A program made the position numbers and the translations under genes. A model generated the notes under the pieces. That model worked only from the letters and a program-made list of their open reading frames with translations, did not search any database and was not told the origin of the DNA. Below, one piece after another: positions 1 to 64,000 of a stretch of DNA of 64,000 nucleotides (position 1 is the stretch's first letter; the number at the start of each line of letters is the position of its first letter). This DNA is from an uncultured Nitrospirales bacterium (GTDB taxonomy: Bacteria; Nitrospirota; Nitrospiria; Nitrospirales; NS-4): positions 27,027 through 91,026 of the forward strand of contig CAZSUT010000002.1 of NCBI GenBank assembly GCA_964610095.1, read 5' to 3'.

Positions 1-458
1 AAACCACCGTTGATCGGTCCAATCACAAAGGGGATGGGGCCTCGTCGCAGAAGGCAAGCGAAGAGACTTGGCAAAACCGAGGTTACTGGGTTCAGACGCA
101 GGACCACATCGAAGTCGCCCGCCACGATCCGAGTCCGCATACGCCGCCAGGCATACCACTCAAAGGCCAGAGAAAAGGGATATTGGAAAGCGGTCACAGC
201 CTGTGCTGCATAATCATTCCTAAAAATCCAGCGAAAACTCCAAGCAAAGATGCGATCGAGCCACGGAAGGCTGATAGCCTCGATGGCATAAAAGGGTGCC
301 TGCCTGCGGCGCACGGCCTCTTCATTGCAACGGCGGATTACTATGGTCACGGAATGGAGTCGAGCGAGGGCTTCACTATGGCAATAGCCAACGAGGGCGC
401 TGCTAAAGGAGTCCGGGTTACTGTCCGGAGCCAGTAGTAAGACGCGTAGCGCGTTCAT
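1..458 (-). CDS. Glycosyltransferase (GT-B/GT4-like), N-terminal part; the gene runs off the window start
   Basis: ATG at 458-456 on the minus strand, with the frame open to position 1. It is absent from the ORF track because no stop lies in the window. My translation is MNALRVLLLAPDSNPDSFSSALVGYCHSEALARL...FVIGPINGG, which looks like the N-terminus of a GT-B glycosyltransferase. It lies 40 nt downstream of the flippase gene on the same strand. Confidence 0.5.
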   Translation of the reverse strand, partial: MNALRVLLLAPDSNPDSFSSALVGYCHSEALARLHSVTIVIRRCNEEAVRRRQAPFYAIEAISLPWLDRIFAWSFRWIFRNDYAAQAVTAFQYPFSLAFEWYAWRRMRTRIVAGDFDVVLRLNPVTSVLPSLFACLLRRGPIPFVIGPINGG

Positions 459-497
459 AATCCGAGACCTACTTCAGCCCTCGTCGCATAGCACGCC

Positions 498-2135
498 CTA
501 CTTGGTCGTACAGTCCCAGGTACTAGCCCAAACTCCACGCGAATGAGCTGAAAACGGTAAGGCTTCGAAGGCGAGCCGCAGGTATGACAAGTGCTCGATC
601 AGCTTCTGCTTACCTTTTGGCAGGAGAGCCCACACTCCGCAGTACAAAAGAGGAGCCAGAAGAAGTGAAAAGCCAACTTCTTCAAGCGCATTCGGAGGTC
701 TAAAGTTATAACGGATCATAATTAGTAGAAGGCTCATTATCATGCTGGATAGCGCGGGCAAAGATACTGCCTCAAAAAAAAGTCTTATTGAGATGGGGGT
801 GTTCTTATAACTGAACCATAAAAAGGGCACAAGCGTCAGGTAGGTGTATGCCACATAAGCTGTGGCAACGCCGATGATACCCCAATTAACTCCGATACAA
901 TACGCGAAAGCCAGACACATCGCACTGATTACTCCCAAACAAAAATAGGCTTTTGTTCGGTGAGAAGTAACCATAACAATTCCGCAAGTGGCGGCAATGG
1001 GTTCAACGAAGGCCGCTAATGCGAGAATCTGGAGAACGGACGATGATGCAATCCACTTTTCGCCGAGAACTAACGTGACAACGCTTTCAGAATAAACTGC
1101 AAGATAGGCGATGAGGGGCATGTAGCCAAAAGACAGGAAAGAAACAACTTTTTTGTAATAATTACGATATCTTTCAGGATCACACTGCAGTGCACTGAGC
1201 GCGGGTGTCATAACATAAGTAAGAGGATAGCTAAACAGACTTGCTGGCAGCAAAATGAGCTGAGCGGCTTGCCTATACAATCCAACTGGCTCAGGCCCCC
1301 AAAACTTGCCGAGCAAGATCTGGTCGAGATTGCGTGAGAAGAAGACTACACTGTTGAACCCGGTTATATGTTTACCTGTCCGAATCAACGAACCGATGCC
1401 TGATGTGATCTTGGGGAATCCAGGTAACCAGCGGTACAAAAGCCAGACTCCAATCGCGTCAACAACTGTTCGGGAGACTTCCTTCACGACTAACGCCCAG
1501 TACTCGAATCCTCGCCAGGCTAATAAGATGCCTATCGCAAAGCTCAAGGCTGTGGAGAACACTTGAATGATTGCCAGACGAGTAAAGTGCATATGTCGAC
1601 GCAGCAGGGCCTGATGCTGGATAGTCAATCCGCTGAAAAAGAAAGTGGATGAAATGGCAATCGTGACCCAGAGCAGACGGGCATCGCCGTAAAACACCGA
1701 TATGAGAGGTGATGCACCAACAAACAGGAGCATGATCAGGGTGCCCACACCCGTATTGATCCAAAAAAGCGTACTGATTTGCTCGTTGGTTATTTCCCTT
1801 TGTTGGATGGTTGCAGTGCCAAGGCCGAAATCTTTGAACATGTCAGCGAAGGCAGTTAAAGCGATCACCATGCCGATAAGTCCAAAGTGCTCAGGCATGA
1901 GAAGACGAGCCAAAACCACCGTTCCCCCAAGCCTGAAGATGTTGCAGACGATTTCGGAAATTGCAATACTCACTCCACCTCTAACCGACTTTCCTGCGAG
2001 GTCACGCCTTAGGTGTTCAATGTCACCTATAGGCTGGTTCATCTCGAGATTGGTTTCGCTTTCGTTGTTATTTCTGGCTGTCACCCCCGATACCTTTCTC
2101 AAACTCGACAGAAAGGACAACGCGTGCAGTGGCAT
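498..2135 (-). CDS. Polysaccharide flippase/exporter (MOP/Wzx-like, polysaccharide biosynthesis protein family)
   Basis: 545-aa polytopic membrane ORF with many hydrophobic helices and a typical Wzx-like size, sitting in a glycan cluster. An alternative start is M32 at 2042. Confidence 0.75.
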   Translation of the reverse strand: MPLHALSFLSSLRKVSGVTARNNNESETNLEMNQPIGDIEHLRRDLAGKSVRGGVSIAISEIVCNIFRLGGTVVLARLLMPEHFGLIGMVIALTAFADMFKDFGLGTATIQQREITNEQISTLFWINTGVGTLIMLLFVGASPLISVFYGDARLLWVTIAISSTFFFSGLTIQHQALLRRHMHFTRLAIIQVFSTALSFAIGILLAWRGFEYWALVVKEVSRTVVDAIGVWLLYRWLPGFPKITSGIGSLIRTGKHITGFNSVVFFSRNLDQILLGKFWGPEPVGLYRQAAQLILLPASLFSYPLTYVMTPALSALQCDPERYRNYYKKVVSFLSFGYMPLIAYLAVYSESVVTLVLGEKWIASSSVLQILALAAFVEPIAATCGIVMVTSHRTKAYFCLGVISAMCLAFAYCIGVNWGIIGVATAYVAYTYLTLVPFLWFSYKNTPISIRLFFEAVSLPALSSMIMSLLLIMIRYNFRPPNALEEVGFSLLLAPLLYCGVWALLPKGKQKLIEHLSYLRLAFEALPFSAHSRGVWASTWDCTTK

Positions 2136-2298
2136 AGCAATACTTTTCTTATGCTTCTAGCGATCTGAAGATATGCGCAGAAGAGTGCCTTTGTGGTTCA
2201 GTCTTAGCCTTCTGTATGGCTTGGCAGAGAAAAAGCAGAAACTTCTAAATAATTGTGCTTGGGTACAGCGATGCATAGATCAGACCGGCGCAACGTCG

Positions 2299-3225
2299 CT
2301 ATCGTGGGACGAGCTGGAAACTATCTGGCCACTTCAAATTAAGTATGGCCTTAAGTATTGCTTTGAGCTTCAGCATTTGCTCCTTTCGATGGAATCTCAT
2401 GAGTTCGTCTGAAACAGGTCTTTCTATCCGGCGCAAAAGGGACCATGAATACCCCAACCCCAATACAATCCCTCCTATCAAATAGGGCTTCTTTGTCATT
2501 CTATACGCGACCCTGAAAAGCTCCCATACTGGATGCCCACCTAGAAAGTAGTCTTTCTCGCCGGATGAAAAGACTGCCGCTAGGACACCTCGACCGGCTG
2601 TCCCCGCACGCCGGTGGTGCCAGAAAACTTTCTCCCGAAATGATTGCGTCTTCCAGCCGATCATTCGGGCGGCTGTGACAGCGATCCAGTCGATTCCGCC
2701 GGCCTTGTTTGGGATATATCCACCAATGTCCTCGAAGCATCTGCGTCGGAACAACTGGCACGCACCATCAACGCTACCCTGCCCCGTGAAACTGTCAGTT
2801 TCCGAGCTGTAGCCTTCTTCTTTGAAAATTGTTCCGGCAACTCCAAGGTTGGGGGTCTCTTTGAATTTGTACAAGAGAAATTCAAAATGATCCTTGTCGA
2901 ATGAGATATCCGCATCTATATTACCTATAACTTCATAATCGAAACTTTTGACTCTCTCATAGCCAGCGTTGAAACAACGGACCTTTGCGGCAAAGTTATG
3001 ATCTCTGTGTTGTGGCATCCTGATCATTTCGATCCAGTCATATTTCGAGAGATATCGGCTCACAATAATTGCCGTAGAGTCTGTCGATCCGTCATCCACG
3101 ATCACCCACTTAGCGGGTAAGACAGTCTGAAATATCATCGATCGGATGGTTTTCTCGATGAACGCCTCTTCATTACGAGCAGGGGTGATGAGGACGTATG
3201 GCAAGTACGAGCTACGATGAGTCAT
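2299..3225 (-). CDS. Family 2 glycosyltransferase
   Basis: The N-terminus ITPARNEEAFIEKTIRSMIFQTVLPAKWVIVDDGSTDST matches the GT2 nucleotide-binding/DxD region. Confidence 0.85.
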   Translation of the reverse strand: MTHRSSYLPYVLITPARNEEAFIEKTIRSMIFQTVLPAKWVIVDDGSTDSTAIIVSRYLSKYDWIEMIRMPQHRDHNFAAKVRCFNAGYERVKSFDYEVIGNIDADISFDKDHFEFLLYKFKETPNLGVAGTIFKEEGYSSETDSFTGQGSVDGACQLFRRRCFEDIGGYIPNKAGGIDWIAVTAARMIGWKTQSFREKVFWHHRRAGTAGRGVLAAVFSSGEKDYFLGGHPVWELFRVAYRMTKKPYLIGGIVLGLGYSWSLLRRIERPVSDELMRFHRKEQMLKLKAILKAILNLKWPDSFQLVPR

Positions 3226-3654
3226 TCAGGACCTGCGCTCCACGATCACCAGAGTCCATTTGCAGGGCGTCCTTAGATCACCAAACAGCCCGCTAATCAA
3301 AAACCATAGGGCGAGGCGCGTTGGGACATAGGTCCGCTTCAGGTAATATCCTGGCTTGGCAGCCACGGTGTCCATGTACTCAGGCTCAGGCTTGGTCAGC
3401 TTCCTCTCGAACCCTGGGACGCGGAGGCGTGTCGAGTATAGCCTGTCGTCCTTGTATCGAATCGGCACCACGAAAATCCCGTAAACTTGATGAGGACCTT
3501 TCCAGGGTTGAACGACAACCTCCATCGCCTGAATCTCATGCACCTTGGAATCAACCTTTGGTTCTGCTGGGCATGGGTTCACCGGTGGCTTATTGATGAG
3601 CCACACCATCACCGTCATCAGCAGTGCGAACCCGACTGCGGTTGCCTTAAGCAC
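3226..3654 (-). CDS. Hypothetical membrane-anchored protein
   Basis: 142 aa with one N-terminal TM helix (AVGFALLMTVMVWLI). Its stop abuts the GT2 start. No motif recognised. Confidence 0.4.
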   Translation of the reverse strand: MLKATAVGFALLMTVMVWLINKPPVNPCPAEPKVDSKVHEIQAMEVVVQPWKGPHQVYGIFVVPIRYKDDRLYSTRLRVPGFERKLTKPEPEYMDTVAAKPGYYLKRTYVPTRLALWFLISGLFGDLRTPCKWTLVIVERRS

Positions 3655-3660
3655 CTCTAT

Positions 3661-4893
3661 TCACGGACATGTAGGTGCCGGAACGGGAATCTGATCGCCG
3701 GCCACTTTCGTCGGCTTCACCAACTGAGCAACCACCCGTTCCTGCTGCTCGGGGGAGAGCTGGGGGAACATCGGGAGGGAAAGCACTTGGGAAGCTGCCT
3801 GCTCGGCGACCGGGAAGTCACCCGGCCGGAATCCGAGAGCCTGGTAGGCCTTCGCAAGGTGAAGCGGGATCGGGTAGTGAATACCCGTGCCAATGCCTGC
3901 GGCGGAGAGCTCGCGCTGGACACGCTCTCGGTCCGCAACCCGTACCACATAGAGGTGGTAGACCGGTCGGGACCATGACGGCACATGAGGAAGAATCACG
4001 GATACATCGGCGTCTGTGAAGGACCCGTCGTACCGGCGTGCACACTGCCGGCGATGTTCGTTCCATTTCGCCAGATGGCGAAGCTTCACGCGCAATATAC
4101 CTGCCTGGATGGCATCGAGCCGGCCGTTGTATCCCTCGATCTCGTGGAAGTACTTCCTCGACTGGCCGTGGTCGCGTAGCATCTGGCAGCGCCGCGCCAG
4201 TCGCTCGTCGTCGGTGGTGACGGCTCCCGCTTCGCCGCAGGCGCCCAAATTCTTGCCGGGATAGAAGCTGAACGCCGCGGCGCGGCCCATCGAGCCGGCC
4301 TTGCGCCACCGGTCTTCCTTTCTTGAGAAATACTCTGCGCCGTGCGCTTGGCAGGCGTCCTCGACGACGATGAGGTCGTACTGGGTCGCCAGATCGAGGA
4401 TGGGGTCCATGTCGGCCATCTGCCCGTACAAGTGCACGGGGATGACCGCCGTCACCGGGCTGCCAGTGCGCTTGCTCACTACGCGGCCCGTCGCCTGACT
4501 TGGTGTGCATTCGGTCTCGAGGTAGGCGCGCAGCTTCTCCGAGTCCATGGTGTAGGTGCGCTCATCAATGTCGACGAAGTCCGGCCGCGCGCCCGCCTGC
4601 GAGATCGCCTCCGTGGTGGCGATGAAGGTGAGCGGTACAGTAACGACCGTATCGCCCGGTTGCACACCGGCCGCAATCAGGGCGAAACGCAAAGCGTCTG
4701 TGCCACTCCCCACGCCGACGCAACACTGCGCTCCGCAAAACTCCGCAAACTCCCGCTCGAGGTCTTCCACCATCGATCCGCCGACGAATCCAGCACTTCT
4801 CAGAGCCGTCTTGAAAACCGCCACCAATTGCTCTTCCAGCTCCGGCTGTAGAGTGACCAAGTCCACCAGTGGAATCTTCCCGTTGGTATTCAT
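3661..4893 (-). CDS. DegT/DnrJ/EryC1/StrS-family PLP-dependent sugar aminotransferase
   Basis: 410 aa. Family hallmarks are GSGTDALRFAL, VIPVHLYGQ, EDACQAHGA and FSFYPGKNLGA. Confidence 0.9.
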   Translation of the reverse strand: MNTNGKIPLVDLVTLQPELEEQLVAVFKTALRSAGFVGGSMVEDLEREFAEFCGAQCCVGVGSGTDALRFALIAAGVQPGDTVVTVPLTFIATTEAISQAGARPDFVDIDERTYTMDSEKLRAYLETECTPSQATGRVVSKRTGSPVTAVIPVHLYGQMADMDPILDLATQYDLIVVEDACQAHGAEYFSRKEDRWRKAGSMGRAAAFSFYPGKNLGACGEAGAVTTDDERLARRCQMLRDHGQSRKYFHEIEGYNGRLDAIQAGILRVKLRHLAKWNEHRRQCARRYDGSFTDADVSVILPHVPSWSRPVYHLYVVRVADRERVQRELSAAGIGTGIHYPIPLHLAKAYQALGFRPGDFPVAEQAASQVLSLPMFPQLSPEQQERVVAQLVKPTKVAGDQIPVPAPTCP

Positions 4894-6101
4894 CGCGCAA
4901 CCCTCAATTCTTTGGCGACAGACTGACCCCTTCCTCGTGCCAACTCCACCAACTCCCCTAGTTGTTTCTCCCGCGCCTCCATCGCCGGTGTCGGCTTCAG
5001 TCCCGCGATACCAAGGATCTCCCTCCAGCGGTACACCCAGTCATGACGCCGAAGCGCTTCCTCTGCATTTCGACAACTGATCTCTCGGAGCCGCTCGGGA
5101 TCGGCTGACAGTCTCGCAAACACCTCCACTACATCCGAACCGTCTGGCTGGATCTCAATGACCGCTTGCGGCCAGTCGAAGTGCCGGCGGTATGCTTCAC
5201 AATCGGGTGCCTGCCCAACCAGGACTGCGCCCGCCGCCAATCCCTCGAAATAGCGAAAGCCAAGAGTGACCTGACCGTGGGTTTCCTCCGGGGAATTCAT
5301 CTTCCCCGGCGCCACTATGAAGAAGCGGCTCCGCTTTGCTTTGTTGGCGTAAAGATCGCGATGCTGTGCGTAGTCCGGCGTCTTGCTGTAACCCGCGTTA
5401 TCCAGCGTGTCGTAAATGTAGAAGATCTTCTTGGTCGCTGCCAACTTGAGAAGAGCTCGGTGTATCCCTGCCCATCTGCGGCCAATGCTGTAAACGTCAA
5501 TGACCCGTGCTGGTGGGTTCGGATACGGGCTGAAGCGGATCGCGTCCACTCCCGCCTGTATCTCGTGACACGGACGCCCGATGGCGTCACCGAGGGCTTT
5601 GCCTGACCCGCCTATTCCCAGTATCACGTGGTCAAACCTGTTTAAAATGGGCAGCCAGTACTGAATCTGTGGCACATGGCCTGACCACAATTCGTCAATC
5701 CAGCAGACGCTGGTCCTGCAATGATCCCGCCATCCTTCGATTGCGTTGGCATACCACACATCCTGGAAGTCTGAGCAGACAAACATAAACAAGTCGTAAT
5801 CCCTCGTAAGCCGCACCGGTCGGAGTCCCGGGTTGAGGGACACCAGCCTCCGGGACACGTCGTGGTTAACAAGTCGCGTCAGCCATTTCTCTCTAAACGC
5901 GAATCCGTTGGAAGGCTCCAAGGGAATTAAGTCGACGTCATTACAGCCCACAAGGACGTCTTGAGCTTCGTATAACGCTGTTCGGAAGGCATTCCTGGCA
6001 AACGCCGAGAAGGTCGGCATACAGATCCGGGGTTCGCGCGAGCCTTCTGAAGACTCTGCGGTGTTCACGGACATGGCCCTCTTCGCTCTAGCCAACGTCA
6101 T
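4890..6101 (-). CDS. Glycosyltransferase-like protein (CgeB / Glyco_trans_1_2-like C-terminus)
   Basis: The ORF track gives 4890..6203. The M35 start at 6101 lies 5 nt after the upstream stop at 6107. The C-terminal FRYFEGLAAGAVLVG segment resembles GT1-type/CgeB proteins. There is a 4-nt overlap with the aminotransferase start. Confidence 0.5.
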   Translation of the reverse strand: MTLARAKRAMSVNTAESSEGSREPRICMPTFSAFARNAFRTALYEAQDVLVGCNDVDLIPLEPSNGFAFREKWLTRLVNHDVSRRLVSLNPGLRPVRLTRDYDLFMFVCSDFQDVWYANAIEGWRDHCRTSVCWIDELWSGHVPQIQYWLPILNRFDHVILGIGGSGKALGDAIGRPCHEIQAGVDAIRFSPYPNPPARVIDVYSIGRRWAGIHRALLKLAATKKIFYIYDTLDNAGYSKTPDYAQHRDLYANKAKRSRFFIVAPGKMNSPEETHGQVTLGFRYFEGLAAGAVLVGQAPDCEAYRRHFDWPQAVIEIQPDGSDVVEVFARLSADPERLREISCRNAEEALRRHDWVYRWREILGIAGLKPTPAMEAREKQLGELVELARGRGQSVAKELRVAR

Positions 6102-6106
6102 GCAAT

Positions 6107-7078
6107 TCACTCTTCGGCTGCAGATTTCACAAGCACCTGCAGAGGGGGGCTCAACGGGTACAGAGCGACTGTCTGGAACACCGAGGAGTACCGGATCCTC
6201 CAATCAGGCCTTCTCCTATCGAAGGGTTCCAATCCCCAGTATTCCCAAGGCCAGTCCGTCCTCAGGGATGGATCACCATCATGAATGTCTTCGATCATCT
6301 CCTGGACCGGTCTCCAGGCAAGATCACGTGCAACCTTTGTTCGAACGTCAAGATCGATTCCGCGAACGAATAGATATCCACCTGTATTAACCAATCGAGC
6401 AATGTTTCGTAGACATGCCTCTGCATACTGGTGCTCCATATGGCAAAGAAAGTTATTGGCCACTACCATGTCTTGGCGACCAAAAACATTTGCGATTTCC
6501 TGATCTCCAGCATCCGCATGATGCCAGGTGATGCCTTCCTTGAGCCAGGACTTAATCCTCACATCGTCCCCTTCCTTGTCGAACAGATGCTCCATTTCCT
6601 CTTCTGTCATTCGTTTAAAAATGGGTTCATCGACCAATTCCGGAGCTTTGAGGGAGTACACTCCTTGTTTGGCTAAATCGAGAACCTTCTCCGAGATATC
6701 CACAGCATGCGCAATGACTTTCAAGTCCGGCCGTGCTGAGCGGATTGTCCATAGGACCGAATAAACCTCAGCCCCATTGCTGCATCCCAAGAATCCGATT
6801 TTTAAGACAGAACCTTTGCCCTTCTGATCCGCAAGACGGCGGATCAATTCCAGTTCAGGACGGTTCCGGCAAAAAAAGGTGCCGTGAAACTGGCGACGCG
6901 CAGCGGTTAGGCGAACTAAGCCATGCAGGAAGCTCCCGTATGAACGGAAAGGACGAAGCGTCGTTAGGGATAGAGGCAGGTGGTTCCAGAGCCATTTATT
7001 TACCCGCAGATAAGCGTTGACAGGAGATTTCCGAAACACTCGCACTCGTATTATTTTGGTCAGAACCGGTTGACTCAT
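6107..7078 (-). CDS. CheR-type SAM-dependent methyltransferase
   Basis: LKIGFLGCSNGAEVYSVLWTIRSARPDLKVIAHAVDISEKVLDLAKQGVYS resembles the CheR methyltransferase SAM-binding core (compare W-S-A-G-C-S-x-G-E-E-x-Y-S). Confidence 0.65.
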   Translation of the reverse strand: MSQPVLTKIIRVRVFRKSPVNAYLRVNKWLWNHLPLSLTTLRPFRSYGSFLHGLVRLTAARRQFHGTFFCRNRPELELIRRLADQKGKGSVLKIGFLGCSNGAEVYSVLWTIRSARPDLKVIAHAVDISEKVLDLAKQGVYSLKAPELVDEPIFKRMTEEEMEHLFDKEGDDVRIKSWLKEGITWHHADAGDQEIANVFGRQDMVVANNFLCHMEHQYAEACLRNIARLVNTGGYLFVRGIDLDVRTKVARDLAWRPVQEMIEDIHDGDPSLRTDWPWEYWGLEPFDRRRPDWRIRYSSVFQTVALYPLSPPLQVLVKSAAEE

Positions 7079-7170
7079 TTAATTCTGCTTTTCGCCTGCA
7101 ATTCCTCCCTTCGCGGTATAAAGGGTGTGGCTATATTGGTCGGCTTGAGTAACGACAACGCATTGTTGCC

Positions 7171-7824
7171 TTAAATGACTGCTTTTCTACAATAGAAGCC
7201 TTCTGCGTATTTCTCAGGAGCTCGAGACTCGATTCCTCGAATCCTGAGTATTGACAAAAGAGCGTCGGCGGTGAACCAATCTTTATTTCTCTGCGTCTGA
7301 AAGGACTCCATCACATACTTGATCTTTTGCTTGCATACTTCCTCATCTAAATGAACAAAGCAATTTGGCACACCGAGATCTCCATCGTACTTGATAATTT
7401 CGTATTCGAGGATGAAATGATCCCTATAGGTATTCCATGTCAATTCTGATACTAGGCGATGATCCTGGTGGAGATCTCCGCGATAATGGGTAAAAATCAT
7501 ATCTGGAGATACCCGTTTTTTTAGCTTCTCGAAAAAGGTCTTTATTTCTTTTCCTATATAGGGAAAAAAGCTGGTCTTGAAATTTTCGATGATGATTTCC
7601 TTCTTTTTTGCACCCGCTAAAAATTTGTTTGCGCTCACAACTGCTTCTCCATCTCTTTGGTCGTCTGATCCAAGAACCACCCAGTGGACTTCAACCACAT
7701 CATATGCGGATAACAGCCTTAAGATTGTTCCTCCGCAGCCGATTTCTATATCATCACTGTGCGCACCGAGGCACAAAAGTTTCAGGTTTTGCTCTTTTCT
7801 CTTATCGAATTCCAATTTCAGCAT
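7171..7824 (-). CDS. PIG-L/LmbE-family de-N-acetylase
   Basis: LCLGAHSDDIEIGCGGTILRL is the PIG-L AHPDD-like motif. A later HQDH is also present. Confidence 0.8.
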   Translation of the reverse strand: MLKLEFDKRKEQNLKLLCLGAHSDDIEIGCGGTILRLLSAYDVVEVHWVVLGSDDQRDGEAVVSANKFLAGAKKKEIIIENFKTSFFPYIGKEIKTFFEKLKKRVSPDMIFTHYRGDLHQDHRLVSELTWNTYRDHFILEYEIIKYDGDLGVPNCFVHLDEEVCKQKIKYVMESFQTQRNKDWFTADALLSILRIRGIESRAPEKYAEGFYCRKAVI

Positions 7825-7887
7825 ACTGCTCTCTTCGCTTAGATCCTTCGATGCAATTCTTGATGAGCGTCGCCCTGGTTCTAGGGC

Positions 7888-9183
7888 TCAGGGCAATGAT
7901 TTGGATAGTCGACACACTGCTGCGCTGCTATCGAGGTTATTAGACAGGACCTCAGTGAAGATGAAAGTGTATTGCTGTTCCAACGCCTGGCGGAATTCAT
8001 CTGTCTTCTGTTTAATCAACGGCCTCAGCTGCTCTGCATTTCGCTCAAGGTCGCAGAATTGGCCGATCAACCTATCAGCATTGAGGTGATGAATATCTTG
8101 ACAGTATTCGGAAAGTCCCATTTCGTTCATCAAGGAGGCACACTTATCATGGAACGAGATAGAGATTACCGGTTTGTTGAGCATCAGCGCTAACAGAACA
8201 TTGTGAAACCGAGTTGCAACTACGACATCGGCTGCGGCGAGCTGTGAGAGTAAGTCCTCAACAGAGAACACCGGGTCATCGATAATCTGCCCTTGACCAT
8301 GCATTGGTGCGTGTTCTTGCAGTATGCCTCTGAAATCTCGTTTCACGGAATTGTCGAATAACACGTCACCAATGAGTAACCTGACGTCATATTGATGGGC
8401 GAGCAACCAATTTACGAAGATCGCAAGTTTGTCCAAATATTCCCAATAGATATCCTTGGAAGCCTTCCCTCCGCTCAACTCGCCGGCATAACTCATTAAG
8501 CCGATGCCAACAATAGCTTTTTGCCTTTTGGAATTGTCAGCACGAGGTATCGTAGTTTCAGGGAGGCTGAACGCCAAGTCAGGATACACCCGGTCTTTCT
8601 CTGTCGGAAACCCGATGCCTTTAAGGTACCTTTTAGTAGAGGTGTCTCGATAAGACCGGAAGTCTGCCAATGAAAGAGCTGACCTAATGAACCACCTACT
8701 GAGAGGGCTGTCTATAGGACCGGCCCCGACGCTTACATAGAGCAGTTTGCATCCGCACAATTTTGCTACCAATGACCATTTGAACATTTCATAGGGCCAG
8801 CCAAAAGAGCATGAGTAAACATCTGACAGGAATCCCGTTCCCGGGACGAGGAGGACTTGTGTGCCCCTCAAGATCTTAAAAGCCTTGATTGTATGAAATA
8901 GCTCTTCTGGTATTCGAACCAAGACCCGTCGAAGAAATCTAATCAGGATGTTGCACAGTCCTGACCGCATTCCTGAATTACCGCCTCTGAGATAGCGCTC
9001 AGACATTGGAAATGCAGGGATGTTGTGCCTTGCTGATGTGTCTTCTGGAACTGTGCAGACACAGTTCAGTTCCGCACCTGGTAGGTATTTTTGAACATTA
9101 TTGATAATTGCTTGAAGAGTGCATTCGTTGCCCAGGTTTTGCTGACCAAAGACTCCAAACAAACAGAGTCTCTTTGGCTTCAT
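7888..9183 (-). CDS. Polysaccharide pyruvyl transferase family protein
   Basis: CLFGVFGQQNLGNECTLQ at the N-terminus and VVATRFHNVLLALMLNKPVISISF near the C-terminus are typical of the WcaK/CsaB-like family. The ORF-track start at 9198 is TTG. The ATG at 9183 has a GGGGGAAG Shine-Dalgarno 5 nt upstream. Confidence 0.75.
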   Translation of the reverse strand: MKPKRLCLFGVFGQQNLGNECTLQAIINNVQKYLPGAELNCVCTVPEDTSARHNIPAFPMSERYLRGGNSGMRSGLCNILIRFLRRVLVRIPEELFHTIKAFKILRGTQVLLVPGTGFLSDVYSCSFGWPYEMFKWSLVAKLCGCKLLYVSVGAGPIDSPLSRWFIRSALSLADFRSYRDTSTKRYLKGIGFPTEKDRVYPDLAFSLPETTIPRADNSKRQKAIVGIGLMSYAGELSGGKASKDIYWEYLDKLAIFVNWLLAHQYDVRLLIGDVLFDNSVKRDFRGILQEHAPMHGQGQIIDDPVFSVEDLLSQLAAADVVVATRFHNVLLALMLNKPVISISFHDKCASLMNEMGLSEYCQDIHHLNADRLIGQFCDLERNAEQLRPLIKQKTDEFRQALEQQYTFIFTEVLSNNLDSSAAVCRLSKSLP

Positions 9184-9240
9184 TTGATCTTCCCCCAAAT
9201 TTCGTTCTTATCGTGTGGACGCCAAGAGCCATCCCCAAGT

Positions 9241-10122
9241 TCAGGGCGTCCCTGTCCTGCCCATAGCGAGCGGCGCGTGTTCGGCAAGGCCCATGCCACG
9301 TTCGCTGGGTTCAGGCTGGCCGGACGCCGAGGGGGAGAGGAGCGATTGGGATTTCCAGACAGCCCAAGGCGTCTCATCGCGAGCATACATATCGTCCAGT
9401 CGTTGCTTGTCCTTGAACGTATCCATGCTGATCCAGAAGCCTTCATAGCGGTACGTGATGAGCTTCCCTTCCTGGATTAACCTCTGGAAGGGCTCATGAA
9501 CCAATTCCTCATTGGGATGGATGTATTCGAAGATTTCTCTTCTGAAAATCATGTAGCCGCCGTTGATCCATAGGCCCGATTTATTGAGGTCCTTAAGATC
9601 CCAAACTTGGCCGTCGTCCTGGATTCTCACCACGTGGAAACTCTGGATTGGCCTTACACTGAGGAAGCTTCCGATCGCATCCCGCCCCTGAAACTCATCG
9701 ATAATATCGGGAAGGTGGAAATCGGTAAGCCCATCCGTGTAGTTCGCCAGGAAGATCTCTTCACCCTCGAGGTATGGTTGCACAGCCTTGAGCCGTTGCC
9801 CCAAATTGGAATTCAATCCCGTATCGACGAAGGTGATGTTCCAATCATGGATGTCTCGGTTCGTCATGCGGATGTCCTTCCCACCCTTAGACATCGTAAA
9901 ATTGTTCGAGAGACATTCATCGTAGTTGAGGAAGTAATTCTTGATGGTATCTCCCTGGTAACCCAGGCACAAAATGAAGTCCTTGTGTCCATAATGGGCA
10001 TAGTATTTCATGAGGTGCCAGAGGATGGGTCTATACCCGATGTTAACCATGGGTTTCGGAATTGCATCCGAATATTCGCGCAAGCGCATGCCCAAGCCTC
10101 CGCAAAAAAGAACGACCTTCAT
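9241..10122 (-). CDS. rfbF: Glucose-1-phosphate cytidylyltransferase
   Basis: MKVVLFCGGLGMRLREYSDAIPKPMVNIGYRPILWHLMKYYAHYGHKDFILCLGYQG is near-textbook RfbF. There is a low-complexity C-terminal tail of about 35 aa. Confidence 0.9.
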   Translation of the reverse strand: MKVVLFCGGLGMRLREYSDAIPKPMVNIGYRPILWHLMKYYAHYGHKDFILCLGYQGDTIKNYFLNYDECLSNNFTMSKGGKDIRMTNRDIHDWNITFVDTGLNSNLGQRLKAVQPYLEGEEIFLANYTDGLTDFHLPDIIDEFQGRDAIGSFLSVRPIQSFHVVRIQDDGQVWDLKDLNKSGLWINGGYMIFRREIFEYIHPNEELVHEPFQRLIQEGKLITYRYEGFWISMDTFKDKQRLDDMYARDETPWAVWKSQSLLSPSASGQPEPSERGMGLAEHAPLAMGRTGTP

Positions 10123-11099
10123 GAGACACTCCTTTCCGGAGACATCACCTCACTTTTGCATAACGAGGTGCCAGTCAATCTCCTTCGGTACCATGCCACG
10201 GTTTGCTCAAGTCCCTTCCTCAACGACGTCGTCGGCTTCCAGCCTAGCAATTTGAAGGCGTCGGTGATCTTCGCCGCGCGGCCATCCAGCGCAAGGGTGG
10301 TCGAAGAGGGACGAAAGCGAGGCTCAATCCCCGTGCCAACCACGCTCACCAACTCCTCAATCACCTCCCGAATGCCGATCAAAACACCGGACCCGAGGTC
10401 GATGGTGTATCCCTCCACCCCCGTTACCTGCGCAGCAGCCACTATGCCTTCCACGACATCGTCGATGTGAATCCAATCGACCCGACGGTCGCCTTGTCCG
10501 ATCGTCGGCACTGCTCCTCTGAGGAGCGACAGCGCCACATAGGGAATGATTTTCGTGTCCCCCTGGCCTGGCCCGTAGGTCATGAACGGACGAACGATGA
10601 CTACAGGGAGTTGGTACAGCTTGTGGAACATGCGACCATAGACGACCGTGGCCCACTTGGACGCCGCATAGGGAGAGGAAGGAACAACGTCGCCGTCCGA
10701 GTAGTCCGGTTCTTCTAGTGAACCGGTGATGACGACCCTGCTGCAACCCAGGAGAACAGCCTCTGATAAGACATGAACCGTGGTTGCCAAATTGTCGTAG
10801 AAGGACGACAGAACGAGTTCCGCGTCAGGAGAAGCCGCCGCTTGACCGGCCAAATGGATGATGACATCGGGCCGAATGTCTTTGAGCAGGGTCCGAAGGG
10901 CGTCTATATCTCTGAGATCGGCCGTGAGGAAGCGGATGCCTTCACGGTTCTGAGTCGCGTGGCGCGCTATACCATAAACCTCGGCACCGAGTTGGCTGAG
11001 CCGGACTGCGACGTTGGAGCCGAGAAACCCTCGGGCTCCCGTTACAAGTACCCTCTTGGTAACCAGGGAAGTCATGGGACCAGCGCTTCGACCTATCAT
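10119..11099 (-). CDS. NAD-dependent epimerase/dehydratase (extended SDR)
   Basis: VLVTGARGFLGSNV Rossmann motif and YAASK catalytic motif. ATGA overlap with the upstream gene. Confidence 0.85.
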   Translation of the reverse strand: MIGRSAGPMTSLVTKRVLVTGARGFLGSNVAVRLSQLGAEVYGIARHATQNREGIRFLTADLRDIDALRTLLKDIRPDVIIHLAGQAAASPDAELVLSSFYDNLATTVHVLSEAVLLGCSRVVITGSLEEPDYSDGDVVPSSPYAASKWATVVYGRMFHKLYQLPVVIVRPFMTYGPGQGDTKIIPYVALSLLRGAVPTIGQGDRRVDWIHIDDVVEGIVAAAQVTGVEGYTIDLGSGVLIGIREVIEELVSVVGTGIEPRFRPSSTTLALDGRAAKITDAFKLLGWKPTTSLRKGLEQTVAWYRRRLTGTSLCKSEVMSPERSVS

Positions 11100-12004
11100 A
11101 CTGCTTGCGGTGTGGGACAGATTTCCGCGGCGCTTTCATACGGCAGGACTAGTTCCTCCGGCAATTTCGAGAAATCTCTCGCCAGCAGGAAATCCCGGAG
11201 CACCGTGCCGGTGCATGCCGTGTCGATATTCGGGGCTCCCTCCTTGGCTGCCACATCATCGAAGTGGACTGTTCTGAAATCGATGCTGAACCGGGTCTGT
11301 CCCGACGTATTCGGCACGGTTGAATGGAGGTGTGCACCTGAGAACAGCAGCATCCCGCCGAATTTAGTAATGACACGAATCTGGGGATCCAGTTCAAGTG
11401 GCCCGGTCGGACGAGGCTGCTTGCGCGTATCTTCCTTGATGTATTCGGCCGCGTCTTTTCTGGCCGTGCGGACATATTCGTAGTAGTTGAAATCTTTCGA
11501 CTCGTTGTTCACCGGGGTATCCCAGTACCGGCAATGGAAAGCCATCGCGTTGTCCGGTTCAATGTCGAAGATGGGAATCCACCAATTAATCTGACACGTC
11601 GGCGCCGAATACCACGTATCGCGATGCGGGTGGTATGCATAGGCGATCCCGGAGGTCAAATAGCCTCCCGAGGTGGCTGTTCGCATGCGTGGCACGTCAA
11701 AATATGTCTTGTCGAGGTCGCAGCCCATCTCCTCTAGAATTCCCTTCACGAGCTGCTTAGAAGTCGAGTGATTGATAAACTTAGGCTTCAGCGCACCCAA
11801 GATAGCCACGTACTCTTCAACTTGGAGACTGTGCTGGGCTTCTCTCGGATCCAGAACTCCAAATGCTTCCTGGATCATCTCCCGCGCGAACTCAATGAGA
11901 GCCAACGAGCTCTGGCGCGGAGAAAAGGCGAGCAATTGCCCCTTAAACAACAGCTTTCGCCTGACATCGTCGGTGCAGTCGGGATCAAAGAAGATCGCGT
12001 TCAT
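11096..12004 (-). CDS. Putative Fe(II)/2-oxoglutarate-dependent oxygenase (PhyH-like cupin)
   Basis: Candidate facial triad H-x-D in YHPHRDTW, a distal His in GAHLHST, and Arg in RFSIDFR. Assignment is by pattern only. Confidence 0.45.
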   Translation of the reverse strand: MNAIFFDPDCTDDVRRKLLFKGQLLAFSPRQSSLALIEFAREMIQEAFGVLDPREAQHSLQVEEYVAILGALKPKFINHSTSKQLVKGILEEMGCDLDKTYFDVPRMRTATSGGYLTSGIAYAYHPHRDTWYSAPTCQINWWIPIFDIEPDNAMAFHCRYWDTPVNNESKDFNYYEYVRTARKDAAEYIKEDTRKQPRPTGPLELDPQIRVITKFGGMLLFSGAHLHSTVPNTSGQTRFSIDFRTVHFDDVAAKEGAPNIDTACTGTVLRDFLLARDFSKLPEELVLPYESAAEICPTPQAV

Positions 12005-12094
12005 GGCATGACCTCCACCAAGTTGTAGCTTCTATCGAGCGAATGAGGCTGGGGCGGCAGCGTTAGTATTGACTTGGCGTCCTGGCATGGGAGG

Positions 12095-13432
12095 CTACAA
12101 TCCAATCCCTTCGTACCGAGCTACGCTTCGTTTGTCGAGCAAGCGTCGTCCATCGACGACTAGAGGTTGTGTGCCTCTGCTCTTAAGCAGTTGCGGGAGC
12201 GCACCAAACTGCGCCCAATTGGTTACGAGGACGATGGCATCCACATCGTCGAGCGAGTCCTCAAGCCGCACGCAAAGGGTCAGACTTCGCTCAGAGAACA
12301 GCTTGCGGGCCTCCTCCATGGCCACCGGGTCGTATGCCTTGAGGATTACCCCTTCGTCCAGAAGCCTCTTGATGATGGGAATTGCCGGCGACTCGCGCAT
12401 ATCGTTCGTGTCCGGACGAAACGCTAATCCGAGAATCGCGATCCGCACCCCGTTCAGCGAAGGAAAATGTTTCTTTAAGAGGGCAATGACCCGGTCTGGC
12501 CTTTCGTCGTTGATGCGCATGACGGCGTTGAGCAGCCGCATGGTCGTCCTCTCTTCGTCGCCCTGGGCCACCAGGGTCTTCACGTCCTTCGGGAGACAAC
12601 TTCCACCAAAGCCGCAGCCTGCCATGAGGAAGCAGGTAATGGGTGCTGTAACCCGATTGCCGTTCGGAAGTATGGTGGTCAAGTACCGGCTGGCATGGAC
12701 TCCCTTCATTACGTCCACAATGTCAATGCTGCTGAGCGCCGTGCACAGGTTTGCGAGTTCATTGGAAAACGAGATCATCGTGGCGAGCAAGCAGTTAGAA
12801 GCGTACTTAATCATCTCAGCCGTCTTGTTGTTCGTCCGCAGGAGTTTTACTGCCGGGAACACGCTGTAGAGGGCCTCCTGCAGTCTGATACTGGCTTCAT
12901 CAATACCGCCGATGACGATCCGATCCGGATACATGAAATCGTGGACAGCCTCCCCTTCCGTCAGAAATTCGGGGTTCATCCCCAGACCGAAATCGACACC
13001 AACCTTTTTCCTTGACGCCTCTTCGAGGATCGGCAACACGATCCCGTCAGTGGTTCCTGGAACCACAGTGCTTTTCATGACGACAAGATGGTACCCGGAC
13101 TTGGCCAGCAGAGCGCGCCCGATCTGCCCCGACACCTCTTTGATATAGGTCAGATCGATCTCACGACCATCGAAAGGAGTTCCCACTGCGATCAGAGACA
13201 ACTCAGTCCCCTGAACAGCTTTCTCAAGATCCGTGGTGGCCGTCAACTTGGCATGGATGTTCCGCTGCAACAGTTCTTCGAGCCCCGCCTCGAAAATCGG
13301 CGGCTGGCCATTGTTAATACCGTCAATCTTCTTCGGGTCCACATCGACGCAGACCACGTTGTGCCCTTTCTCTGCCAGGCACACCCCCGTCACGAGCCCC
13401 ACGTAACCAGTGCCAATTACTGAAACGTTCAT
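12095..13432 (-). CDS. Nucleotide-sugar 6-dehydrogenase (UDP-glucose/GDP-mannose dehydrogenase family)
   Basis: MNVSVIGTGYVGLVTGVCLAEKGH N-terminus and the catalytic region GFGGSCLPKD. The start is moved to M20 at 13432, where the KDGGE codons supply AAGGATGG as a Shine-Dalgarno. Confidence 0.9.
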   Translation of the reverse strand: MNVSVIGTGYVGLVTGVCLAEKGHNVVCVDVDPKKIDGINNGQPPIFEAGLEELLQRNIHAKLTATTDLEKAVQGTELSLIAVGTPFDGREIDLTYIKEVSGQIGRALLAKSGYHLVVMKSTVVPGTTDGIVLPILEEASRKKVGVDFGLGMNPEFLTEGEAVHDFMYPDRIVIGGIDEASIRLQEALYSVFPAVKLLRTNNKTAEMIKYASNCLLATMISFSNELANLCTALSSIDIVDVMKGVHASRYLTTILPNGNRVTAPITCFLMAGCGFGGSCLPKDVKTLVAQGDEERTTMRLLNAVMRINDERPDRVIALLKKHFPSLNGVRIAILGLAFRPDTNDMRESPAIPIIKRLLDEGVILKAYDPVAMEEARKLFSERSLTLCVRLEDSLDDVDAIVLVTNWAQFGALPQLLKSRGTQPLVVDGRRLLDKRSVARYEGIGL

Positions 13433-13596
13433 TGTCTCGCCACCATCCTTCACCCGACGCGCCCTTTGCCGCGAAAGGTACACCCGCAATATTTCAACAT
13501 TTCGACGTCGAACCGGAGCCCACGATTTTCGCTATTGGTGTCCAGCGATTGGATTAGCTCTTCCTTTGCGGTGCCATATTCACTATCACCCAAGGC

Positions 13597-14808
13597 TTAA
13601 GCATCCTCGGCAACCTGGTTTTCGTGATACCAAATCAGAGACCGGCGGAGACCCTCATCGAGGTTAATCGTCGGATTGTATCCAAGTTCATGCTGTGCCT
13701 TCTTGATTACGGGACATCGGCGGTTCGGATTATCGACTAAGTACGACTCGTCTGGGCTTGCCCGTCTAACCAGCTTGCCTGTATATCCGAACAAATCTTT
13801 CCCAAGGAAGACCATCTCCTCCGCCAACTCGGCCATTGAAATCTCCGGCGCTTCGACGCCGATATTGTAAGCCTCGCCAGCACCGCCCTTAACCAGGATT
13901 TTGTAATACCCAACTACCGCATCTGCGACATAACAAAACGTTCGCTTGGGGGAGCCATCAGACAGCATGACAATATCGCGCCCTGCTATAATGTCGCGCG
14001 CAAAATCCGGAATGACTCGCCGATCGGTGATCTTCAGACCGGGCCCATAATTATTGAACGGTCGTGCCACCTTCACAGGCAAGCCGTACTGCCGGGAAAA
14101 ATTCACACATAGGGTCTCACCATAACGCTTGGCTTCGTCATAGCAGGCCCGCGGTCCGGTACAGGATACAAAGCCTCGGTACGTTTCCGGAGTGGGGATG
14201 TTCTCTGGTGTCGGATCACCATAAATCTCGCTGCTGGAAAAGAACAGAAAGCCCGCAACAGGCTTCTGTGTCTCCTTCCTGGCACGAGCGTAATCCAACA
14301 GCATCCGCAAGCCGTTGACATTGGCGTCCATCGTTTCAATCGGGTTGCGCCGATAGTACGTCGGCGACGCGATCGAAGCCGCATGCATTATGAAATCAAA
14401 ATTGCCCATCTCTTTGGGCAGCGGCTGGGTCATATCGTGCCGGACTAAATAAAGGTTGCGATCACCTTCCAACTTGCTTAACCACTCAGGCATGCCACGG
14501 ATTAAGCTGTCAAACATCGTTATCCGGATTGGCCAGGCATTGTGATTCTCCTGGTTATTCCAGTGGAGCACGGACTGAACGAAATAATGGCCTAAGAAAC
14601 CCGCCCCTCCGGTGATTAAAAGCTGTCTGCCTGCCATGCGAGCAAATTCTTCCTTCAAGTTACCGCAGATATAGTTAAGATCCTGCCTAATTACTTGCTG
14701 AGCAGTGGGCATTGCTTTTCCTTTTGTGCGTGGTGGTGCTGGACGCGCAAGCGAAACAGCGCGCTCTGCCTTGTCATCACTCAACTGCAAGTTTGACTGT
14801 CGAGACAT
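13597..14808 (-). CDS. UDP-glucuronate decarboxylase-like SDR (UXS/ArnA C-terminal-domain type)
   Basis: LLITGGAGFLGHYF, SSSEIYG and YDEAKR motifs. The long ORF-track N-terminus (to 15051) overlaps the upstream gene. An ATG at 14808 forms a TAATG junction with the upstream stop. An alternative start is M at 14712. Confidence 0.8.
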   Translation of the reverse strand: MSRQSNLQLSDDKAERAVSLARPAPPRTKGKAMPTAQQVIRQDLNYICGNLKEEFARMAGRQLLITGGAGFLGHYFVQSVLHWNNQENHNAWPIRITMFDSLIRGMPEWLSKLEGDRNLYLVRHDMTQPLPKEMGNFDFIMHAASIASPTYYRRNPIETMDANVNGLRMLLDYARARKETQKPVAGFLFFSSSEIYGDPTPENIPTPETYRGFVSCTGPRACYDEAKRYGETLCVNFSRQYGLPVKVARPFNNYGPGLKITDRRVIPDFARDIIAGRDIVMLSDGSPKRTFCYVADAVVGYYKILVKGGAGEAYNIGVEAPEISMAELAEEMVFLGKDLFGYTGKLVRRASPDESYLVDNPNRRCPVIKKAQHELGYNPTINLDEGLRRSLIWYHENQVAEDA

Positions 14809-16109
14809 TATGAATAGATCGTTACCTCTGGGATTGGGACGATAAATTTCCCGCCCCATTTGCGGATATACGACATCTGATTCATGATCTCGTCTTTCAG
14901 ATTCCAGGGCAGAATGAGAATGTAATCCGGCTTGGTCTGCCGGATCTTGTCCGGCGGATAGATCGGGATGTGGGTGCCAGGCGTAAACTTTCCCTGTTTG
15001 TATGGGCTCCGATCCACGGTGTAGTCGAGGAAGTCGGTCCGGATACCACAATAGTTCAAGAGGGTATTACCTTTTCCTGGTGCACCGTAGCCGGCAATCG
15101 ACTTTCCCTGTCGCTTCAGCCCGATGAGAAGGTCCAGGATCTTCCACTTTGTCCGGCGCACGCGCTCCCCGAACAAGAAATAGTGCTCCAGCCGCGTATA
15201 CCCTGCCTCCACCTCACGTGCCCTCAGTTCGACGACACTATCCGTCACCCGGCGGACCGTCCCCACAGTAGGGCCGGCATAGATCCGCAGCGATCCCCCG
15301 TGGGTCGGCAGCTCCTCAACATCGAAAATGGCAAGACCATGGGCCGCGAACACCTGCTCCACGCTCCAGAGCGAGAAATAGGAGAAATGCTCGTGATAGA
15401 TCGTATCGAACTGGTTCTCCTCCACGAGCCGCGACAGATGTGGGAACTCCATCGTGACAACACCGTGCGGCTTGAGCAGAACCCGGAGACCTTCCACGAA
15501 CCCGTTGAGGTCCGGCACGTGGGCGAGGACGTTGTTGCCCACCACTAGATCGGCTGGCCTGCCCTCGGCGGCCAGTCGCCGAGCCAGCGCTTCTCCGAAG
15601 AACTCCACGAGCGTGGGGACGCCCTTCTGAACCGCCACGGCAGCGACGTTGGCCGCCGGCTCGACGCCAAGGGCCGGAATACCCCGCTTGACGAAATACT
15701 GGAGGAGGTAGCCGTCGTTGCTAGCGATCTCCACGACCTGGCTGCTTTGTCCCAGCTTGAAACGCTCGATCATCGCGTCCACGTACCGGCGGGCATGTTC
15801 CAGCCAGGTGTCCGCGTAGGAGGAGAAATAGGCATATTCACCGAAGATCTCCTGTGGGCTCACATACTCCTGCAACTGGACGAGAAAGCACCGGTCGCAC
15901 ACCAACACGCGGAGGGGGTAGAACCGCTCCATACAATTGAGTTGCTCGAGCTCGATATGGCTCTGGCAGAGAGGCGACATCCCCAGATCCACAAAGATGT
16001 GACGTAGGGCCTCGCCACAGAAACGACAGTTCCCCTCAGTGGACTGCTGCGATGCTTGGCTTACGGGTTGTTCCGTCGCCGGCAACAATGTTATGTCCCT
16101 CTCTTTCAC
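14808..16109 (-). CDS. NDP-hexose C-methyltransferase-type SAM methyltransferase (TylCIII-like; N-terminal Zn-ribbon, MTase core, C-methyltransferase C-terminal domain)
   Basis: CRFCGEAL...CDRCFLVQL Cys pairs are followed by VVEIASNDGYLL (SAM motif I). The family-typical C-terminus is YGAPGKGNTLLNY...DRSPYKQGKFTPGTHIPI. A GTG start at 16109 with GAGG upstream is chosen, because the ORF-track start at 16346 overlaps the upstream gene by 220 nt. Confidence 0.8.
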   Translation of the reverse strand: MKERDITLLPATEQPVSQASQQSTEGNCRFCGEALRHIFVDLGMSPLCQSHIELEQLNCMERFYPLRVLVCDRCFLVQLQEYVSPQEIFGEYAYFSSYADTWLEHARRYVDAMIERFKLGQSSQVVEIASNDGYLLQYFVKRGIPALGVEPAANVAAVAVQKGVPTLVEFFGEALARRLAAEGRPADLVVGNNVLAHVPDLNGFVEGLRVLLKPHGVVTMEFPHLSRLVEENQFDTIYHEHFSYFSLWSVEQVFAAHGLAIFDVEELPTHGGSLRIYAGPTVGTVRRVTDSVVELRAREVEAGYTRLEHYFLFGERVRRTKWKILDLLIGLKRQGKSIAGYGAPGKGNTLLNYCGIRTDFLDYTVDRSPYKQGKFTPGTHIPIYPPDKIRQTKPDYILILPWNLKDEIMNQMSYIRKWGGKFIVPIPEVTIYS

Positions 16110-16126
16110 GTGGTACCTCGCAAGGA

Positions 16127-17476
16127 TCAGCCTCGGGGCTTTGCCGACCCTACGCGTGTGAGTAATCCATGTTTCTCTAGCTTTTCGGCGGCATCCAGAA
16201 TCGCTGTAAACGGCAGGTCGGCTCGCTCGGCGATGTCGAGCAGACTGCGTGTCCCATCTGAGAGATTCAATACCCACAGGGTGGCCAGATGCTCTTTGCT
16301 GCCGGGAGTCGGGTAGAGCCCGCGCTTGCCCAGTTGCGGTTCGCACTTGGGATTCCGGTTAGCGTACGTGACGTTCCGCTCCAGCACGCTCAGGATGCTC
16401 ACGAGGGTTGCGAAGGAGTCAGCCACGCTTTCCGGGCTAACGAATTCGAGATCGTCCCCCGAAGTGTGGTACTCGGGGAACCGCCCGTTCGGCGTCCTCA
16501 TAAAGCACCCGACCGGCAGATCGAATCCCGGCGAGCAGAACTGCCGTTCGTCATACCCGTAGGGCGAAAACTCCAGAATCTCGTGATCCGCCCCGCTATG
16601 CGCCAGAACATGCGCAGCCGCCCGATCGACGTCGGCCGCGCCGTGCCGGCTTTTCTTGTAGGTGATCCGCCCCCGGTCGCCAACGCAGCTCAACACCAGC
16701 CCGTGTCGGATCCTAGTCGCCTGCGCCTCGTTTCGCGCAAGCCACGCGATGGCCCCGATCGTGGTCGGGGCGAAGAGAATCCGGTACGAGTAGCGCCGCG
16801 GACGCGTCGCCAGGTATGCGCCGAGGTACGTGGCGACCGCCACGCCGGACAGGTTGTCATTGCACAGCGCGGGATGGCAGACGTGCGCCGAGATGAGTAC
16901 CTCCTCGTCTGTCTCCCCGGCAAGGAAGCATTCCCCGTACGTCAGCGAGCCTGCTTCCAAGGAGGCGTCGATCACGACCTCGTACTCTTCGTCCGGAAGC
17001 CCCTCGTACTGACGATGGGTGAGGCAGAACCCCCAGCTCTCCCGGTAATAGGCGGTTCGATAGGGGATCCAGTCTGGATGCTCGGGCAACGTGAACAGGT
17101 GCTCCCTCAACCGGCTGAGCGTCATGCGCCCTCGGATCGGCTTGCTATACCCAACGACGTGCAGGTTGGAGCGCCGGAAATCGATGACCCGCTCTCCATT
17201 GGCATTTCCCACATAGGCATCACGAATGTTCCATTCCTTCGGAACGACCCAGTCAAAAACCTGCGTCCCGGTCGGAATTTCCTGCACGGCGAGGGAGATA
17301 TGCCGGCCAATGATTTGCAGAGTCTCGCGTACCCCATCCCCCGTGATGCTGCGGCAGATAGGATACAGCTCGGCGATCAGCGCATGGATCTGGCGACCGA
17401 TCGAATGGGCGTCCATCTGAGTCTGCAGCTCGGACAGGTAGGCAGGCTGGGATACCCCCGTCCGGCTGCCGGTCAT
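16127..17476 (-). CDS. DUF4910/aminopeptidase-like (M28 fold) protein typical of sugar-modification clusters
   Basis: [23 protein letters not shown] is the N-terminal signature I associate with COG4310/DUF4910 proteins, which are usually encoded next to WxcM-type acyltransferases. 449 aa. Confidence 0.65.
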
Positions 17477-17973
17477 TGCAACACCTCAAGGTCTGTCGTG
17501 ATGTAGCGGAGGACCCTCGCCGGATTCCCAGCCACAATCGCATTGTCGGGCACGTCGCGGGTGACGACGCTGCCGGCTCCAACGATGGCATTCTCCCCGA
17601 TGACCAAGTTCGAGAGGATTGTCGCCCCGGACCCGATCGACGCGCCTTTCCTCACCAGCGTGGCCTCGACCTTCCAGTCCTTCCCGGTCTGGAGTTCCCC
17701 GGCCGGAGTCGTCGCTCGTGGATAGGAGTCGTTGATGAAGGTGACGCCGTGGCCGATGAGGACGTGGTCCTCGATCGTCACACCTTCACAGATGAAGGTG
17801 TGGCTCGAAATCTTGCACCGCCGGCCGACCTTCGCATTCTTCTGGATCTCGACGAAGGTCCCGATTTTCGTCTCGTCTCCGACCTCGCAGCCGTACAGGT
17901 TGATGAATTTCGCGAGCTTGACGCCCTTCCCCAGCTTGACGTCGGGAGCAATGCAGAGAGATTCGTTCATCAA
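17473..17973 (-). CDS. Left-handed beta-helix (hexapeptide-repeat) sugar N/O-acetyltransferase
   Basis: Repeating [LIV]G-x4 hexapeptides, for example [30 protein letters not shown]. 4-nt overlaps on both sides. Confidence 0.8.
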
Positions 17974-19115
17974 CAGGCACCTTTCCCCGAGATGACCGCC
18001 GCGGGCGTCGCCAGGAGGATCTTGATGTCGGTCCAGAGCGAGCGCGTCCTGGCGTACCGCAGGTCGAGGCGCACCATTTCGTCGAAGGTCGTGCGGCTGC
18101 GCCCGGCCACCTGCCAGAGTCCTGTGATCCCCGGCTTGGCCTCTAGGATCCTGCGGCGATGCCAGGGCTTGTACTGCTCAAGCTCGTACGGAAGCGGGGG
18201 CCGTGGTCCGACCAGCGACATGTCCCCGCATAGCACGTTCCATAGCTGGGGCAGCTCGTCGAGGCTCGTCTTGCGAAGAATGCGTCCGACCGGCGTGACT
18301 CGAGGATCGTTGGTAAGCTTGAAAAATCCGTTCTTGCCGGACTCTTGGACCTGTCCGCTCGCCTTGATGAACGAGCTGACGAACTCGTGATGGAGACCGG
18401 GATCAGAGTTCAGGTACATTGTTCGAAACTTGAGCATCGTGAAGGGCTTCATCATCTGCCCGATTCGTACTTGTCCGAACAAGACCGGACCGGGTGACTT
18501 AAGTTTCACCAGGGCGGCGATCAGCAACAGAAGAGGCGAAAGTACCACCAGAAGTATCAGACTGCCGATGACGTCCAGCCCCCGCTTGATCGCCTCATAG
18601 ATCGTCCTCCTCTCCCAGCGCGAGCGTCGCTCTGGGTAAAGGAGCGGATTCACACGCCAACTTCCCTCTTCTCCCGCAAGCTTTGGGTCGGGATAGACAT
18701 GGAGTCGAATCGAAAACTTGTCGACCGCTTCCGCGCCCAACCGGTTGGCGAGCTCTCGACGGACTCGAGCGCCGAGTCCTTCACGCGTGTTGGCCAGATC
18801 TGACACGCGGATCTCGGGCAGGATGAGTCCGATCACAGATCGCCGCTCGAACCATCCAAGGACGTCCATCTCACGCTTGGCCGCCGTCAAGGCCTCGATG
18901 ACCGCCTCCCAAATCGACGAGGAATCGGCGCCCAGGCCATCATTCATGTCTACGAGCAGAAGAACAAATGGCTGATTGGAGCGATCGGCGCGCTTCCGCT
19001 CCCTGATCAAGACGCGCCAGAAGAGCTCTTCGTTGATGACGTGCGGACACCAATACCCATCTTCTTGATCACAGACTTGTGTTCTGATGCATTCCAGATG
19101 CTGAGGTGTGATCAT
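17970..19115 (-). CDS. Priming phosphoglycosyl transferase (bacterial sugar transferase, WbaP/EpsL type) with an N-terminal degenerate GGDEF-like domain
   Basis: C-terminal half: TM helix, then [28 protein letters not shown]...[21 protein letters not shown]. The N-terminal ~200 aa are paralogous to ORF 19132..19581. The start is moved to M42 at 19115 to clear the upstream stop at 19132. Confidence 0.85.
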
Positions 19116-19131
19116 GGTGCTACAGCACGCC

Positions 19132-19581
19132 CTAATCGATCCTCTCAAGCTCGGGGTGTTGATAGATGCGAAACCGGAGCCGACGGGCAACGTCTGAGGG
19201 AAGACTTTCGGAAAGCCTTTCACTGACTCTTTGACCAATCAGGCGGGAGACTTCCGTCGGGCGCCTATCCCCGAACTCGCTCAGCACGGCTCCAGCCACC
19301 CGCTCTTTATGATACCAACCGATACAATCAGTCTCTCGAAGGCAGAGCCATAAATTCGAGAAGAGCTTGTTGACCACCATGGCGCCGAGGCGCGCACTGG
19401 CTCCTTCCTCTTCTTTCAGATCTATCAGGAGAAGCAGGAAAGGGCAACCCGAGCGCTCAGAGCGCTTTCGCTCGATGGTCAAGAGGTACCGGAACGCCTC
19501 TTCGTTGTACGCGTGGCCCAGCCGACCCTCCAAGGCGACGCCGGATAAGCCCCGATCTGACTTCACCCGCATGTCAGACAC
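19132..19581 (-). CDS. Stand-alone degenerate GGDEF-like domain protein (I-site RxxD retained, active site lost)
   Basis: By eye, EEAFRYLLTIERKRSERSGCPFLLLLIDL...LRETDCIGWYHKERVAGAVL aligns to the GGDEF fold (PleD ...ALLIDID...RAIDLPCRYGGEEFVVIM). A GAAGGAAG Shine-Dalgarno precedes the ATG. Confidence 0.55.
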   Translation of the reverse strand: MSDMRVKSDRGLSGVALEGRLGHAYNEEAFRYLLTIERKRSERSGCPFLLLLIDLKEEEGASARLGAMVVNKLFSNLWLCLRETDCIGWYHKERVAGAVLSEFGDRRPTEVSRLIGQRVSERLSESLPSDVARRLRFRIYQHPELERID

Positions 19582-19626
19582 CGCTTCCTTCTAAGGTTAG
19601 ATTCCGTGACCGGCCATGGAAATTGG

Positions 19627-19638
19627 CACGCTGCCGCC
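19627..19638 (-). promoter_or_regulatory. ops-like element GGCGGCAGCGTG (11/12 match to E. coli ops GGCGGTAGCGTG)
   Basis: Read on the minus strand in the 126-nt gap between the NusG paralog and the downstream glycan genes. It is preceded by a 6-bp hairpin, CCGGTG-cat-CACCGG as written on the + strand, at 19642-19656. Confidence 0.35.
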
Positions 19639-19707
19639 ATTCCGGTGCATCACCGGTTCTGGATTTCCTCGCGGAGGATAAAAAACCTGCCAGCGGCGAT
19701 AGCCGCG

Positions 19708-20199
19708 TTAGGTGTTCACCACCTGCTCAAAGGGCAGCACGACACGCGCCTGGTACGTGAGCGTTCGCAACAACAGCACGACCCGTTCGTGGTCGCTCAT
19801 CTCTCTGACAAAGACTGCTTCGAGCCCCTGAAGAGGCCCTGTCTGAATCCGTATTACGTCTCCGGGAATAAATGAGGGCGTCGGGACTGTCAGATAGCCG
19901 TCGTGAAGCCTTGCTCGAATTCCTTCGATGATCTCGTCCTCTACGGTTGCGGGCACTGTGCCGAACGTCACGATATTTCGCACGCCCCTCGCGTATGCCA
20001 CTGCCCGATACTGCGTGTCCAACTGAAACCTGGCGAACAGGTATCGTGGGAACAACGGGCCGATTCGAGTCTCTGCCCTGCGGCGGATAACTTTTCTTTG
20101 CTTGAGCTGCGGATAGAATGTCTCTACCCCGAGCTTCTGCAGGCTGAGCTCCGCCACACGTTCATGTTGGGGTTTGGTATTGACTGCGTACCAAGGCAT
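19708..20199 (-). CDS. NusG-family specialised paralog (RfaH/UpxY-like transcription antiterminator)
   Basis: MPWYAVNTKPQHERVAELSLQKLGVETFYPQLKQ...LFPRYLFARF (NGN domain) plus a KOW-like GDVIRIQTGPLQGLEAVF. It sits at the head of the glycan operon. Confidence 0.8.
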   Translation of the reverse strand: MPWYAVNTKPQHERVAELSLQKLGVETFYPQLKQRKVIRRRAETRIGPLFPRYLFARFQLDTQYRAVAYARGVRNIVTFGTVPATVEDEIIEGIRARLHDGYLTVPTPSFIPGDVIRIQTGPLQGLEAVFVREMSDHERVVLLLRTLTYQARVVLPFEQVVNT

Positions 20200-20224
20200 A
20201 CCGCGTTATTTCCTCGCACGTTCC

Positions 20225-20623
20225 TTACAGCACAAACTTCAAACCGACAAAATACAATCCGCCCAAATTCGCGAATGGGAGTTTCCGCGTCCAACGGACT
20301 TCTGCCAGCGTCGGCGTCTTGGCTTTATTGACCGGCGTCGGCACGTGGATCCTCATAGCCTGGTTGACCTTCGGCTGGTGGTCCAGGAACAGCAGCATGC
20401 CGCCTGAGCTGACGTTGAGCGAGAGCCCCTTTCCTTGACGGGCCACGTGGGCTTCCTGTGACTCAAGTGCGAAAGCCGTGTCCATGTCGTAGAGCATTTC
20501 GTAGAGGATGGGTCGCAACAGCGCAACGCGTTCCGCGTGTTGTTGATGGCTCGCGACGACAGGCCATTCCCAGGTAGTGCTATATCCATTCAATTCATCT
20601 GAAGGTTCCACTGTCCCCTCCAT
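20225..20623 (-). CDS. PilZ-like domain protein (paralog 1, degenerate RxxxR)
   Basis: LSLNVSSGGMLLF contains the N-x-S-x-x-G motif, and the C-terminus YFVGLKFVL is shared with the two other paralogs. The first motif reads QHAER rather than RxxxR. The stop lies 25 nt upstream of the NusG paralog start. Confidence 0.6.
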   Translation of the reverse strand: MEGTVEPSDELNGYSTTWEWPVVASHQQHAERVALLRPILYEMLYDMDTAFALESQEAHVARQGKGLSLNVSSGGMLLFLDHQPKVNQAMRIHVPTPVNKAKTPTLAEVRWTRKLPFANLGGLYFVGLKFVL

Positions 20624-21127
20624 GACGCTTCGGCTGTGTAATCGAGATGTGAGTCCATGCTCGCTCCAGCGTGGGTCCCTACTGAATCGAGCCCCAACTA
20701 GTCTGCGGTCGCAGACTGCCTACACGCATTGCCAGCCTCGGTCTCGCTGTCATCACCATCCTCTCGCCATTTGTTGGTGGCCCTGGTACTTCCCGGCCCG
20801 CCGCTGTCCAGTGCGATCTCCTCCTCTCCCGGAATTCCCTGGGAAAGCTCCTGCGCGTGGTTTCAACAGGCTGCGGGCAGGCTGATGTTTCATTCCAACT
20901 ATGTGATATTCCTACTATTTGACGAAAAAACTACGCGCTTGATGCATCAGCATCCGGTATCTATGGGTCAGTTGATCCTGAGTGGGAGGGACACTAAAAG
21001 AACTGGAGGAGAGGCACAATTCCTATTATGTAGGTTTACCCATACAAAAGGGGGGTTGACTCCCCTAGTGGTCTAGCTTACCCTTAGCGCCCCTATTCTA
21101 GGACCTCTTACCTGCAGAGGAGACACC

Positions 21128-21754
21128 ATGGAAGCAAAGATAGAGACGACGCAGTCAACCGAAGAGCTGCCCGTTTCATCTGACGTTGTGGAGACACTTG
21201 TCAAGCAGCGTATTGGCCCGGGAATCCTGCTGCTCTCGCCCGCGCTGCAACTGATACACATGAACCGGCGGGCCTGGGAGCTGAGCGGGAAGATCACGCA
21301 GTCGGAGAATGGGAAAGCGGCCATGGGCGTGCTCCCGACGGCTGTCACCAAACTGTGCGCCGAAGTCATCACGGCGCTCCAGGTCAAAACCGTTGCGAAA
21401 GACTGGGAGCAGGTGCAGATCAGGCGCTTGGTAGCCACCCCGAGGCCGCCCGTGCTGCTCCGGGCCTTCGGGCTGCCCGATCGTGGGGGCGTCCAGCAGG
21501 CGCGGATCCTCATCCTCATGGAGGAGGTTCCCCAGCGCAAAGAGCGCGCCACCGAGAAGGCGCGGGAGCGGTTCCATCTCACCGCCCGCCAGCATGGCGT
21601 GGTCAGCTATCTGGCCAAAGGGCATACAAACAAGGAAATCGCGAACGCGCTCGCCATTACCGAACAGACGGTCAAAGAGCACATCAAGCACATCATGGAG
21701 AAAACCCGCACCACCACTCGCACGGGCATCCTGGCGCGAGTTTTCAGTTCCTGA
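21128..21754 (+). CDS. LuxR-family transcriptional regulator with an N-terminal PAS-like sensor domain
   Basis: The C-terminal HTH is LTARQHGVVSYLAKGHTNKEIANALAITEQTVKEHIKHIMEKT. The N-terminal domain is paralogous to ORF 23220..23687. GAGGAGA precedes the ATG. Confidence 0.8.
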   Translation: MEAKIETTQSTEELPVSSDVVETLVKQRIGPGILLLSPALQLIHMNRRAWELSGKITQSENGKAAMGVLPTAVTKLCAEVITALQVKTVAKDWEQVQIRRLVATPRPPVLLRAFGLPDRGGVQQARILILMEEVPQRKERATEKARERFHLTARQHGVVSYLAKGHTNKEIANALAITEQTVKEHIKHIMEKTRTTTRTGILARVFSS

Positions 21755-21985
21755 GAGGCCCCTCTCGGCCGCAGCGCCGACCGGTCCCAGCATTGGGCCT
21801 CGCCACAACTTCCCCTTTAAACCGAACTAGGTCCTATGTGCGGGTGCGTTCAACATTGTTCAGATTCGTTCCCACGACTGACGGCTCCGCCCAAGCCATG
21901 GTTGATTGTAAATCAATAACTTAAGTGTGTACCCACCAAAAGTATGAATCCGTTTGACTACGCCTAACTCCGTTTCAACACAAAT

Positions 21986-22543
21986 TTGATTGTACCGATG
22001 TTGTTGCAGACCCTCTTTAAATTTAAGGTGTTACGTAGCTCGAAGTCAGTTGCGCCCGATTCGGCATTTTATTTGCGTAATCTCAACCCGAGTGAAGCCC
22101 ATCTCACTGCTCAGCAGCAGCGAGGAAGAACGCAGAAACAGGGGGAGCAGGTGGAATCTGAACCTTTCCGAGAGAGACCAGGCACTCCGGTCCATCAGGA
22201 CTGCAGACGCGCCGAGCGTGCAGCCTTCATGGAATATTGTCCCTATGAAATCAGTGAGTCTCTGGGTGAAGACGCGATCGCGATTCACCAAGGGGAGGCG
22301 CTCTCGATCAACATCAGCAAAGAGGGCATGCTGCTTCTAATGGATCAGCGCCCTCCGGTGCAGCAGGTGTTCGAAATTCAGGTGCCCGCCTCCACCAGGG
22401 GCAAGACCACAGGTTTAGTTGAAGTCTGCTGGACACGTAAGATTCCGATTGAGGACTTAGACAGTAGGTACCTAGTCGGGGTCAAGTTCCTGTTCGACCT
22501 CGATACCTCTTCCCAGCAACGAGTAGTTGAGCACATCCTCTAA
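21986..22543 (+). CDS. PilZ domain protein (paralog 2)
   Basis: RRAER (RxxxR) and SINISKEGMLLL (N-x-S-x-x-G). The C-terminus is YLVGVKFLFDL. The start is uncertain: TTG at 21986, ATG at 21998, or GTG at 22151 after GGGGGAG. Confidence 0.65.
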   Translation: MIVPMLLQTLFKFKVLRSSKSVAPDSAFYLRNLNPSEAHLTAQQQRGRTQKQGEQVESEPFRERPGTPVHQDCRRAERAAFMEYCPYEISESLGEDAIAIHQGEALSINISKEGMLLLMDQRPPVQQVFEIQVPASTRGKTTGLVEVCWTRKIPIEDLDSRYLVGVKFLFDLDTSSQQRVVEHIL

Positions 22544-22821
22544 CGTATCCTCTTCTACCGTCCGTCCACACGCAGCGGTCCTCTCACGACAGCGACATTA
22601 AAGGAATTTGCAGCCGTGAGAGGTTCGTCACTTTAATTCTCAACGCGTGTTTTCACAAGGGCTTGATTATCGGCTTGGTTTCCCCGTTTAAGCCTAAAAT
22701 CAATATGTTGCTCAGAATGAGCACAGGTGAACCCCCAACTCACCAGAGGGCTCTTCCGCGCTTAAGCACGGCTATTGCATCGCAAATCAGGTGGGAGGAA
22801 TAATAACTGGAGGGCGCCGAA

Positions 22822-23157
22822 ATGCCGGACCTTCCGGAACGCAGAAGCAGCGAGCGTCTACCCCTTATACGACCTTGCCCCTACGAACTCAGCAGGGTCA
22901 CGAGTGGCGGTGCCGTCGAGGTATCACAAGGTTACGCGGTCTCGATCAATATCAGCTCGGAGGGCATGTTGCTCTTTATGCCCCAGGCGCCGGGCGAGAG
23001 GCAAGTCTTCGAAGTCCAGGTGCCCTCTCTGGCCACGCAAGAGAGTAGAACAATGTTAGTGGAAAGATGCTGGTCCCGACAGATTCCCATGAGCGCAGAT
23101 ACCACCATGCACTTAGTCGGCGTCAGGTTCCTGTTCGAAGTGCCTTCCTCTCGGTAA
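22822..23157 (+). CDS. PilZ domain protein (paralog 3, canonical motifs)
   Basis: RRSSER (RxxxR) and SINISSEGMLLF (N-x-S-x-x-G). The C-terminus is HLVGVRFLFEV. 111 aa. Confidence 0.75.
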   Translation: MPDLPERRSSERLPLIRPCPYELSRVTSGGAVEVSQGYAVSINISSEGMLLFMPQAPGERQVFEVQVPSLATQESRTMLVERCWSRQIPMSADTTMHLVGVRFLFEVPSSR

Positions 23158-23219
23158 CGCACTACAATCGGCCTCTCGTCAGATCGCCCCTGCTCGTTCG
23201 GACACCGATTCGCCAGTCG

Positions 23220-23687
23220 CTAGGCAACAGCTTTCTTAACATTGGCAAGATGTTGCAGCTCTTCTGCCTGTTCAGTGACGTGCTCTGGAACTCCGAGATC
23301 CTCTTCTTCCAAGGTAATGACAACGAAAGTGCCGTCACTCGATTTGTGATCAGGCAGTCCGTACCCGCGAAGCAGCACCCTCCGCCCAGGTTCGCCAACG
23401 ATGCGCCTTATTTCGAATGGGTCCCAGGTGCTTGCCGCCGTGCGGCGGTTTAAAGCTTCTAGGACTTGAACATAAAGCCCAAACACTGGTGTCGAGACGA
23501 GGCTCCTGACGGACCCAACCTCAACCTGACCGATTCGACCTGCTAGCTCAAGGGCGCGTCGGTTCACGCGAAGCACTTGGAACGTGGGTGAAAATACAAG
23601 AATTCCTGGTCCACTGGGGGCATGAGCCAATTTCTCCGAAGAGTTCGGAGCAGGAACAGGCTCTCCCAAGCCACTTGTGGTTTGCAT
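23220..23687 (-). CDS. Stand-alone PAS-like domain protein, paralog of the LuxR regulator N-terminus
   Basis: GPGILVFSPTFQVLRVNRRALELAGRI and EIRRIVGEPGRRVLLRGYGLPD align with GPGILLLSPALQLIHMNRRAWELSGKI and QIRRLVATPRPPVLLRAFGLPD of ORF 21128. The ATG at 23687 is preceded by GAGGAGGA; the ORF-track start at 23774 is rejected. Confidence 0.6.
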   Translation of the reverse strand: MQTTSGLGEPVPAPNSSEKLAHAPSGPGILVFSPTFQVLRVNRRALELAGRIGQVEVGSVRSLVSTPVFGLYVQVLEALNRRTAASTWDPFEIRRIVGEPGRRVLLRGYGLPDHKSSDGTFVVITLEEEDLGVPEHVTEQAEELQHLANVKKAVA

Positions 23688-24541
23688 GTTAAGATTCCTC
23701 CTCTCGACTAAACCGAGCGGACGCAAACCTTCCGAAAGAAAACTGGGGGGATAGCGGGCAGGAGCACAAGTCACCTAAGAGAGGAACTCGATCAAGTAAA
23801 GAAAAAAGCGAATCGGAGAATTCACCGGCCTTGTCAAGAACCTGTGGAAAGCCTGTGAATATGGCAAGAACAGTACCAGTGAGCCCATGTGCGAGCAATC
23901 CCTACAAAAGGGTTACGAACTACTACTAGAGGCTTTGTGAAGGAATGGCAACAAAATTAATGAGTTAAACAAACCGAGGCGGCTAATTACTTGATCAAGA
24001 GTGAATAAACCTGGATGTCAGTGCCTCCTAAGGAGATCCTGAGATTGTCCATAGATTTGAGCTCGCAGCGTTCAGACAACTACAGAAAAAAGCTTCTTAG
24101 TTAAAACGGTTGGCGGGGATCCATAAACCACGAGAGAGGCTTGTTCCAGCTTTCCAGTGTCATAAAACTTGACAGTCCAGGATAGTAATTCAACCTTGCC
24201 CAAAATGAACTGAAAAGGCTGATCATTCCACCGCCTTATGAGTGAGCGAATCATTCCCGCTTCCTATGAGCCTTGCTCTGTACTGTCGGAAGAATTGACA
24301 CCTAACTAGAACGTACAAATCCAACGTTAGACAAATCAAGGAATTACATTCCAGTACGGGAAATGCATTCACCTTGAACGGAGTTGTGTGCTTGCCCCGT
24401 GAGACGCTAACCATGCGGGGGGTTGGTTGCTGTTGTGCCCCATGCAAGTTCTGGGCTCGCGGGGCTCGTGGCGTGGCGGCGCACGCGAGAAATCCGACGT
24501 CGGGGCGCACGGCCGTACGCCCTGATTCGGAAAGAGGCGCT

Positions 24542-24709
24542 ATGCACAGCGAGCAACACAGAATTGAGAAGGAGCCCGTGACGTTTGTCTGGATGCGCAC
24601 ATGCCCGTGGTGTGCCAAGGCCATCGAGAAAGGCTACCCCGAAACAGCATGGGTCTGCGCCTGTTCGTGGACGGACCAAAATCAGCCCAAGGGGCCGCTC
24701 GGACTATGA
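24542..24709 (+). CDS. Possible small Cys-rich (zinc-ribbon-like) protein
   Basis: An internal ATG follows GGAAAGAGG. The 55-aa product carries CPWC...CAC. There is no other support. Confidence 0.25.
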   Translation: MHSEQHRIEKEPVTFVWMRTCPWCAKAIEKGYPETAWVCACSWTDQNQPKGPLGL

Positions 24710-24795
24710 GCCAGCGCATATTTACATCTCGTTGGGCCTTTTCGGGTCCCGTCCGATGCCGTCCTTAATCCCTTCCGAGGTCCAAAGAGACTTCA

Positions 24796-24999
24796 ATGCC
24801 TGGGGAGCATGAACTAGTAGAGACCCTGAGAGCGCAGGTAGATGAGCTGAAGTTCGCTTTACTATGGGAGCGGACCCAAAAGGAGCGACTCCTGGAAGAA
24901 CAAAGTGGGTTTCGAAGAGAAATCAGACGATTGCAGAACATGGTGACTGATCTGGAGCTACAACTTGCTGAGAGGAAGCATGAATCTGCCCCTTCTTGA
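24796..24999 (+). CDS. Possible small coiled-coil protein
   Basis: 67 aa with heptad-like charged/Leu pattern (LRAQVDELKFALLWERTQKERLLEEQ...LELQLAERK). No homolog recognised. Confidence 0.3.
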   Translation: MPGEHELVETLRAQVDELKFALLWERTQKERLLEEQSGFRREIRRLQNMVTDLELQLAERKHESAPS

Positions 25000-25162
25000 T
25001 CCTGCCCATTGTCAGCGCCTTGCCGAGTAAGGTCACCCGCCAGTTCAAAAACCTCCTTCCTCTTCTCAGTGCTATCAATAGATTTTTAAAGAACACCTAT
25101 TTAACACTTGCCCATCAGGGCAAAAACGCCGATACTTGCAACTCCCTGATAAACCAAGCTAC

Positions 25163-25238
25163 GCGCCCGTAGCTCAATGGATAGAGCATCAGACTACGGA
25201 TCTGAGGGCTGGGGGTTCAAATCCCTCCGGGCGCGCCA
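25163..25238 (+). tRNA. tRNA-Arg (anticodon ACG), CCA encoded
   Basis: Hand-folded cloverleaf: acceptor GCGCCCG/CGGGCGC, D arm GCTC-AATGGATA-GAGC, anticodon stem TCAGA/TCTGA with loop CTACGGA, T loop TTCAAAT. Confidence 0.9.
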
Positions 25239-25245
25239 CCATCAC

Positions 25246-25971
25246 ATGGGACATCCAACGGCCGTCCAAGAGCTCAAAACCAGACTGTCGGGGGCCCGCG
25301 CGGTGGCCGTCCTGACGGGCGCAGGGATCTCAGCGGACAGCGGGGTCCCGACGTTTCGCGGAGCCGACGGGCTTTGGCGGACGTACCGGGCCGAAGACCT
25401 GGCAACCCCGGAGGCCTTCGCGCGCGACCACCACCTGGTCTGGGAATGGTACAACTGGCGGCGCGAGCTCATCGCCACCAAGAGCCCGAACGCCGCCCAC
25501 TACGCGCTGGTCGACTTTGAGCGCAGGGTCGAGCGCTTCTGGTTGATCACGCAAAACGTGGACGGACTACATCCTGCCGCCGGCTCCCAGAAGCTCTCCG
25601 AGATCCACGGGAACATCTGGAAGGTCCGGTGCACCCAGTGCGGACAAGTGGGAACGAATCGCGCGGTGCCGATCCCCATTCCGCCCCGCTGCCCAACGTG
25701 CAACGGGCTGCTGCGTCCGCACATCGTCTGGTTCGGGGAATCGCTGGACCCGGTGGACCTCGAACGCAGTTTCTCCGCCGTGCGCTCGTGCGAGGTGCTG
25801 CTCATCGTCGGCACATCGGGAATCGTGTACCCGGCAGCGTCCTTCGCTTCGCTCGCCAAGGAGGCCGGCGCCTTCGTCGCGGAGGTCAATCTCGACCCGA
25901 CGCCGAACACCCAGGTTGTGGATGTCGCGATCCAGGGCCACGCAAAAGACATCGTACCCGCGCTGCTCTAA
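25246..25971 (+). CDS. cobB: NAD-dependent protein deacylase (Sir2 family)
   Basis: GAGISADSGVPTFRGADGLW, QNVDGLH and the Zn site CTQCG...CPTCNG. The start is moved to M24 at 25246, because the ORF-track start at 25177 lies inside the tRNA. Confidence 0.9.
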   Translation: MGHPTAVQELKTRLSGARAVAVLTGAGISADSGVPTFRGADGLWRTYRAEDLATPEAFARDHHLVWEWYNWRRELIATKSPNAAHYALVDFERRVERFWLITQNVDGLHPAAGSQKLSEIHGNIWKVRCTQCGQVGTNRAVPIPIPPRCPTCNGLLRPHIVWFGESLDPVDLERSFSAVRSCEVLLIVGTSGIVYPAASFASLAKEAGAFVAEVNLDPTPNTQVVDVAIQGHAKDIVPALL

Positions 25972-26036
25972 CTCAGGCCTCTTGCACCTGCCTCCGGCCT
26001 CATAGTAGGGTAGCGTATCCGATCGGGTAGGGGGTT

Positions 26037-26372
26037 ATGCGAAACCAGATGTTGCGGCGGGCCATCTTGCAGTTGCTCTACGAGCGCGCGTTGGAGGCGC
26101 CGCAGTCGCTCATCGCCGGCATCGAGGCTCGCGAGATCGTCCTTCAGCTCGGCATGACCGACAAGGAGTTCGCCTTCAACGCCCTATACCTGGACGGCAA
26201 AGGCTTGATCACCAACGATCGGGCTAGCAACGGGGGGGAACTGCAGTTCAACGCCATCATGCTCACGCCTGCCGGCATCGACGCCATCGAGAATCCGACC
26301 GACTTCGACCGGCTCGTGCCCCTCACAGAGGACACGGGCGCCCACAACCACCGCCTCAAATCACATCCTTAA
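26037..26372 (+). CDS. Hypothetical protein (possibly winged-helix-like)
   Basis: 111-aa ORF with ordinary amino-acid composition. No motif recognised. Confidence 0.45.
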   Translation: MRNQMLRRAILQLLYERALEAPQSLIAGIEAREIVLQLGMTDKEFAFNALYLDGKGLITNDRASNGGELQFNAIMLTPAGIDAIENPTDFDRLVPLTEDTGAHNHRLKSHP

Positions 26373-26407
26373 CGCGATTTCCACCGGGTTTTCGCCCGCC
26401 GTCCCTC

Positions 26408-26881
26408 TTACCTAAGAGACATGCTCTGCTGCCCGCCCTTGCGTGCCAGGAACACGGCCAAAACCAGCGCGACGATGACCAGCACGTTGACGCCCACATC
26501 AAGGAGATATCGGTGAAAGACCTCGGCGGTCAAGTTCTCCGAATACGCGGTCTCGGCCCCGGTGGTCAGAATGCGCCGGGTGGACGCGATGATGCAGATA
26601 TACAAGAAAGGCTCCAGCGTGATGATGTGGGTCTTGAGAAAATTGATGATGGTCCGGAACAGTTCCAATAAGATGACGACCAGCAACAGGTCATGAATAA
26701 GGGTGAGCGACGCAGGAAGGACTCCCGAGGCCAACGTCTTCAGAAAGGTGTACCAGGCATGAGCGAAGACCACCATGCCGAGCAACAGGAAGCTGAACCC
26801 GGCGGTGATGTAGCCCAACCCATCGAGGGTCTCCATCCATGCAATCCAGAGATTTCGTCTGGGTTCTTCGTCCATAGGCAA
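26408..26881 (-). CDS. PsiE-like (phosphate-starvation-inducible E family) membrane protein
   Basis: Four TM helices. The HDLLLVVILLELFRTIINFL and ASTRRIL pattern resembles the PsiE family. Confidence 0.55.
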   Translation of the reverse strand: MPMDEEPRRNLWIAWMETLDGLGYITAGFSFLLLGMVVFAHAWYTFLKTLASGVLPASLTLIHDLLLVVILLELFRTIINFLKTHIITLEPFLYICIIASTRRILTTGAETAYSENLTAEVFHRYLLDVGVNVLVIVALVLAVFLARKGGQQSMSLR

Positions 26882-26984
26882 CGCGAGCCTAGCATACGAA
26901 CCCTAAGTGGTCAACCACAGGTCCCGCGCTCCGCTGTTGTTGGTCGTCGCTCCTATGTGCTAGCCTTCCAGCATTGACAGCACG

Positions 26985-28133
26985 ATGAATTGGGCTCTGA
27001 ACACACGTCGCCGATGGGGACCGGCATCGCTCTGGATCACCGGACTGAGCTGTGTCCTATGGGCCCTTCAGGCAGCTCCCGTTGAGCTGACCGCGGCGAC
27101 GGAATTTCGCACGGCTCTCCCCGGTTACAGCTATCGCTTCCCGTTCGATCACGGCTCGCACGACGACTTCCAGACCGAATGGTGGTACTACACCGGCCAT
27201 CTGCGGGCCGCCGACGGCCGGACGTTCGGCTATCAGCTCACGTTCTTCCGGCGAGCCGTCGCGCACGAGGCGGCATCCAAGAATCCCTCGCGCTGGGCTC
27301 TCCGCCACCTGTACTTCGCCCATTTCGCCGTCACGGACGAGACGGGCCGGCGGTTTCAGTTCATGGAAAAGATCTCCCGCGCCGGGATTCGCAAGGCCGG
27401 GGCTGCAACCGGACGGCTGGCGGTCTGGATCGACGATTGGCGCGCGGAGGCCGATGGCGACTCCCATGTGCTCCACGCTCACGGTGAAGGGATCGCGGTC
27501 CACCTGCGCCTGACTCCGGAGAAACCACCGGTGATCCACGGCATCGCAGGCGTCAGCCGGAAGGGCGAGGGTCCCGGCGAGAGCTCGCATTACTATTCCT
27601 TGACCCGCATGCAGACCGAAGGCACGCTCACGTATGAGGGGAAAGCCCGCGCAGTCTCCGGCCTGAGCTGGATGGACCACGAATTCGGCAGCAACCAACT
27701 CGGAGAGTCACAGATTGGCTGGGATTGGTTCTCCCTGCAGCTCTCGGACGCCACCGAGCTGATGGTCTACCTGATCCGCCGACGAGACGGCACCATTGAG
27801 CCTGCTTCAGGCGGGACATGGATCCGTGCTGATGGCTCAGCCATGACCCTGACACGCGACGAGATCACGGTCGCCGAGCTCGACCACTGGCAGTCTCCCC
27901 AAAGCAGGGGAATCTATCCGGCGCGGTGGCGTCTCACTGTCCCATCCGCCCACTTGGCCGTCGAACTCGTTCCGACGGTACCGCACCAAGAACTCCTGAC
28001 GCACCGCAGCACACAGGTCACCTACTGGGAGGGCAGCGTGACCGTGAGGGGCGAGCGGGCGAGCGGGCCGGTCATGGGCCTGGGTTACGTTGAGCTGACG
28101 GGCTACGCCGCGCCGCTGCGAAGGCGGTTGTGA
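26985..28133 (+). CDS. CrtC/AttH-like lipocalin-domain protein (hydroxyneurosporene-synthase family)
   Basis: Signal peptide, then HDDFQTEWWYYTGHLRAADGRTFGYQLTFFR, a hallmark of the CrtC/AttH family. Confidence 0.7.
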   Translation: MNWALNTRRRWGPASLWITGLSCVLWALQAAPVELTAATEFRTALPGYSYRFPFDHGSHDDFQTEWWYYTGHLRAADGRTFGYQLTFFRRAVAHEAASKNPSRWALRHLYFAHFAVTDETGRRFQFMEKISRAGIRKAGAATGRLAVWIDDWRAEADGDSHVLHAHGEGIAVHLRLTPEKPPVIHGIAGVSRKGEGPGESSHYYSLTRMQTEGTLTYEGKARAVSGLSWMDHEFGSNQLGESQIGWDWFSLQLSDATELMVYLIRRRDGTIEPASGGTWIRADGSAMTLTRDEITVAELDHWQSPQSRGIYPARWRLTVPSAHLAVELVPTVPHQELLTHRSTQVTYWEGSVTVRGERASGPVMGLGYVELTGYAAPLRRRL

Positions 28134-28212
28134 GCCACGTCGGCACGCTTGACACTTTTCTGCGTACGCCGGTAGTGTAACTCGCTCGCACTAACATCCC
28201 TGGAGAGCCTCC

Positions 28213-29259
28213 ATGCCCTTTGCGGTACGTGCCGTGGCACTGTTCTGCCTCCTGCTTGCGGTCACGGCCTGTGGAAAGCAGAGCGACACCATCGTGGCAA
28301 TCGCGCCGCATCCGCGGAACCCTGACATCCTCTACGTGGCCACCAACGAATCGCTTTACAAGACCCGCGACGGCGGAGCCACCTGGAGCAAAATGACCAC
28401 GCACTTGAGCAGCTTCCGCGTCCTCACCCTCGGCGTAGACCCCCACAGCCCGGCGAATGTCCTGGCCGGCACCATGGGGGACGCCGTTTACAAGAGCCCA
28501 GACGGCGGCCAAAGCTGGACTCCGCACAACGGCGGCCTCAAGGAACACATCTCGGTCGTCAATCAGTTCGTGTTCCACCCAACCGATCCCGACATCATTT
28601 ACGTCGCGACGACCGTCGGGGTGTTCCGGACCAAAGATGGCGGTCGCCTGTGGGAAGAGCGCATGTACGGGATGAAGGAAGTCCACTACGTCGTCACGTT
28701 GGCGATGGATCCGCACAACCCGGACGTGATGTACGCCGGCACGACCGGCGGCGTGTACAAGACCACTGACGGCACGGCGCACTGGGACAGGGTCAACAAC
28801 GGCCTCATCCCGACGGAGAAACTGGACGCGGCGATGGCGCTTGGCGTCAACAGTCTGGTGACGGACCCCGCGAAACCGGGGACTGTGTACGCCGGCACGA
28901 CCAATGGCTTGTTCAAGACCACCGATGCTGCTGCCTCCTGGAGACGGATCGAAAACGGGCTGACCGACAATTATGTCAGCGTGCTGCTGATCGACCCGAC
29001 CAACCCTAATATCCTCTACGCCGGGACCCGGAAGGGGGTCCACAAGACCACGGACGGCGGCGAGACCTGGAGGCCGTCGAACGAAGGGTTGACCACACTG
29101 AACATCCGCTCGATGGCTCTCAGTTTGCTCAATCCGCAGATCGTCTATGCGGGAACCAATGGCAGCGGGCTGTTCCGCAGCACGGACGGCACAAAGACAT
29201 GGACACATGTCCCGCTCACGCCTGCGCCTAAGGCGTCCCAGCCCGCTCCCACCATCTAG
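28213..29259 (+). CDS. BNR/Asp-box repeat beta-propeller lipoprotein (Ycf48/sialidase-like fold)
   Basis: Lipobox LLLAVTAC. There are at least six repeats of the type (Y/F)K(T/S)xDGGxxW. The antisense 378-aa ORF is rejected. Confidence 0.7.
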   Translation: MPFAVRAVALFCLLLAVTACGKQSDTIVAIAPHPRNPDILYVATNESLYKTRDGGATWSKMTTHLSSFRVLTLGVDPHSPANVLAGTMGDAVYKSPDGGQSWTPHNGGLKEHISVVNQFVFHPTDPDIIYVATTVGVFRTKDGGRLWEERMYGMKEVHYVVTLAMDPHNPDVMYAGTTGGVYKTTDGTAHWDRVNNGLIPTEKLDAAMALGVNSLVTDPAKPGTVYAGTTNGLFKTTDAAASWRRIENGLTDNYVSVLLIDPTNPNILYAGTRKGVHKTTDGGETWRPSNEGLTTLNIRSMALSLLNPQIVYAGTNGSGLFRSTDGTKTWTHVPLTPAPKASQPAPTI

Positions 29260-29452
29260 CTTGACACCTACTACACCTCACCTTGTTCTTTTTAATTACA
29301 TTTGTTCACGCTTCGACCATCCACGAACTTAACGCAGCTTTGTGGTTCTCGGAGTGTCTCGATCAATAGACGTGTTTCCAGTTTCAATCTCTTCGGAATT
29401 TTTGTAGTTGGACTTTTACAGCACGAACATAAAATATTTGTAAAACTTTTTA

Positions 29453-29481
29453 TTGACATGCTTTAAAACGTCTGCTATAAA
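29453..29481 (+). promoter_or_regulatory. Near-consensus sigma70-type promoter (TTGACA, 17 nt, TATAAA) with an A/T-rich UP-like tract
   Basis: TTGACA at 29453-29458, a 17-nt spacer, and TATAAA at 29476-29481. Upstream is aaaatatttgtaaaactttttat. Confidence 0.5.
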
Positions 29482-29691
29482 GCAATCACTTGATTTCGAA
29501 GACGCCCGCCTTGGAAGAACGCAAAGACATCACCGTCAGCCTAGATCATCAGTCACGTCGATCACCACTTCGCTCAAGCGAGACCACCGGTTCTGCCAAG
29601 TGGTGCCAACACGTTCGAAGCCCTGGAAGAAAAACTCCAAGCTGTCTGATGCTCAGGATGAACACTGGACTTTAGAAGGGAGGTGAGATTA

Positions 29692-29727
29692 GTGGCGAAG
29701 AAAAAGGCTGCGAAGAAAAAGAAGTAA
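29692..29727 (+). CDS. Candidate 11-codon Lys-rich micro-ORF (MAKKKAAKKKK)
   Basis: A GTG start lies 8 nt after the GGAGG core of a GGGAGGTGA Shine-Dalgarno. The unit sits about 200 nt downstream of the promoter at 29453 and 18 nt upstream of a strong hairpin. Confidence 0.2.
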   Translation: MAKKKAAKKKK

Positions 29728-29745
29728 AATCCCCTCTAGCATCGC

Positions 29746-29777
29746 GTGCTGGGGGCAAGGCCCCTTGCCCCCAGCAC
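29746..29777. terminator. Perfect 15-bp GC-rich hairpin (GTGCTGGGGGCAAGG / CCTTGCCCCCAGCAC), a possible bidirectional terminator
   Basis: Seen directly in the sequence. It lies between the plus-strand micro-ORF unit and the 3' end of minus-strand lpxC. No clean U-tract follows on either strand. Confidence 0.45.
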
Positions 29778-29889
29778 TCTTAACCCACCTTCACTTTAAA
29801 CACAAGAAACCTCAAAGATCAGTTCAAGGAAAGCAGTAGCGAGGCGTTCGCGACTGAAGCACCGCCGGGCGAGAGGATCGGGCGTCTTG

Positions 29890-30813
29890 CTAATCGCGTT
29901 GCGGAGAGGCGACGAGGGTGGGTGGTAGCTCGCGCAGGCGACCTGCCGGGGCATGAGTTTCACCCGACACGAGCACCCAGTTGTCGCGAGATTCGAGGAT
30001 GTGGGAAACAAGACGGGCATGCAGCGCGTGCCCGGAGCGGATCGCCAGGATCTCTCCGACGACCGGCATGCCCAATAGCGTCATATCGCCGACCAAGTCG
30101 AGGATCTTGTGGCGCACGAATTCGTCCCTGTACCGGAGGCCGCCCTCATTGAGCAGTCCCTCATCTGACAGAATGAGCGTGTTGTGCAGCGACCCGCCGA
30201 GACCCAGACCGACTTCCCAGAGCGCCTCGACTTCGCGGAGAAACCCGAAGGTGCGGGCCGGGGCGATGTCCCGGATAAAACTGTTGGAAGACCAATCGTA
30301 GGTGTAGGCTTGGCGTTGGATCAGCGGATGGTCATAGTCAATGGTGTACGTGACGCTGGTCGTGGAAGCCGGGCGAATCGAAATACGCTTTTCGCCTTCG
30401 GTCACATCAATGGGACGCACGATCTTCAAGTAGGAGCGAGACCGGTCCTGTGCGGCTATCCCCGCTTCCTGCAGCAGGTCCACGAACGGCGTCGCGCTGC
30501 CATCCAGAGCCGGAAGTTCCGGTGCATCCACTTCGACATACAGATTGTCGATCCCCAGGCCTGCGGCCGCAGCCAGGAGGTGCTCGATGGTCTGGACCTG
30601 GACGCCATCCACTCCAATCGTCGTTGACAACAGGGTCGGGCGCACGTTGTTGATGACGGCAGGAACCCACGGCTTGGCGCTGAGGTCCGTTCGAATGAAG
30701 ACGATTCCAGTATCGGGCGGGGCTGGTGTGAGGGTCAGCGACACTCCGCACCCGGAGTGCAAGCCCACCCCCGTACACGTTACCGGATTTTGAATCGTCT
30801 GCTGCTGGCGCAT
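29890..30813 (-). CDS. lpxC: UDP-3-O-acyl-N-acetylglucosamine deacetylase
   Basis: QQTIQNPVTCTGVGLHSGCGVSLTLTPAPPDTGIVF and HALHARL. The ATG at 30813 is preceded by AAGGAG; the ORF-track TTG at 30852 is rejected. Confidence 0.9.
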   Translation of the reverse strand: MRQQQTIQNPVTCTGVGLHSGCGVSLTLTPAPPDTGIVFIRTDLSAKPWVPAVINNVRPTLLSTTIGVDGVQVQTIEHLLAAAAGLGIDNLYVEVDAPELPALDGSATPFVDLLQEAGIAAQDRSRSYLKIVRPIDVTEGEKRISIRPASTTSVTYTIDYDHPLIQRQAYTYDWSSNSFIRDIAPARTFGFLREVEALWEVGLGLGGSLHNTLILSDEGLLNEGGLRYRDEFVRHKILDLVGDMTLLGMPVVGEILAIRSGHALHARLVSHILESRDNWVLVSGETHAPAGRLRELPPTLVASPQRD

Positions 30814-31063
30814 TAGTCTCCTTACTGGTGCAGGCTTGTATAATACTAGCAAGAGTAATACCTACCGATAAGATCCCAAATTTGTTGAGCAACTCATTGA
30901 TTTATTGAAAGTTTGATGACTGCTCGGCTCGACGCTAAAGGTCCGGCGTTAATGCGTCATGTTGTAAAAACCCTTCATTTGTAGCATTTCCCCAGCCATA
31001 GGTGTGTGTTGTCACATCCAACTCCAACACGGCCCTGCCCAGGGAAGAAGACCGGTATAGGTA

Positions 31064-31735
31064 TTAGGGTTTGGGGTCGAGCTCAATCAGCCCCTTGCGG
31101 ATGGCCAGAATGGCGGCTTGCGTGCGGTCATAAACTTGCAGTTTGTGGAAGATGTTCCGCACGTGGTTCTTGACCGTCTTCTCGCTAAGGTCAAGCTCGT
31201 TGGCGATCTCCTTGTTCGTTTTCCCGTCGGCCACCAGGCGCAGCACGGTGATCTCCCGCTCGGTCAGGTCGTGCTCGGTCCGGGCCTGCCTCTTGCCCTT
31301 CCCTTCCGACAACAAGGAGAACTCCGCAAGGATCTTGCTCGCCACGGACGGATGGATGAGGGACTCGCCTTTGTAGATCGACCGGATGGCCGAGATGATC
31401 TGCGCCGAGTCGGAATCCTTCAGCAGATAGCCCGTGGCTCCGGCGCGGACAAGGTCGAAAATGTATTTCTCCTCATCGTACATCGTGAGCGCCACGATGC
31501 CGATGTGCGGAGACTCCCGCTTGATGGCGCGGGTGGCCTCCACCCCGTTCATGCGGGGCATGCTCACGTCCATCAGGATGACGTCGGGCTGTAATTCCCG
31601 CGTCTTCTCCACGGCCTCCTGACCGTCACGAGCCTCGCCCACAACCTCAAGGTCGCCACACTCCCGCATGATTGCCGCGAGGCCCTCTCGGACCACGCGG
31701 TGGTCATCTGCGATCAGGACCCTAATCCGCTCCAC
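31064..31735 (-). CDS. NarL/LuxR-family response regulator (REC + HTH)
   Basis: IRVLIADDHRVVREGL...PDVILMDVSMPRMNG (REC domain) and LTEREITVLRLVADGKTNKEIANELDLSEKTVKNHVRNIFHKL (HTH). Confidence 0.9.
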   Translation of the reverse strand: MERIRVLIADDHRVVREGLAAIMRECGDLEVVGEARDGQEAVEKTRELQPDVILMDVSMPRMNGVEATRAIKRESPHIGIVALTMYDEEKYIFDLVRAGATGYLLKDSDSAQIISAIRSIYKGESLIHPSVASKILAEFSLLSEGKGKRQARTEHDLTEREITVLRLVADGKTNKEIANELDLSEKTVKNHVRNIFHKLQVYDRTQAAILAIRKGLIELDPKP

Positions 31736-32900
31736 GCTGCCGCTCCTCCTCCGGGGTGAGGGGGATATCGACGAGCACCCGGGTGCCGTGTCCCTTCCGC
31801 GATTCCACGCGGGCCGTTCCCCCGACCAGGCGAGCCCGCTCGTGAATCCCTTTCAAACCGAACGATTGCCATTTGGTCGGATCCTGCGCCATGGCCTCCA
31901 TGTCGAACCCGATCCCGTTGTCCTCGATCGTGCCTTTGATCCGGCCTTCCGCGACGGCCAGGGTGATCGTGACCCGCTCCGCCTTAGCGTGCTTCTGGAC
32001 ATTGCTGAGTGATTCCTGCACGATCCGGAATAGAACGATCTTGGTTGTCGGCGCCATTGCCGATTCGGCGCCCGACCACACCAACTCGGTCCGGATGTGT
32101 GACTGCGTCCCGTAGGACTTGAGGTAATTTTTGAGTGCCGGCACCAGCTCCATCGATTCGAAGTAGAGCGGACGAAGGTTGAAGATCACCTGTCGTGATT
32201 CCTCGATGGCCGTCTTGAGCTGAGCCTTGGCGTCGCTCAACAGCTCGAAGCTGTGGGTGGGGTCCGAAAAGATGAGTTCCCGGCACAAGTCCAGTTTGAG
32301 ATTGATCCCGGCCAAAGTCTGGACCAAGCCGTCATGGATCTCGCAGGCGATACGGCTGCGCTCGCCGGTGATGGCGGAGCTGGCCTCCTTTTCATACAGT
32401 TTGGAGAGTTCCTGAAACTTCTTGAGGTGCCGCGTGATCTCGGCGTTGGCGCGCACGCGCGCCTCGATGAGCTGCCACATGAACTTGGCGCTCGTCCCGC
32501 GGATGACGGCCACCCCCACCCGATCGAGTTCGAGCAGCGCGTTCTCAACCCCCGGATTGCCGGTGACGTCGATGATCAGATCCACTTCCTCGGAGCTCAG
32601 CAGGTCGCGGAAGTTCCGCGTCACGGGAATGCCGTAGCGTTTGGCCAGGCGCAGCCCCGGAGCCTTGGGATCAATCTCAGCCACCCCGACGATGCGAACC
32701 AGCGGGTCCGGCGCCAGGATCGTCAGGAGCGCCGAGCCCCCGGAGCCAGCGCCGATAATGGCCACGTTGGTGACGTGCTGGCCAGCCGCCTCCGGACGGG
32801 ATGCGCCATGTTTCAGGGGAGTGGGACGACGGGACGAAGGCTTGGCCTTTAGCGTCATCGCACGCGCTCCTGCATGGAAGGCTGATCGCCCGGTTGGCAC
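31722..32900 (-). CDS. HisKA_3-type sensor histidine kinase with an N-terminal Rossmann-like (GxGxxG) domain and no TM helix
   Basis: H-box ERSRIACEIHDGLVQTL. HATPase motifs are QESLSNVQKHA and DNGIGF. The N-terminus reads VAIIGAGSGGSALL...VRIVGVAEIDP. An alternative start is M15 at 32858. Confidence 0.85.
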   Translation of the reverse strand: MPTGRSAFHAGARAMTLKAKPSSRRPTPLKHGASRPEAAGQHVTNVAIIGAGSGGSALLTILAPDPLVRIVGVAEIDPKAPGLRLAKRYGIPVTRNFRDLLSSEEVDLIIDVTGNPGVENALLELDRVGVAVIRGTSAKFMWQLIEARVRANAEITRHLKKFQELSKLYEKEASSAITGERSRIACEIHDGLVQTLAGINLKLDLCRELIFSDPTHSFELLSDAKAQLKTAIEESRQVIFNLRPLYFESMELVPALKNYLKSYGTQSHIRTELVWSGAESAMAPTTKIVLFRIVQESLSNVQKHAKAERVTITLAVAEGRIKGTIEDNGIGFDMEAMAQDPTKWQSFGLKGIHERARLVGGTARVESRKGHGTRVLVDIPLTPEEERQRGAD

Positions 32901-32930
32901 AGGCGGGAAACGAAGGCGGCGGGGTTCGTG

Positions 32931-33401
32931 CTAGGCCTGTCCCTCTCCACGTTCGCGAAGCAGCCCCTTGACCTCATCCATGAACTGCGTGACGTCCTTG
33001 AACTCCCGGTACACGGACGCGAAGCGCACATACGCGACCTGATCGAGCTGGTGGAGTTCGGACATGACCTCCTCGCCCACCACGCGGCATGGAACCTCGG
33101 CCTCGCCCCGTTCCTGGATACGCTTCTCGATGCGGTCCGCGACGGTCTCCAGCGTCGCCATGCTGATCAGGCGTTTCTCACAGGCTTTCTTCAAGCCGGC
33201 GAGCACCTTGGCCCGGTCGAAGGGCTCACGCCGCCCGTCTTTCTTGATGATCATGGGGAGAACTTCATCGACCCGCTCGTAGGTCGTGAACCGCCGCTTG
33301 CACCCCAGGCACTCCCGGCGTCGGCGGATGGCCTCGCCTTCTTTCGCCATCCGCGAGTCCACGACCTTGTCTTCAACGTGGCTACAAAACGGGCATCGCA
33401 C
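32931..33401 (-). CDS. nrdR: Transcriptional repressor NrdR
   Basis: Zn-ribbon CPFCSH...[14 protein letters not shown] followed by an ATP-cone. The GTG start at 33401 (VRCPFC) lies 17 nt after the glyA stop. Confidence 0.85.
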
Positions 33402-33418
33402 CGACGGCCGCCTTCTCC

Positions 33419-34669
33419 TTACCGGTACTTTGCAAAGACAGGAAACTTCCCGCACAAAGCGCGCATGCGCGAGCGCACAAGCCGCCGCACGGTCTCATCC
33501 TGATGATGCGACAGGACCTTGTCAATGGCGTCGGCGATCTTGTCCATCTCCTTCTGCCGCATGCCGCGCGTGGTCACGATCGGCGTGCCAAGCCGGATGC
33601 CACTGGCGATGGCCGGGGGCCTCTCATCATACGGGATCGCGTTCTTGTTGACCGTGATGCCCGCCTCGTCGAGCGCCGCTTCGGCTTCCTTGCCGGTTAT
33701 CCCCTTGGACTTTGCCACGTCCACCAGCATCAGATGGGTATCCGTGCCCCCCGACACGATCCGAAAGCCCCGCTTCTGGAGGTCACCCGCCAGGGCATTG
33801 GCATTCGCCAAGACTTGTTGCTGGTATTTCTTGAAGCCCGGGGCGAGCGCCTCTTTCAGGGCAACGGCCTTGGCAGCGATGACATGCATCAACGGCCCCC
33901 CTTGAAGACCGGGGAAGATCGCCTTGTCCAATGCCTTGGCATACTCAGCCTTGCACATCACCATACCGCCTCGCGGCCCGCGCAACGTCTTGTGAGTCGT
34001 GGTGGTGACAAAGTCGGCATAGGGGATGGGACTCGGATGCAGACCGGTGGCAATTAAGCCTGCGATGTGGGCGATGTCCACCATGAGATAGGCGCCGACC
34101 GCTTTCGCGATCTCGTGGAACTTGGGGAAGTCGAGGGTGCGGGGGTAGGCGCTGGCGCCGACGACAATCAGCCTCGGCCGGCACTCCTCGGCCATCTTCC
34201 GCACCGCGTCGTAATCGATACGCTCGGTGGTCCGGTCCACACCATAGGAATAGGCGTGATAGAGGATGCCGGAGAAGCTCACGCGGCTTCCGTGGGTGAG
34301 GTGGCCGCCATGGGCCAGGTCCATACCGAGGATCGCGTCGCCCGGCTTGAGGACCGTGAAATAGACGGCCATGTTGGCCTGCGCCCCTGAATGGGGTTGG
34401 ACATTCACATGATCCGCGCCGAAGATCTGCTTGGCGCGCTCGATCGCCAGCGACTCGACAACGTCCATGTACTGGCAGCCCCCGTAGTAGCGGCGACCGG
34501 GATAGCCCTCGGCGTACTTGTTGGTCATGAGCGAGCCCTGCGCGGCCAGGACCGCCGGGCTAGCGAAATTCTCCGACGCGATCAACAGAACCTTTTCGCG
34601 CTGGCGGCGGCCTTCCTTCCGGATGGCCTCGTAGACCTCGGGATCGGTCGTCTTTAACGGACTAGGCAT
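33419..34669 (-). CDS. glyA: Serine hydroxymethyltransferase
   Basis: [29 protein letters not shown] and [14 protein letters not shown], which contains the PLP lysine. Confidence 0.95.
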
Positions 34670-35159
34670 GGATGCGTGAGCCTTCCTTGCCGGTGGCCGG
34701 CGCGTCGCCGGAGGCCTCGCTCTTGACCACGGTCACGCTCACCGTGGCCATCACCTGGGAGTGGAGCTTGATCGGCACCGACACGGTACCGAGTTCCTTG
34801 ATCGGATGGCCCAGTTCGATCTTGCGCTTGTCCACTTCGATCCCCTGGGCCGCCAGGGCTTCGGCGATGTCCTTGGCCGTCACGGACCCGAACAGTTTAT
34901 CGTCCTTGCCAACCTGGACGGGAATCGTCACGGCGATGGCGCTGACCTTCTTCGCGAACTCTTCCAGGGAGGCTTTCTCTTTGCGCGCCTTTTCGGCGAT
35001 CACGCGCTTGGCATGTTCGACCGTCTTCAGGCTGCGGCCGGTCGCCTCCACTGCCTTGTTGCGGGGGAAGAGATAATTGCGGGCATAGCCAGAAGCAACA
35101 TCAAGAATATCCCCGATGTTGCCTACTCCGTGCACGTCTTCTCGCAGAATCACCTTCAT
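34662..35159 (-). CDS. rplI: 50S ribosomal protein L9
   Basis: [36 protein letters not shown]. Confidence 0.95.
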
Positions 35160-35264
35160 TGCTACAACGTCTTGTGGGGAGAAGAGAAAATACTACAGGA
35201 GCAAGGGGTGAAAGTCAACGAACCCTGGCTTGTGATCGCCGTCCTGCTTCGCTAGAATATCAGC

Positions 35265-35699
35265 ATGATTTTCCGCATACTTCTGGTGGCAACGCTCGTC
35301 ACCGTAAGTCCTCTTTTCGGCATGGCGCAAGGGGGTGATCAGACCTTCGATCCCCTCCAGCTAAACATCCGGTTAAGCCCCACCGCATTGCACCCGCCGT
35401 CCCACCTGATCAAGCAGCAATGGGTGTTGGACGGCTATCGCCTTGGACGGCTCGGTCCTCAAGCGCCTCAGGCGGTGATCATCGAAGACGATGCGCGCCG
35501 ACGGTTGCTGATCCTCTCGGCGACAGGCGACGGGCGCGTCCTGGTCTACCAGGTAGGGGACTTGCCGGTGGATGTGGCCGCTCGCCTACACCCGGCTCTC
35601 GTCTGCGTGCGCACCCGCCAGTGTCAAAACCAGCGGATGGACCCGGCTGGCGAACTCGGCTGCCTGGCCCTCTGCCTGCTGGAGCACCTTCACGAGTGA
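35265..35699 (+). CDS. Hypothetical secreted protein
   Basis: Signal peptide MIFRILLVATLVTVSPLFGMAQG. The stop overlaps the next start (GTGA). Confidence 0.5.
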   Translation: MIFRILLVATLVTVSPLFGMAQGGDQTFDPLQLNIRLSPTALHPPSHLIKQQWVLDGYRLGRLGPQAPQAVIIEDDARRRLLILSATGDGRVLVYQVGDLPVDVAARLHPALVCVRTRQCQNQRMDPAGELGCLALCLLEHLHE

Positions 35700-36949
35700 A
35701 GGCCTTCGACCTGCTGCCCGCCCTCCTTCACCTCGTGGCCGACGAGGAACGCGCCGGCGATCCCTCCGGTTTCCTCCAGAAACTCCATCACCGGCTGGAG
35801 GAAATGCTGCACCACCCGTCGTTCTACCACTTCAGCGCGGCGGACCGCCTGATGCCCTGGGTGGCCCCGGACAAATCCGTGACGGACCCGCTGCTTCGCT
35901 CCACGATCGTGACGTCCGTGCTCACGACAATCTGGAACGCCGACCGCGCGGCGCGGCGCACCAAGTTGGCCACTGTGGTGACGGAGTTGGTCAAGGCCAA
36001 CAAACGGGTCCTGCTCATCGCACCCGACAACCGGACGCTGACCGAAGCCCTCTTGGCCGCCGCCAAAGGGCTCCGCGGCGCCGGACTCCAGTACCGCAGT
36101 TTCCTCTGTTGCTACGATCCGCCCAGCACCACGAGCGAGGGCGGACTCAACCTGCGGGACCTGATCTTCGACGCACAGGTCTCGGCCTTCATGGGGAAGT
36201 CTCAGTCCGACAAGGCGGGCCTGCGCCGCAAGCTGGAGCGGTATCTGGAACTCACGCCGATCCTCCGCTACAAGGCGGAAAAGCAGAAGGACCTCGATGA
36301 GGTGCGCCACCTCGAATGGCGCCTGCTCACCGCCCTCGGTGACGCGCAGGCTGAGATCAAGCGTCTCCAGAGCATCCTGGCGGGCTATGAACGCCTCCCC
36401 CTCTGGCAACGGCTCGGCATGCAGGTAGTTGGAAGCAACGTCGCCACGATGAAGGAGAACTGCGTGCTCTACGAGGCGCAGAAGCAGGAGTACCTGCATG
36501 AGCTGGAGATTGCGCAGACGCGCATCAACGAGCTCAAGCCGGAGGCCTACGTGGACCCTGAACTGAGGCCCGAGTACGAGGAACTCAAAGGCGAGATCGA
36601 GCGCCTGGGGGGCGTCACAAAGGTGCGGGACGTCCTCGCCATGGAGGAGGACACCAAACGGCTGCCGTTCCTCCAGGCCAAACGGGTCCTCGCCGTCACG
36701 CCCGTCCGCGTGATCGGCGACGCCATCTTCCATTCCATCCGATACGACGCCTTACTGGTCGACGAGGGCCCCCGTATCCCGCTCCCCTTGCTCTTGGCCT
36801 GCGCTTGCCTGGCGCGTGAGCGGATCGTCCTGGCGGGCGATCCGTACGAACTGCCTCCCCCGTCGCCCACCTCGTATGGTATTTCCCTCGGCTGGGCAAC
36901 GTCGCTGACAAGACCGCCCGCTGCACCGGCCCAACCTGCGCCGGCGTAG
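35696..36949 (+). CDS. Degenerate SF1 (Upf1/AAA_11-like) helicase-related protein with a long coiled-coil insert
   Basis: KRVLLIAPDNRTLTEAL and YDALLVDEGPRIPLPLLL...RIVLAGDPYELPPP resemble helicase motifs Ia/II/III, but no GxxxxGK(T/S) Walker A is seen. The GTG start at 35696 is coupled to the upstream stop. The ORF-track N-terminus from 35420 is rejected. Confidence 0.5.
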   Translation: MKAFDLLPALLHLVADEERAGDPSGFLQKLHHRLEEMLHHPSFYHFSAADRLMPWVAPDKSVTDPLLRSTIVTSVLTTIWNADRAARRTKLATVVTELVKANKRVLLIAPDNRTLTEALLAAAKGLRGAGLQYRSFLCCYDPPSTTSEGGLNLRDLIFDAQVSAFMGKSQSDKAGLRRKLERYLELTPILRYKAEKQKDLDEVRHLEWRLLTALGDAQAEIKRLQSILAGYERLPLWQRLGMQVVGSNVATMKENCVLYEAQKQEYLHELEIAQTRINELKPEAYVDPELRPEYEELKGEIERLGGVTKVRDVLAMEEDTKRLPFLQAKRVLAVTPVRVIGDAIFHSIRYDALLVDEGPRIPLPLLLACACLARERIVLAGDPYELPPPSPTSYGISLGWATSLTRPPAAPAQPAPA

Positions 36950-36961
36950 CAGTCACTGTTT

Positions 36962-36986
36962 GTCATTCTGAGCAAAGCGAAGAATC
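36962..36986. repeat. Solo arm of a REP-like element (GTCATTCTGAGCAAAGCGAAGAATC)
   Basis: Similar to the arms of the palindrome at 62083-62179 (GTCATTGCGAGGCGAAGCCGAAGCAATC). It lies in an intergenic gap between convergent genes. Confidence 0.4.
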
Positions 36987-36993
36987 TACCTGC

Positions 36994-37845
36994 TCACTTC
37001 GGACAGGGGTACGGAAACGACACCTCTGGCGGCGCCGATACTGTAAGATGGACCGTGCAGGGTTCGCGCTCCATGGTGAGCTGGCGGTTGGACGAATAGA
37101 CGATCTCGTCCACGGTGAAGGCGGAAGTGTAGCTGACCCGGAGCGTGTCCATGCCGATATCGCTGGACGCCCGCGTCCGGCGGAGAAAGACCTGTTCGCG
37201 GGCGGTCGGATCCGGCTCCTCGCCCGGCTTCGCCCCCCAGGGGATAAAGATCAGCGTCGCCCGTGCAAAGTCCGGCCAGATCTGTCGCCCCACGGCCGGG
37301 TCCTTCTCTAACAGATACCGCGCCACTTCTTCCTGATGCCTCTGATGTTGCTCCCGGTCCGTCTGCATGGAGATGGGGAGCACAGCATTCATCTCAATAA
37401 TCCGTTTCTCCACGTCGGCTCGGGACATGCCCACACGCATCGCTCCCACCGCCCGGCTGATTTCTTCAACCGTCCGGTCATCGATGTCAAAGGCCGCGGG
37501 GTACAGGCCGCACGACACCGGGTGCAAGAAGAGCAGGACCCAGATACCCAGCGTGGCGCGCCAGCGGACGAAAGGCCGCGAGCTGGGATGTGCCTGCTCA
37601 TCGTCATAATACTGACGGATCCAGTTCAGCAGAAAAAACAAGACCAGGGAAACGGGGAAGAGAAAGAGGTGGGTGGTCGCTACGTCATTGATGTCCGGCA
37701 GCCGCGCCGGGATGTCCCATGCCCTCCAGAATGTCAGGACGGCCACCAGCAGCGCCCAGCCCCAGGCGGCGGGGATCAGCGCCTGCCCCGCCCGATCGGG
37801 CGCGATGTCGAGTTTCATCTGACAGTCCCGCACACAGCAACGCAC
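36994..37845 (-). CDS. Hypothetical membrane protein
   Basis: 283 aa with three or four N-terminal TM helices. No motif recognised. An alternative start is at 37818. Confidence 0.5.
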   Translation of the reverse strand: MRCCVRDCQMKLDIAPDRAGQALIPAAWGWALLVAVLTFWRAWDIPARLPDINDVATTHLFLFPVSLVLFFLLNWIRQYYDDEQAHPSSRPFVRWRATLGIWVLLFLHPVSCGLYPAAFDIDDRTVEEISRAVGAMRVGMSRADVEKRIIEMNAVLPISMQTDREQHQRHQEEVARYLLEKDPAVGRQIWPDFARATLIFIPWGAKPGEEPDPTAREQVFLRRTRASSDIGMDTLRVSYTSAFTVDEIVYSSNRQLTMEREPCTVHLTVSAPPEVSFPYPCPK

Positions 37846-37929
37846 TCTAACATCACATGGGTAAAAACACCAGTCAGACAGCGCTTGACGCCTTCTTGCA
37901 AATCCCTGATAATCCCATCTCCGCGCCGT

Positions 37930-38016
37930 GCCGAAGTGGCGGAACTGGCAGACGCACTAGATTCAGGGTCTAGCGCTCGAAAGGGCGTGCGGGTTCAAAT
38001 CCCGCCTTCGGCACCA
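37930..38016 (+). tRNA. tRNA-Leu (anticodon CAG), long variable arm, CCA encoded
   Basis: Acceptor GCCGAAG/CTTCGGC, anticodon stem CTAGA/TCTAG with loop TTCAGGG, variable arm CGCTCGAAAGGGCGT, T loop TTCAAAT. Confidence 0.9.
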
Positions 38017-38033
38017 CATCCCTCCAGCACCGG

Positions 38034-38723
38034 ATGACGCAACTCGAACCAGCGACCCTCCAAGCCATCGCCCGCATTTTCGAGAGCCTGGACTACGCGG
38101 CGCTCGGACCAATCTACTGTGATGAAGGCGGTGATGCCTTCTGGGAGGAACGGCGGGGGCCGTGCCAGGAACTCGGGATCAAGCTGGCCGCTGTCCTGCG
38201 CGACCGCCTCAGCCCAGGCGGCCGGAGCCTGTATGTGGGCGCCGGTGTTGCCGAACTGCCCCCGCTCGTGATGGAAACAACCGAATTGCGCCGGACTGTC
38301 GCCGCCTACAACCTGCGCGCCGACGAGGCGGGGGTGCTCAACCGCGCCTGCACAGGGCTGCCGTTCGAGTTCCAAGCCAACGATGCGCGGGAGGCTGAGG
38401 GCCCCTTCGACCACCTGTGGATCGTCAGCGTGCTGAACGACCCGGAATGCTTCCCGGAGCTCGGCGCGCTGTCCTCAGGACGGGCCAACCCCGTGACGTT
38501 CGACCCGACCGCGTTCACCGTCGAGCGTCAGGCCGTCCTCGTCCTCGCCGCCGGTTGCCTCGGGAAGGTCGCACGCCCGGCCCTCGTCACTACCTCAGTG
38601 GAAGAGATCCCCTGGATCACCGACTGGTGCGAGCGCCACGGCGTCCCGTACGTGGTCGAGGATGAGGACTACCCGACGGCGATCGTCCAGGATCCGATCT
38701 GTTTCATCCGTATTGGTGAATGA
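38034..38723 (+). CDS. Hypothetical protein (weak class-I methyltransferase-like pattern)
   Basis: 229 aa. GRSLYVGAGVAELP is vaguely like SAM motif I. There is no confident assignment. Confidence 0.5.
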   Translation: MTQLEPATLQAIARIFESLDYAALGPIYCDEGGDAFWEERRGPCQELGIKLAAVLRDRLSPGGRSLYVGAGVAELPPLVMETTELRRTVAAYNLRADEAGVLNRACTGLPFEFQANDAREAEGPFDHLWIVSVLNDPECFPELGALSSGRANPVTFDPTAFTVERQAVLVLAAGCLGKVARPALVTTSVEEIPWITDWCERHGVPYVVEDEDYPTAIVQDPICFIRIGE

Positions 38724-38755
38724 CGCCAACCGGCGTCCAGCGGTATACTAGCTCT

Positions 38756-40126
38756 ATGTTCAAAACCATCATCGAGCCCTTCAAGATCAAGGTCGTCGAG
38801 CCGATCCGCATGACGACGCGGGAGGAGCGGCAGGCGGTTCTCCAGCAGGCCCACTACAACATGTTCGGTATCCGGGCCAAGGACATCCTCATCGATCTCC
38901 TGACCGACAGCGGGACCTCGGCCATGTCATCGGAGCAGTGGGCCGCCATGATGCGCGGCGACAACGCCTACGCCGGCTCGAACAGCTTCTACCGGTTCGA
39001 AGCGGCGGTCAAAGACCTGACCGGCTACGCGCACATCATTCCGACGCACCAGGGCCGCGCCGCCGAGCGCATCCTCTTCTCGACCGTCTGCGGCAAGGGG
39101 CAGATCGTGCCCAACAACACGCATTTCGACACGACGCGCGCCAACATCGAAGCGACTGGCGCGGAGGCGGTGGACCTCGTCATTCCGGAGGGCAAGCAGT
39201 CCCAATCCCGCCATCCGTTCAAAGGGAACATCGATTTGAACCGGCTAGACGCGCTGCTCAAGGACGCCAAGCCTGGCCAGGTGCCGCTCTGCATGCACAC
39301 AGTGACGAACAACTCCGGCGGGGGCCAGCCGGTCTCGATGGAGAACCTCCGGCAGACCAGCGCGCTGTGCCATCGCTACGGCGTTCCGTTCTTCCTGGAC
39401 GCCTGCCGGTTCGCCGAAAACGCATACTTCATCAAGCAGCGGGAGTCCGGCTACCAGAACAAGAGTGCGGCGGCCATCGCCCGCGAGATGTTCCGCCTGT
39501 CGGACGGCTGCACGATGAGCGCAAAGAAGGACGGACTGGTCAACATCGGCGGCTTTCTGGGAATGAACAACGAAGACTGGGCCCAGCGGTGCCGAAACCT
39601 CCTAGTCCTCACCGAGGGCTTTCCGACCTACGGCGGGCTCGCCGGCCGCGACCTAGACGCGATCGCACAAGGGCTGCAGGAAGTCCTGGACGAAGACTAT
39701 CTCAAGTACCGGCTCCGCTCGGTGGAATACCTGGCGGAGCGGCTCGACAAGATAGGCTACCCGATCGTGCAGCCGCCGGGGGGCCACGCCGTCTATATCG
39801 ACGCGCGGGCGCTGCTGCCGCACATCCCCCCCACCCAGTTCCCGGCTCAGCGCATCTGCTCGGCTATCTACGAGCATGGCGGCATCCGGAGCGGCGAGAT
39901 CGGCAACGCGATGTTCGGCCGGAACGTGGACGGCCGGGAAATCCCCTCCGACGTGGACCTGGTGCGCATCGCCATCCCGCGACGGGCCTACACGCAGAGC
40001 CACATCGACTACGTGGTCGAAGTGGCCGAGCATGTCTTCAAGCTGCGCGAGACCCTGCGCGGCTTCCGCGTGATCCGGCAGGCGGCGGTATTGCGCCACT
40101 TCACGATCGAATTCGAGCCCATCTAG
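38756..40126 (+). CDS. Beta-eliminating lyase: tryptophanase / tyrosine phenol-lyase family
   Basis: MFKTIIEPFKIKVVEPIRMTTREER...DLLTDSGTSAMS...PTHQGRAAE...SAKKDGLVNIGGF, which contains the PLP lysine. This is strongly TnaA/TPL-like. The start is set to M13 at 38756. The Trp-versus-Tyr specificity is not resolvable by eye. Confidence 0.9.
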   Translation: MFKTIIEPFKIKVVEPIRMTTREERQAVLQQAHYNMFGIRAKDILIDLLTDSGTSAMSSEQWAAMMRGDNAYAGSNSFYRFEAAVKDLTGYAHIIPTHQGRAAERILFSTVCGKGQIVPNNTHFDTTRANIEATGAEAVDLVIPEGKQSQSRHPFKGNIDLNRLDALLKDAKPGQVPLCMHTVTNNSGGGQPVSMENLRQTSALCHRYGVPFFLDACRFAENAYFIKQRESGYQNKSAAAIAREMFRLSDGCTMSAKKDGLVNIGGFLGMNNEDWAQRCRNLLVLTEGFPTYGGLAGRDLDAIAQGLQEVLDEDYLKYRLRSVEYLAERLDKIGYPIVQPPGGHAVYIDARALLPHIPPTQFPAQRICSAIYEHGGIRSGEIGNAMFGRNVDGREIPSDVDLVRIAIPRRAYTQSHIDYVVEVAEHVFKLRETLRGFRVIRQAAVLRHFTIEFEPI

Positions 40127-40196
40127 CAGGGTGCTGAAGCTGGTCTTTTTGAGCATCCTGTAGGAAAGCGAATTGTTGTTTTTGTAAGGTGAGGAT

Positions 40197-40898
40197 TTGA
40201 AAACCATCCGATCATTGTTTAAGCATCTCGCCCGACGAGGAATCTCACCGCTGGCAGATATAGTTCCTACCGAGATCGAAGATTACGCGGTGGCGCACTC
40301 GGTGGCCGAGTCGGACGTCTGTCGGCTGATCCGCGAAGAAACCTACCGCACTCAGGACTGTCCGCAGATGGTGGTGGGTCCGCTGGAGGCGGCGTTTCTC
40401 AAGGTCATGGCCCTCACCGTCCGGGCCAAGCGGGTGTTGGAGATCGGTACGTTCACCGGCTACAGCGCGCTGGCGATGGCGGAGGCGCTGCCGAAGGAAG
40501 GTACGGTCATCACCTGCGAGATTGATCCCGACTCGGCGGCCTTTGCCCGCCGCCACTGGGACAAGAGCCCGCACGGCAAGAAGATCGAAGTCCGCGTAGG
40601 CCCGGCGCTGGAGACGCTCAGAACTCTGACAGGCCCCTTCGACGTGATCTTCATCGACGCCGACAAGGCCAACTATGTGAACTACTACCGACGGGCGAAG
40701 GACCTCATCGCGCCGACCGGCGTGATCCTGATCGACAACGTCCTCTGGAGCGGCAGAGTCCTAAACGCCCGCAACCCGGACCCTTCCACCACTGCCATCC
40801 AGGAACTGAACCGCGTGGTCGCGTCCGACCAGCGCGTGACCGCCGTCCTCCTCACCCTCCGCGACGGCGTCTTCGTGATCAAGCCGAAGCCAGCCTGA
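40197..40898 (+). CDS. Class I SAM-dependent O-methyltransferase (CCoAOMT/catechol-OMT-like, Methyltransf_3)
   Basis: RVLEIGTFTGYSALAMAEALP...VITCEIDP...FDVIFIDADKANYVNYY. The start codon is uncertain (TTG at 40197). Confidence 0.85.
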   Translation: MKTIRSLFKHLARRGISPLADIVPTEIEDYAVAHSVAESDVCRLIREETYRTQDCPQMVVGPLEAAFLKVMALTVRAKRVLEIGTFTGYSALAMAEALPKEGTVITCEIDPDSAAFARRHWDKSPHGKKIEVRVGPALETLRTLTGPFDVIFIDADKANYVNYYRRAKDLIAPTGVILIDNVLWSGRVLNARNPDPSTTAIQELNRVVASDQRVTAVLLTLRDGVFVIKPKPA

Positions 40899-40940
40899 TC
40901 ACAAGCGCACCGATTCCGTACACGCCCACTAACGCTGCAC

Positions 40941-41414
40941 TTACGGCTTGATGTAGATGTAGCCTTCCTTTTGCAGGTCCGCGATCCGCTTCACCGCGAC
41001 CGGATGCAGCGTGGCGACGAACCCCTTCACGAGATTGTCCAGCGTCTTATTGTACATCTTCATCGAAACCTGGCACATCTCCGCGTGCACGCCTTTGTCA
41101 ACGATCTGCTCGAACCGTTTCTTCAGCTCAGGATCCATCTTGTCCTTGTCGAAGAGCTCGAGCGCCGGCCCATGCACGACCAACTCGACGTCGATCTTGT
41201 CCGGCCCGCCTTCGGCGTCAATGTGCTTGTTAATAAGCGCCATCGCATATTTCGCCACCTCAAGATCCTTGCCATCTACATGGTAGAGGACCTTGACCTT
41301 ATCCTTCGCCGGCGTCTCGGCAGCATGCAGCGGGCTGCTCAACGGGAGCATAAGTAGCGCCGCCACGGTCAATGCGGAGACAACCAACCGCCTCTTTATA
41401 GACATCGTAAACAT
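40941..41414 (-). CDS. DsrE/DsrF-like family protein with a signal peptide
   Basis: KVLYHVDGKD...VELVVHGPALELF...AEMCQVSM resembles the COG1416 DsrE-related fold. The ATG at 41414 follows GAGGAGGA. The signal peptide is MFTMSIKRRLVVSALTVAALLMLPLSSPLHA. Confidence 0.55.
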   Translation of the reverse strand: MFTMSIKRRLVVSALTVAALLMLPLSSPLHAAETPAKDKVKVLYHVDGKDLEVAKYAMALINKHIDAEGGPDKIDVELVVHGPALELFDKDKMDPELKKRFEQIVDKGVHAEMCQVSMKMYNKTLDNLVKGFVATLHPVAVKRIADLQKEGYIYIKP

Positions 41415-41600
41415 GGCATCCTCCTCTATGTGAAACTGTCGCGCTAAAAAATGAGCTATCAAGACAGTACGACTACAGCAGAACAAAGGTCAAGCAGGAG
41501 AAGACTAGCGGGTGACACCGCATGGGCGCCCCGATGAGCCAGGGCGCCTACAGGCGAGTCTGCGGGGCTGCTCGGCGACAGGACCCGCGTCTCCGAGCTT

Positions 41601-42788
41601 TCATCGCTCGAACAGCCGCACCTGCTTGGTCTCGGGGTCGTAGCCGACGGTGAGCTTGCCCTCTAGCACCTTTAACAGGTGCTCGCCGGCCAACTGCCGC
41701 CGCCAGCCTTGGAGGATAGGCAGCTTTTCCGCCTCGCCACGCCCGCGCTCCAAGGCGAACAGTTCCAGATCCGCTGAAGTTGCCAGTAGCTGCGGCGAGA
41801 TGGACGCCTCGACGGCCCGGACCTTCAAGGCCGTCCCGAGCAGATCCGCCAGGCCCGCCGTTTCGGGATCGATCCGCCTGCGCTTCTCGACGCGCGGCAG
41901 CTCATGATCGTGCACCGCCAGTCCCTGCTTGACGGCTGCCACGAGCGCCTCGCCGTACTTCTCGACGTGCGACGGCTGGATCCCGCGCAACTGGCCCAAT
42001 GCCTCCACTGTGGTCGGCGAGCGCCGGGCGATCTCGACCAGGATCTCATCGCGCAGGATGCGCCCGCGGGGCCGGTCCCGCCGTTTGGCTTCGTGCTCGC
42101 GCCACGCCGCCACCTCCCGTAGCACGCCGCGCACTCGCGGGCTCAACCCCTCCCAGCCCTTGATGCGCTGATACCGGAGCCGAGGGTCGCGCGCCTCATG
42201 GTCGGCGAGCGACTGGACCCGACGAAACTCCTCTTCTGCCCACTCCAGGCGGCCAAGAGCCTTGAGTCTCCTGACCAGATGGTCGTGCAGCGCCAAGAGA
42301 TACCGGACATCTTCCAACGCATAGGCGATCTGCTCGGGCGTCAGAGGCCGCTGCGCCCAGTTGGTGAAGGTCTCGGACTTCTCCAGGGTGACCTTGAGGA
42401 CTTGGTGCACGAGTTGGGCGTAGCCGATCTGGGGCCCGTACCCGACCATCGCCGCCGCGACCTGCGTGTCGAAGACGGGCGTCGGCACGGACCCGGACAG
42501 CACCGAGAAGATTTCCAAATCCTGCCGGCCGGCGTGGAGCACCTTCAGGATGCGGGTGTCCTCCAGCAGCGAAAAGAACGGGGCCAACTTGGGCGCCTTC
42601 TGGTAGTCGATGATGGCGATGACGTCCCCTGCCGCGACCTGGATGATCTCAAGCCGGGGGTGGAAGGAGTCCTCACCCATGAACTCGGTATCCACCGCCA
42701 GACGGTCGTGGCCTCGGAGCCGTGCGCAGAGGGCGATCAGCTCGGTTTCGTCCCGGATGTACTCAGGGTCTGGCGGCCGCTTCGTCAC
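41601..42788 (-). CDS. rnd: Ribonuclease D (DEDD 3'-5' exonuclease + HRDC)
   Basis: LAVDTEFMGEDSFHPRLEIIQVA and YALEDVRYL. The GTG start at 42788 overlaps the bcp stop (GTGA). The ORF-track N-terminus to 43157 is rejected. Confidence 0.85.
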   Translation of the reverse strand: MTKRPPDPEYIRDETELIALCARLRGHDRLAVDTEFMGEDSFHPRLEIIQVAAGDVIAIIDYQKAPKLAPFFSLLEDTRILKVLHAGRQDLEIFSVLSGSVPTPVFDTQVAAAMVGYGPQIGYAQLVHQVLKVTLEKSETFTNWAQRPLTPEQIAYALEDVRYLLALHDHLVRRLKALGRLEWAEEEFRRVQSLADHEARDPRLRYQRIKGWEGLSPRVRGVLREVAAWREHEAKRRDRPRGRILRDEILVEIARRSPTTVEALGQLRGIQPSHVEKYGEALVAAVKQGLAVHDHELPRVEKRRRIDPETAGLADLLGTALKVRAVEASISPQLLATSADLELFALERGRGEAEKLPILQGWRRQLAGEHLLKVLEGKLTVGYDPETKQVRLFER

Positions 42789-43252
42789 AGGGTCTTCTTG
42801 GCTTGCGCCTCTTCCAGCACCGCCAAGACCTCCTCCTCGTGCGCGTTGACGCGGACGCCCCGGAACACCGCGGCGATCACGCCGTCGGGCGCGATCACAA
42901 AAGTGCTGCGCTGCACCCTGAACAGCCAGCGATAGACGCCGTACGCCTTGCGGACTGCGCCGTCTGGATCCGACAGGAGCCGGTAAGGTAACCGATACTT
43001 GGCGATGAACCGGCGGTGGGAGTCGAGGCCGTCGGCGCTGATCCCGAGCAGTACCGCATTGACCTTGGCAAACTCGGAGGCAGCGTCCCGAAACGCGCAG
43101 GCCTCCTTCGTGCACCCCGGCGTGTTGTCCATCGGATAGAAGAACAGCACGAGCCACCGGCCCTGGAAATCGGCCAGGCGCACGGTCTCACCAGTATCTG
43201 AGAGGAGTGAAAACTCCGGAGCACGGTCGCAGACGGCGGGGACACCGGACAT
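42785..43252 (-). CDS. bcp: Thiol peroxidase / peroxiredoxin Bcp
   Basis: APEFSLLSDTGETVRLADFQGRWLVLFFYPMDNTPGCTKEAC. The start is set to M13 at 43252. Confidence 0.9.
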   Translation of the reverse strand: MSGVPAVCDRAPEFSLLSDTGETVRLADFQGRWLVLFFYPMDNTPGCTKEACAFRDAASEFAKVNAVLLGISADGLDSHRRFIAKYRLPYRLLSDPDGAVRKAYGVYRWLFRVQRSTFVIAPDGVIAAVFRGVRVNAHEEEVLAVLEEAQAKKTL

Positions 43253-43350
43253 GCGTGGATTATACGCTGGATGTCCTGGATGGGCCACCCCGGGCCGCGC
43301 CGTTTGTTGGAGAACCCGACGCGGCCAGTGGCTGGATGAGAAAAGGCAGC

Positions 43351-43815
43351 TTACTTACGCAGGAACGGCTTGGAGTCCTCGCCCGTGAAGCCGGTCACGG
43401 TCAGCAGTTCCATCCCCTTCTTGCCATCAGGGACCGTCACCGTGATCGTCCTGTCGTCCACCTGGGTGAACTTGGCCGGACTGCCAGGACCGAAAGAAAC
43501 CATGCTGACGCATCCGGGCTCGCCGAAGTGCTCACCAGCGATCGTCACCTTGTCTCCGGTCTTGCCTTCATCCGGGGTAACCTTCTTGATCTTGGGCGTC
43601 GCACCGGAGCAGCTCTTGCCCCTCGTCAGCCGAGGCGATTCGGAGGCCTTGGCCTTGTTGCTCTGGATCCCACCGCCTGGCTGCGCAGTTGCCGGGTCTG
43701 ATTTGGCCTTCTTCTCTTTCGTGGACTCCTCAGCCGCCACTGCCAGGCCGACCTGGCCTGCGAACGCGAGCGCCGCCAGGATGCCCACCATCCGCATTGC
43801 CGGAATTCTCACCAT
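43351..43815 (-). CDS. Secreted IPT/TIG-domain protein
   Basis: Signal peptide, a low-complexity linker, then PKIKKVTPDEGKTGDKVTIAGEHFG...TVTVPDG, which is typical of IPT/TIG domains. Confidence 0.6.
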   Translation of the reverse strand: MVRIPAMRMVGILAALAFAGQVGLAVAAEESTKEKKAKSDPATAQPGGGIQSNKAKASESPRLTRGKSCSGATPKIKKVTPDEGKTGDKVTIAGEHFGEPGCVSMVSFGPGSPAKFTQVDDRTITVTVPDGKKGMELLTVTGFTGEDSKPFLRK

Positions 43816-43941
43816 GGTCCCCTCCTATTCATATTCATAAGTCCGCCATTCAGGACAAAAGAACGGGCGTATCGTAGGCTACGAGCGGGGCTGGAGTCAA
43901 GATAAGGCGCACCGGTAGGCAACCAGGCAGGAGAACAGCGC

Positions 43942-45426
43942 TTACGGCAGCAGCATGGCGACCGGCGCGGCGCCGAGATTGGAGAAGATCGTCGTCGCCG
44001 CCACGGTGTATTCGATAAAGGGCTTGGGGTAGATACCCAGGATCAGCGTACCGGCCAAGCCGACGTAGATGACGGCCTGGAGCGCGCCGGAAACTTTGAT
44101 AGGCGTGGGATCGGCCGGCTCGCTGATGTACATCTTCTTCACCACGACCAGGTAATAGTACAGCGAGATCACGATGCTGATCAGCCCCACCACGATCAGA
44201 GTGTAGAGACCCTCCTTGATCGCCGCGACGAACAGGTAGAGCTTGCCGATAAAGCCGGCCAGCGGCGGCACGCCGGCCAGCGAGAGCAGGAAGACCAGCA
44301 TGGTGAAGGCCAGGAACGGCGAGCGCCGGTTCAGGCCGCTGTAGTCTTCGATCTCGTCGCTGTTGGTGGTCTGGCTGAAGGCAATCACGACCGCGAAGGC
44401 CCCCAGATTGGCGAACAGGTAGGTGAGCAGGTAGAACAGGACCGAATCGGCGCCCATCCGCGTGCCGGCGGCCATCCCGATCAGGATGTTCCCGATCTGG
44501 GCGATCCCGGAGTAGGCCAGCAGCCGTTTGATGTTCCGCTGCGCAATCGCCACGATGTTCCCGTAGAGCATGGAGAGCATCGCCATGCCCATCAACAACC
44601 ACACCCACTGCGGCTTGAACGCCGCGAGCGTCGAGAAGAACATCCGCAGGAGGATAGCGAACGCGGCGCCCTTGGGCGCGATCGACAGGAAGGCCGTGAT
44701 GGGGGTCGGCGCTCCCTGGTACGTGTCGGGGATCCAGGAGTGGAGCGGCACGGCCCCGATCTTAAAGCCCAGGGCCGCGAAGATCATCAGCCAGCCGAGC
44801 ACCAAGCTGGGCGTCATGGCAGCCGTTCCCTGGGCGATCGTGGGGAAGATGAACGTCCCGGTTTCCCCGTAGACCAGGCTGGTCCCGTAGGCCAGCAGTG
44901 CGGCGGCGAAGACCCCCAGGATGAAGAACTTGAGCCCCGCCTCGCTCGAGCGGAGGTCGTCGCGGAGGTACGCCACGAGCACGTAAAAGCCAAACGTGCT
45001 GAACTCCACCGTGACGAAGACGGACAGTAGGTCGTTGGCCGAGGACATGAACATCATGCCCAGCGCCGCCATCATGACCAGGAAGTAATACTCGCCCTTG
45101 AAGAAGCTGAACCGGCCGACGTAGTCGATGGAGGACAAGAGGACGAGCAGGCTCGCGCCGACCACGAGGATCTTGAAGAACAGTGCCAGCCGGTCCAAGA
45201 CGAACATCCCTTTGAAGAGGACCCCGTTCGTCCCCTCGGCGTAGTACCACAGCAGGAACCCCAGGGCGACGCCCATGCCCGCGACGCTGAGCCCGGCGAT
45301 GGCGCGCTGGGACATGCGGGGCATCAGGAAGTCCACGCACAGCACGACGCAGATCCACAGCGTGACCCAGAGCTCCGGGAGCATCAGGAGGAGGTCGCTG
45401 AGGGTGAGGTTGAGGTCGAAGGTCAT
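43942..45426 (-). CDS. nuoN: NADH-quinone oxidoreductase subunit N
   Basis: 494-aa antiporter-like polytopic protein in the last position of the nuo locus, with a 4-nt overlap with nuoM. Confidence 0.9.
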   Translation of the reverse strand: MTFDLNLTLSDLLLMLPELWVTLWICVVLCVDFLMPRMSQRAIAGLSVAGMGVALGFLLWYYAEGTNGVLFKGMFVLDRLALFFKILVVGASLLVLLSSIDYVGRFSFFKGEYYFLVMMAALGMMFMSSANDLLSVFVTVEFSTFGFYVLVAYLRDDLRSSEAGLKFFILGVFAAALLAYGTSLVYGETGTFIFPTIAQGTAAMTPSLVLGWLMIFAALGFKIGAVPLHSWIPDTYQGAPTPITAFLSIAPKGAAFAILLRMFFSTLAAFKPQWVWLLMGMAMLSMLYGNIVAIAQRNIKRLLAYSGIAQIGNILIGMAAGTRMGADSVLFYLLTYLFANLGAFAVVIAFSQTTNSDEIEDYSGLNRRSPFLAFTMLVFLLSLAGVPPLAGFIGKLYLFVAAIKEGLYTLIVVGLISIVISLYYYLVVVKKMYISEPADPTPIKVSGALQAVIYVGLAGTLILGIYPKPFIEYTVAATTIFSNLGAAPVAMLLP

Positions 45427-47027
45427 GGGAGGAGCCCGCTCCCCGTTTGGGTCACCACCGGCGCCACTTCCATGATCCTGGCCAGGATCGGATTCACGCC
45501 CGAGCGGATGACGTCCAGCATCCGGCCCGGGAGCAGCCCGAACGTGATGCTGCTGAAGATCATGATCAAGAGCGGCACGCGATCCACAAAGGCCTCGGCG
45601 TCATGGGCGTGGTGGCCCAATTCGCTCAACTGCCCGTAGAAAACTCCGCGCATCATGCGGAAGAGATAGGCCATCGTGAGCACGATGCCCAGGACCGCGA
45701 TGACGGTCTGGACGGGGTACTTGGCCCAACTCCCCAGCACAATCATGACCTCGGCCACGAAGTTCACCGTCCCCGGCATGCCGATGGACGCCATGCAGGC
45801 GATGAGGAAGCAGCCGGCCACGAAGGGCATCTTGGCGACCAGGCCGCCGAGCGAGGGGATGTCACGCGTGTGGGTCTGGTCGTAGACCCAGCCGGCCATG
45901 GCAAACAGCATCCCCGTGGCCAGCGCGTGCGCGAACATATAGAGAACGGCGCCGCTCAGGCTGATGTAGTCGAGCGCGGCCATGCCGAGGAACACGTAGC
46001 CCATGTGGCTGGAGCTGCTGTAGCCGATCACGTACTTCGTGTCTCTGGCGTAATAGGCGACATACCCGCCGTACAGGATGCTGAAGATGCAGAGGACGGC
46101 GGCGATGGGCATCAGGTCGCGCGTGGTGTCCGGCAGGATCTGGAAGCACGTGCGGATAATCGAGAAATGGCCGAGCTTCATCAGCACGCCGGCGTGCAGC
46201 ATGCTGGTGGCTGCGGGCGCCGCTGCGTGGCCGACCGGCGACCACGAGTGCAGCGGCCAGAGGGGCGCGATCGAGGCGAATCCGAAGAAGCACAGGAGCC
46301 AGATGATCGTCGCCAGCTTCCCCTCGAAATGGGCCTTCTCGGCCAGCACCGGGATCTCGAAGGTATTGAGGCCGGAGGCCTTATAGATCAATAGTATTCC
46401 CAGCAGCGCCACGACCGCGCCGGCCGACAGGAACAGCGTCAGCTTCATCGCGGCGTATTCCTTGCTGTTGCGCGCGAAGTTCAGAATGAATCGGGGCGCG
46501 TCGGGCCGCTCCCATTCATCCGCGTTGGTCGTCTCAAGATAGCCCTTCGTGTGGCTGCCCCAGACGCCCAGCAGCGGATACATGGGGATCACCGACATCT
46601 CGTAGAAGAAGTACAGGAAGAAGAGGTCCAGCGACACGTAGACCCCGATGGTCGCACCGGCCAGGATCAGCAGGAAGGCGTAGAACTCCTTGGTCCGGTC
46701 CTTGATGTGCCAGGAGATGAACACCCCGGCAAAGAGGAGGATCGAGGAGGCGAGCACCATGGGGACCCCGATCCCGTCCACGCCGATGTAGAACTGGATC
46801 CCGAGTTGCTCCGACCAGAAGTACTTCTGCTGGAACTGGTACCCACCCTTCTGCCAGTCGAAGGCCAAGAGCAGGTAGAACGACGCGAAAAACGAGATGC
46901 CTGCGAAGAACGCCGCCAACTGGCGCACCAGCAGCGGGTGGCGGTTCGAGACCCACGGGGTCGCCAGCACGGCGGCTCCCACGAACGGGGCGAACAGGAT
47001 GACGCCCAGCAGGTAGCTTTCAGTCAT
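45423..47027 (-). CDS. nuoM: NADH-quinone oxidoreductase subunit M, divergent second copy
   Basis: 534-aa Mrp/ND4-type antiporter-like subunit (YIGVDGIGVPMV..., WPLHSWSPVGHAAAP). It contains an insertion (GSHTKGYLETTNADEWERPDAPRFILNFARNSKE) that is absent from the adjacent copy. Confidence 0.85.
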   Translation of the reverse strand: MTESYLLGVILFAPFVGAAVLATPWVSNRHPLLVRQLAAFFAGISFFASFYLLLAFDWQKGGYQFQQKYFWSEQLGIQFYIGVDGIGVPMVLASSILLFAGVFISWHIKDRTKEFYAFLLILAGATIGVYVSLDLFFLYFFYEMSVIPMYPLLGVWGSHTKGYLETTNADEWERPDAPRFILNFARNSKEYAAMKLTLFLSAGAVVALLGILLIYKASGLNTFEIPVLAEKAHFEGKLATIIWLLCFFGFASIAPLWPLHSWSPVGHAAAPAATSMLHAGVLMKLGHFSIIRTCFQILPDTTRDLMPIAAVLCIFSILYGGYVAYYARDTKYVIGYSSSSHMGYVFLGMAALDYISLSGAVLYMFAHALATGMLFAMAGWVYDQTHTRDIPSLGGLVAKMPFVAGCFLIACMASIGMPGTVNFVAEVMIVLGSWAKYPVQTVIAVLGIVLTMAYLFRMMRGVFYGQLSELGHHAHDAEAFVDRVPLLIMIFSSITFGLLPGRMLDVIRSGVNPILARIMEVAPVVTQTGSGLLP

Positions 47028-48658
47028 GGTCGCTGCCCCATGGGAAGGAGCTCAGCCGGTACACTCAAGGGAGGAGGCGCGTCGGGGCGTCCCCGGGGTG
47101 GGCGGGTGTGATTGACGGCCTTCCCAACGGACCCCTGTTCGACCCGTTCCACCAGCTTTTGCACCGACCCGTTGATTATGTCCAGGAACGGCGCGGGGTA
47201 CAGGCCGATCCACAGCACCATCACACTTAGCGCCGCGGCGATGCCCCACTCGCGAGGATAGAGATCATGGAGGGGCTTTTGCGGCCCCGGCGCGGCCGGG
47301 CCGAAGAAGGCCCGCTCGTAGTACCAGAGAAAATAGGCCGCGCCCAGGATCACGCCCAGGACGCCGACGGCCGCCAGCGCCCAATGGGCGCGGAAGGCGC
47401 CGAGCAGGATGAGGAACTCTCCGACGAACCCGTTGGTGCCGGGCAGTCCGATGAAAGCCAGGCCCAAGAACAGCACGAACGTCGCCAGTAGCGGCAGGTG
47501 CCGGGCAAGGCCTCCGTAGACCGACAGGTCCGCCGAGTCCGTGCGCGACACGAGGAACCCGGTCATAAAGAATAACCCGGTCGTGGTGAACCCCAGATTG
47601 ATCATCTGCAGGAGGCCTCCCTGGAGCCCCTGAAAGTTCAGCGCGAAGAGTCCCAGCACGACAAAGCCCAAGTGGCAGATGCTGGCGTACGCGAGCAGCC
47701 GGCGCAGGTCGGATTGGACCAGCGCGATGAACGCCCCGTAGAGGATCCCCACCAGGCCCAACCCGGCCATGAGCCAGAGCCACCGCACGGACGCCTCCGG
47801 CAACAGCGGGATGACAAATCGGATGAAGCCGTAGGTCCCGAGCTTGACTCCGGCCAGGACCACGCTCATCACGATCGGGCCCTCGACGAGGACTGTGGGC
47901 ATCCAGGTGTGGAAGGGAAAGAGCGGCGCCTTGAAGGCGAACCCGAAGAACATCAGGAAGAAGATCAGCGCCTGTTTTTGGGGCGGCACAGGCACGGTCA
48001 GGAGATCGAGAAAATCGAAAGTGTAGAGCGGCTCCGTGCGGGACGCCACCGCCGCCTCGTGGAAGTTCAGGTTGAGAAGCACCATCCCGACCAGCATGAG
48101 CACCGACCCCGAGAGCGTGTACAGGATGTACTTCAGCGCGGCGTACTGGCGCTGCGGCCCGGGCCCCCAGAGCTTGATCAGGAAATAGCTCGGCAGCAGC
48201 ATCAGCTCCCAGAAGACGAAGAACAGGATGAGGTCCAGGGACGCGAAGACGCCCACCATCGTGCCCTCCAGCCCGAGCAGCGACATCAGGTAGGGCTTGA
48301 GCAAGTGCCGTTCGGTGTCCCAGGAATAGACCATGATAAGCACGGTGAGGAAGGCCGTGAGCGGGATGAAGAGCACGCTGATGCCGTCCACGCCCAGGTG
48401 GTAGCCGACGCCGATGGACGGGATCCAGGACGCCCGCTCCGCGAACTGGATCTGGGCGCTGTTCGGGGTGAAAGTCCCCGTAAGCAGGACGGAGATGAAG
48501 AGCTCCAGGACGGCGACCGCCATCGCGGATTTGCGGATGAGGTCCTCGTCCTTCTGGAACAGCCAGATCACCACTGCGCCGACGAGCGGCAGGAACGTCA
48601 GAATGGTCAGGATGGGGAAGCCGATCTGCTGGTCGGCCGCGATCTCGTTCAGGATCAT
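47024..48658 (-). CDS. nuoM: NADH-quinone oxidoreductase subunit M, canonical copy
   Basis: HLGVDGISVLFIPLTAFL, FFVFWELMLLPSYFLI and PLFPFHTWMP. The ATG at 48658 overlaps the nuoL stop (ATGA). The ORF-track N-terminus to 48841 is rejected. Confidence 0.9.
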   Translation of the reverse strand: MILNEIAADQQIGFPILTILTFLPLVGAVVIWLFQKDEDLIRKSAMAVAVLELFISVLLTGTFTPNSAQIQFAERASWIPSIGVGYHLGVDGISVLFIPLTAFLTVLIMVYSWDTERHLLKPYLMSLLGLEGTMVGVFASLDLILFFVFWELMLLPSYFLIKLWGPGPQRQYAALKYILYTLSGSVLMLVGMVLLNLNFHEAAVASRTEPLYTFDFLDLLTVPVPPQKQALIFFLMFFGFAFKAPLFPFHTWMPTVLVEGPIVMSVVLAGVKLGTYGFIRFVIPLLPEASVRWLWLMAGLGLVGILYGAFIALVQSDLRRLLAYASICHLGFVVLGLFALNFQGLQGGLLQMINLGFTTTGLFFMTGFLVSRTDSADLSVYGGLARHLPLLATFVLFLGLAFIGLPGTNGFVGEFLILLGAFRAHWALAAVGVLGVILGAAYFLWYYERAFFGPAAPGPQKPLHDLYPREWGIAAALSVMVLWIGLYPAPFLDIINGSVQKLVERVEQGSVGKAVNHTRPPRGRPDAPPPLSVPAELLPMGQRP

Positions 48659-50661
48659 GAAGCGCCTCCCCACCAGAGGATCAGCACGATCAGGTTGACC
48701 AGGAGCACGAGCCCGGTGACGAGGATCGCCGCGTAGTGGTGCACCAGCCCGGTCTGCAACTGGCGCAGGAGGCGCGCACCAATGTGGTTCGCGTATCCCG
48801 TGACGTTGATGACGCCGTAGATCACGTACTTCTCGAACCATGTCGAGACGGCGGCGTTCAGGTCGGTGACCTGTTCCACGGCAACAACGGCCCGGTCCAC
48901 GACGGCGGTATCCATCCGGTCCAGGTGCCGCCCGGCGCTCTTGCTCGGCTCCACGGCGATCCGGTCGTAGAGCTCATCCACCCAGTACTTGTTCAACAAC
49001 AGGGTGTAGGCGCCCTTCATCCTGTTCATGAGGAGGTCGGGCTGCTCCGGCTTCACGTAATAGAAATAGTGGGCGGTGAACCAGCCCGCGACCCCGATGC
49101 CTGTGGTCACCGCCATCAGGAGATACGGCAGCAGGGGGCTCCCCTCGTGGCCGCTGGCCCCCGTCGCGGCGGCGGAGACCACCGGGCCCAGGAACTGATG
49201 GAACGCACCGTGCTCCAGCCCGCCGGGGAGCACGCCGATCAGGCCGCCAAGCGCAGACAGGGCCGCCAGGAAAAGGAGCGGACCGCGCATCCACCAGGAG
49301 GGCTCATGGATATGATGGGCGACCCCGTGATCCACCCGCGACTGGCCGTAGAACGTCACGTAGAGCAGCCGCGACATATAGAAGGCCGTGCAGAACGCCG
49401 CCGCCGCGCCCAGCGCCCACAGGACGTAGCGGCGGTGCGTGAACGCATGGCCGAGGATTTCGTCCTTGCTCCACCACCCAGACAGGAACGGGAACCCCGC
49501 GATGGCGGCCGTGCCGATCAGGAACACCCAGTGCGTCGCCGGGACCTTGTTCCACAGCCCGCCCATCTTGCGGATGTCCTGCTCGCCCGACAGCGCATGG
49601 ATCACCGAGCCCGCCGCGAGGAACAGCAGCGCCTTGAAGAAGGCGTGGGTGACGAGGTGGAAGATCGCCGCCGCGTAGGCCCCCACACCGCACGCCAGGA
49701 ACATGAAGCCGAGCTGCGAGACGGTGGAATAGGCCAGCACCCGCTTGATGTCGGTCTGCACGAGGCCGATGGTGGCCGCAAAGAGCGCAGTCGCCCCGCC
49801 AATCACTCCGACCAGCAGCAACGCGTTCGGTGTGAGGTCATAGATCGCATGGTTGCGGACGACCATGTAGACGCCGGCGGTCACCATCGTGGCGGCGTGG
49901 ATCAGCGCGCTGACGGGCGTCGGGCCTTCCATCGCGTCCGGCAGCCAGGTGTAGAGCGGGAGCTGGGCCGACTTGCCCACGGCCCCGATCAGCAGGCACA
50001 CGGCGATCGTAAAGGCGGTTGTGGAATCGAGCTTGCCTGCCTTGGCAAAGACCTCGATGTAGTCCAGCGTCCCGAAGTGGGCGAACACGAGGAAGATCGC
50101 GATCAGGAAACCCGCGTCGCCGATGCGGTTCACCACGAAGGCCTTGGTGGCCGCCTTGGCCGCCGATACCCTGTCGTAGTAGTAGCCGATAAGCAGATAC
50201 GAGCAGAGCCCCACGCCCTCCCATCCGATGAAGAGCACCGCGTAGTTGTTGCCCATCACTAGGAGGAGCATCGAAACCATGAAGAGGTTCATGTAGGCGA
50301 AGAAGCGCGTGAACCCTTCCTCGCCGTGCATGTATCCGACCGAATAGACGTGGATCAGGAAGCCCACGCCGGTGACCACCAGCATCATGACGCAGGTCAG
50401 CGGATCGATCAGGAAGCCCAGGTTGACCTCGAGGTCGCCGCCGAAGAACCAGCGGTACGCGATCACGGTGCGCGGCTCGGGATGGCCGAGCGTCTGCCCG
50501 AAGACCCAGAGCGCACAGAGGAACGACAGGAGGACCGAGCCCCAGCCCAGCCGGTGGGCGATCTCGTGCGAGTAGCGGTGCCCCAGCATGACGTTGAGCC
50601 CGTTGGTCAGCACCGCGAGGAGCGGAAAGAGCGGGATGAGGATGACGATCAGATCAAACAT
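48655..50661 (-). CDS. nuoL: NADH-quinone oxidoreductase subunit L (long form, 668 aa)
   Basis: ND5-type antiporter-like subunit (GWEGVGLCSYLLIGYYY, SAQLPLYTWLPDAMEGPTPVSALIHAATMV). From memory it is about 55-60 aa longer than the roughly 610-aa E. coli and Thermus homologs. Confidence 0.9.
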   Translation of the reverse strand: MFDLIVILIPLFPLLAVLTNGLNVMLGHRYSHEIAHRLGWGSVLLSFLCALWVFGQTLGHPEPRTVIAYRWFFGGDLEVNLGFLIDPLTCVMMLVVTGVGFLIHVYSVGYMHGEEGFTRFFAYMNLFMVSMLLLVMGNNYAVLFIGWEGVGLCSYLLIGYYYDRVSAAKAATKAFVVNRIGDAGFLIAIFLVFAHFGTLDYIEVFAKAGKLDSTTAFTIAVCLLIGAVGKSAQLPLYTWLPDAMEGPTPVSALIHAATMVTAGVYMVVRNHAIYDLTPNALLLVGVIGGATALFAATIGLVQTDIKRVLAYSTVSQLGFMFLACGVGAYAAAIFHLVTHAFFKALLFLAAGSVIHALSGEQDIRKMGGLWNKVPATHWVFLIGTAAIAGFPFLSGWWSKDEILGHAFTHRRYVLWALGAAAAFCTAFYMSRLLYVTFYGQSRVDHGVAHHIHEPSWWMRGPLLFLAALSALGGLIGVLPGGLEHGAFHQFLGPVVSAAATGASGHEGSPLLPYLLMAVTTGIGVAGWFTAHYFYYVKPEQPDLLMNRMKGAYTLLLNKYWVDELYDRIAVEPSKSAGRHLDRMDTAVVDRAVVAVEQVTDLNAAVSTWFEKYVIYGVINVTGYANHIGARLLRQLQTGLVHHYAAILVTGLVLLVNLIVLILWWGGAS

Positions 50662-50674
50662 GGGGAATCGGCAC

Positions 50675-50977
50675 TTACCACTTCAGTAAGTTGATCTGGT
50701 CCACGTTGGTGGCGATCTTGCCGCGGAACACGACGATGATGATCGCCAGCCCCACGGCAGCTTCCCCGGCCGCGATGGCGATCACGAACAGAGACATGAT
50801 CTGGCCCGCGAGCGAATCTAGATGATTTGCGAAGGCCACGAGGTTGAGGTTGGCCCCGTTCAGCATGATCTCGATCGACATGAGCACGATGATGAAGTTC
50901 CGCCGGACTAGCACGCCGACGAGCCCCGTCACGAACAGGATCGCGCTCACCGCCACATATGCCGCTATAGGAACCAC
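50675..50977 (-). CDS. nuoK: NADH-quinone oxidoreductase subunit K
   Basis: 100 aa, 3 TM helices, with the conserved LSIEIMLNGANL-type motif (SIEIMLNGANLNLV). GTG start. Confidence 0.9.
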   Translation of the reverse strand: MVPIAAYVAVSAILFVTGLVGVLVRRNFIIVLMSIEIMLNGANLNLVAFANHLDSLAGQIMSLFVIAIAAGEAAVGLAIIIVVFRGKIATNVDQINLLKW

Positions 50978-51002
50978 GTTAACCGTTATACGTTATTCGT
51001 TA
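50975..51002. repeat. Heptad array, 4 x (NNCGTTA): CACGTTA ACCGTTA TACGTTA TTCGTTA
   Basis: Seen directly. It fills the 22-nt nuoJ-nuoK gap and overlaps both the nuoJ stop (TAA) and the nuoK GTG start. It belongs to a family with copies at 60452, 62612 and 62692. Confidence 0.6.
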
Positions 51003-51521
51003 ACCGCCCTTGACTTCGGAAGGGGTGGGGGTTTTCGCCAGGACGATGGCCCCGACGATGGCCCCCAGCAGGAACACGCCTACGATCTCGAACGGCAACA
51101 GGTAGTCGCTGAACATTAAAATTCCGATCGCCGTGCTGTTGCCCACCGCTTCGATGGCCTTGGTCGTCGCCGGGCCCTTCATTCCGCTGTACCGGGAGGC
51201 CAGCAGCACCAGCAGGAGCTCGACGGTCAACGCGCCGACGCCCACGATGTACCAGGCGTACCGGTGATGGAAGTACCGCTCCTCGGTCTTGAGGTTAAGC
51301 AGCATGAGGACGAACAGATACAGGATCAGGATAGCGCCGGCGTAGATGATGATCTGCACGACCGCCAGGAACTCGGCGTGCAGCAGCACGAAGAGCCCCG
51401 CCATGTGCCCAAGGAGCGCGAGCAGGGCGATGCCGCAGTGCACAGGGTTCCGGAGCGCCACCGTCAGCACCCCCGCCACGATGCTGACCAGGGCAAAGTA
51501 GGCGAAGAAGATCAGTGTCAT
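51000..51521 (-). CDS. nuoJ: NADH-quinone oxidoreductase subunit J
   Basis: 173-aa membrane protein with a typical NuoJ N-terminus (FFAYFALVSIVAGVLTVALRNPVH), positioned between nuoI and nuoK. Confidence 0.9.
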   Translation of the reverse strand: MTLIFFAYFALVSIVAGVLTVALRNPVHCGIALLALLGHMAGLFVLLHAEFLAVVQIIIYAGAILILYLFVLMLLNLKTEERYFHHRYAWYIVGVGALTVELLLVLLASRYSGMKGPATTKAIEAVGNSTAIGILMFSDYLLPFEIVGVFLLGAIVGAIVLAKTPTPSEVKGG

Positions 51522-51523
51522 GC

Positions 51524-52114
51524 TTAGGAGTCTTGCGGGGGCGTAAGACCTTCGACTTGATGTGGAAACTTATAGCGGTATTGAAGGCTCTCCGTGTCGT
51601 TCTTCTCTTGGTTGTGGGCGTAGAGGTAGCGCTTGGCGTCCTCGATGTGCTGCTCCCCGATCTCGTAGAGCCGCTTCTTGTCGAAGATGAGCTGGCGCTT
51701 GTCGGCGGTGGAGTACTCGTACATCTTGGTCATCGCCAGCGCGTTGACCGGGCAGGCCTCGACGCAATAGCCGCAAAAGACGCACTTGGTGATGTCGATG
51801 TAGAACTCGGTCGCATACCGCGACAGGGGGCGCTCCGGATTTTCGGCGCTCACTACCTTGATGCAGCGGGACGGGCAGGCCACCTCGCAGAGGTCGCAGC
51901 CCACGCAGCGCTCCGTGCCGTCGTCGTAGCGCAGGAGCCCCAGCGCGCCTCGATGGGCGTCTGGGATCGTCCGCTTCTCCCGCGGGTACTGGAAGGTGAC
52001 GGGCTTGACGAACATGTGCCTGAGCACAACGCGCATCGCCGTCCGGATCTCGGAGAATGAGAGGGCGTCCCACACCTCAAGCAGCAGGCTTTTTTCTTCG
52101 GTCTTCGCAGTCAT
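51524..52114 (-). CDS. nuoI: NADH-quinone oxidoreductase subunit I (2x[4Fe-4S])
   Basis: CVGCDLCEVACP and CVFCGYCVEACP. Confidence 0.9.
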   Translation of the reverse strand: MTAKTEEKSLLLEVWDALSFSEIRTAMRVVLRHMFVKPVTFQYPREKRTIPDAHRGALGLLRYDDGTERCVGCDLCEVACPSRCIKVVSAENPERPLSRYATEFYIDITKCVFCGYCVEACPVNALAMTKMYEYSTADKRQLIFDKKRLYEIGEQHIEDAKRYLYAHNQEKNDTESLQYRYKFPHQVEGLTPPQDS

Positions 52115-52132
52115 GCTGACGTCCTCTTCGAC

Positions 52133-54826
52133 TCAACGCTTCTCGATCGCAACACGGGTGAACTTGAACGCCGGCACGCCCGTAGTCGGATCGACGACGC
52201 ACTCGATCAAATCTTTTATGAGTGGCTCATTATAATGTTCGGGGAAGAAGCACGTCCCCCGCGCGAGATCGTGATTCGGCTCAGTCCGCAGCTCGACGGT
52301 GCCTCGCGCCGAGGTCACACGCACCACGTCCTGGAGGCCCAGCTGCAGCTGCGAGAGGTCCTCCGGGTTCATCTGCAGGCTGCCCTTGCTGGGATAGAAC
52401 TGGACCAGACCCGACGCGCGCGTCGAGAGCTTGCCCGAATGGTAGAGCACTTGCCCGATGGTCAACGCGAAGGGCCGCGCCGCCTGATCGGCCTCGGCGC
52501 CTGCAGCGTAACGCGCCGCGACCTCGCGGACGTAGCCGTTGCGCAGGTAGTCTTCCGGTCGGGCCGTGACTGGCCGGGGTTCGCCGAGATTGTAGTACCC
52601 CGGTAGGAGCTTCATGATCTCCCGCTGGACGTCCTGCGCCGCTTCGTACTCCATCGGATACCCCAACGCCGTGCCCAGCGCCGCGAAGATCTCCCAGTCC
52701 GGGCGGGCCTCTTCGTACGGCTCCAGCGCGGGACGGACCCGATTCACCTTCCCTTCCAGGTTGGTGAAGGTGCCGTCCTTCTCGGCGAAGGTGGTCGCCG
52801 GGAGCACGACGTGCGCGAGTCGCCCGGTCTCGGTCAGGAAGAGGTCCTGGCCGATCAGCAACTCGACCTTCTCCAACGCTTCTCGGACGCCGGTCGAGGC
52901 CGGCAAGGTCGCAAGCGGGTTCTCCCCCACCAGATACAGCGCCTTGATGCGCCCCTCGCGGCAGCGCTTCAAAATCTCCATCAACGTCGCGCTCGGATCA
53001 GGCGGCGGCAGCGAGCAGCGCCACACGGTCGCGAACTTGGCGCGGGCGTTCTCGTCGGCATAGAGCGCCTGCCCCGGCAAGAGCTCCGACGCCACCCCCA
53101 TGTCCACCGCCCCCTGCTCGTTGGCCTCTTCCGGCAGCGCGTTCACGCCGCAACCGGGCCGCGTGAGCTTGCCGGTTACCCAGGCGAGGTCCACGAGGTT
53201 CAAGACGCCCGCATAGCCGTCGACCTGACGCGTCACGCCCTCGGCGCACAGGATCACGGCCTTCGGCGCCTCGGCGTAGAGTCGGACCGCATCGACCGCC
53301 ACCGCCCGCGACACGCCGGTCCTGGCCGTTAGGACCTCCCACGACAGTCCAGCCACCGCGGCCTTCAACGCGGCAAAGGCCTCCGGCGCGGCGGTCGTGG
53401 CGGCCTCGTCCACCAGTTCCTCCTCGACCGCGGCCTTGACCAGCGCCTGGATGAACCACCGCTCGCTCCCCGCCACGATCGGCAACGGATGTGAGGCGAG
53501 CTTTGCGATGTTGGTCATCCGCGACGTGGCGACGATCACCTGTGCGCCATACACGCGGAACGCCTCTTTCACCCGCAGGCTGGCGACCGGATTGGTCTCG
53601 GTGATGTCGGTCCCGATGAGTAGGAGCACGTCGGCTTTCGTGATCTCTTCGTAGCCGTTCATCATCCGGCCAACGCCAGCGGCGTGCTGGAGGGCCAGCG
53701 TGAAGTTCAGATGGCCGTAGCGGGCGCTGCTGTCCACCTGATTGGTGCCGATCGCCGCGCGCATCAGTTTCTGGAACAGGTAGAGTTCCTCGTTCGTGCA
53801 ACGGGCAGTGATGAGTCCCGCGATCGCGTTGGGGCCGTGCTGGGCCTTGATGGCCTTCAGCCGCCCGACCACCGTGTCCATGACTTCAAACCAGGAGCGC
53901 GGCGCGAACCCCTCCTCCGTGCGGACCATGGGCATGCCCAGCCGTTCTTTGCTGTCGATGTACTGGTACCCGAAGCGGCCGCGCACGCACAGGCCTCCGT
54001 GTCCCTCGGCGGTCTCCGCGCGATCGCCCCATTTGTTCTTCCAGGAGAGCGGCGACGTCACCCGCTGGACGTCCTTACCGCTGGTCTCGATGGACATCTG
54101 GCAGCCGTCTGCGCAGTAGGCACACGTGCTCGTCGTCTTCTTCAACTGCCACGGTTTGTAGACGTACTTGGAATACTTGTTCGTGATGGCGCCCACAGGA
54201 CAGACCGCCAGGCAGTCCCCGCAGAACTCGCAGACGAGGCCCTTGTCCCCCTTCGCCACCACGTGGGTGGTGCCCTCTTTCTTGAAGAACTGCAAGGCGT
54301 CCACCATCTGCACGTCCTTGCAGATGTTGATGCATTCCCCGCACAGGATGCAGCGGTTCATGTTGAAGTCGAGCACGAGGCTGCGCCGGTCCTCAGGCAG
54401 GCCCTTGGGCTTGGCGTTGACGAGGTTCGTGACGCCGTGCTGGAAGGCCATGTCTTGCAACTCGCAGTGGCCGTCGGCGTCGCAGACCGGGCAGTCCAGA
54501 GGGTGGATCGTGAGGTGCTTCTCCACCGCCTTCTTGCGGGCCAGAAAGAGATCCTCTCCCTCGCACCGCACCACCATGCCCGCCTCGGCCTTGGCGGTGC
54601 AGGACCGCACCGGCGCCTTCTTGCCTTCGACCATCACCAGGCACATCCCACAGGAGCCGAACGGATCGAAGGTGTAGTGATAGCACATGGCCGGAATGAT
54701 CTTGCCGGTCTGGGAGATGACGTCGTAGAGCGACACGCCCCCTTTGGCCTGCACCGGCTGCCCGTCAATGGTCAGCTCGATCGACGGGGCTTCGACATCG
54801 GGGGAGGTGACTGGTTTCAACGCCAT
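52133..54826 (-). CDS. nuoG: NADH-quinone oxidoreductase subunit G-like (2Fe-2S, His-ligated 4Fe-4S, 2x 4Fe-4S, molybdopterin-oxidoreductase domain)
   Basis: SCGMCLV...C, HPLDCPVCDADGHCELQ, CILCGECINIC, CEFCGDCLAVCP and CAYCADGC, then a long MopB-type domain. 897 aa. Confidence 0.85.
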   Translation of the reverse strand: MALKPVTSPDVEAPSIELTIDGQPVQAKGGVSLYDVISQTGKIIPAMCYHYTFDPFGSCGMCLVMVEGKKAPVRSCTAKAEAGMVVRCEGEDLFLARKKAVEKHLTIHPLDCPVCDADGHCELQDMAFQHGVTNLVNAKPKGLPEDRRSLVLDFNMNRCILCGECINICKDVQMVDALQFFKKEGTTHVVAKGDKGLVCEFCGDCLAVCPVGAITNKYSKYVYKPWQLKKTTSTCAYCADGCQMSIETSGKDVQRVTSPLSWKNKWGDRAETAEGHGGLCVRGRFGYQYIDSKERLGMPMVRTEEGFAPRSWFEVMDTVVGRLKAIKAQHGPNAIAGLITARCTNEELYLFQKLMRAAIGTNQVDSSARYGHLNFTLALQHAAGVGRMMNGYEEITKADVLLLIGTDITETNPVASLRVKEAFRVYGAQVIVATSRMTNIAKLASHPLPIVAGSERWFIQALVKAAVEEELVDEAATTAAPEAFAALKAAVAGLSWEVLTARTGVSRAVAVDAVRLYAEAPKAVILCAEGVTRQVDGYAGVLNLVDLAWVTGKLTRPGCGVNALPEEANEQGAVDMGVASELLPGQALYADENARAKFATVWRCSLPPPDPSATLMEILKRCREGRIKALYLVGENPLATLPASTGVREALEKVELLIGQDLFLTETGRLAHVVLPATTFAEKDGTFTNLEGKVNRVRPALEPYEEARPDWEIFAALGTALGYPMEYEAAQDVQREIMKLLPGYYNLGEPRPVTARPEDYLRNGYVREVAARYAAGAEADQAARPFALTIGQVLYHSGKLSTRASGLVQFYPSKGSLQMNPEDLSQLQLGLQDVVRVTSARGTVELRTEPNHDLARGTCFFPEHYNEPLIKDLIECVVDPTTGVPAFKFTRVAIEKR

Positions 54827-54839
54827 GACTGCATTCCCT

Positions 54840-56090
54840 TCAGCGGTCGCACTCGCCCATCACAATGTCGTACGTGCCGAAGATCGTCACGATGTCGGCG
54901 ATCATGTAGCCGCGCGCCATGTAGTCGAACGCCCCCATGTGAATGAAGGAAGGGGCGCGAATCTTCAACCGGTAGGGCTTCCCCTCGCCGTTGCTGACGA
55001 TGTAGAACCCCAGCTCGCCCTTGGCGGCCTCGGTCCCGCAATAGATCTCCCCCTTCGGGGCCTCAAAACCCTGGGAGAACAGCTTGAACTGCTGGATCAT
55101 GCTGGCCAGGTCATTGAAGACTTTGTCCTTGGGGGGCAACGTCACGCTCGGCACGTCGGCCATGACCGGCCCGTCGGGAATCTTCTCCAGGAGCTGCTTG
55201 ACCATGTTCCGGCTCTGCCGCATCTCCTCGACGCGGACCCAGTACCGGTCGTACGTGTCGCCGTTCTTGCCGACCGGCACGCTCCACTCGCAGTCGCCGT
55301 ACGCGGCGTAGGGCTCGAACTTGCGCAGGTCGTAGTCCACGCCGGACCCGCGCAGCGTCGGCCCGCTCAATCCAAAGTTGACGGCGTCCTCGGCCGAGAT
55401 CACCGCCACGCCCTTGGTGCGGGAGAGCCAGATCCGGTTGGTGTTCAAGAAGGTGACATACTCCTCCAGCTTCGGCGGGAAGTAATCGCAGAACCGGCGC
55501 AGCTTTTCGACCAGGTCCGGCGTGAAGTCCCGTTCGACACCTCCGATCCGGTACCAGCTCGTGGTCAGCCGTGCCCCGCAGAGCTCGTCGAAGAAGTCCA
55601 AGAGGATCTCCCTGTCGCGGAAAGTGTAGAAGAACACCGTCATCGCGCCGATGTCCAGCGCCTGCGTGCCGAGCCAGAACAGGTGCCCGATGATCCGCTG
55701 CACCTCGGCCACGATCGTGCGCAGGGACTCCGCGCGCGGAGGGACTTTTAAATCCAGCAGCTTCTCTACGGCCCGGCAGTAGGCGAAGTTGTTGTACATC
55801 GCGCAGACGTAGTCTAGGCGGTCCGTGTGGGGGATGAACTGATGGTAAGTGCCGTCCTCCGCCAGCTTCTCCACGCCCCGGTGCAGAAACCCCATGACCG
55901 GCGTCGCCTTGACGATCCGCTCGCCCTCCAGGGACAGCACCACCTTCAGCACGCCGTGCGTGCTGGGGTGCTGGGGCCCCATGTTGAGCATCATCTCCTC
56001 GGTGCGCAGCGTCGGCAGCGTCGGATTCGCCGGATGCTCCCGGTCGTCCTTATAGACGGTAGTGCGCTGATCTTCTAACGGCTGTGGCAT
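54840..56090 (-). CDS. nuoD: NADH-quinone oxidoreductase subunit D
   Basis: MMLNMGPQHPSTHGVLK...LEGE. The C-terminus is DIVMGECDR. Confidence 0.95.
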   Translation of the reverse strand: MPQPLEDQRTTVYKDDREHPANPTLPTLRTEEMMLNMGPQHPSTHGVLKVVLSLEGERIVKATPVMGFLHRGVEKLAEDGTYHQFIPHTDRLDYVCAMYNNFAYCRAVEKLLDLKVPPRAESLRTIVAEVQRIIGHLFWLGTQALDIGAMTVFFYTFRDREILLDFFDELCGARLTTSWYRIGGVERDFTPDLVEKLRRFCDYFPPKLEEYVTFLNTNRIWLSRTKGVAVISAEDAVNFGLSGPTLRGSGVDYDLRKFEPYAAYGDCEWSVPVGKNGDTYDRYWVRVEEMRQSRNMVKQLLEKIPDGPVMADVPSVTLPPKDKVFNDLASMIQQFKLFSQGFEAPKGEIYCGTEAAKGELGFYIVSNGEGKPYRLKIRAPSFIHMGAFDYMARGYMIADIVTIFGTYDIVMGECDR

Positions 56091-56096
56091 GGGTCC

Positions 56097-56594
56097 TTAA
56101 CCGGTCTTCTCGCCGATGAAGGTGAACGTGTCGCGCCACCCCTTGCCGCGCGCGGGGAAATCCTTCCGCAAGGGATAGCCTTCCGGGAAATCATCCGGGA
56201 GCAGGACCCGCACGAGGTTTGGATGGTTCCGGAACCGGATCCCCATCATGTCGTACACCTCGCGCTCCATGAAATCGGCGCCCTTCCAGATGTCCGTCAT
56301 GGAATCGACCACGCAATCGTCTTCCGGTACCCGGGTCTTCACGCGGATCCGCTGCTTGCGCCGGATCGAGTAGAACTCATAAACGACCTCGAACCGCTCG
56401 GGGTGGTCCGGCCAATCCACGGAGCTCACGTGGACGATGTAGTCGTAATCCAGCCCGGGATCGCCGTGCAGATACCGGCAGACCGCGTGCAGGCGATCCC
56501 GCTTCACCTGGAGGGTCAGGTCGCCCCGCCACTCGACGGCCCTCTGGACGGCTTCGGGGAAGGCCTGCTGGATCTTCTGGGTGTCGGGGTGCAC
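56097..56594 (-). CDS. nuoC: NADH-quinone oxidoreductase subunit C
   Basis: FEVVYEFYS...REVYDMMGIRFRNHPNL. The GTG start at 56594 lies 2 nt after the nuoB stop. The ORF-track N-terminus to 56870 is rejected. Confidence 0.85.
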   Translation of the reverse strand: MHPDTQKIQQAFPEAVQRAVEWRGDLTLQVKRDRLHAVCRYLHGDPGLDYDYIVHVSSVDWPDHPERFEVVYEFYSIRRKQRIRVKTRVPEDDCVVDSMTDIWKGADFMEREVYDMMGIRFRNHPNLVRVLLPDDFPEGYPLRKDFPARGKGWRDTFTFIGEKTG

Positions 56595-56596
56595 GG

Positions 56597-57138
<542 letters not shown>

Positions 57139-57148
<10 letters not shown>

Positions 57149-57540
57149 TCCAGCGCCCCTTTCTTCCAGGCATAGACATAACCGACGACGAACAGCGCGA
57201 TGAAGATCAACATCTCCACCATGCCGATCACGCCGATCCGGTTGAACGCGATGGCCCACGGGTACAGAAACACGATTTCAATGTCGAAGATCACGAACAG
57301 CATCGCGATGATGTAGTAGCGGACCGGAAACGGCATCCGCGCATCGGAGAAGGGTTCGCTCCCGCACTCGTACGGGCTGAGCTTTTCCGGGTCAGGCAGT
57401 TTGGGCTGGAGAAAGTGACTCAGGACCAGCGTGCCTGCCCCGAACGCAAACGCCACCCCGATGAACACCAGGATCGGGAAATAATTCGAGAGATAGGACA
57501 GCAGATGCGCTGTACCGTTCACTTTTTCGCCCCCTAACAC
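57139..57540 (-). CDS. nuoA: NADH-quinone oxidoreductase subunit A
   Basis: [12 protein letters not shown] and [22 protein letters not shown] start (an alternative GTG is at 57522). Confidence 0.85.
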
Positions 57541-57870
57541 AAAGACTTACAATGGAAAAAAGAGTCTAACATCGCGTTTTCAAACAAAGCAAGCAACCAA
57601 AAGACCTAGAAACCGCGCTGTTGGATGGGCCTTACGGCTTCACAGACGGTGCCCGGCGGGCTAGTTTCTCCAGCCGGGTACGAAGATCCCCTGGCGGCTG
57701 GCCTGAACCTGCCTCCCATTGCTCCGTCAGTGGTTCAGCCGTTTTTGTCCTTCGATGGATTTGCGTACGGACCCGCTTGGGTGTGGTCTTGCCGTAGTCA
57801 GGTGGGTCCGGCTGGTTGGTCAATGTCCTTTGATCAAGCTTGGCCATGCCGCTCTTTCTTCCATTACCCC

Positions 57871-58365
57871 CTACAAAGGCTGTCCCGATCGCCCTGGTGG
57901 AGCCAGCGGCATGGGCACCGGCCCGCGTGGTCCCTCACCCGGCGTCATCGGGTCGTAGAGCCGTTCGTTCCCGTTGATGCCGTCTTCTTCCACGTCAATC
58001 CACATCTCGCCCTTGCCCGGTTCGAACTCCCCGTTGCCGTCAAGGTCCACCCAGTAAAAGAGCGGATGGGCAAACGTGATGGCGACCTCATAACCGTACT
58101 GGTTGACTGACACCTTATACGTACGGCGAGCCGTCATGAAATCCGGCTTGCTCTCCTGGCTTGCCAGCTTGAAGACGCGGAAGAACATGTTGTTCCGCCA
58201 GTCGTAGTAGGCGTCCACTTCACGGCGGTCGAATTCATCGGGCTCCGTAGGCAACGCGTATCCAGAAGGCGGCAGACTGGCCCCTCTCTGCTCCGCTGAC
58301 TCAAGCATCACGGGAATGACACAGAGAAAGACTGCCACGCTGATTGTGCAGAACATGCATCGCAT
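57871..58365 (-). CDS. Hypothetical secreted protein
   Basis: Signal peptide MRCMFCTISVAVFLCVIPVMLESA. The overlapping plus-strand ORF 57625..58110 is Pro/Trp/Arg-rich and is rejected. Confidence 0.45.
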   Translation of the reverse strand: MRCMFCTISVAVFLCVIPVMLESAEQRGASLPPSGYALPTEPDEFDRREVDAYYDWRNNMFFRVFKLASQESKPDFMTARRTYKVSVNQYGYEVAITFAHPLFYWVDLDGNGEFEPGKGEMWIDVEEDGINGNERLYDPMTPGEGPRGPVPMPLAPPGRSGQPL

Positions 58366-58469
58366 GATTATACGGTACCATCATCGTAACCCCTCGTCAA
58401 TCAAGAGTTTTATCTTGACTTCTATTCGATATCTGCTATGCTCCCCTTAGTGTGAACTTGGAGGCTGGC

Positions 58470-59696
58470 ATGAGAATACCACGACAGAAGCGGGCATGGG
58501 TGCAGGTCTTGGTCGTCGCATGGGTGCTGAGTCTTCCGGCAGGAGCCGCCACTCCGAGCTTTGCTGAAGACGCTCCTGCACCGCCAACTTCGACCTTGGC
58601 GGGCGAGCCTGCCATCGCCTTTCAGGGCGGGTACCTCAAATTCTCCGAGCAAGTCTCCGGCCTGGTAGTTGGCTCGCGCGAATCCAAACAGCTCTTCGGG
58701 ATGGGCGATGTCCTCTACATCCGGGTGATGCCGGATGCGAACGTGAAGGTCGGCGACCGGCTCACCCTCTACCGCCCCACAAAGCAGGTCTACCATCCGG
58801 TCACGCGGGCCCCATTGGGACAGATCATGGCCATACTAGGCATTCTCCAAGTCACGACCGAAACCAAGGAGAACGTAGTTTCGACTCGCATCGAACGCGC
58901 CTTCGACTCGATCTCGCCTGGCGATCTTGTGATGCCGTTCCAGTTCCCCGCAGAGGTGCCAGCCCAGCAGGCGACCAGCGGGCCTCTCACAGGAGTGCTC
59001 GTGGACTTCAAGCAGGCGCGCCAGGTCACCGCACAGTCGGAAATCGTCTACATCGACCGGGGTGAGACGGACGGCGTCGCGCTGGGAGACCGCTTCAGCG
59101 TGATCCGTCCGGGCCGCCGGCTCTCCTTCATGACCAAGAAACCGGACGTGGTGCTCGCCGAGATCAAAGTCATCGGGCTGCAGCCACGGACCGCGACCGC
59201 CTATGTGGTGAAGAGCACTGACGCCATCCATCGGGGAGACATCGTGAGCCGCATGACGCCCCCGTCGTCGCCAGTCAAGGAGGTGCCGAAAGCAGAGGGC
59301 GCACCCCCAGCTGTCGCCAAAGTGACGCCGCCTGAAGCGCCCACGCCAGCGCCGCCCCTCCCGAAGAGCCTCGAGGACGTCTACTTCGACTTCGACAAGT
59401 GGGCGCTGACGGATCAGGCCAAGAAGACCCTCATGGCACAAGCCGACCTCCTCAAGCAGAACGCGAATGCTGCGATTACCATCGAGGGGTACGCCGACGA
59501 GCGGGGAAGCACGGAATATAACCGCATCTTAGGGGAAAAACGGGCCCTGGAAGTCCGCCGCTTCCTCACGGAGTTGGGGGTCAGCAATCCCGTCACGGTC
59601 ATCAGCTTTGGAAAGGACAAGCCGTTCTGCACCGAGAAGGATGAGGCCTGCTACACGCAGAACCGTCGCGTACATCTCGTGGTCGCCGGCAACTGA
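58470..59696 (+). CDS. OmpA/Pal-family peptidoglycan-binding protein with a large N-terminal domain and a Pro-rich linker
   Basis: The C-terminus reads VYFDFDKWALTDQAKKTL...ITIEGYADERGSTEYNRILGEKRALEVRRFL. The ATG at 58470 follows GGAGG. Confidence 0.85.
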   Translation: MRIPRQKRAWVQVLVVAWVLSLPAGAATPSFAEDAPAPPTSTLAGEPAIAFQGGYLKFSEQVSGLVVGSRESKQLFGMGDVLYIRVMPDANVKVGDRLTLYRPTKQVYHPVTRAPLGQIMAILGILQVTTETKENVVSTRIERAFDSISPGDLVMPFQFPAEVPAQQATSGPLTGVLVDFKQARQVTAQSEIVYIDRGETDGVALGDRFSVIRPGRRLSFMTKKPDVVLAEIKVIGLQPRTATAYVVKSTDAIHRGDIVSRMTPPSSPVKEVPKAEGAPPAVAKVTPPEAPTPAPPLPKSLEDVYFDFDKWALTDQAKKTLMAQADLLKQNANAAITIEGYADERGSTEYNRILGEKRALEVRRFLTELGVSNPVTVISFGKDKPFCTEKDEACYTQNRRVHLVVAGN

Positions 59697-59737
59697 TTTA
59701 CATTTTGCTTCTACCTCGATTGAGGTTAAGGCATCGC

Positions 59738-60025
59738 ATGTTCCGACGAACGGCAATCGCCATCATCTGTGCCCTCTCCCTGACCGTGACAACAGTGCTG
59801 GCCGGAGACCAATTCGTCGGCGAGGTCCTGAAAGTCGACACGGCGGCGAGCAAGCTGACTGTCAAGAAGCCGGACGGGAACCGGTTCACCTTCGTCGTGA
59901 ACGCCAAGACGGCCTTCACGGGAAGCCGCAAGTCCCTGAGCGACCTGGCCAAGGGAGACCAGGTGACCGTCGAGTTTCAGACCGGCAGCGGCCAGTACAC
60001 CGCTTTAAAGGTGACCTCTCAGTAA
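59738..60025 (+). CDS. Small secreted protein (hypothetical)
   Basis: Signal peptide MFRRTAIAIICALSLTVTTVLA. The roughly 75-aa mature part is beta-rich. Confidence 0.45.
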   Translation: MFRRTAIAIICALSLTVTTVLAGDQFVGEVLKVDTAASKLTVKKPDGNRFTFVVNAKTAFTGSRKSLSDLAKGDQVTVEFQTGSGQYTALKVTSQ

Positions 60026-60035
60026 CACGCATGCC

Positions 60036-62078
60036 TTGGCCGCCGACGCCCCGCTGTACCTTCAGGTAGCCGTCCCCCGCCGTCTCTCTCGCGTCTTCAC
60101 GTACGCCGTCCCGTCCGGCGATCCAGGTCCCTGGATACCCGGCATGCGCGTCCGCGTCCCGTTCGGCCGGAGCACGCTGATCGGCTACATCGTAGCGGTC
60201 ACACCTCACGCCGACACCGACGGGAAGCCTGCGCGGATCCGAGAAGTCCTCGCACGGGTGGACGAGAAACCCAGCATCCCGCCCGACCTCCTTGCACTGG
60301 TCCAATGGATTTCGGAGCGGTACCTGGCCCCGTTGGGTCAGTGCCTGCGTCTCGCGTTCCATGGCGCCCCCGACAAGACACGCTCCGCCGCACGGACGAA
60401 ACGCGCGGACAGTATTCCCTCGGTCACTCCTGGGCCCGCCGCCGATCAGTCCACGTTTAACGTTAATCGTTCAACGTTAAACGAAAGGCTTGCCCCGCTC
60501 CGCGCGAAGGTCTTAGCCGCCCTTGTCCACCATCGCCCGGAACGTATCTTCCTACCCGCGGCCACCTACGAGTTGGGGGAACTCTACGGCAACGCTGTCG
60601 AGGCGACGTTGGAGCAGGGACGGACCGCGCTCGTGCTACTCCCTGAAGTCGCACGCGTGGAGGCGAGCCAAGGCGTTTTCCTGTCTCGTTGGGGACGTCG
60701 CTGCCAGATGTACCATGGGGGCCTTCCTCCCGGAGCGCGTCGGAAGGCGTGGGCCCGCATCCAGCAGGGCGAAGCGTCCGTCGTGGTGGGCACCCGTTCA
60801 GCCGTCTTGGCCCCCCTTGCCCGTCTGGGACTCATCGTCATCGACCAGGAGGACCATCCCGCCTACAAGGCGGAAAACGTGCCCCGTTACGATGCGCGGA
60901 CCGTGGCCGACGAACGCGCCAGGCGAGCCGGGGCCGTGCTCGTGCTGGCCTCCGCACATCCTTCCCTGGCAACCGTGCACGCAGTCGGTTCAGAAGTCCT
61001 GCTGCTCCGTGCGAGCCCCGACGGGGCGCCGCGGGTGACGGTGGTGGACCTGCGTGACGCGCCCTTCGGCACCATACTGAGCCCGCCGCTCACTGAGGCG
61101 ATCGCAGCCTCTCTGGCTGCTGGCAAGAAGGCTCTCCTGTTTCTCAACCGCAAGGGGTATGCCCCGGTACTCCAGTGCCGTGACTGCGGTCAGGCCGTGA
61201 AGTGCCCGGCCTGCGCGGTGGGATGGGTGTACCATAAACACGACGGCCTGCTCCGATGCGGCCATTGCGGCAGAACCGGACAGGTGCCGGAGGCCTGTCC
61301 GTTCTGCTTGGGAGCCCGTCTGCTCCCCTCCGGATTCGGGACCGAGGCCTTAGAAGAAGCGGTGCGAGCCCGATTTCCCGAGGCCCGTGTCGCCCGCCTG
61401 GAACGCGATCGGCCCGGCGGGGATCGCGCCAACGCGGCCATCCTCTCACTGTTGCAGGTCGGAGAGCTCAACATCCTGATCGGCACCCAACTGGTCGTCA
61501 CGCGGTCTCCCCGACCAGTCGTCTCCCTGGTAGGCCTGGTCCATCCCGATGCCGCGTTGAACCTGCCGGACTTCCGGGCGGCCGAACGGGCCTACCACAC
61601 GCTGCGTGAGGTGATGGCCCTGGCCGACGCTAAGGATTCGACCGCTCGCATCGTGATGCAGACCTACATCCCGCAACATCACGTGGTCCGCGCCCTGGCC
61701 GAACGGGATCCCCGGTTCTTCTACGACAACGAATTGGCGGCCAGGAAGGCGCTGGGCTATCCCCCGTTCGGCCAGCTGATCGGATTGCGGGTCAGCGGCA
61801 CCAAGGAGGAACGAGTCGAGACCGTCGCGACCAAGTGGGAGACTCTCTTACGGGCCGAAAGCGCGCGCGCGCGTCCCTCACACTTCGAGATACTGGGCCC
61901 GATCCCCGCCACCCCGTTCCGCGTGCGCGGTCGCGTACGCTGGCAGCTCGTGGTGAAGGGACCGGATGGGACGACGTTGCGGCAGGTTGTGCGGACGACG
62001 CTCGCAGAGTTGGAAAAAGCGGGACGCGCCGGCGGCCTCCGTTACGACATTGACGTCGACCCGCAAAGCTTGCTGTGA
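60036..62078 (+). CDS. priA: Primosomal replication protein N' (PriA helicase)
   Basis: YLQVAVPRRLSRVFTYAVP N-terminus, Zn-finger cluster CRDCGQAVKCPACAVGWVYHKHDGLLRCGHCG...CPFC, and helicase motifs (LIVIDQEDHPAYK). The start is TTG at 60036 and is uncertain. Confidence 0.9.
   Translation: MAADAPLYLQVAVPRRLSRVFTYAVPSGDPGPWIPGMRVRVPFGRSTLIGYIVAVTPHADTDGKPARIREVLARVDEKPSIPPDLLALVQWISERYLAPLGQCLRLAFHGAPDKTRSAARTKRADSIPSVTPGPAADQSTFNVNRSTLNERLAPLRAKVLAALVHHRPERIFLPAATYELGELYGNAVEATLEQGRTALVLLPEVARVEASQGVFLSRWGRRCQMYHGGLPPGARRKAWARIQQGEASVVVGTRSAVLAPLARLGLIVIDQEDHPAYKAENVPRYDARTVADERARRAGAVLVLASAHPSLATVHAVGSEVLLLRASPDGAPRVTVVDLRDAPFGTILSPPLTEAIAASLAAGKKALLFLNRKGYAPVLQCRDCGQAVKCPACAVGWVYHKHDGLLRCGHCGRTGQVPEACPFCLGARLLPSGFGTEALEEAVRARFPEARVARLERDRPGGDRANAAILSLLQVGELNILIGTQLVVTRSPRPVVSLVGLVHPDAALNLPDFRAAERAYHTLREVMALADAKDSTARIVMQTYIPQHHVVRALAERDPRFFYDNELAARKALGYPPFGQLIGLRVSGTKEERVETVATKWETLLRAESARARPSHFEILGPIPATPFRVRGRVRWQLVVKGPDGTTLRQVVRTTLAELEKAGRAGGLRYDIDVDPQSLL
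60452..60486. repeat. Heptad array, 5 x (NNCGTTN): CACGTTT AACGTTA ATCGTTC AACGTTA AACGAAA, inside priA
   Basis: Seen directly. An AT-rich 35-nt block in a GC-rich gene, translated in frame as ..STFNVNRSTLNE.. in the linker between the PriA N-terminal domain and the helicase core. Confidence 0.6.
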
Positions 62079-62082
62079 CGCC

Positions 62083-62179
62083 GTCATTGCGAGGCGAAGC
62101 CGAAGCAATCTCGGGTTACTCAACTACCTGACACATGTAGACGAAGGGATTGCTTCGTCGCCCTGCTCCTCGCAATGAC
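62083..62179. repeat. REP-like imperfect palindrome (GTCATTGCGAGG..CGAAGCAATC / GATTGCTTCG..CCTCGCAATGAC)
   Basis: Two-segment inverted repeat between convergent genes (priA stop at 62078, minus-strand gene stop at 62205). It is a likely structural or terminator element. Confidence 0.55.
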
Positions 62180-62204
62180 AAGATAACAGCTACAGGGGAC
62201 GAGG

Positions 62205-62600
62205 TCACCGCTTGACCGGGGGCTCCTCCGGTGGCTCGCCGCGCTTGATCCAACGAAAGACGCCGTAGGCGAAGGTGAGCCAGAAGGTGGCGAAGATGAC
62301 GCCGAAGACTCCCGCACGAAGCAGTTCTATCGTCTGATCTTCGCTCGGTTCTGCCACACCGCCCAGCTTCAGCTTGATCATCTGCACCACAGGCCAGCTC
62401 AGACTCTCCAGTCCCAGAAACAGACACGCCCACGCCCAGAGGTGCTTGGGCGTGGTCCCCAGCCACACCAGCAGCGCGGTGAAGCCGAGCCCGGCCAGCA
62501 CGGCCCAAGACACCGGGATCGGGTTCCACGCCATCGTGAACCCGAACGTGACCACGACGCCCGCCGCGACGGCATTGAGTTTAAGGGTCCACTCTCTCAT
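62205..62600 (-). CDS. Hypothetical small membrane protein (4 TM)
   Basis: 131-aa hydrophobic ORF. No motif recognised. Confidence 0.5.
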   Translation of the reverse strand: MREWTLKLNAVAAGVVVTFGFTMAWNPIPVSWAVLAGLGFTALLVWLGTTPKHLWAWACLFLGLESLSWPVVQMIKLKLGGVAEPSEDQTIELLRAGVFGVIFATFWLTFAYGVFRWIKRGEPPEEPPVKR

Positions 62601-62611
62601 GGATCTCGTGA

Positions 62612-62639
62612 AAGGTTATTCGTTAAACGTTAATCGTTG
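62612..62639. repeat. Heptad array, 4 x (NNCGTTA-like): AAGGTTA TTCGTTA AACGTTA ATCGTTG
   Basis: Seen directly. It lies 12-39 nt upstream of the start codon of the minus-strand gene at 62600. It is inverted relative to the array at 62692-62719. Confidence 0.6.
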
Positions 62640-62691
62640 GGAAAATTCATGGTAGGCGAACAGGGAGAAGTGGTCGAGTCCTGCCCTTCAT

Positions 62692-62719
62692 GAACGTATA
62701 ACGAATAACGATTAACGTT
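62692..62719. repeat. Heptad array in the opposite orientation, 4 x (TAACGNN): GAACGTA TAACGAA TAACGAT TAACGTT
   Basis: Seen directly. It ends 6 nt from the 3' end of tRNA-Leu(GAG). Its reverse complement matches the 62612 array at about 21/28 positions in register. Confidence 0.6.
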
Positions 62720-62725
62720 CGAAGA

Positions 62726-62809
62726 TGGTGCCGAAGGCGGGATTTGAACCCGCACGGGTTTCCCCACACGCCCCTCAAACGTGCGTGTCTGCCATTCCAC
62801 CACTTCGGC
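62726..62809 (-). tRNA. tRNA-Leu (anticodon GAG), CCA encoded
   Basis: Reverse complement: GCCGAAG TG GTGG AATGGCAGA CAC G CACGT TTGAGGG GCGTG TGGGGAAACCCGT GCGGG TTCAAAT CCCGC CTTCGGC A CCA. Confidence 0.9.
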
Positions 62810-62901
62810 GCCGAATGCGATTATATAGTGGCGGTGGACCACACTGTCAATTGACCCCTGGTTGACACCCATCGGCATCGCTCGTAGAATCCACTTCGAT
62901 C

Positions 62902-63558
62902 ATGAATCCACGCATCGCGGCATTTTTCGACCTTGATAATACGATCGTGCCGGGCCCCGCCATCGAACACCCCTATTTCCGACTGCTCTGGCGCCGGGGA
63001 CTGGTGGGACCCAACGACCTCCTGCGCAGCGTCGGGGTGCTGCTGCGGGAGGTTCCGCCGTTTACCTTCGACCCGCTCCGACGCTACAAGGCCTATCTGG
63101 CGGGAAAACCCATCGAGGCCATCGAGGCCTCGGCCCGGGGCTTTTTCTGGGAACAGGTCTGCCCGCGGATCTCGGAACAGGCGCGCCGTGTGATCAAGGA
63201 GCACCGCGCGCAGGGGCACCAGTTGGTGTTGTTGACGGGATGCCCTGATTTTCTCGTGGCCCCGTTGGCTACATATCTAAAGATGGATCATGTTATCGCG
63301 GGCCGGCTGGAGCGCGCAGACACGGTCTTTACCGGCCGCATGGTAGAGCCGTATCCCTACCGCCAGGGTAAGCGACTGGTAGCCGAGCGGCTCGCCGCCG
63401 AGGAGGGACTTACCCTGGGCGCCAGCTTCATGTATGGCGACAGTCCCGGCGACCTGCCGATGTTGGAAACGGTCGGGCACCCCCGCGTCGTCAACCCGAT
63501 CCGCAGCATGGTCCGGATCGCGCGACGGCGTGGCTGGCCCATCCTGTATTGGAACTGA
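62902..63558 (+). CDS. HAD-IB family hydrolase (SerB-like phosphatase)
   Basis: AAFFDLDNTIV (motif I), LLTGCPDF, and GDSPGDLPML (motif IV). Confidence 0.8.
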   Translation: MNPRIAAFFDLDNTIVPGPAIEHPYFRLLWRRGLVGPNDLLRSVGVLLREVPPFTFDPLRRYKAYLAGKPIEAIEASARGFFWEQVCPRISEQARRVIKEHRAQGHQLVLLTGCPDFLVAPLATYLKMDHVIAGRLERADTVFTGRMVEPYPYRQGKRLVAERLAAEEGLTLGASFMYGDSPGDLPMLETVGHPRVVNPIRSMVRIARRRGWPILYWN

Positions 63559-63569
63559 TCCCCGCCTCC

Positions 63570-64000
63570 ATGCGCATCACCGAAATCTTCTTCAGCATCC
63601 AAGGCGAATCCTCTTATGCGGGGCGTCCCTGCGTCTTTGTCCGACTCACAGGCTGCCCACTGCGGTGCACGTGGTGCGACACCGCCTACGCCTTCCACGG
63701 AGGCACCGAGCGCAGCCTCGAGAGCATTCTCGCCGAAGTCGAGCGCCACGCGTGCCGGCTGGTCGAGATCACCGGGGGCGAGCCGCTGGCGCAATGTGAG
63801 GTCCATGATCTCATCACCGCACTTGCCGATCGCGGGTACACAGTGCTGATCGAGACGAGCGGCGCGCTCGACATTGCGCCGGTGGACCCGCGGGCCATTC
63901 TCATCATGGATCTCAAGTGCCCCGGCAGCAGCATGGAAGACCGGAACCTCTGGGCCAACCTCCCGAAGCTCAAGCCGACGGACGAGGTCAAATTCGTGAT
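63570..64000 (+). CDS. queE: 7-carboxy-7-deazaguanine synthase (radical SAM), 5' part; runs off the window end
   Basis: My translation from the ATG at 63570 is MRITEIFFSIQGESSYAGRPCVFVRLTGCPLRCTWCDTAYAF...VEITGGEPL. This carries the CxxxCxxC-like cluster CPLRCTWC and the QueE N-terminal signature. It is not in the ORF track because there is no stop. Confidence 0.85.
   Translation, partial: MRITEIFFSIQGESSYAGRPCVFVRLTGCPLRCTWCDTAYAFHGGTERSLESILAEVERHACRLVEITGGEPLAQCEVHDLITALADRGYTVLIETSGALDIAPVDPRAILIMDLKCPGSSMEDRNLWANLPKLKPTDEVKFV

Follow-up and report, generated by a model that had tools for sequence, protein, structure and literature searches.

Heptanucleotide-repeat arrays at gene junctions of a Nitrospirales genome and its relatives

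The window, meaning the whole 64-kb stretch of Nitrospirales DNA analyzed here, contains four arrays of 7-nt repeats, each of four to five units of the form (T)AACGWW and all AT-rich in a GC-rich genome. The arrays and the features adjoining them are listed below by position in the window.

50675 to 50977, minus strand: nuoK, 100 aa (Pfam PF00420; NCBIfam NuoK; alignment)
50975 to 51002, minus strand: solo "right arm" heptad array, units TAACGAA, TAACGTA, TAACGGT and TAACGTG (lag scan, TRF and junction alignment)
51000 to 51521, minus strand: nuoJ, 173 aa, terminated by the array's first TAA (Pfam PF00499; ORF; junction alignment)
60036 to 62078, plus strand: priA, 680 aa (Pfam PriA_3primeBD, Zn_ribbon_PriA and PriA_C; TIGR00595)
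60452 to 60486, no strand assigned: heptad array inside priA with the palindromic core AACGTT, in the linker after the 3′BD domain
62205 to 62600, minus strand: gene for a conserved hypothetical membrane protein of 131 aa, lying downstream of the pair (homologues; translation)
62607 to 62639, minus strand: gene-proximal arm, (TAACGNN)n, ending 6 to 13 nt ahead of the ATG at 62600
62640 to 62691, no strand: spacer of 52 nt, with no sequence relationship to the spacers in other copies, that of the orthologous element in L201/L203 among them
62692 to 62724, plus strand: tRNA-proximal arm, TAACGNN on the plus strand, beginning ~2 to 6 nt past the tRNA 3′ end
62726 to 62809, minus strand: tRNA-Leu(gag), the upstream neighbor of the pair (ARAGORN; Rfam RF00005)

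The units of the remaining arrays read TTTCGTT, TAACGTT, GAACGAT, TAACGTT and AAACGTG at 60452 to 60486 (minus strand), CAACGAT, TAACGTT, TAACGAA, TAACCTT and TCACG at 62607 to 62639 (minus strand), and GAACGTA, TAACGAA, TAACGAT and TAACGTT at 62692 to 62719 (plus strand). A search for three consecutive TAACGNN units with up to three mismatches gave 13 matches in the window, every one of them within the four arrays, compared with an expectation of 0.47 from dinucleotide shuffles, among which the largest count was 3. TRF assigned each array a period of 7 or 14. An unbiased scan of the whole window for self-matching at a lag of 7 nt (at least 15 of 21 positions) recovered precisely the four array segments; scans at lags of 5, 8 and 10 yielded zero segments. 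The four heptad arrays described in the initial annotation of this DNA are thus present with the sequences reported and lie far above chance, and the window has no further tract with a 7-nt period. The CGTTA/TAACG core proposed there holds as a heptad family, the most constant part being AACG and the positions given as NN being rich in A and T. The arrays had been listed as four separate places; those at 62612 and 62692 are the two inverted arms of a single element and not independent copies, and the three array sites per 64 kb comprise one inverted pair, one solo arm and one in-frame copy within priA.

At the nuoJ-nuoK junction, the first TAA of the array (51002 to 51000) is the nuoJ stop codon, and nuoK begins with the GTG at 50977 to 50975, which lies opposite the ATG of relatives in the alignment and takes the array's last core G as its first base, leaving a distance of 0 nt between array and start. 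The assignment of both codons, made earlier by inspection, agrees with the ORFs, with the Pfam and NCBIfam matches and with the ATG alignment. The gap of 22 nt between the nuoJ stop and the nuoK start contains no GGAGG-like motif. The lack of a Shine-Dalgarno sequence, to which attention had been drawn, is correct for nuoK yet ordinary here, as such a sequence is present at just 16 of the 53 (crudely called) starts in the window. An exact-protein look-up with the NuoJ of the window returned no matching record.

The inverted pair (62607 to 62724) occupies the gap from tRNA-Leu to the gene for the 131-aa membrane protein and is the sole complete element in the window. As the tRNA-proximal arm reads TAACGNN on the plus strand, it is (NNCGTTA)n on the minus strand, which is the transcribed strand of the flanking genes. 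The gene-proximal arm has the TAACGNN orientation just ahead of the ATG at 62600, as had been stated, but as one arm of a pair. The 131-aa protein has 101 homologues, one of them named Nitrospirales bacterium.

The array at 60452 is not intergenic but lies in frame within priA, which matched TIGR00595 at 431 bits (cutoff, 230). It encodes STFNVNRSTLNE (S-T-F-N-V-N-R-S-T-L-N-E) and, as its AACGTT core is palindromic, can be read as an array on both strands. The heptad cores of this copy are retained in lineages whose PriA N-terminus is ~59% identical, a hint, from sequence comparison, that they may be constrained; the third-codon-position identity at the array is unexceptional (0.63, the 59th of 393 windows, whose mean is 0.56) and is not decisive for constraint at the nucleotide level. 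In L150 the peptide is retained though the array has decayed, and in L208 the peptide is deleted. Frameshifting by unit slippage was rejected for priA, the split gene call of L201 being due to a change of CAG to TAG outside the array.

Four-unit arrays resembling those of the window, with the WW positions variable, were found in five Nitrospir* genome records and in metagenomic relatives, where they form inverted pairs between co-directional ORFs or beside tRNAs; the expectation that the family would recur in relatives and be tied to stop and start codons was borne out. Neither a frequency at the level of composition nor random placement nor absence from relatives, which together had been named as refuting the family, was observed. 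The element runs from a stop codon (or tRNA end) through (NNCGTTA)3-5, a spacer of 11 to 52 nt whose sequence is not conserved among copies, and (TAACGNN)3-6 to a start codon 0 to 20 nt farther on. A lag-7 scan of 794 kb from relatives gave 88 segments, compared with 0 to 8 at lags of 4, 5, 8, 10 and 11. In relatives, 66% of the heptad arrays were intergenic, against ~12% intergenic DNA, 24 of 27 inverted pairs lay between co-directional genes, and arms fell at approximately −13 to +17 nt relative to the stop and start. Counts of polarity and stop enrichment were made with a crude home-made gene caller and include phylogenetically related loci; by these counts, the CGTTA arm came first and the TAACG arm second in all of the ~12 TAACG-type pairs observed. 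On the same basis, stop triplets occurred in 54 of 67 heptad families (37.8 ± 3.4 expected), with TGA or TCA in 39 (17 expected; z = 6.6), and stops in all three frames were found in the start-proximal arm of 17 of 34 pairs but in the stop-proximal arm of only 4 of 34. Periods of 4, 5 or 8 would equally cycle a stop through three frames, and the preference for 7 is not accounted for in this way. Two copies flank tRNAs, where arguments from translation do not apply.

The TAACG element also occurs in Pseudidiomarina and in Bacteroidetes, where the arrays end 2 to 5 nt ahead of start codons, and across phyla the starts near arrays were forward in 23 cases versus reverse in 9. The genome of L181 has at least four distinct heptad cores. 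TAACG was rejected as a globally special core, as a permuted control, (ATACGNN)4, was about equally frequent in viral contigs (28 versus 33); a scan with AATCG provides no independent control, as it overlaps with TAACGAT arrays read on the opposite strand. A constant AACG with two variable spacer bases, found again at loci without relation to one another and in phyla far apart even though the spacers have nothing in common, is the pattern expected of a sequence-specific trans-acting factor, and slippage alone would be insufficient to produce it.

The presence of arrays turns over fast at orthologous junctions, which exhibited a full pair, a single arm, a vestige of 8 to 9 nt or no array. At nuoJ-nuoK, a full pair was present in L121/122, L145/146, L158/159 and L166, a vestige, CGTTAACG or CGTTAAACG, in L123-141, and no array in L142-144; more distant relatives had other heptad cores, and pairs with different cores occupied these junctions in other lineages. 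At nuoD-nuoG, where the window is empty, L145 and L208 had a pair and L202, L204 and L150 had other palindromic inserts. The tRNA-Leu junction carried a pair, the right arm alone or nothing; the right arms of L201 and L208 differed by one heptad, and L206/207 retained the right arm before the 131-aa gene despite a different upstream neighbor. As elements are gained and lost on short time scales, they behave as a repeat element and not as a gene-specific operator. A conserved control site specific for nuoK was likewise rejected, as relatives whose NuoJ proteins are 93 to 97% identical carry a full inverted pair, a vestige of 8 to 9 nt or an unrelated heptad hairpin at the junction.

In one alternative, these tracts would simply be microsatellites, seeded by slippage and free of selection on sequence and placement. 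Orthologues separated by a one-unit indel would fit, as would the near-equal frequency of the permuted core in viral contigs and the finding that genome-wide matches to four TAACGNN units are for the most part perfect repeats; heptanucleotides, in the account of Mrazek (2007) given in PMC4679880, outnumber other long simple-sequence repeats in many prokaryotes and are ascribed there to polymerase slippage. The Nitrospirales arrays are nevertheless short, their repeats are imperfect, conserving the core while the spacer bases vary, and the identical core is present at unrelated loci and in different species. Together with the fixed polarity of the arms, the enrichment of stop triplets and the exact stop-to-start placement, these features make a wholly neutral origin very unlikely.

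Predicted folds of the elements consisted of 5-bp helices broken at the variable bases, with modest z-scores for TAACG pairs (−1.1 to −4.2). The hairpins of 34 pairs exhibited no asymmetry between RNA strands, the sense strand folding better in 16 and the antisense in 18 (Wilcoxon P = 0.99), with 69 and 71 G·U pairs, respectively. As both strands fold equally well and z-scores are modest, a selected mRNA hairpin was rejected. The absence of asymmetry fits a palindrome acting at the level of DNA, such as a mobile REP/REPIN-like or MITE-like element whose inverted arrays are putative terminal or subterminal sites for a transposase encoded elsewhere. Such an element would insert into gene junctions, its stop-rich design merely rendering insertions harmless. 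The inverted-arm architecture, a pattern of presence and absence that resembles insertion polymorphism with intact flanks, the other small palindromic inserts held by the same junctions and the several families per genome are all consistent with mobility. Unlike in REPINs and MITEs, the inter-arm spacers are unrelated between copies; every copy has its own arm length and order of units, solo arms are common, as are vestiges of 8 nt, there is no sign of a target-site duplication, and the neighborhoods of the copies contain no transposase gene. We regard mobility of this kind as rather unlikely.

A consensus scan for sigma-70 promoters (−35 and −10 elements at 16- to 18-nt spacing) found no site overlapping any array in the window; that it can recognize promoters of this genome is shown by the canonical one that it detected for the HAD gene at 62862 to 62890. 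No intrinsic terminator (GC-rich stem followed by a U tract) was found at the window arrays, Rfam 15 at the gathering score matched only tRNAs across the window, and relaxed E-values gave only subthreshold chance matches at the arrays. Sites of the parS, DnaA-box, CtrA, IHF and integron attC types and complementarity to 16S rRNA were set aside on grounds of sequence or geometry. The arrays might instead be double-stranded DNA operators, contiguous direct or inverted 7-bp sites wrapped by a putative oligomerizing protein such as an omega (ribbon-helix-helix)-type repressor or a nucleoid-associated protein. The omega repressor binds WATCACW heptads, direct or inverted, upstream of plasmid promoters in Firmicutes, and its sites on inc18 plasmids have the same contiguous heptad architecture; AT-rich tracts in a GC-rich genome and the lack of RNA-strand asymmetry would also suit binding to DNA. 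The arrays differ from WATCACW, however, and lie within operons and priA rather than at promoters, with no promoter-like site overlapping them, so that an omega operator was rejected. Rapid turnover at orthologous sites and the numerous core families per genome further weigh against an operator in general, which we consider the least probable of the explanations.

The reading that we favor, at somewhat less than even confidence, is that the arrays are copies of a lineage-wide, dispersed, translation-compatible intercistronic heptad-repeat family residing in tight gaps between co-directional genes. The family itself, with its geometry, polarity, stop-triplet enrichment, turnover and occurrence across phyla, is directly observed; the mechanism is a proposal. 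Arms would be altered by whole-unit (7-nt) slippage and by arm loss, and the element would be tolerated, and possibly exploited, at operon junctions through its effect on translation. A heptad with TAA or TGA would place stops in all three frames immediately 5′ of the next start. The array tract is AU-rich and without start codons, and ribosomes that have translated the upstream cistron, or that began at spurious starts within the spacer, would thus terminate beside the downstream start, where they could reinitiate without a Shine-Dalgarno sequence. For nuoK, translation may follow from reinitiation after termination at the first TAA of the array. A dedicated binding protein would presumably be dispensable.

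Such a protein is central to an alternative in which (UAACGNN)n is an RNA regulatory platform. A putative protein with a 7-nt register (candidates being a HutP- or TRAP-like ring, cold-shock proteins or ribosomal protein S1) would bind it, each subunit or domain taking one unit, and would switch translation of nuoK and of other array-linked genes. A fixed core at a fixed spacing with two variable intervening bases is what it would call for, as are forward arrays directly ahead of Shine-Dalgarno-less starts in three phyla and a right arm kept before the 131-aa gene in L206/207; an equivalent proposal has been published for TAACTGA repeats (PMC4679880). The likeness to TRAP and HutP targets, suggested by the initial annotation, did not survive comparison. 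TRAP sites (9 to 11 (G/U)AG triplets with 2- to 3-nt spacers) have a period of ~5 nt, not 7, and no GAG or UAG repeats are present here; HutP sites (three UAG triplets spaced by 4 nt, occurring twice, in a terminator/antiterminator leader) share the period of 7, but the units here have UAA, not UAG, and no terminator. The arrays therefore match neither known specificity. Arrays also lie past stop codons in reverse orientation, beside tRNAs and within priA, and are gained or lost at orthologous sites between close relatives, and the four or more cores of the L181 genome could be served only by several proteins or by one with little specificity beyond the period. A regulatory platform on RNA is, on balance, unlikely.

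The arrays had been presented as an element not previously described. In the literature library searched, no paper combines Nitrospira with heptanucleotide repeats, but a close published analogue exists in the TAACTGA heptamer repeats of marine Beggiatoaceae, some Cyanobacteria and Bacteroidetes (MacGregor 2015, PMC4679880). These have 2 to 6 copies per set and ~170 sets per genome, mostly intergenic and forward, ending ~1 nt ahead of a start that lacks a ribosome-binding site (RBS); some sets overlap the end of the upstream ORF, a few lie inside ORFs, and a single inverted repeat was reported among the 170 BOGUAY sets (PMC4679880). Both families have contiguous 7-nt units that start with TAAC, contain stop triplets and are followed closely by RBS-less starts. 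The present unit, in contrast, is TAACGWW with two variable bases, TAAC being the only common prefix, the host is a member of the Nitrospirales, and the usual form is an inverted pair across the whole stop-to-start gap. Cyanobacterial STRR and other heptanucleotide repeats (Mazel 1990; Mrazek 2007; Nostoc heptamers, bioRxiv 10.1101/2022.06.06.494920) are also intergenic tandem heptanucleotides near promoters or starts, with several unit families per genome and slippage as the proposed mechanism, but are mostly near-perfect and often long, whereas the arrays described here have 3 to 6 imperfect units of five conserved and two variable bases, usually in inverted pairs. Exact 7-nt tandem units and forward placement before an RBS-less start are thus shared with the heptamer-repeat class; the unit is identical to neither TAACTGA nor STRR1-3. 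By this comparison, we place the family as a variant of the poorly understood heptamer repeats of cyanobacteria and giant sulfur bacteria, any function being a proposal.

Elements of the REP/BIME/REPIN type are likewise short, dispersed, strain-variable extragenic palindromes at operon junctions and 3′ ends and form hairpin-capable inverted doublets. The REP unit is, however, an imperfect palindrome of 20 to 40 nt without an internal 7-nt period, mobilized by RAYT, and REPIN spacers are conserved. Membership was rejected, as the arms here are direct heptad arrays and not palindromes (the AACGTT-type priA copy excepted) and the spacers are unrelated. Mycobacterial interspersed repetitive units (MIRUs; 46 to 101 bp) encode mini-ORFs and occupy the gaps between the cistrons of operons, where their ends overlap the stop codon on one side and the start codon on the other. 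Rickettsia palindromic elements (RPE; 100 to 150 bp) are tolerated in frame within protein genes. The former resemble our arrays in placement and the latter in the in-frame priA copy, but neither is built of heptads.

A broader and distinctly improbable extension would make heptad arrays with a 5-nt core and a stop-like U-R-A triplet a cross-phylum class of cis elements, read in a 7-nt register by the translation machinery itself (the ribosome with S1 or cold-shock-type proteins) as Shine-Dalgarno-independent "ribosome funnels." A ribosome in any frame would terminate at the array and reinitiate at the neighboring start, and the inverted partner arm would link the array to translation of the upstream cistron. 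Hosts, known or candidate, would include Nitrospirota, Bacteroidota, Cyanobacteria, Gammaproteobacteria and probably Acidobacteriota-like lineages. If true, the funnel would be a general coupling device for bacteria poor in Shine-Dalgarno sequences.

Reports of heptanucleotide repeats in bacteria go back to 1990. The present arrays add a host lineage not reported before and an architecture, the inverted pair exactly filling the stop-to-start gap, and set two new quantitative constraints for any explanation, namely, the strong enrichment of TGA/TCA in the unit and the fixed polarity by which three-frame stops come to lie beside the downstream start. If the elements are merely tolerated, they would still be of practical use as markers of very recent genome change, and also a source of gene-calling errors, as they supply stops, interrupt assemblies and, in priA, form part of the reading frame; if they affect translational coupling, they would be relevant to subunit ratios in operons such as nuo in bacteria that rarely rely on Shine-Dalgarno sequences.

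Four short tracts of 7-nt units built on a TAACG/CGTTA core had been described in the initial annotation, and re-reading of the sequence matched all four. They are listed with the adjoining features, each array being written in its TAACGNN orientation.

Heptad arrays of the window and adjoining features
50675-50977, minus strand, nuoK (Pfam and NCBIfam)
50977-51002, minus strand, array at nuoJ/nuoK, TAACGAA TAACGTA TAACGGT TAACGTG
51000-51521, minus strand, nuoJ (Pfam and NCBIfam)
60036-62078, plus strand, priA (TIGR00595, 431 bits; cutoff, 230)
60452-60486, minus strand, array in priA, TTTCGTT TAACGTT GAACGAT TAACGTT AAACGTG
62205-62600, minus strand, conserved 131-aa membrane-protein gene
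62607-62639, minus strand, array by the 131-aa gene, CAACGAT TAACGTT TAACGAA TAACCTT TCACG
62692-62719, plus strand, array by tRNA-Leu, GAACGTA TAACGAA TAACGAT TAACGTT
62726-62809, minus strand, tRNA-Leu(gag)

A three-unit pattern (up to 3 mismatches) matched the window 13 times, always inside the four arrays, compared with 0.47 matches (maximum, 3) in dinucleotide shuffles. TRF reported a period of 7 or 14 at all four arrays, and a pattern-free scan of the window for self-matches returned exactly the four array segments at lag 7 and no segments at lags 5, 8, and 10. The constant part of the units is AACG, the NN being mostly A or T. None of the four arrays coincided with a sigma-70-like promoter, an intrinsic terminator, or an Rfam family. 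Heptad arrays were absent from the first 50 kb of the window. GC content was 0.48 to 0.53 in positions 1 to 10000 and 22000 to 24000 versus 0.60 to 0.66 elsewhere in the window; these low-GC stretches may have been acquired.

Together the third and fourth arrays make up a single inverted pair, one arm each, which fills the 125-nt gap from tRNA-Leu(gag) to the 131-aa gene. When 185,579 species genomes were scanned with (TAACGNN)x4, at least 120 loci matched; by our own estimate, chance would give about one match in the 1.2e12 positions. Among the matches listed, most were perfect heptamer microsatellites (Bacteroidota, Chloroflexota, Cyanobacteria, Acidobacteriota, and others), and for 23 of 100 evaluable arrays a long same-strand ORF began no more than 40 nt to the 3′ side, compared with 9 that had a long ORF start on the opposite side; in 44, an ORF ended immediately 5′. 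Long perfect arrays often lay at the extreme ends of MAG contigs (loci L007, L045, L052, L054, L060, and L062), short-read assemblies evidently being broken by heptamer arrays. Four-unit arrays resembling those of the window, their WW bases variable, were present in at least five Nitrospirae, Nitrospiraceae, or Nitrospirales records, in DNA of 56 to 63% GC. The arrays at these loci were inverted pairs with arms 16 to 42 nt apart, located between two co-directional long ORFs (L070, L072, and L016) or between a small ORF and a tRNA (L005). Along the direction of transcription the layout was, with no exceptions, stop codon, (NNCGTTA)n, spacer, (TAACGNN)n, 0 to 20 nt, and start codon, with the stop codon in or touching the first unit. 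Arm order is identical on both strands because the arms are reverse complements, and the reverse order, TAACG...CGTTA, was found in none of about 12 TAACG-type pairs. Spacers were unrelated from locus to locus. The element was also present, its core unchanged, in Pseudidiomarina, where L090 reads stop, (CGTTAYT)4, 16 nt, (TAACGAW)6, 2 nt, ATG; in Bacteroidetes, TAACG arrays lay 3 to 5 nt ahead of start codons (L050 and L078) or directly 3′ of a stop (L043).

At the nuoJ-nuoK junction, the first TAA of the array ends nuoJ and the nuoK GTG at 50977 aligned with the nuoK ATG of relatives, confirming the proposal that this copy bridges the stop and the start. The missing Shine-Dalgarno motif before nuoK is unremarkable because such a motif precedes just 16 of 53 crudely called starts. 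Within nuoJ there is also a perfect, in-frame 12-nt tandem duplication in coding sequence (GACGATGGCCCC x2, 51042-51065). Comparison of this junction drew on 80 metagenomic loci that code for NuoJ relatives (62 to 97% identity). Among those with 93 to 97% identity, L121/122 had a full pair around a ∼70-nt spacer, L123-141 had CGTTAACG or CGTTAAACG only, and L127-131 had an unrelated GC-rich heptad hairpin. At 83 to 87%, full TAACG pairs were present in L145/146, L158/159, and L166, and L142-144 had no array. Relatives at 62 to 70% contained heptad pairs with other cores (GTGAC/GTCAC, TCAGC/GCTGA, GTGAGG, and TGTTGAA). The arrays are not a conserved nuoK control site: relatives at 93 to 97% had a full pair, a remnant, or an unrelated hairpin. 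The same operon junctions held inverted heptad pairs of quite different cores in L127-L131 and L168-L200 (e.g., L168:16190-16284 and L177:13018-13102); alternative cores in more distant NuoJ relatives included GTGAC/GTCAC, TCAGC/GCTGA, TCAGT/ACTGA, CTGAG/CTCAG, GTGAGG, and ATTGAA, and L181 had about ten arrays in 20 kb (e.g., L181:10516-10604).

The nuoD-nuoG junction of the window has a 13-nt gap (54827-54839) with no insert. This junction contained a TAACG pair in L145 and L208, a GC-rich palindrome, ccccacctatccctcccccctcgagggggagggtgagggtgggg, in L202 (L202:12081-12152), and a 130-nt MITE-like insert with inverted ends cagaatgctgaaaac...gttttgagcattctg in L204 (L204:17632-17779) and L150 (about 6520-6660). 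In the window (52133-58800), L201, L204, and L208, nuoD (416 aa) is directly followed by a gene for a ∼900-aa NuoG-like molybdopterin/Fe-S protein, with no nuoE or nuoF between them in the gene tables.

The tRNA-Leu junction was compared in contigs that code for homologues of the 131-aa protein; one homologue (86% identity) is labelled "Nitrospirales bacterium". Together with the Nitrospir* records that have similar arrays, this homologue makes Nitrospirales the most likely assignment of the window. The pair and a conserved spacer were common to L201/203 and L208, the right arms (TAACGNN arrays beside the downstream start) being exactly one heptad apart. Only the right arm, 9 nt ahead of the ATG, was present in L206/207, despite a different upstream neighbor, and no array was found at this junction in L204, L210, and L211. 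The elements stay at a site for some time and yet are dispensable. In L208, tRNA-Leu is the insertion site of an island (7054-9747) that codes for an HEPN_AbiV protein, a 280-aa protein, and a phage-integrase fragment; the tRNA 3′ end is duplicated, and the heptad pair lies downstream of the duplicate.

The second array is in frame within priA, not intergenic, and codes for STFNVNRSTLNE; its core, AACGTT, is palindromic, and the array is therefore readable on both strands. The in-frame copy persisted in the window, L130/132/202, L145, L154, L204, and L206, whereas L150 had a decayed version and L208 a deletion. Third-position conservation was unexceptional (0.63 versus a mean of 0.56; rank, 59 of 393). 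PriA of the window and close relatives lacks ∼70 residues, presumably the winged-helix domain, present in more distant relatives between the 3′BD and the helicase core, and the array lies inside the shortened linker in the N-terminal third (60036-60800). In L201 (6320-6357), an NCBI metagenome record, a CAG-to-TAG difference from the otherwise identical L202/L203 splits the priA call into two genes, a sign of a pseudogene or else of a sequencing error; this difference is unrelated to the array, which was ruled out as the source of the split.

A lag-periodicity scan of 794 kb of relatives (threshold, ≥16/21 self-matches) detected 88 segments at lag 7 and 0, 2, 8, 0, and 1 at lags 4, 5, 8, 10, and 11. 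Of 115 distinct arrays in relatives, 66% were intergenic versus about 12% of the DNA; 24 of 27 inverted pairs had co-directional genes on both sides, the arms ending about −13 to +17 nt from stop and start. A stop triplet was present on one strand in 54 of 67 consensus heptamers compared with 37.8 ± 3.4 in shuffles. TGA/TCA was the outlier among 32 trinucleotide classes (39 versus 17; z = 6.6), with TAA at expectation and TAG depleted. Stops in all three frames occurred in the start-proximal arm of 17 of 34 pairs and the stop-proximal arm of 4 (in one arm exclusively, 16 versus 3), counts that take in related loci and depend on crude gene calling. Predicted hairpins consisted of 5-bp core helices broken at the variable bases; sense and antisense folds were equal (16 versus 18; G.U pairs, 69 versus 71), giving no support for a hairpin selected as RNA. 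In viral contigs the TAACG pattern gave 33 stretches and a permuted-core control 28, indicating that heptamer arrays are a general sequence class in which TAACG is a lineage choice and not globally special.

Comparable repeats have been published. The "Maribeggiatoa" genome contains about 170 sets of TAACTGA direct repeats, also present in Cyanobacteria and Bacteroidetes, in 2 to 6 copies and mostly forward orientation, ending about 1 nt ahead of start codons without a ribosome-binding site and in some cases overlapping the upstream ORF end; S1, Csp, or CsrA-like binders were proposed with no experiment (MacGregor 2015, PMC4679880). As cited there, Mrazek et al. 2007 found that in many prokaryotes heptanucleotides outnumber all other long simple repeats, with polymerase slippage as a possible cause. 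In Nostoc, contiguous heptamers near start codons and promoters had reporter effects, the binder not being identified (bioRxiv 10.1101/2022.06.06.494920). Our literature search found no paper linking Nitrospira with heptanucleotide repeats or describing Nitrospira intergenic repeats.

The evidence points to translation as the force shaping these elements, because the array supplies the nuoJ stop, stop triplets lie at the heart of the units, a three-frame stop barrier adjoins the downstream start, and the tract lacks start codons and Shine-Dalgarno motifs. In our preferred reading, ribosomes would stop inside the array and re-initiate at the adjacent start codon, allowing repeat elements to persist in operon junctions. 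This leaves unaccounted for the period of 7 and the same 4- to 5-nt core at unrelated loci and in distant phyla, a pattern that leaves two alternatives alive, a trans-acting binder reading the arrays at the RNA or DNA level and a dedicated enzyme mobilizing the elements. The TRAP, HutP, and omega models were rejected, the arrays not having the sequences they require, and are helpful analogies for the reading of a 7-nt register. The initial interpretation was partly supported: an array family beyond chance, tied to stop and start codons and recurring in relatives, stood, and the fit to TRAP or HutP failed on sequence. Three copies of a dispersed heptad-repeat family that colonizes stop-to-start junctions lie in the window (one full, one half, and one intragenic), a new variant within a kind of element already known though unexplained.
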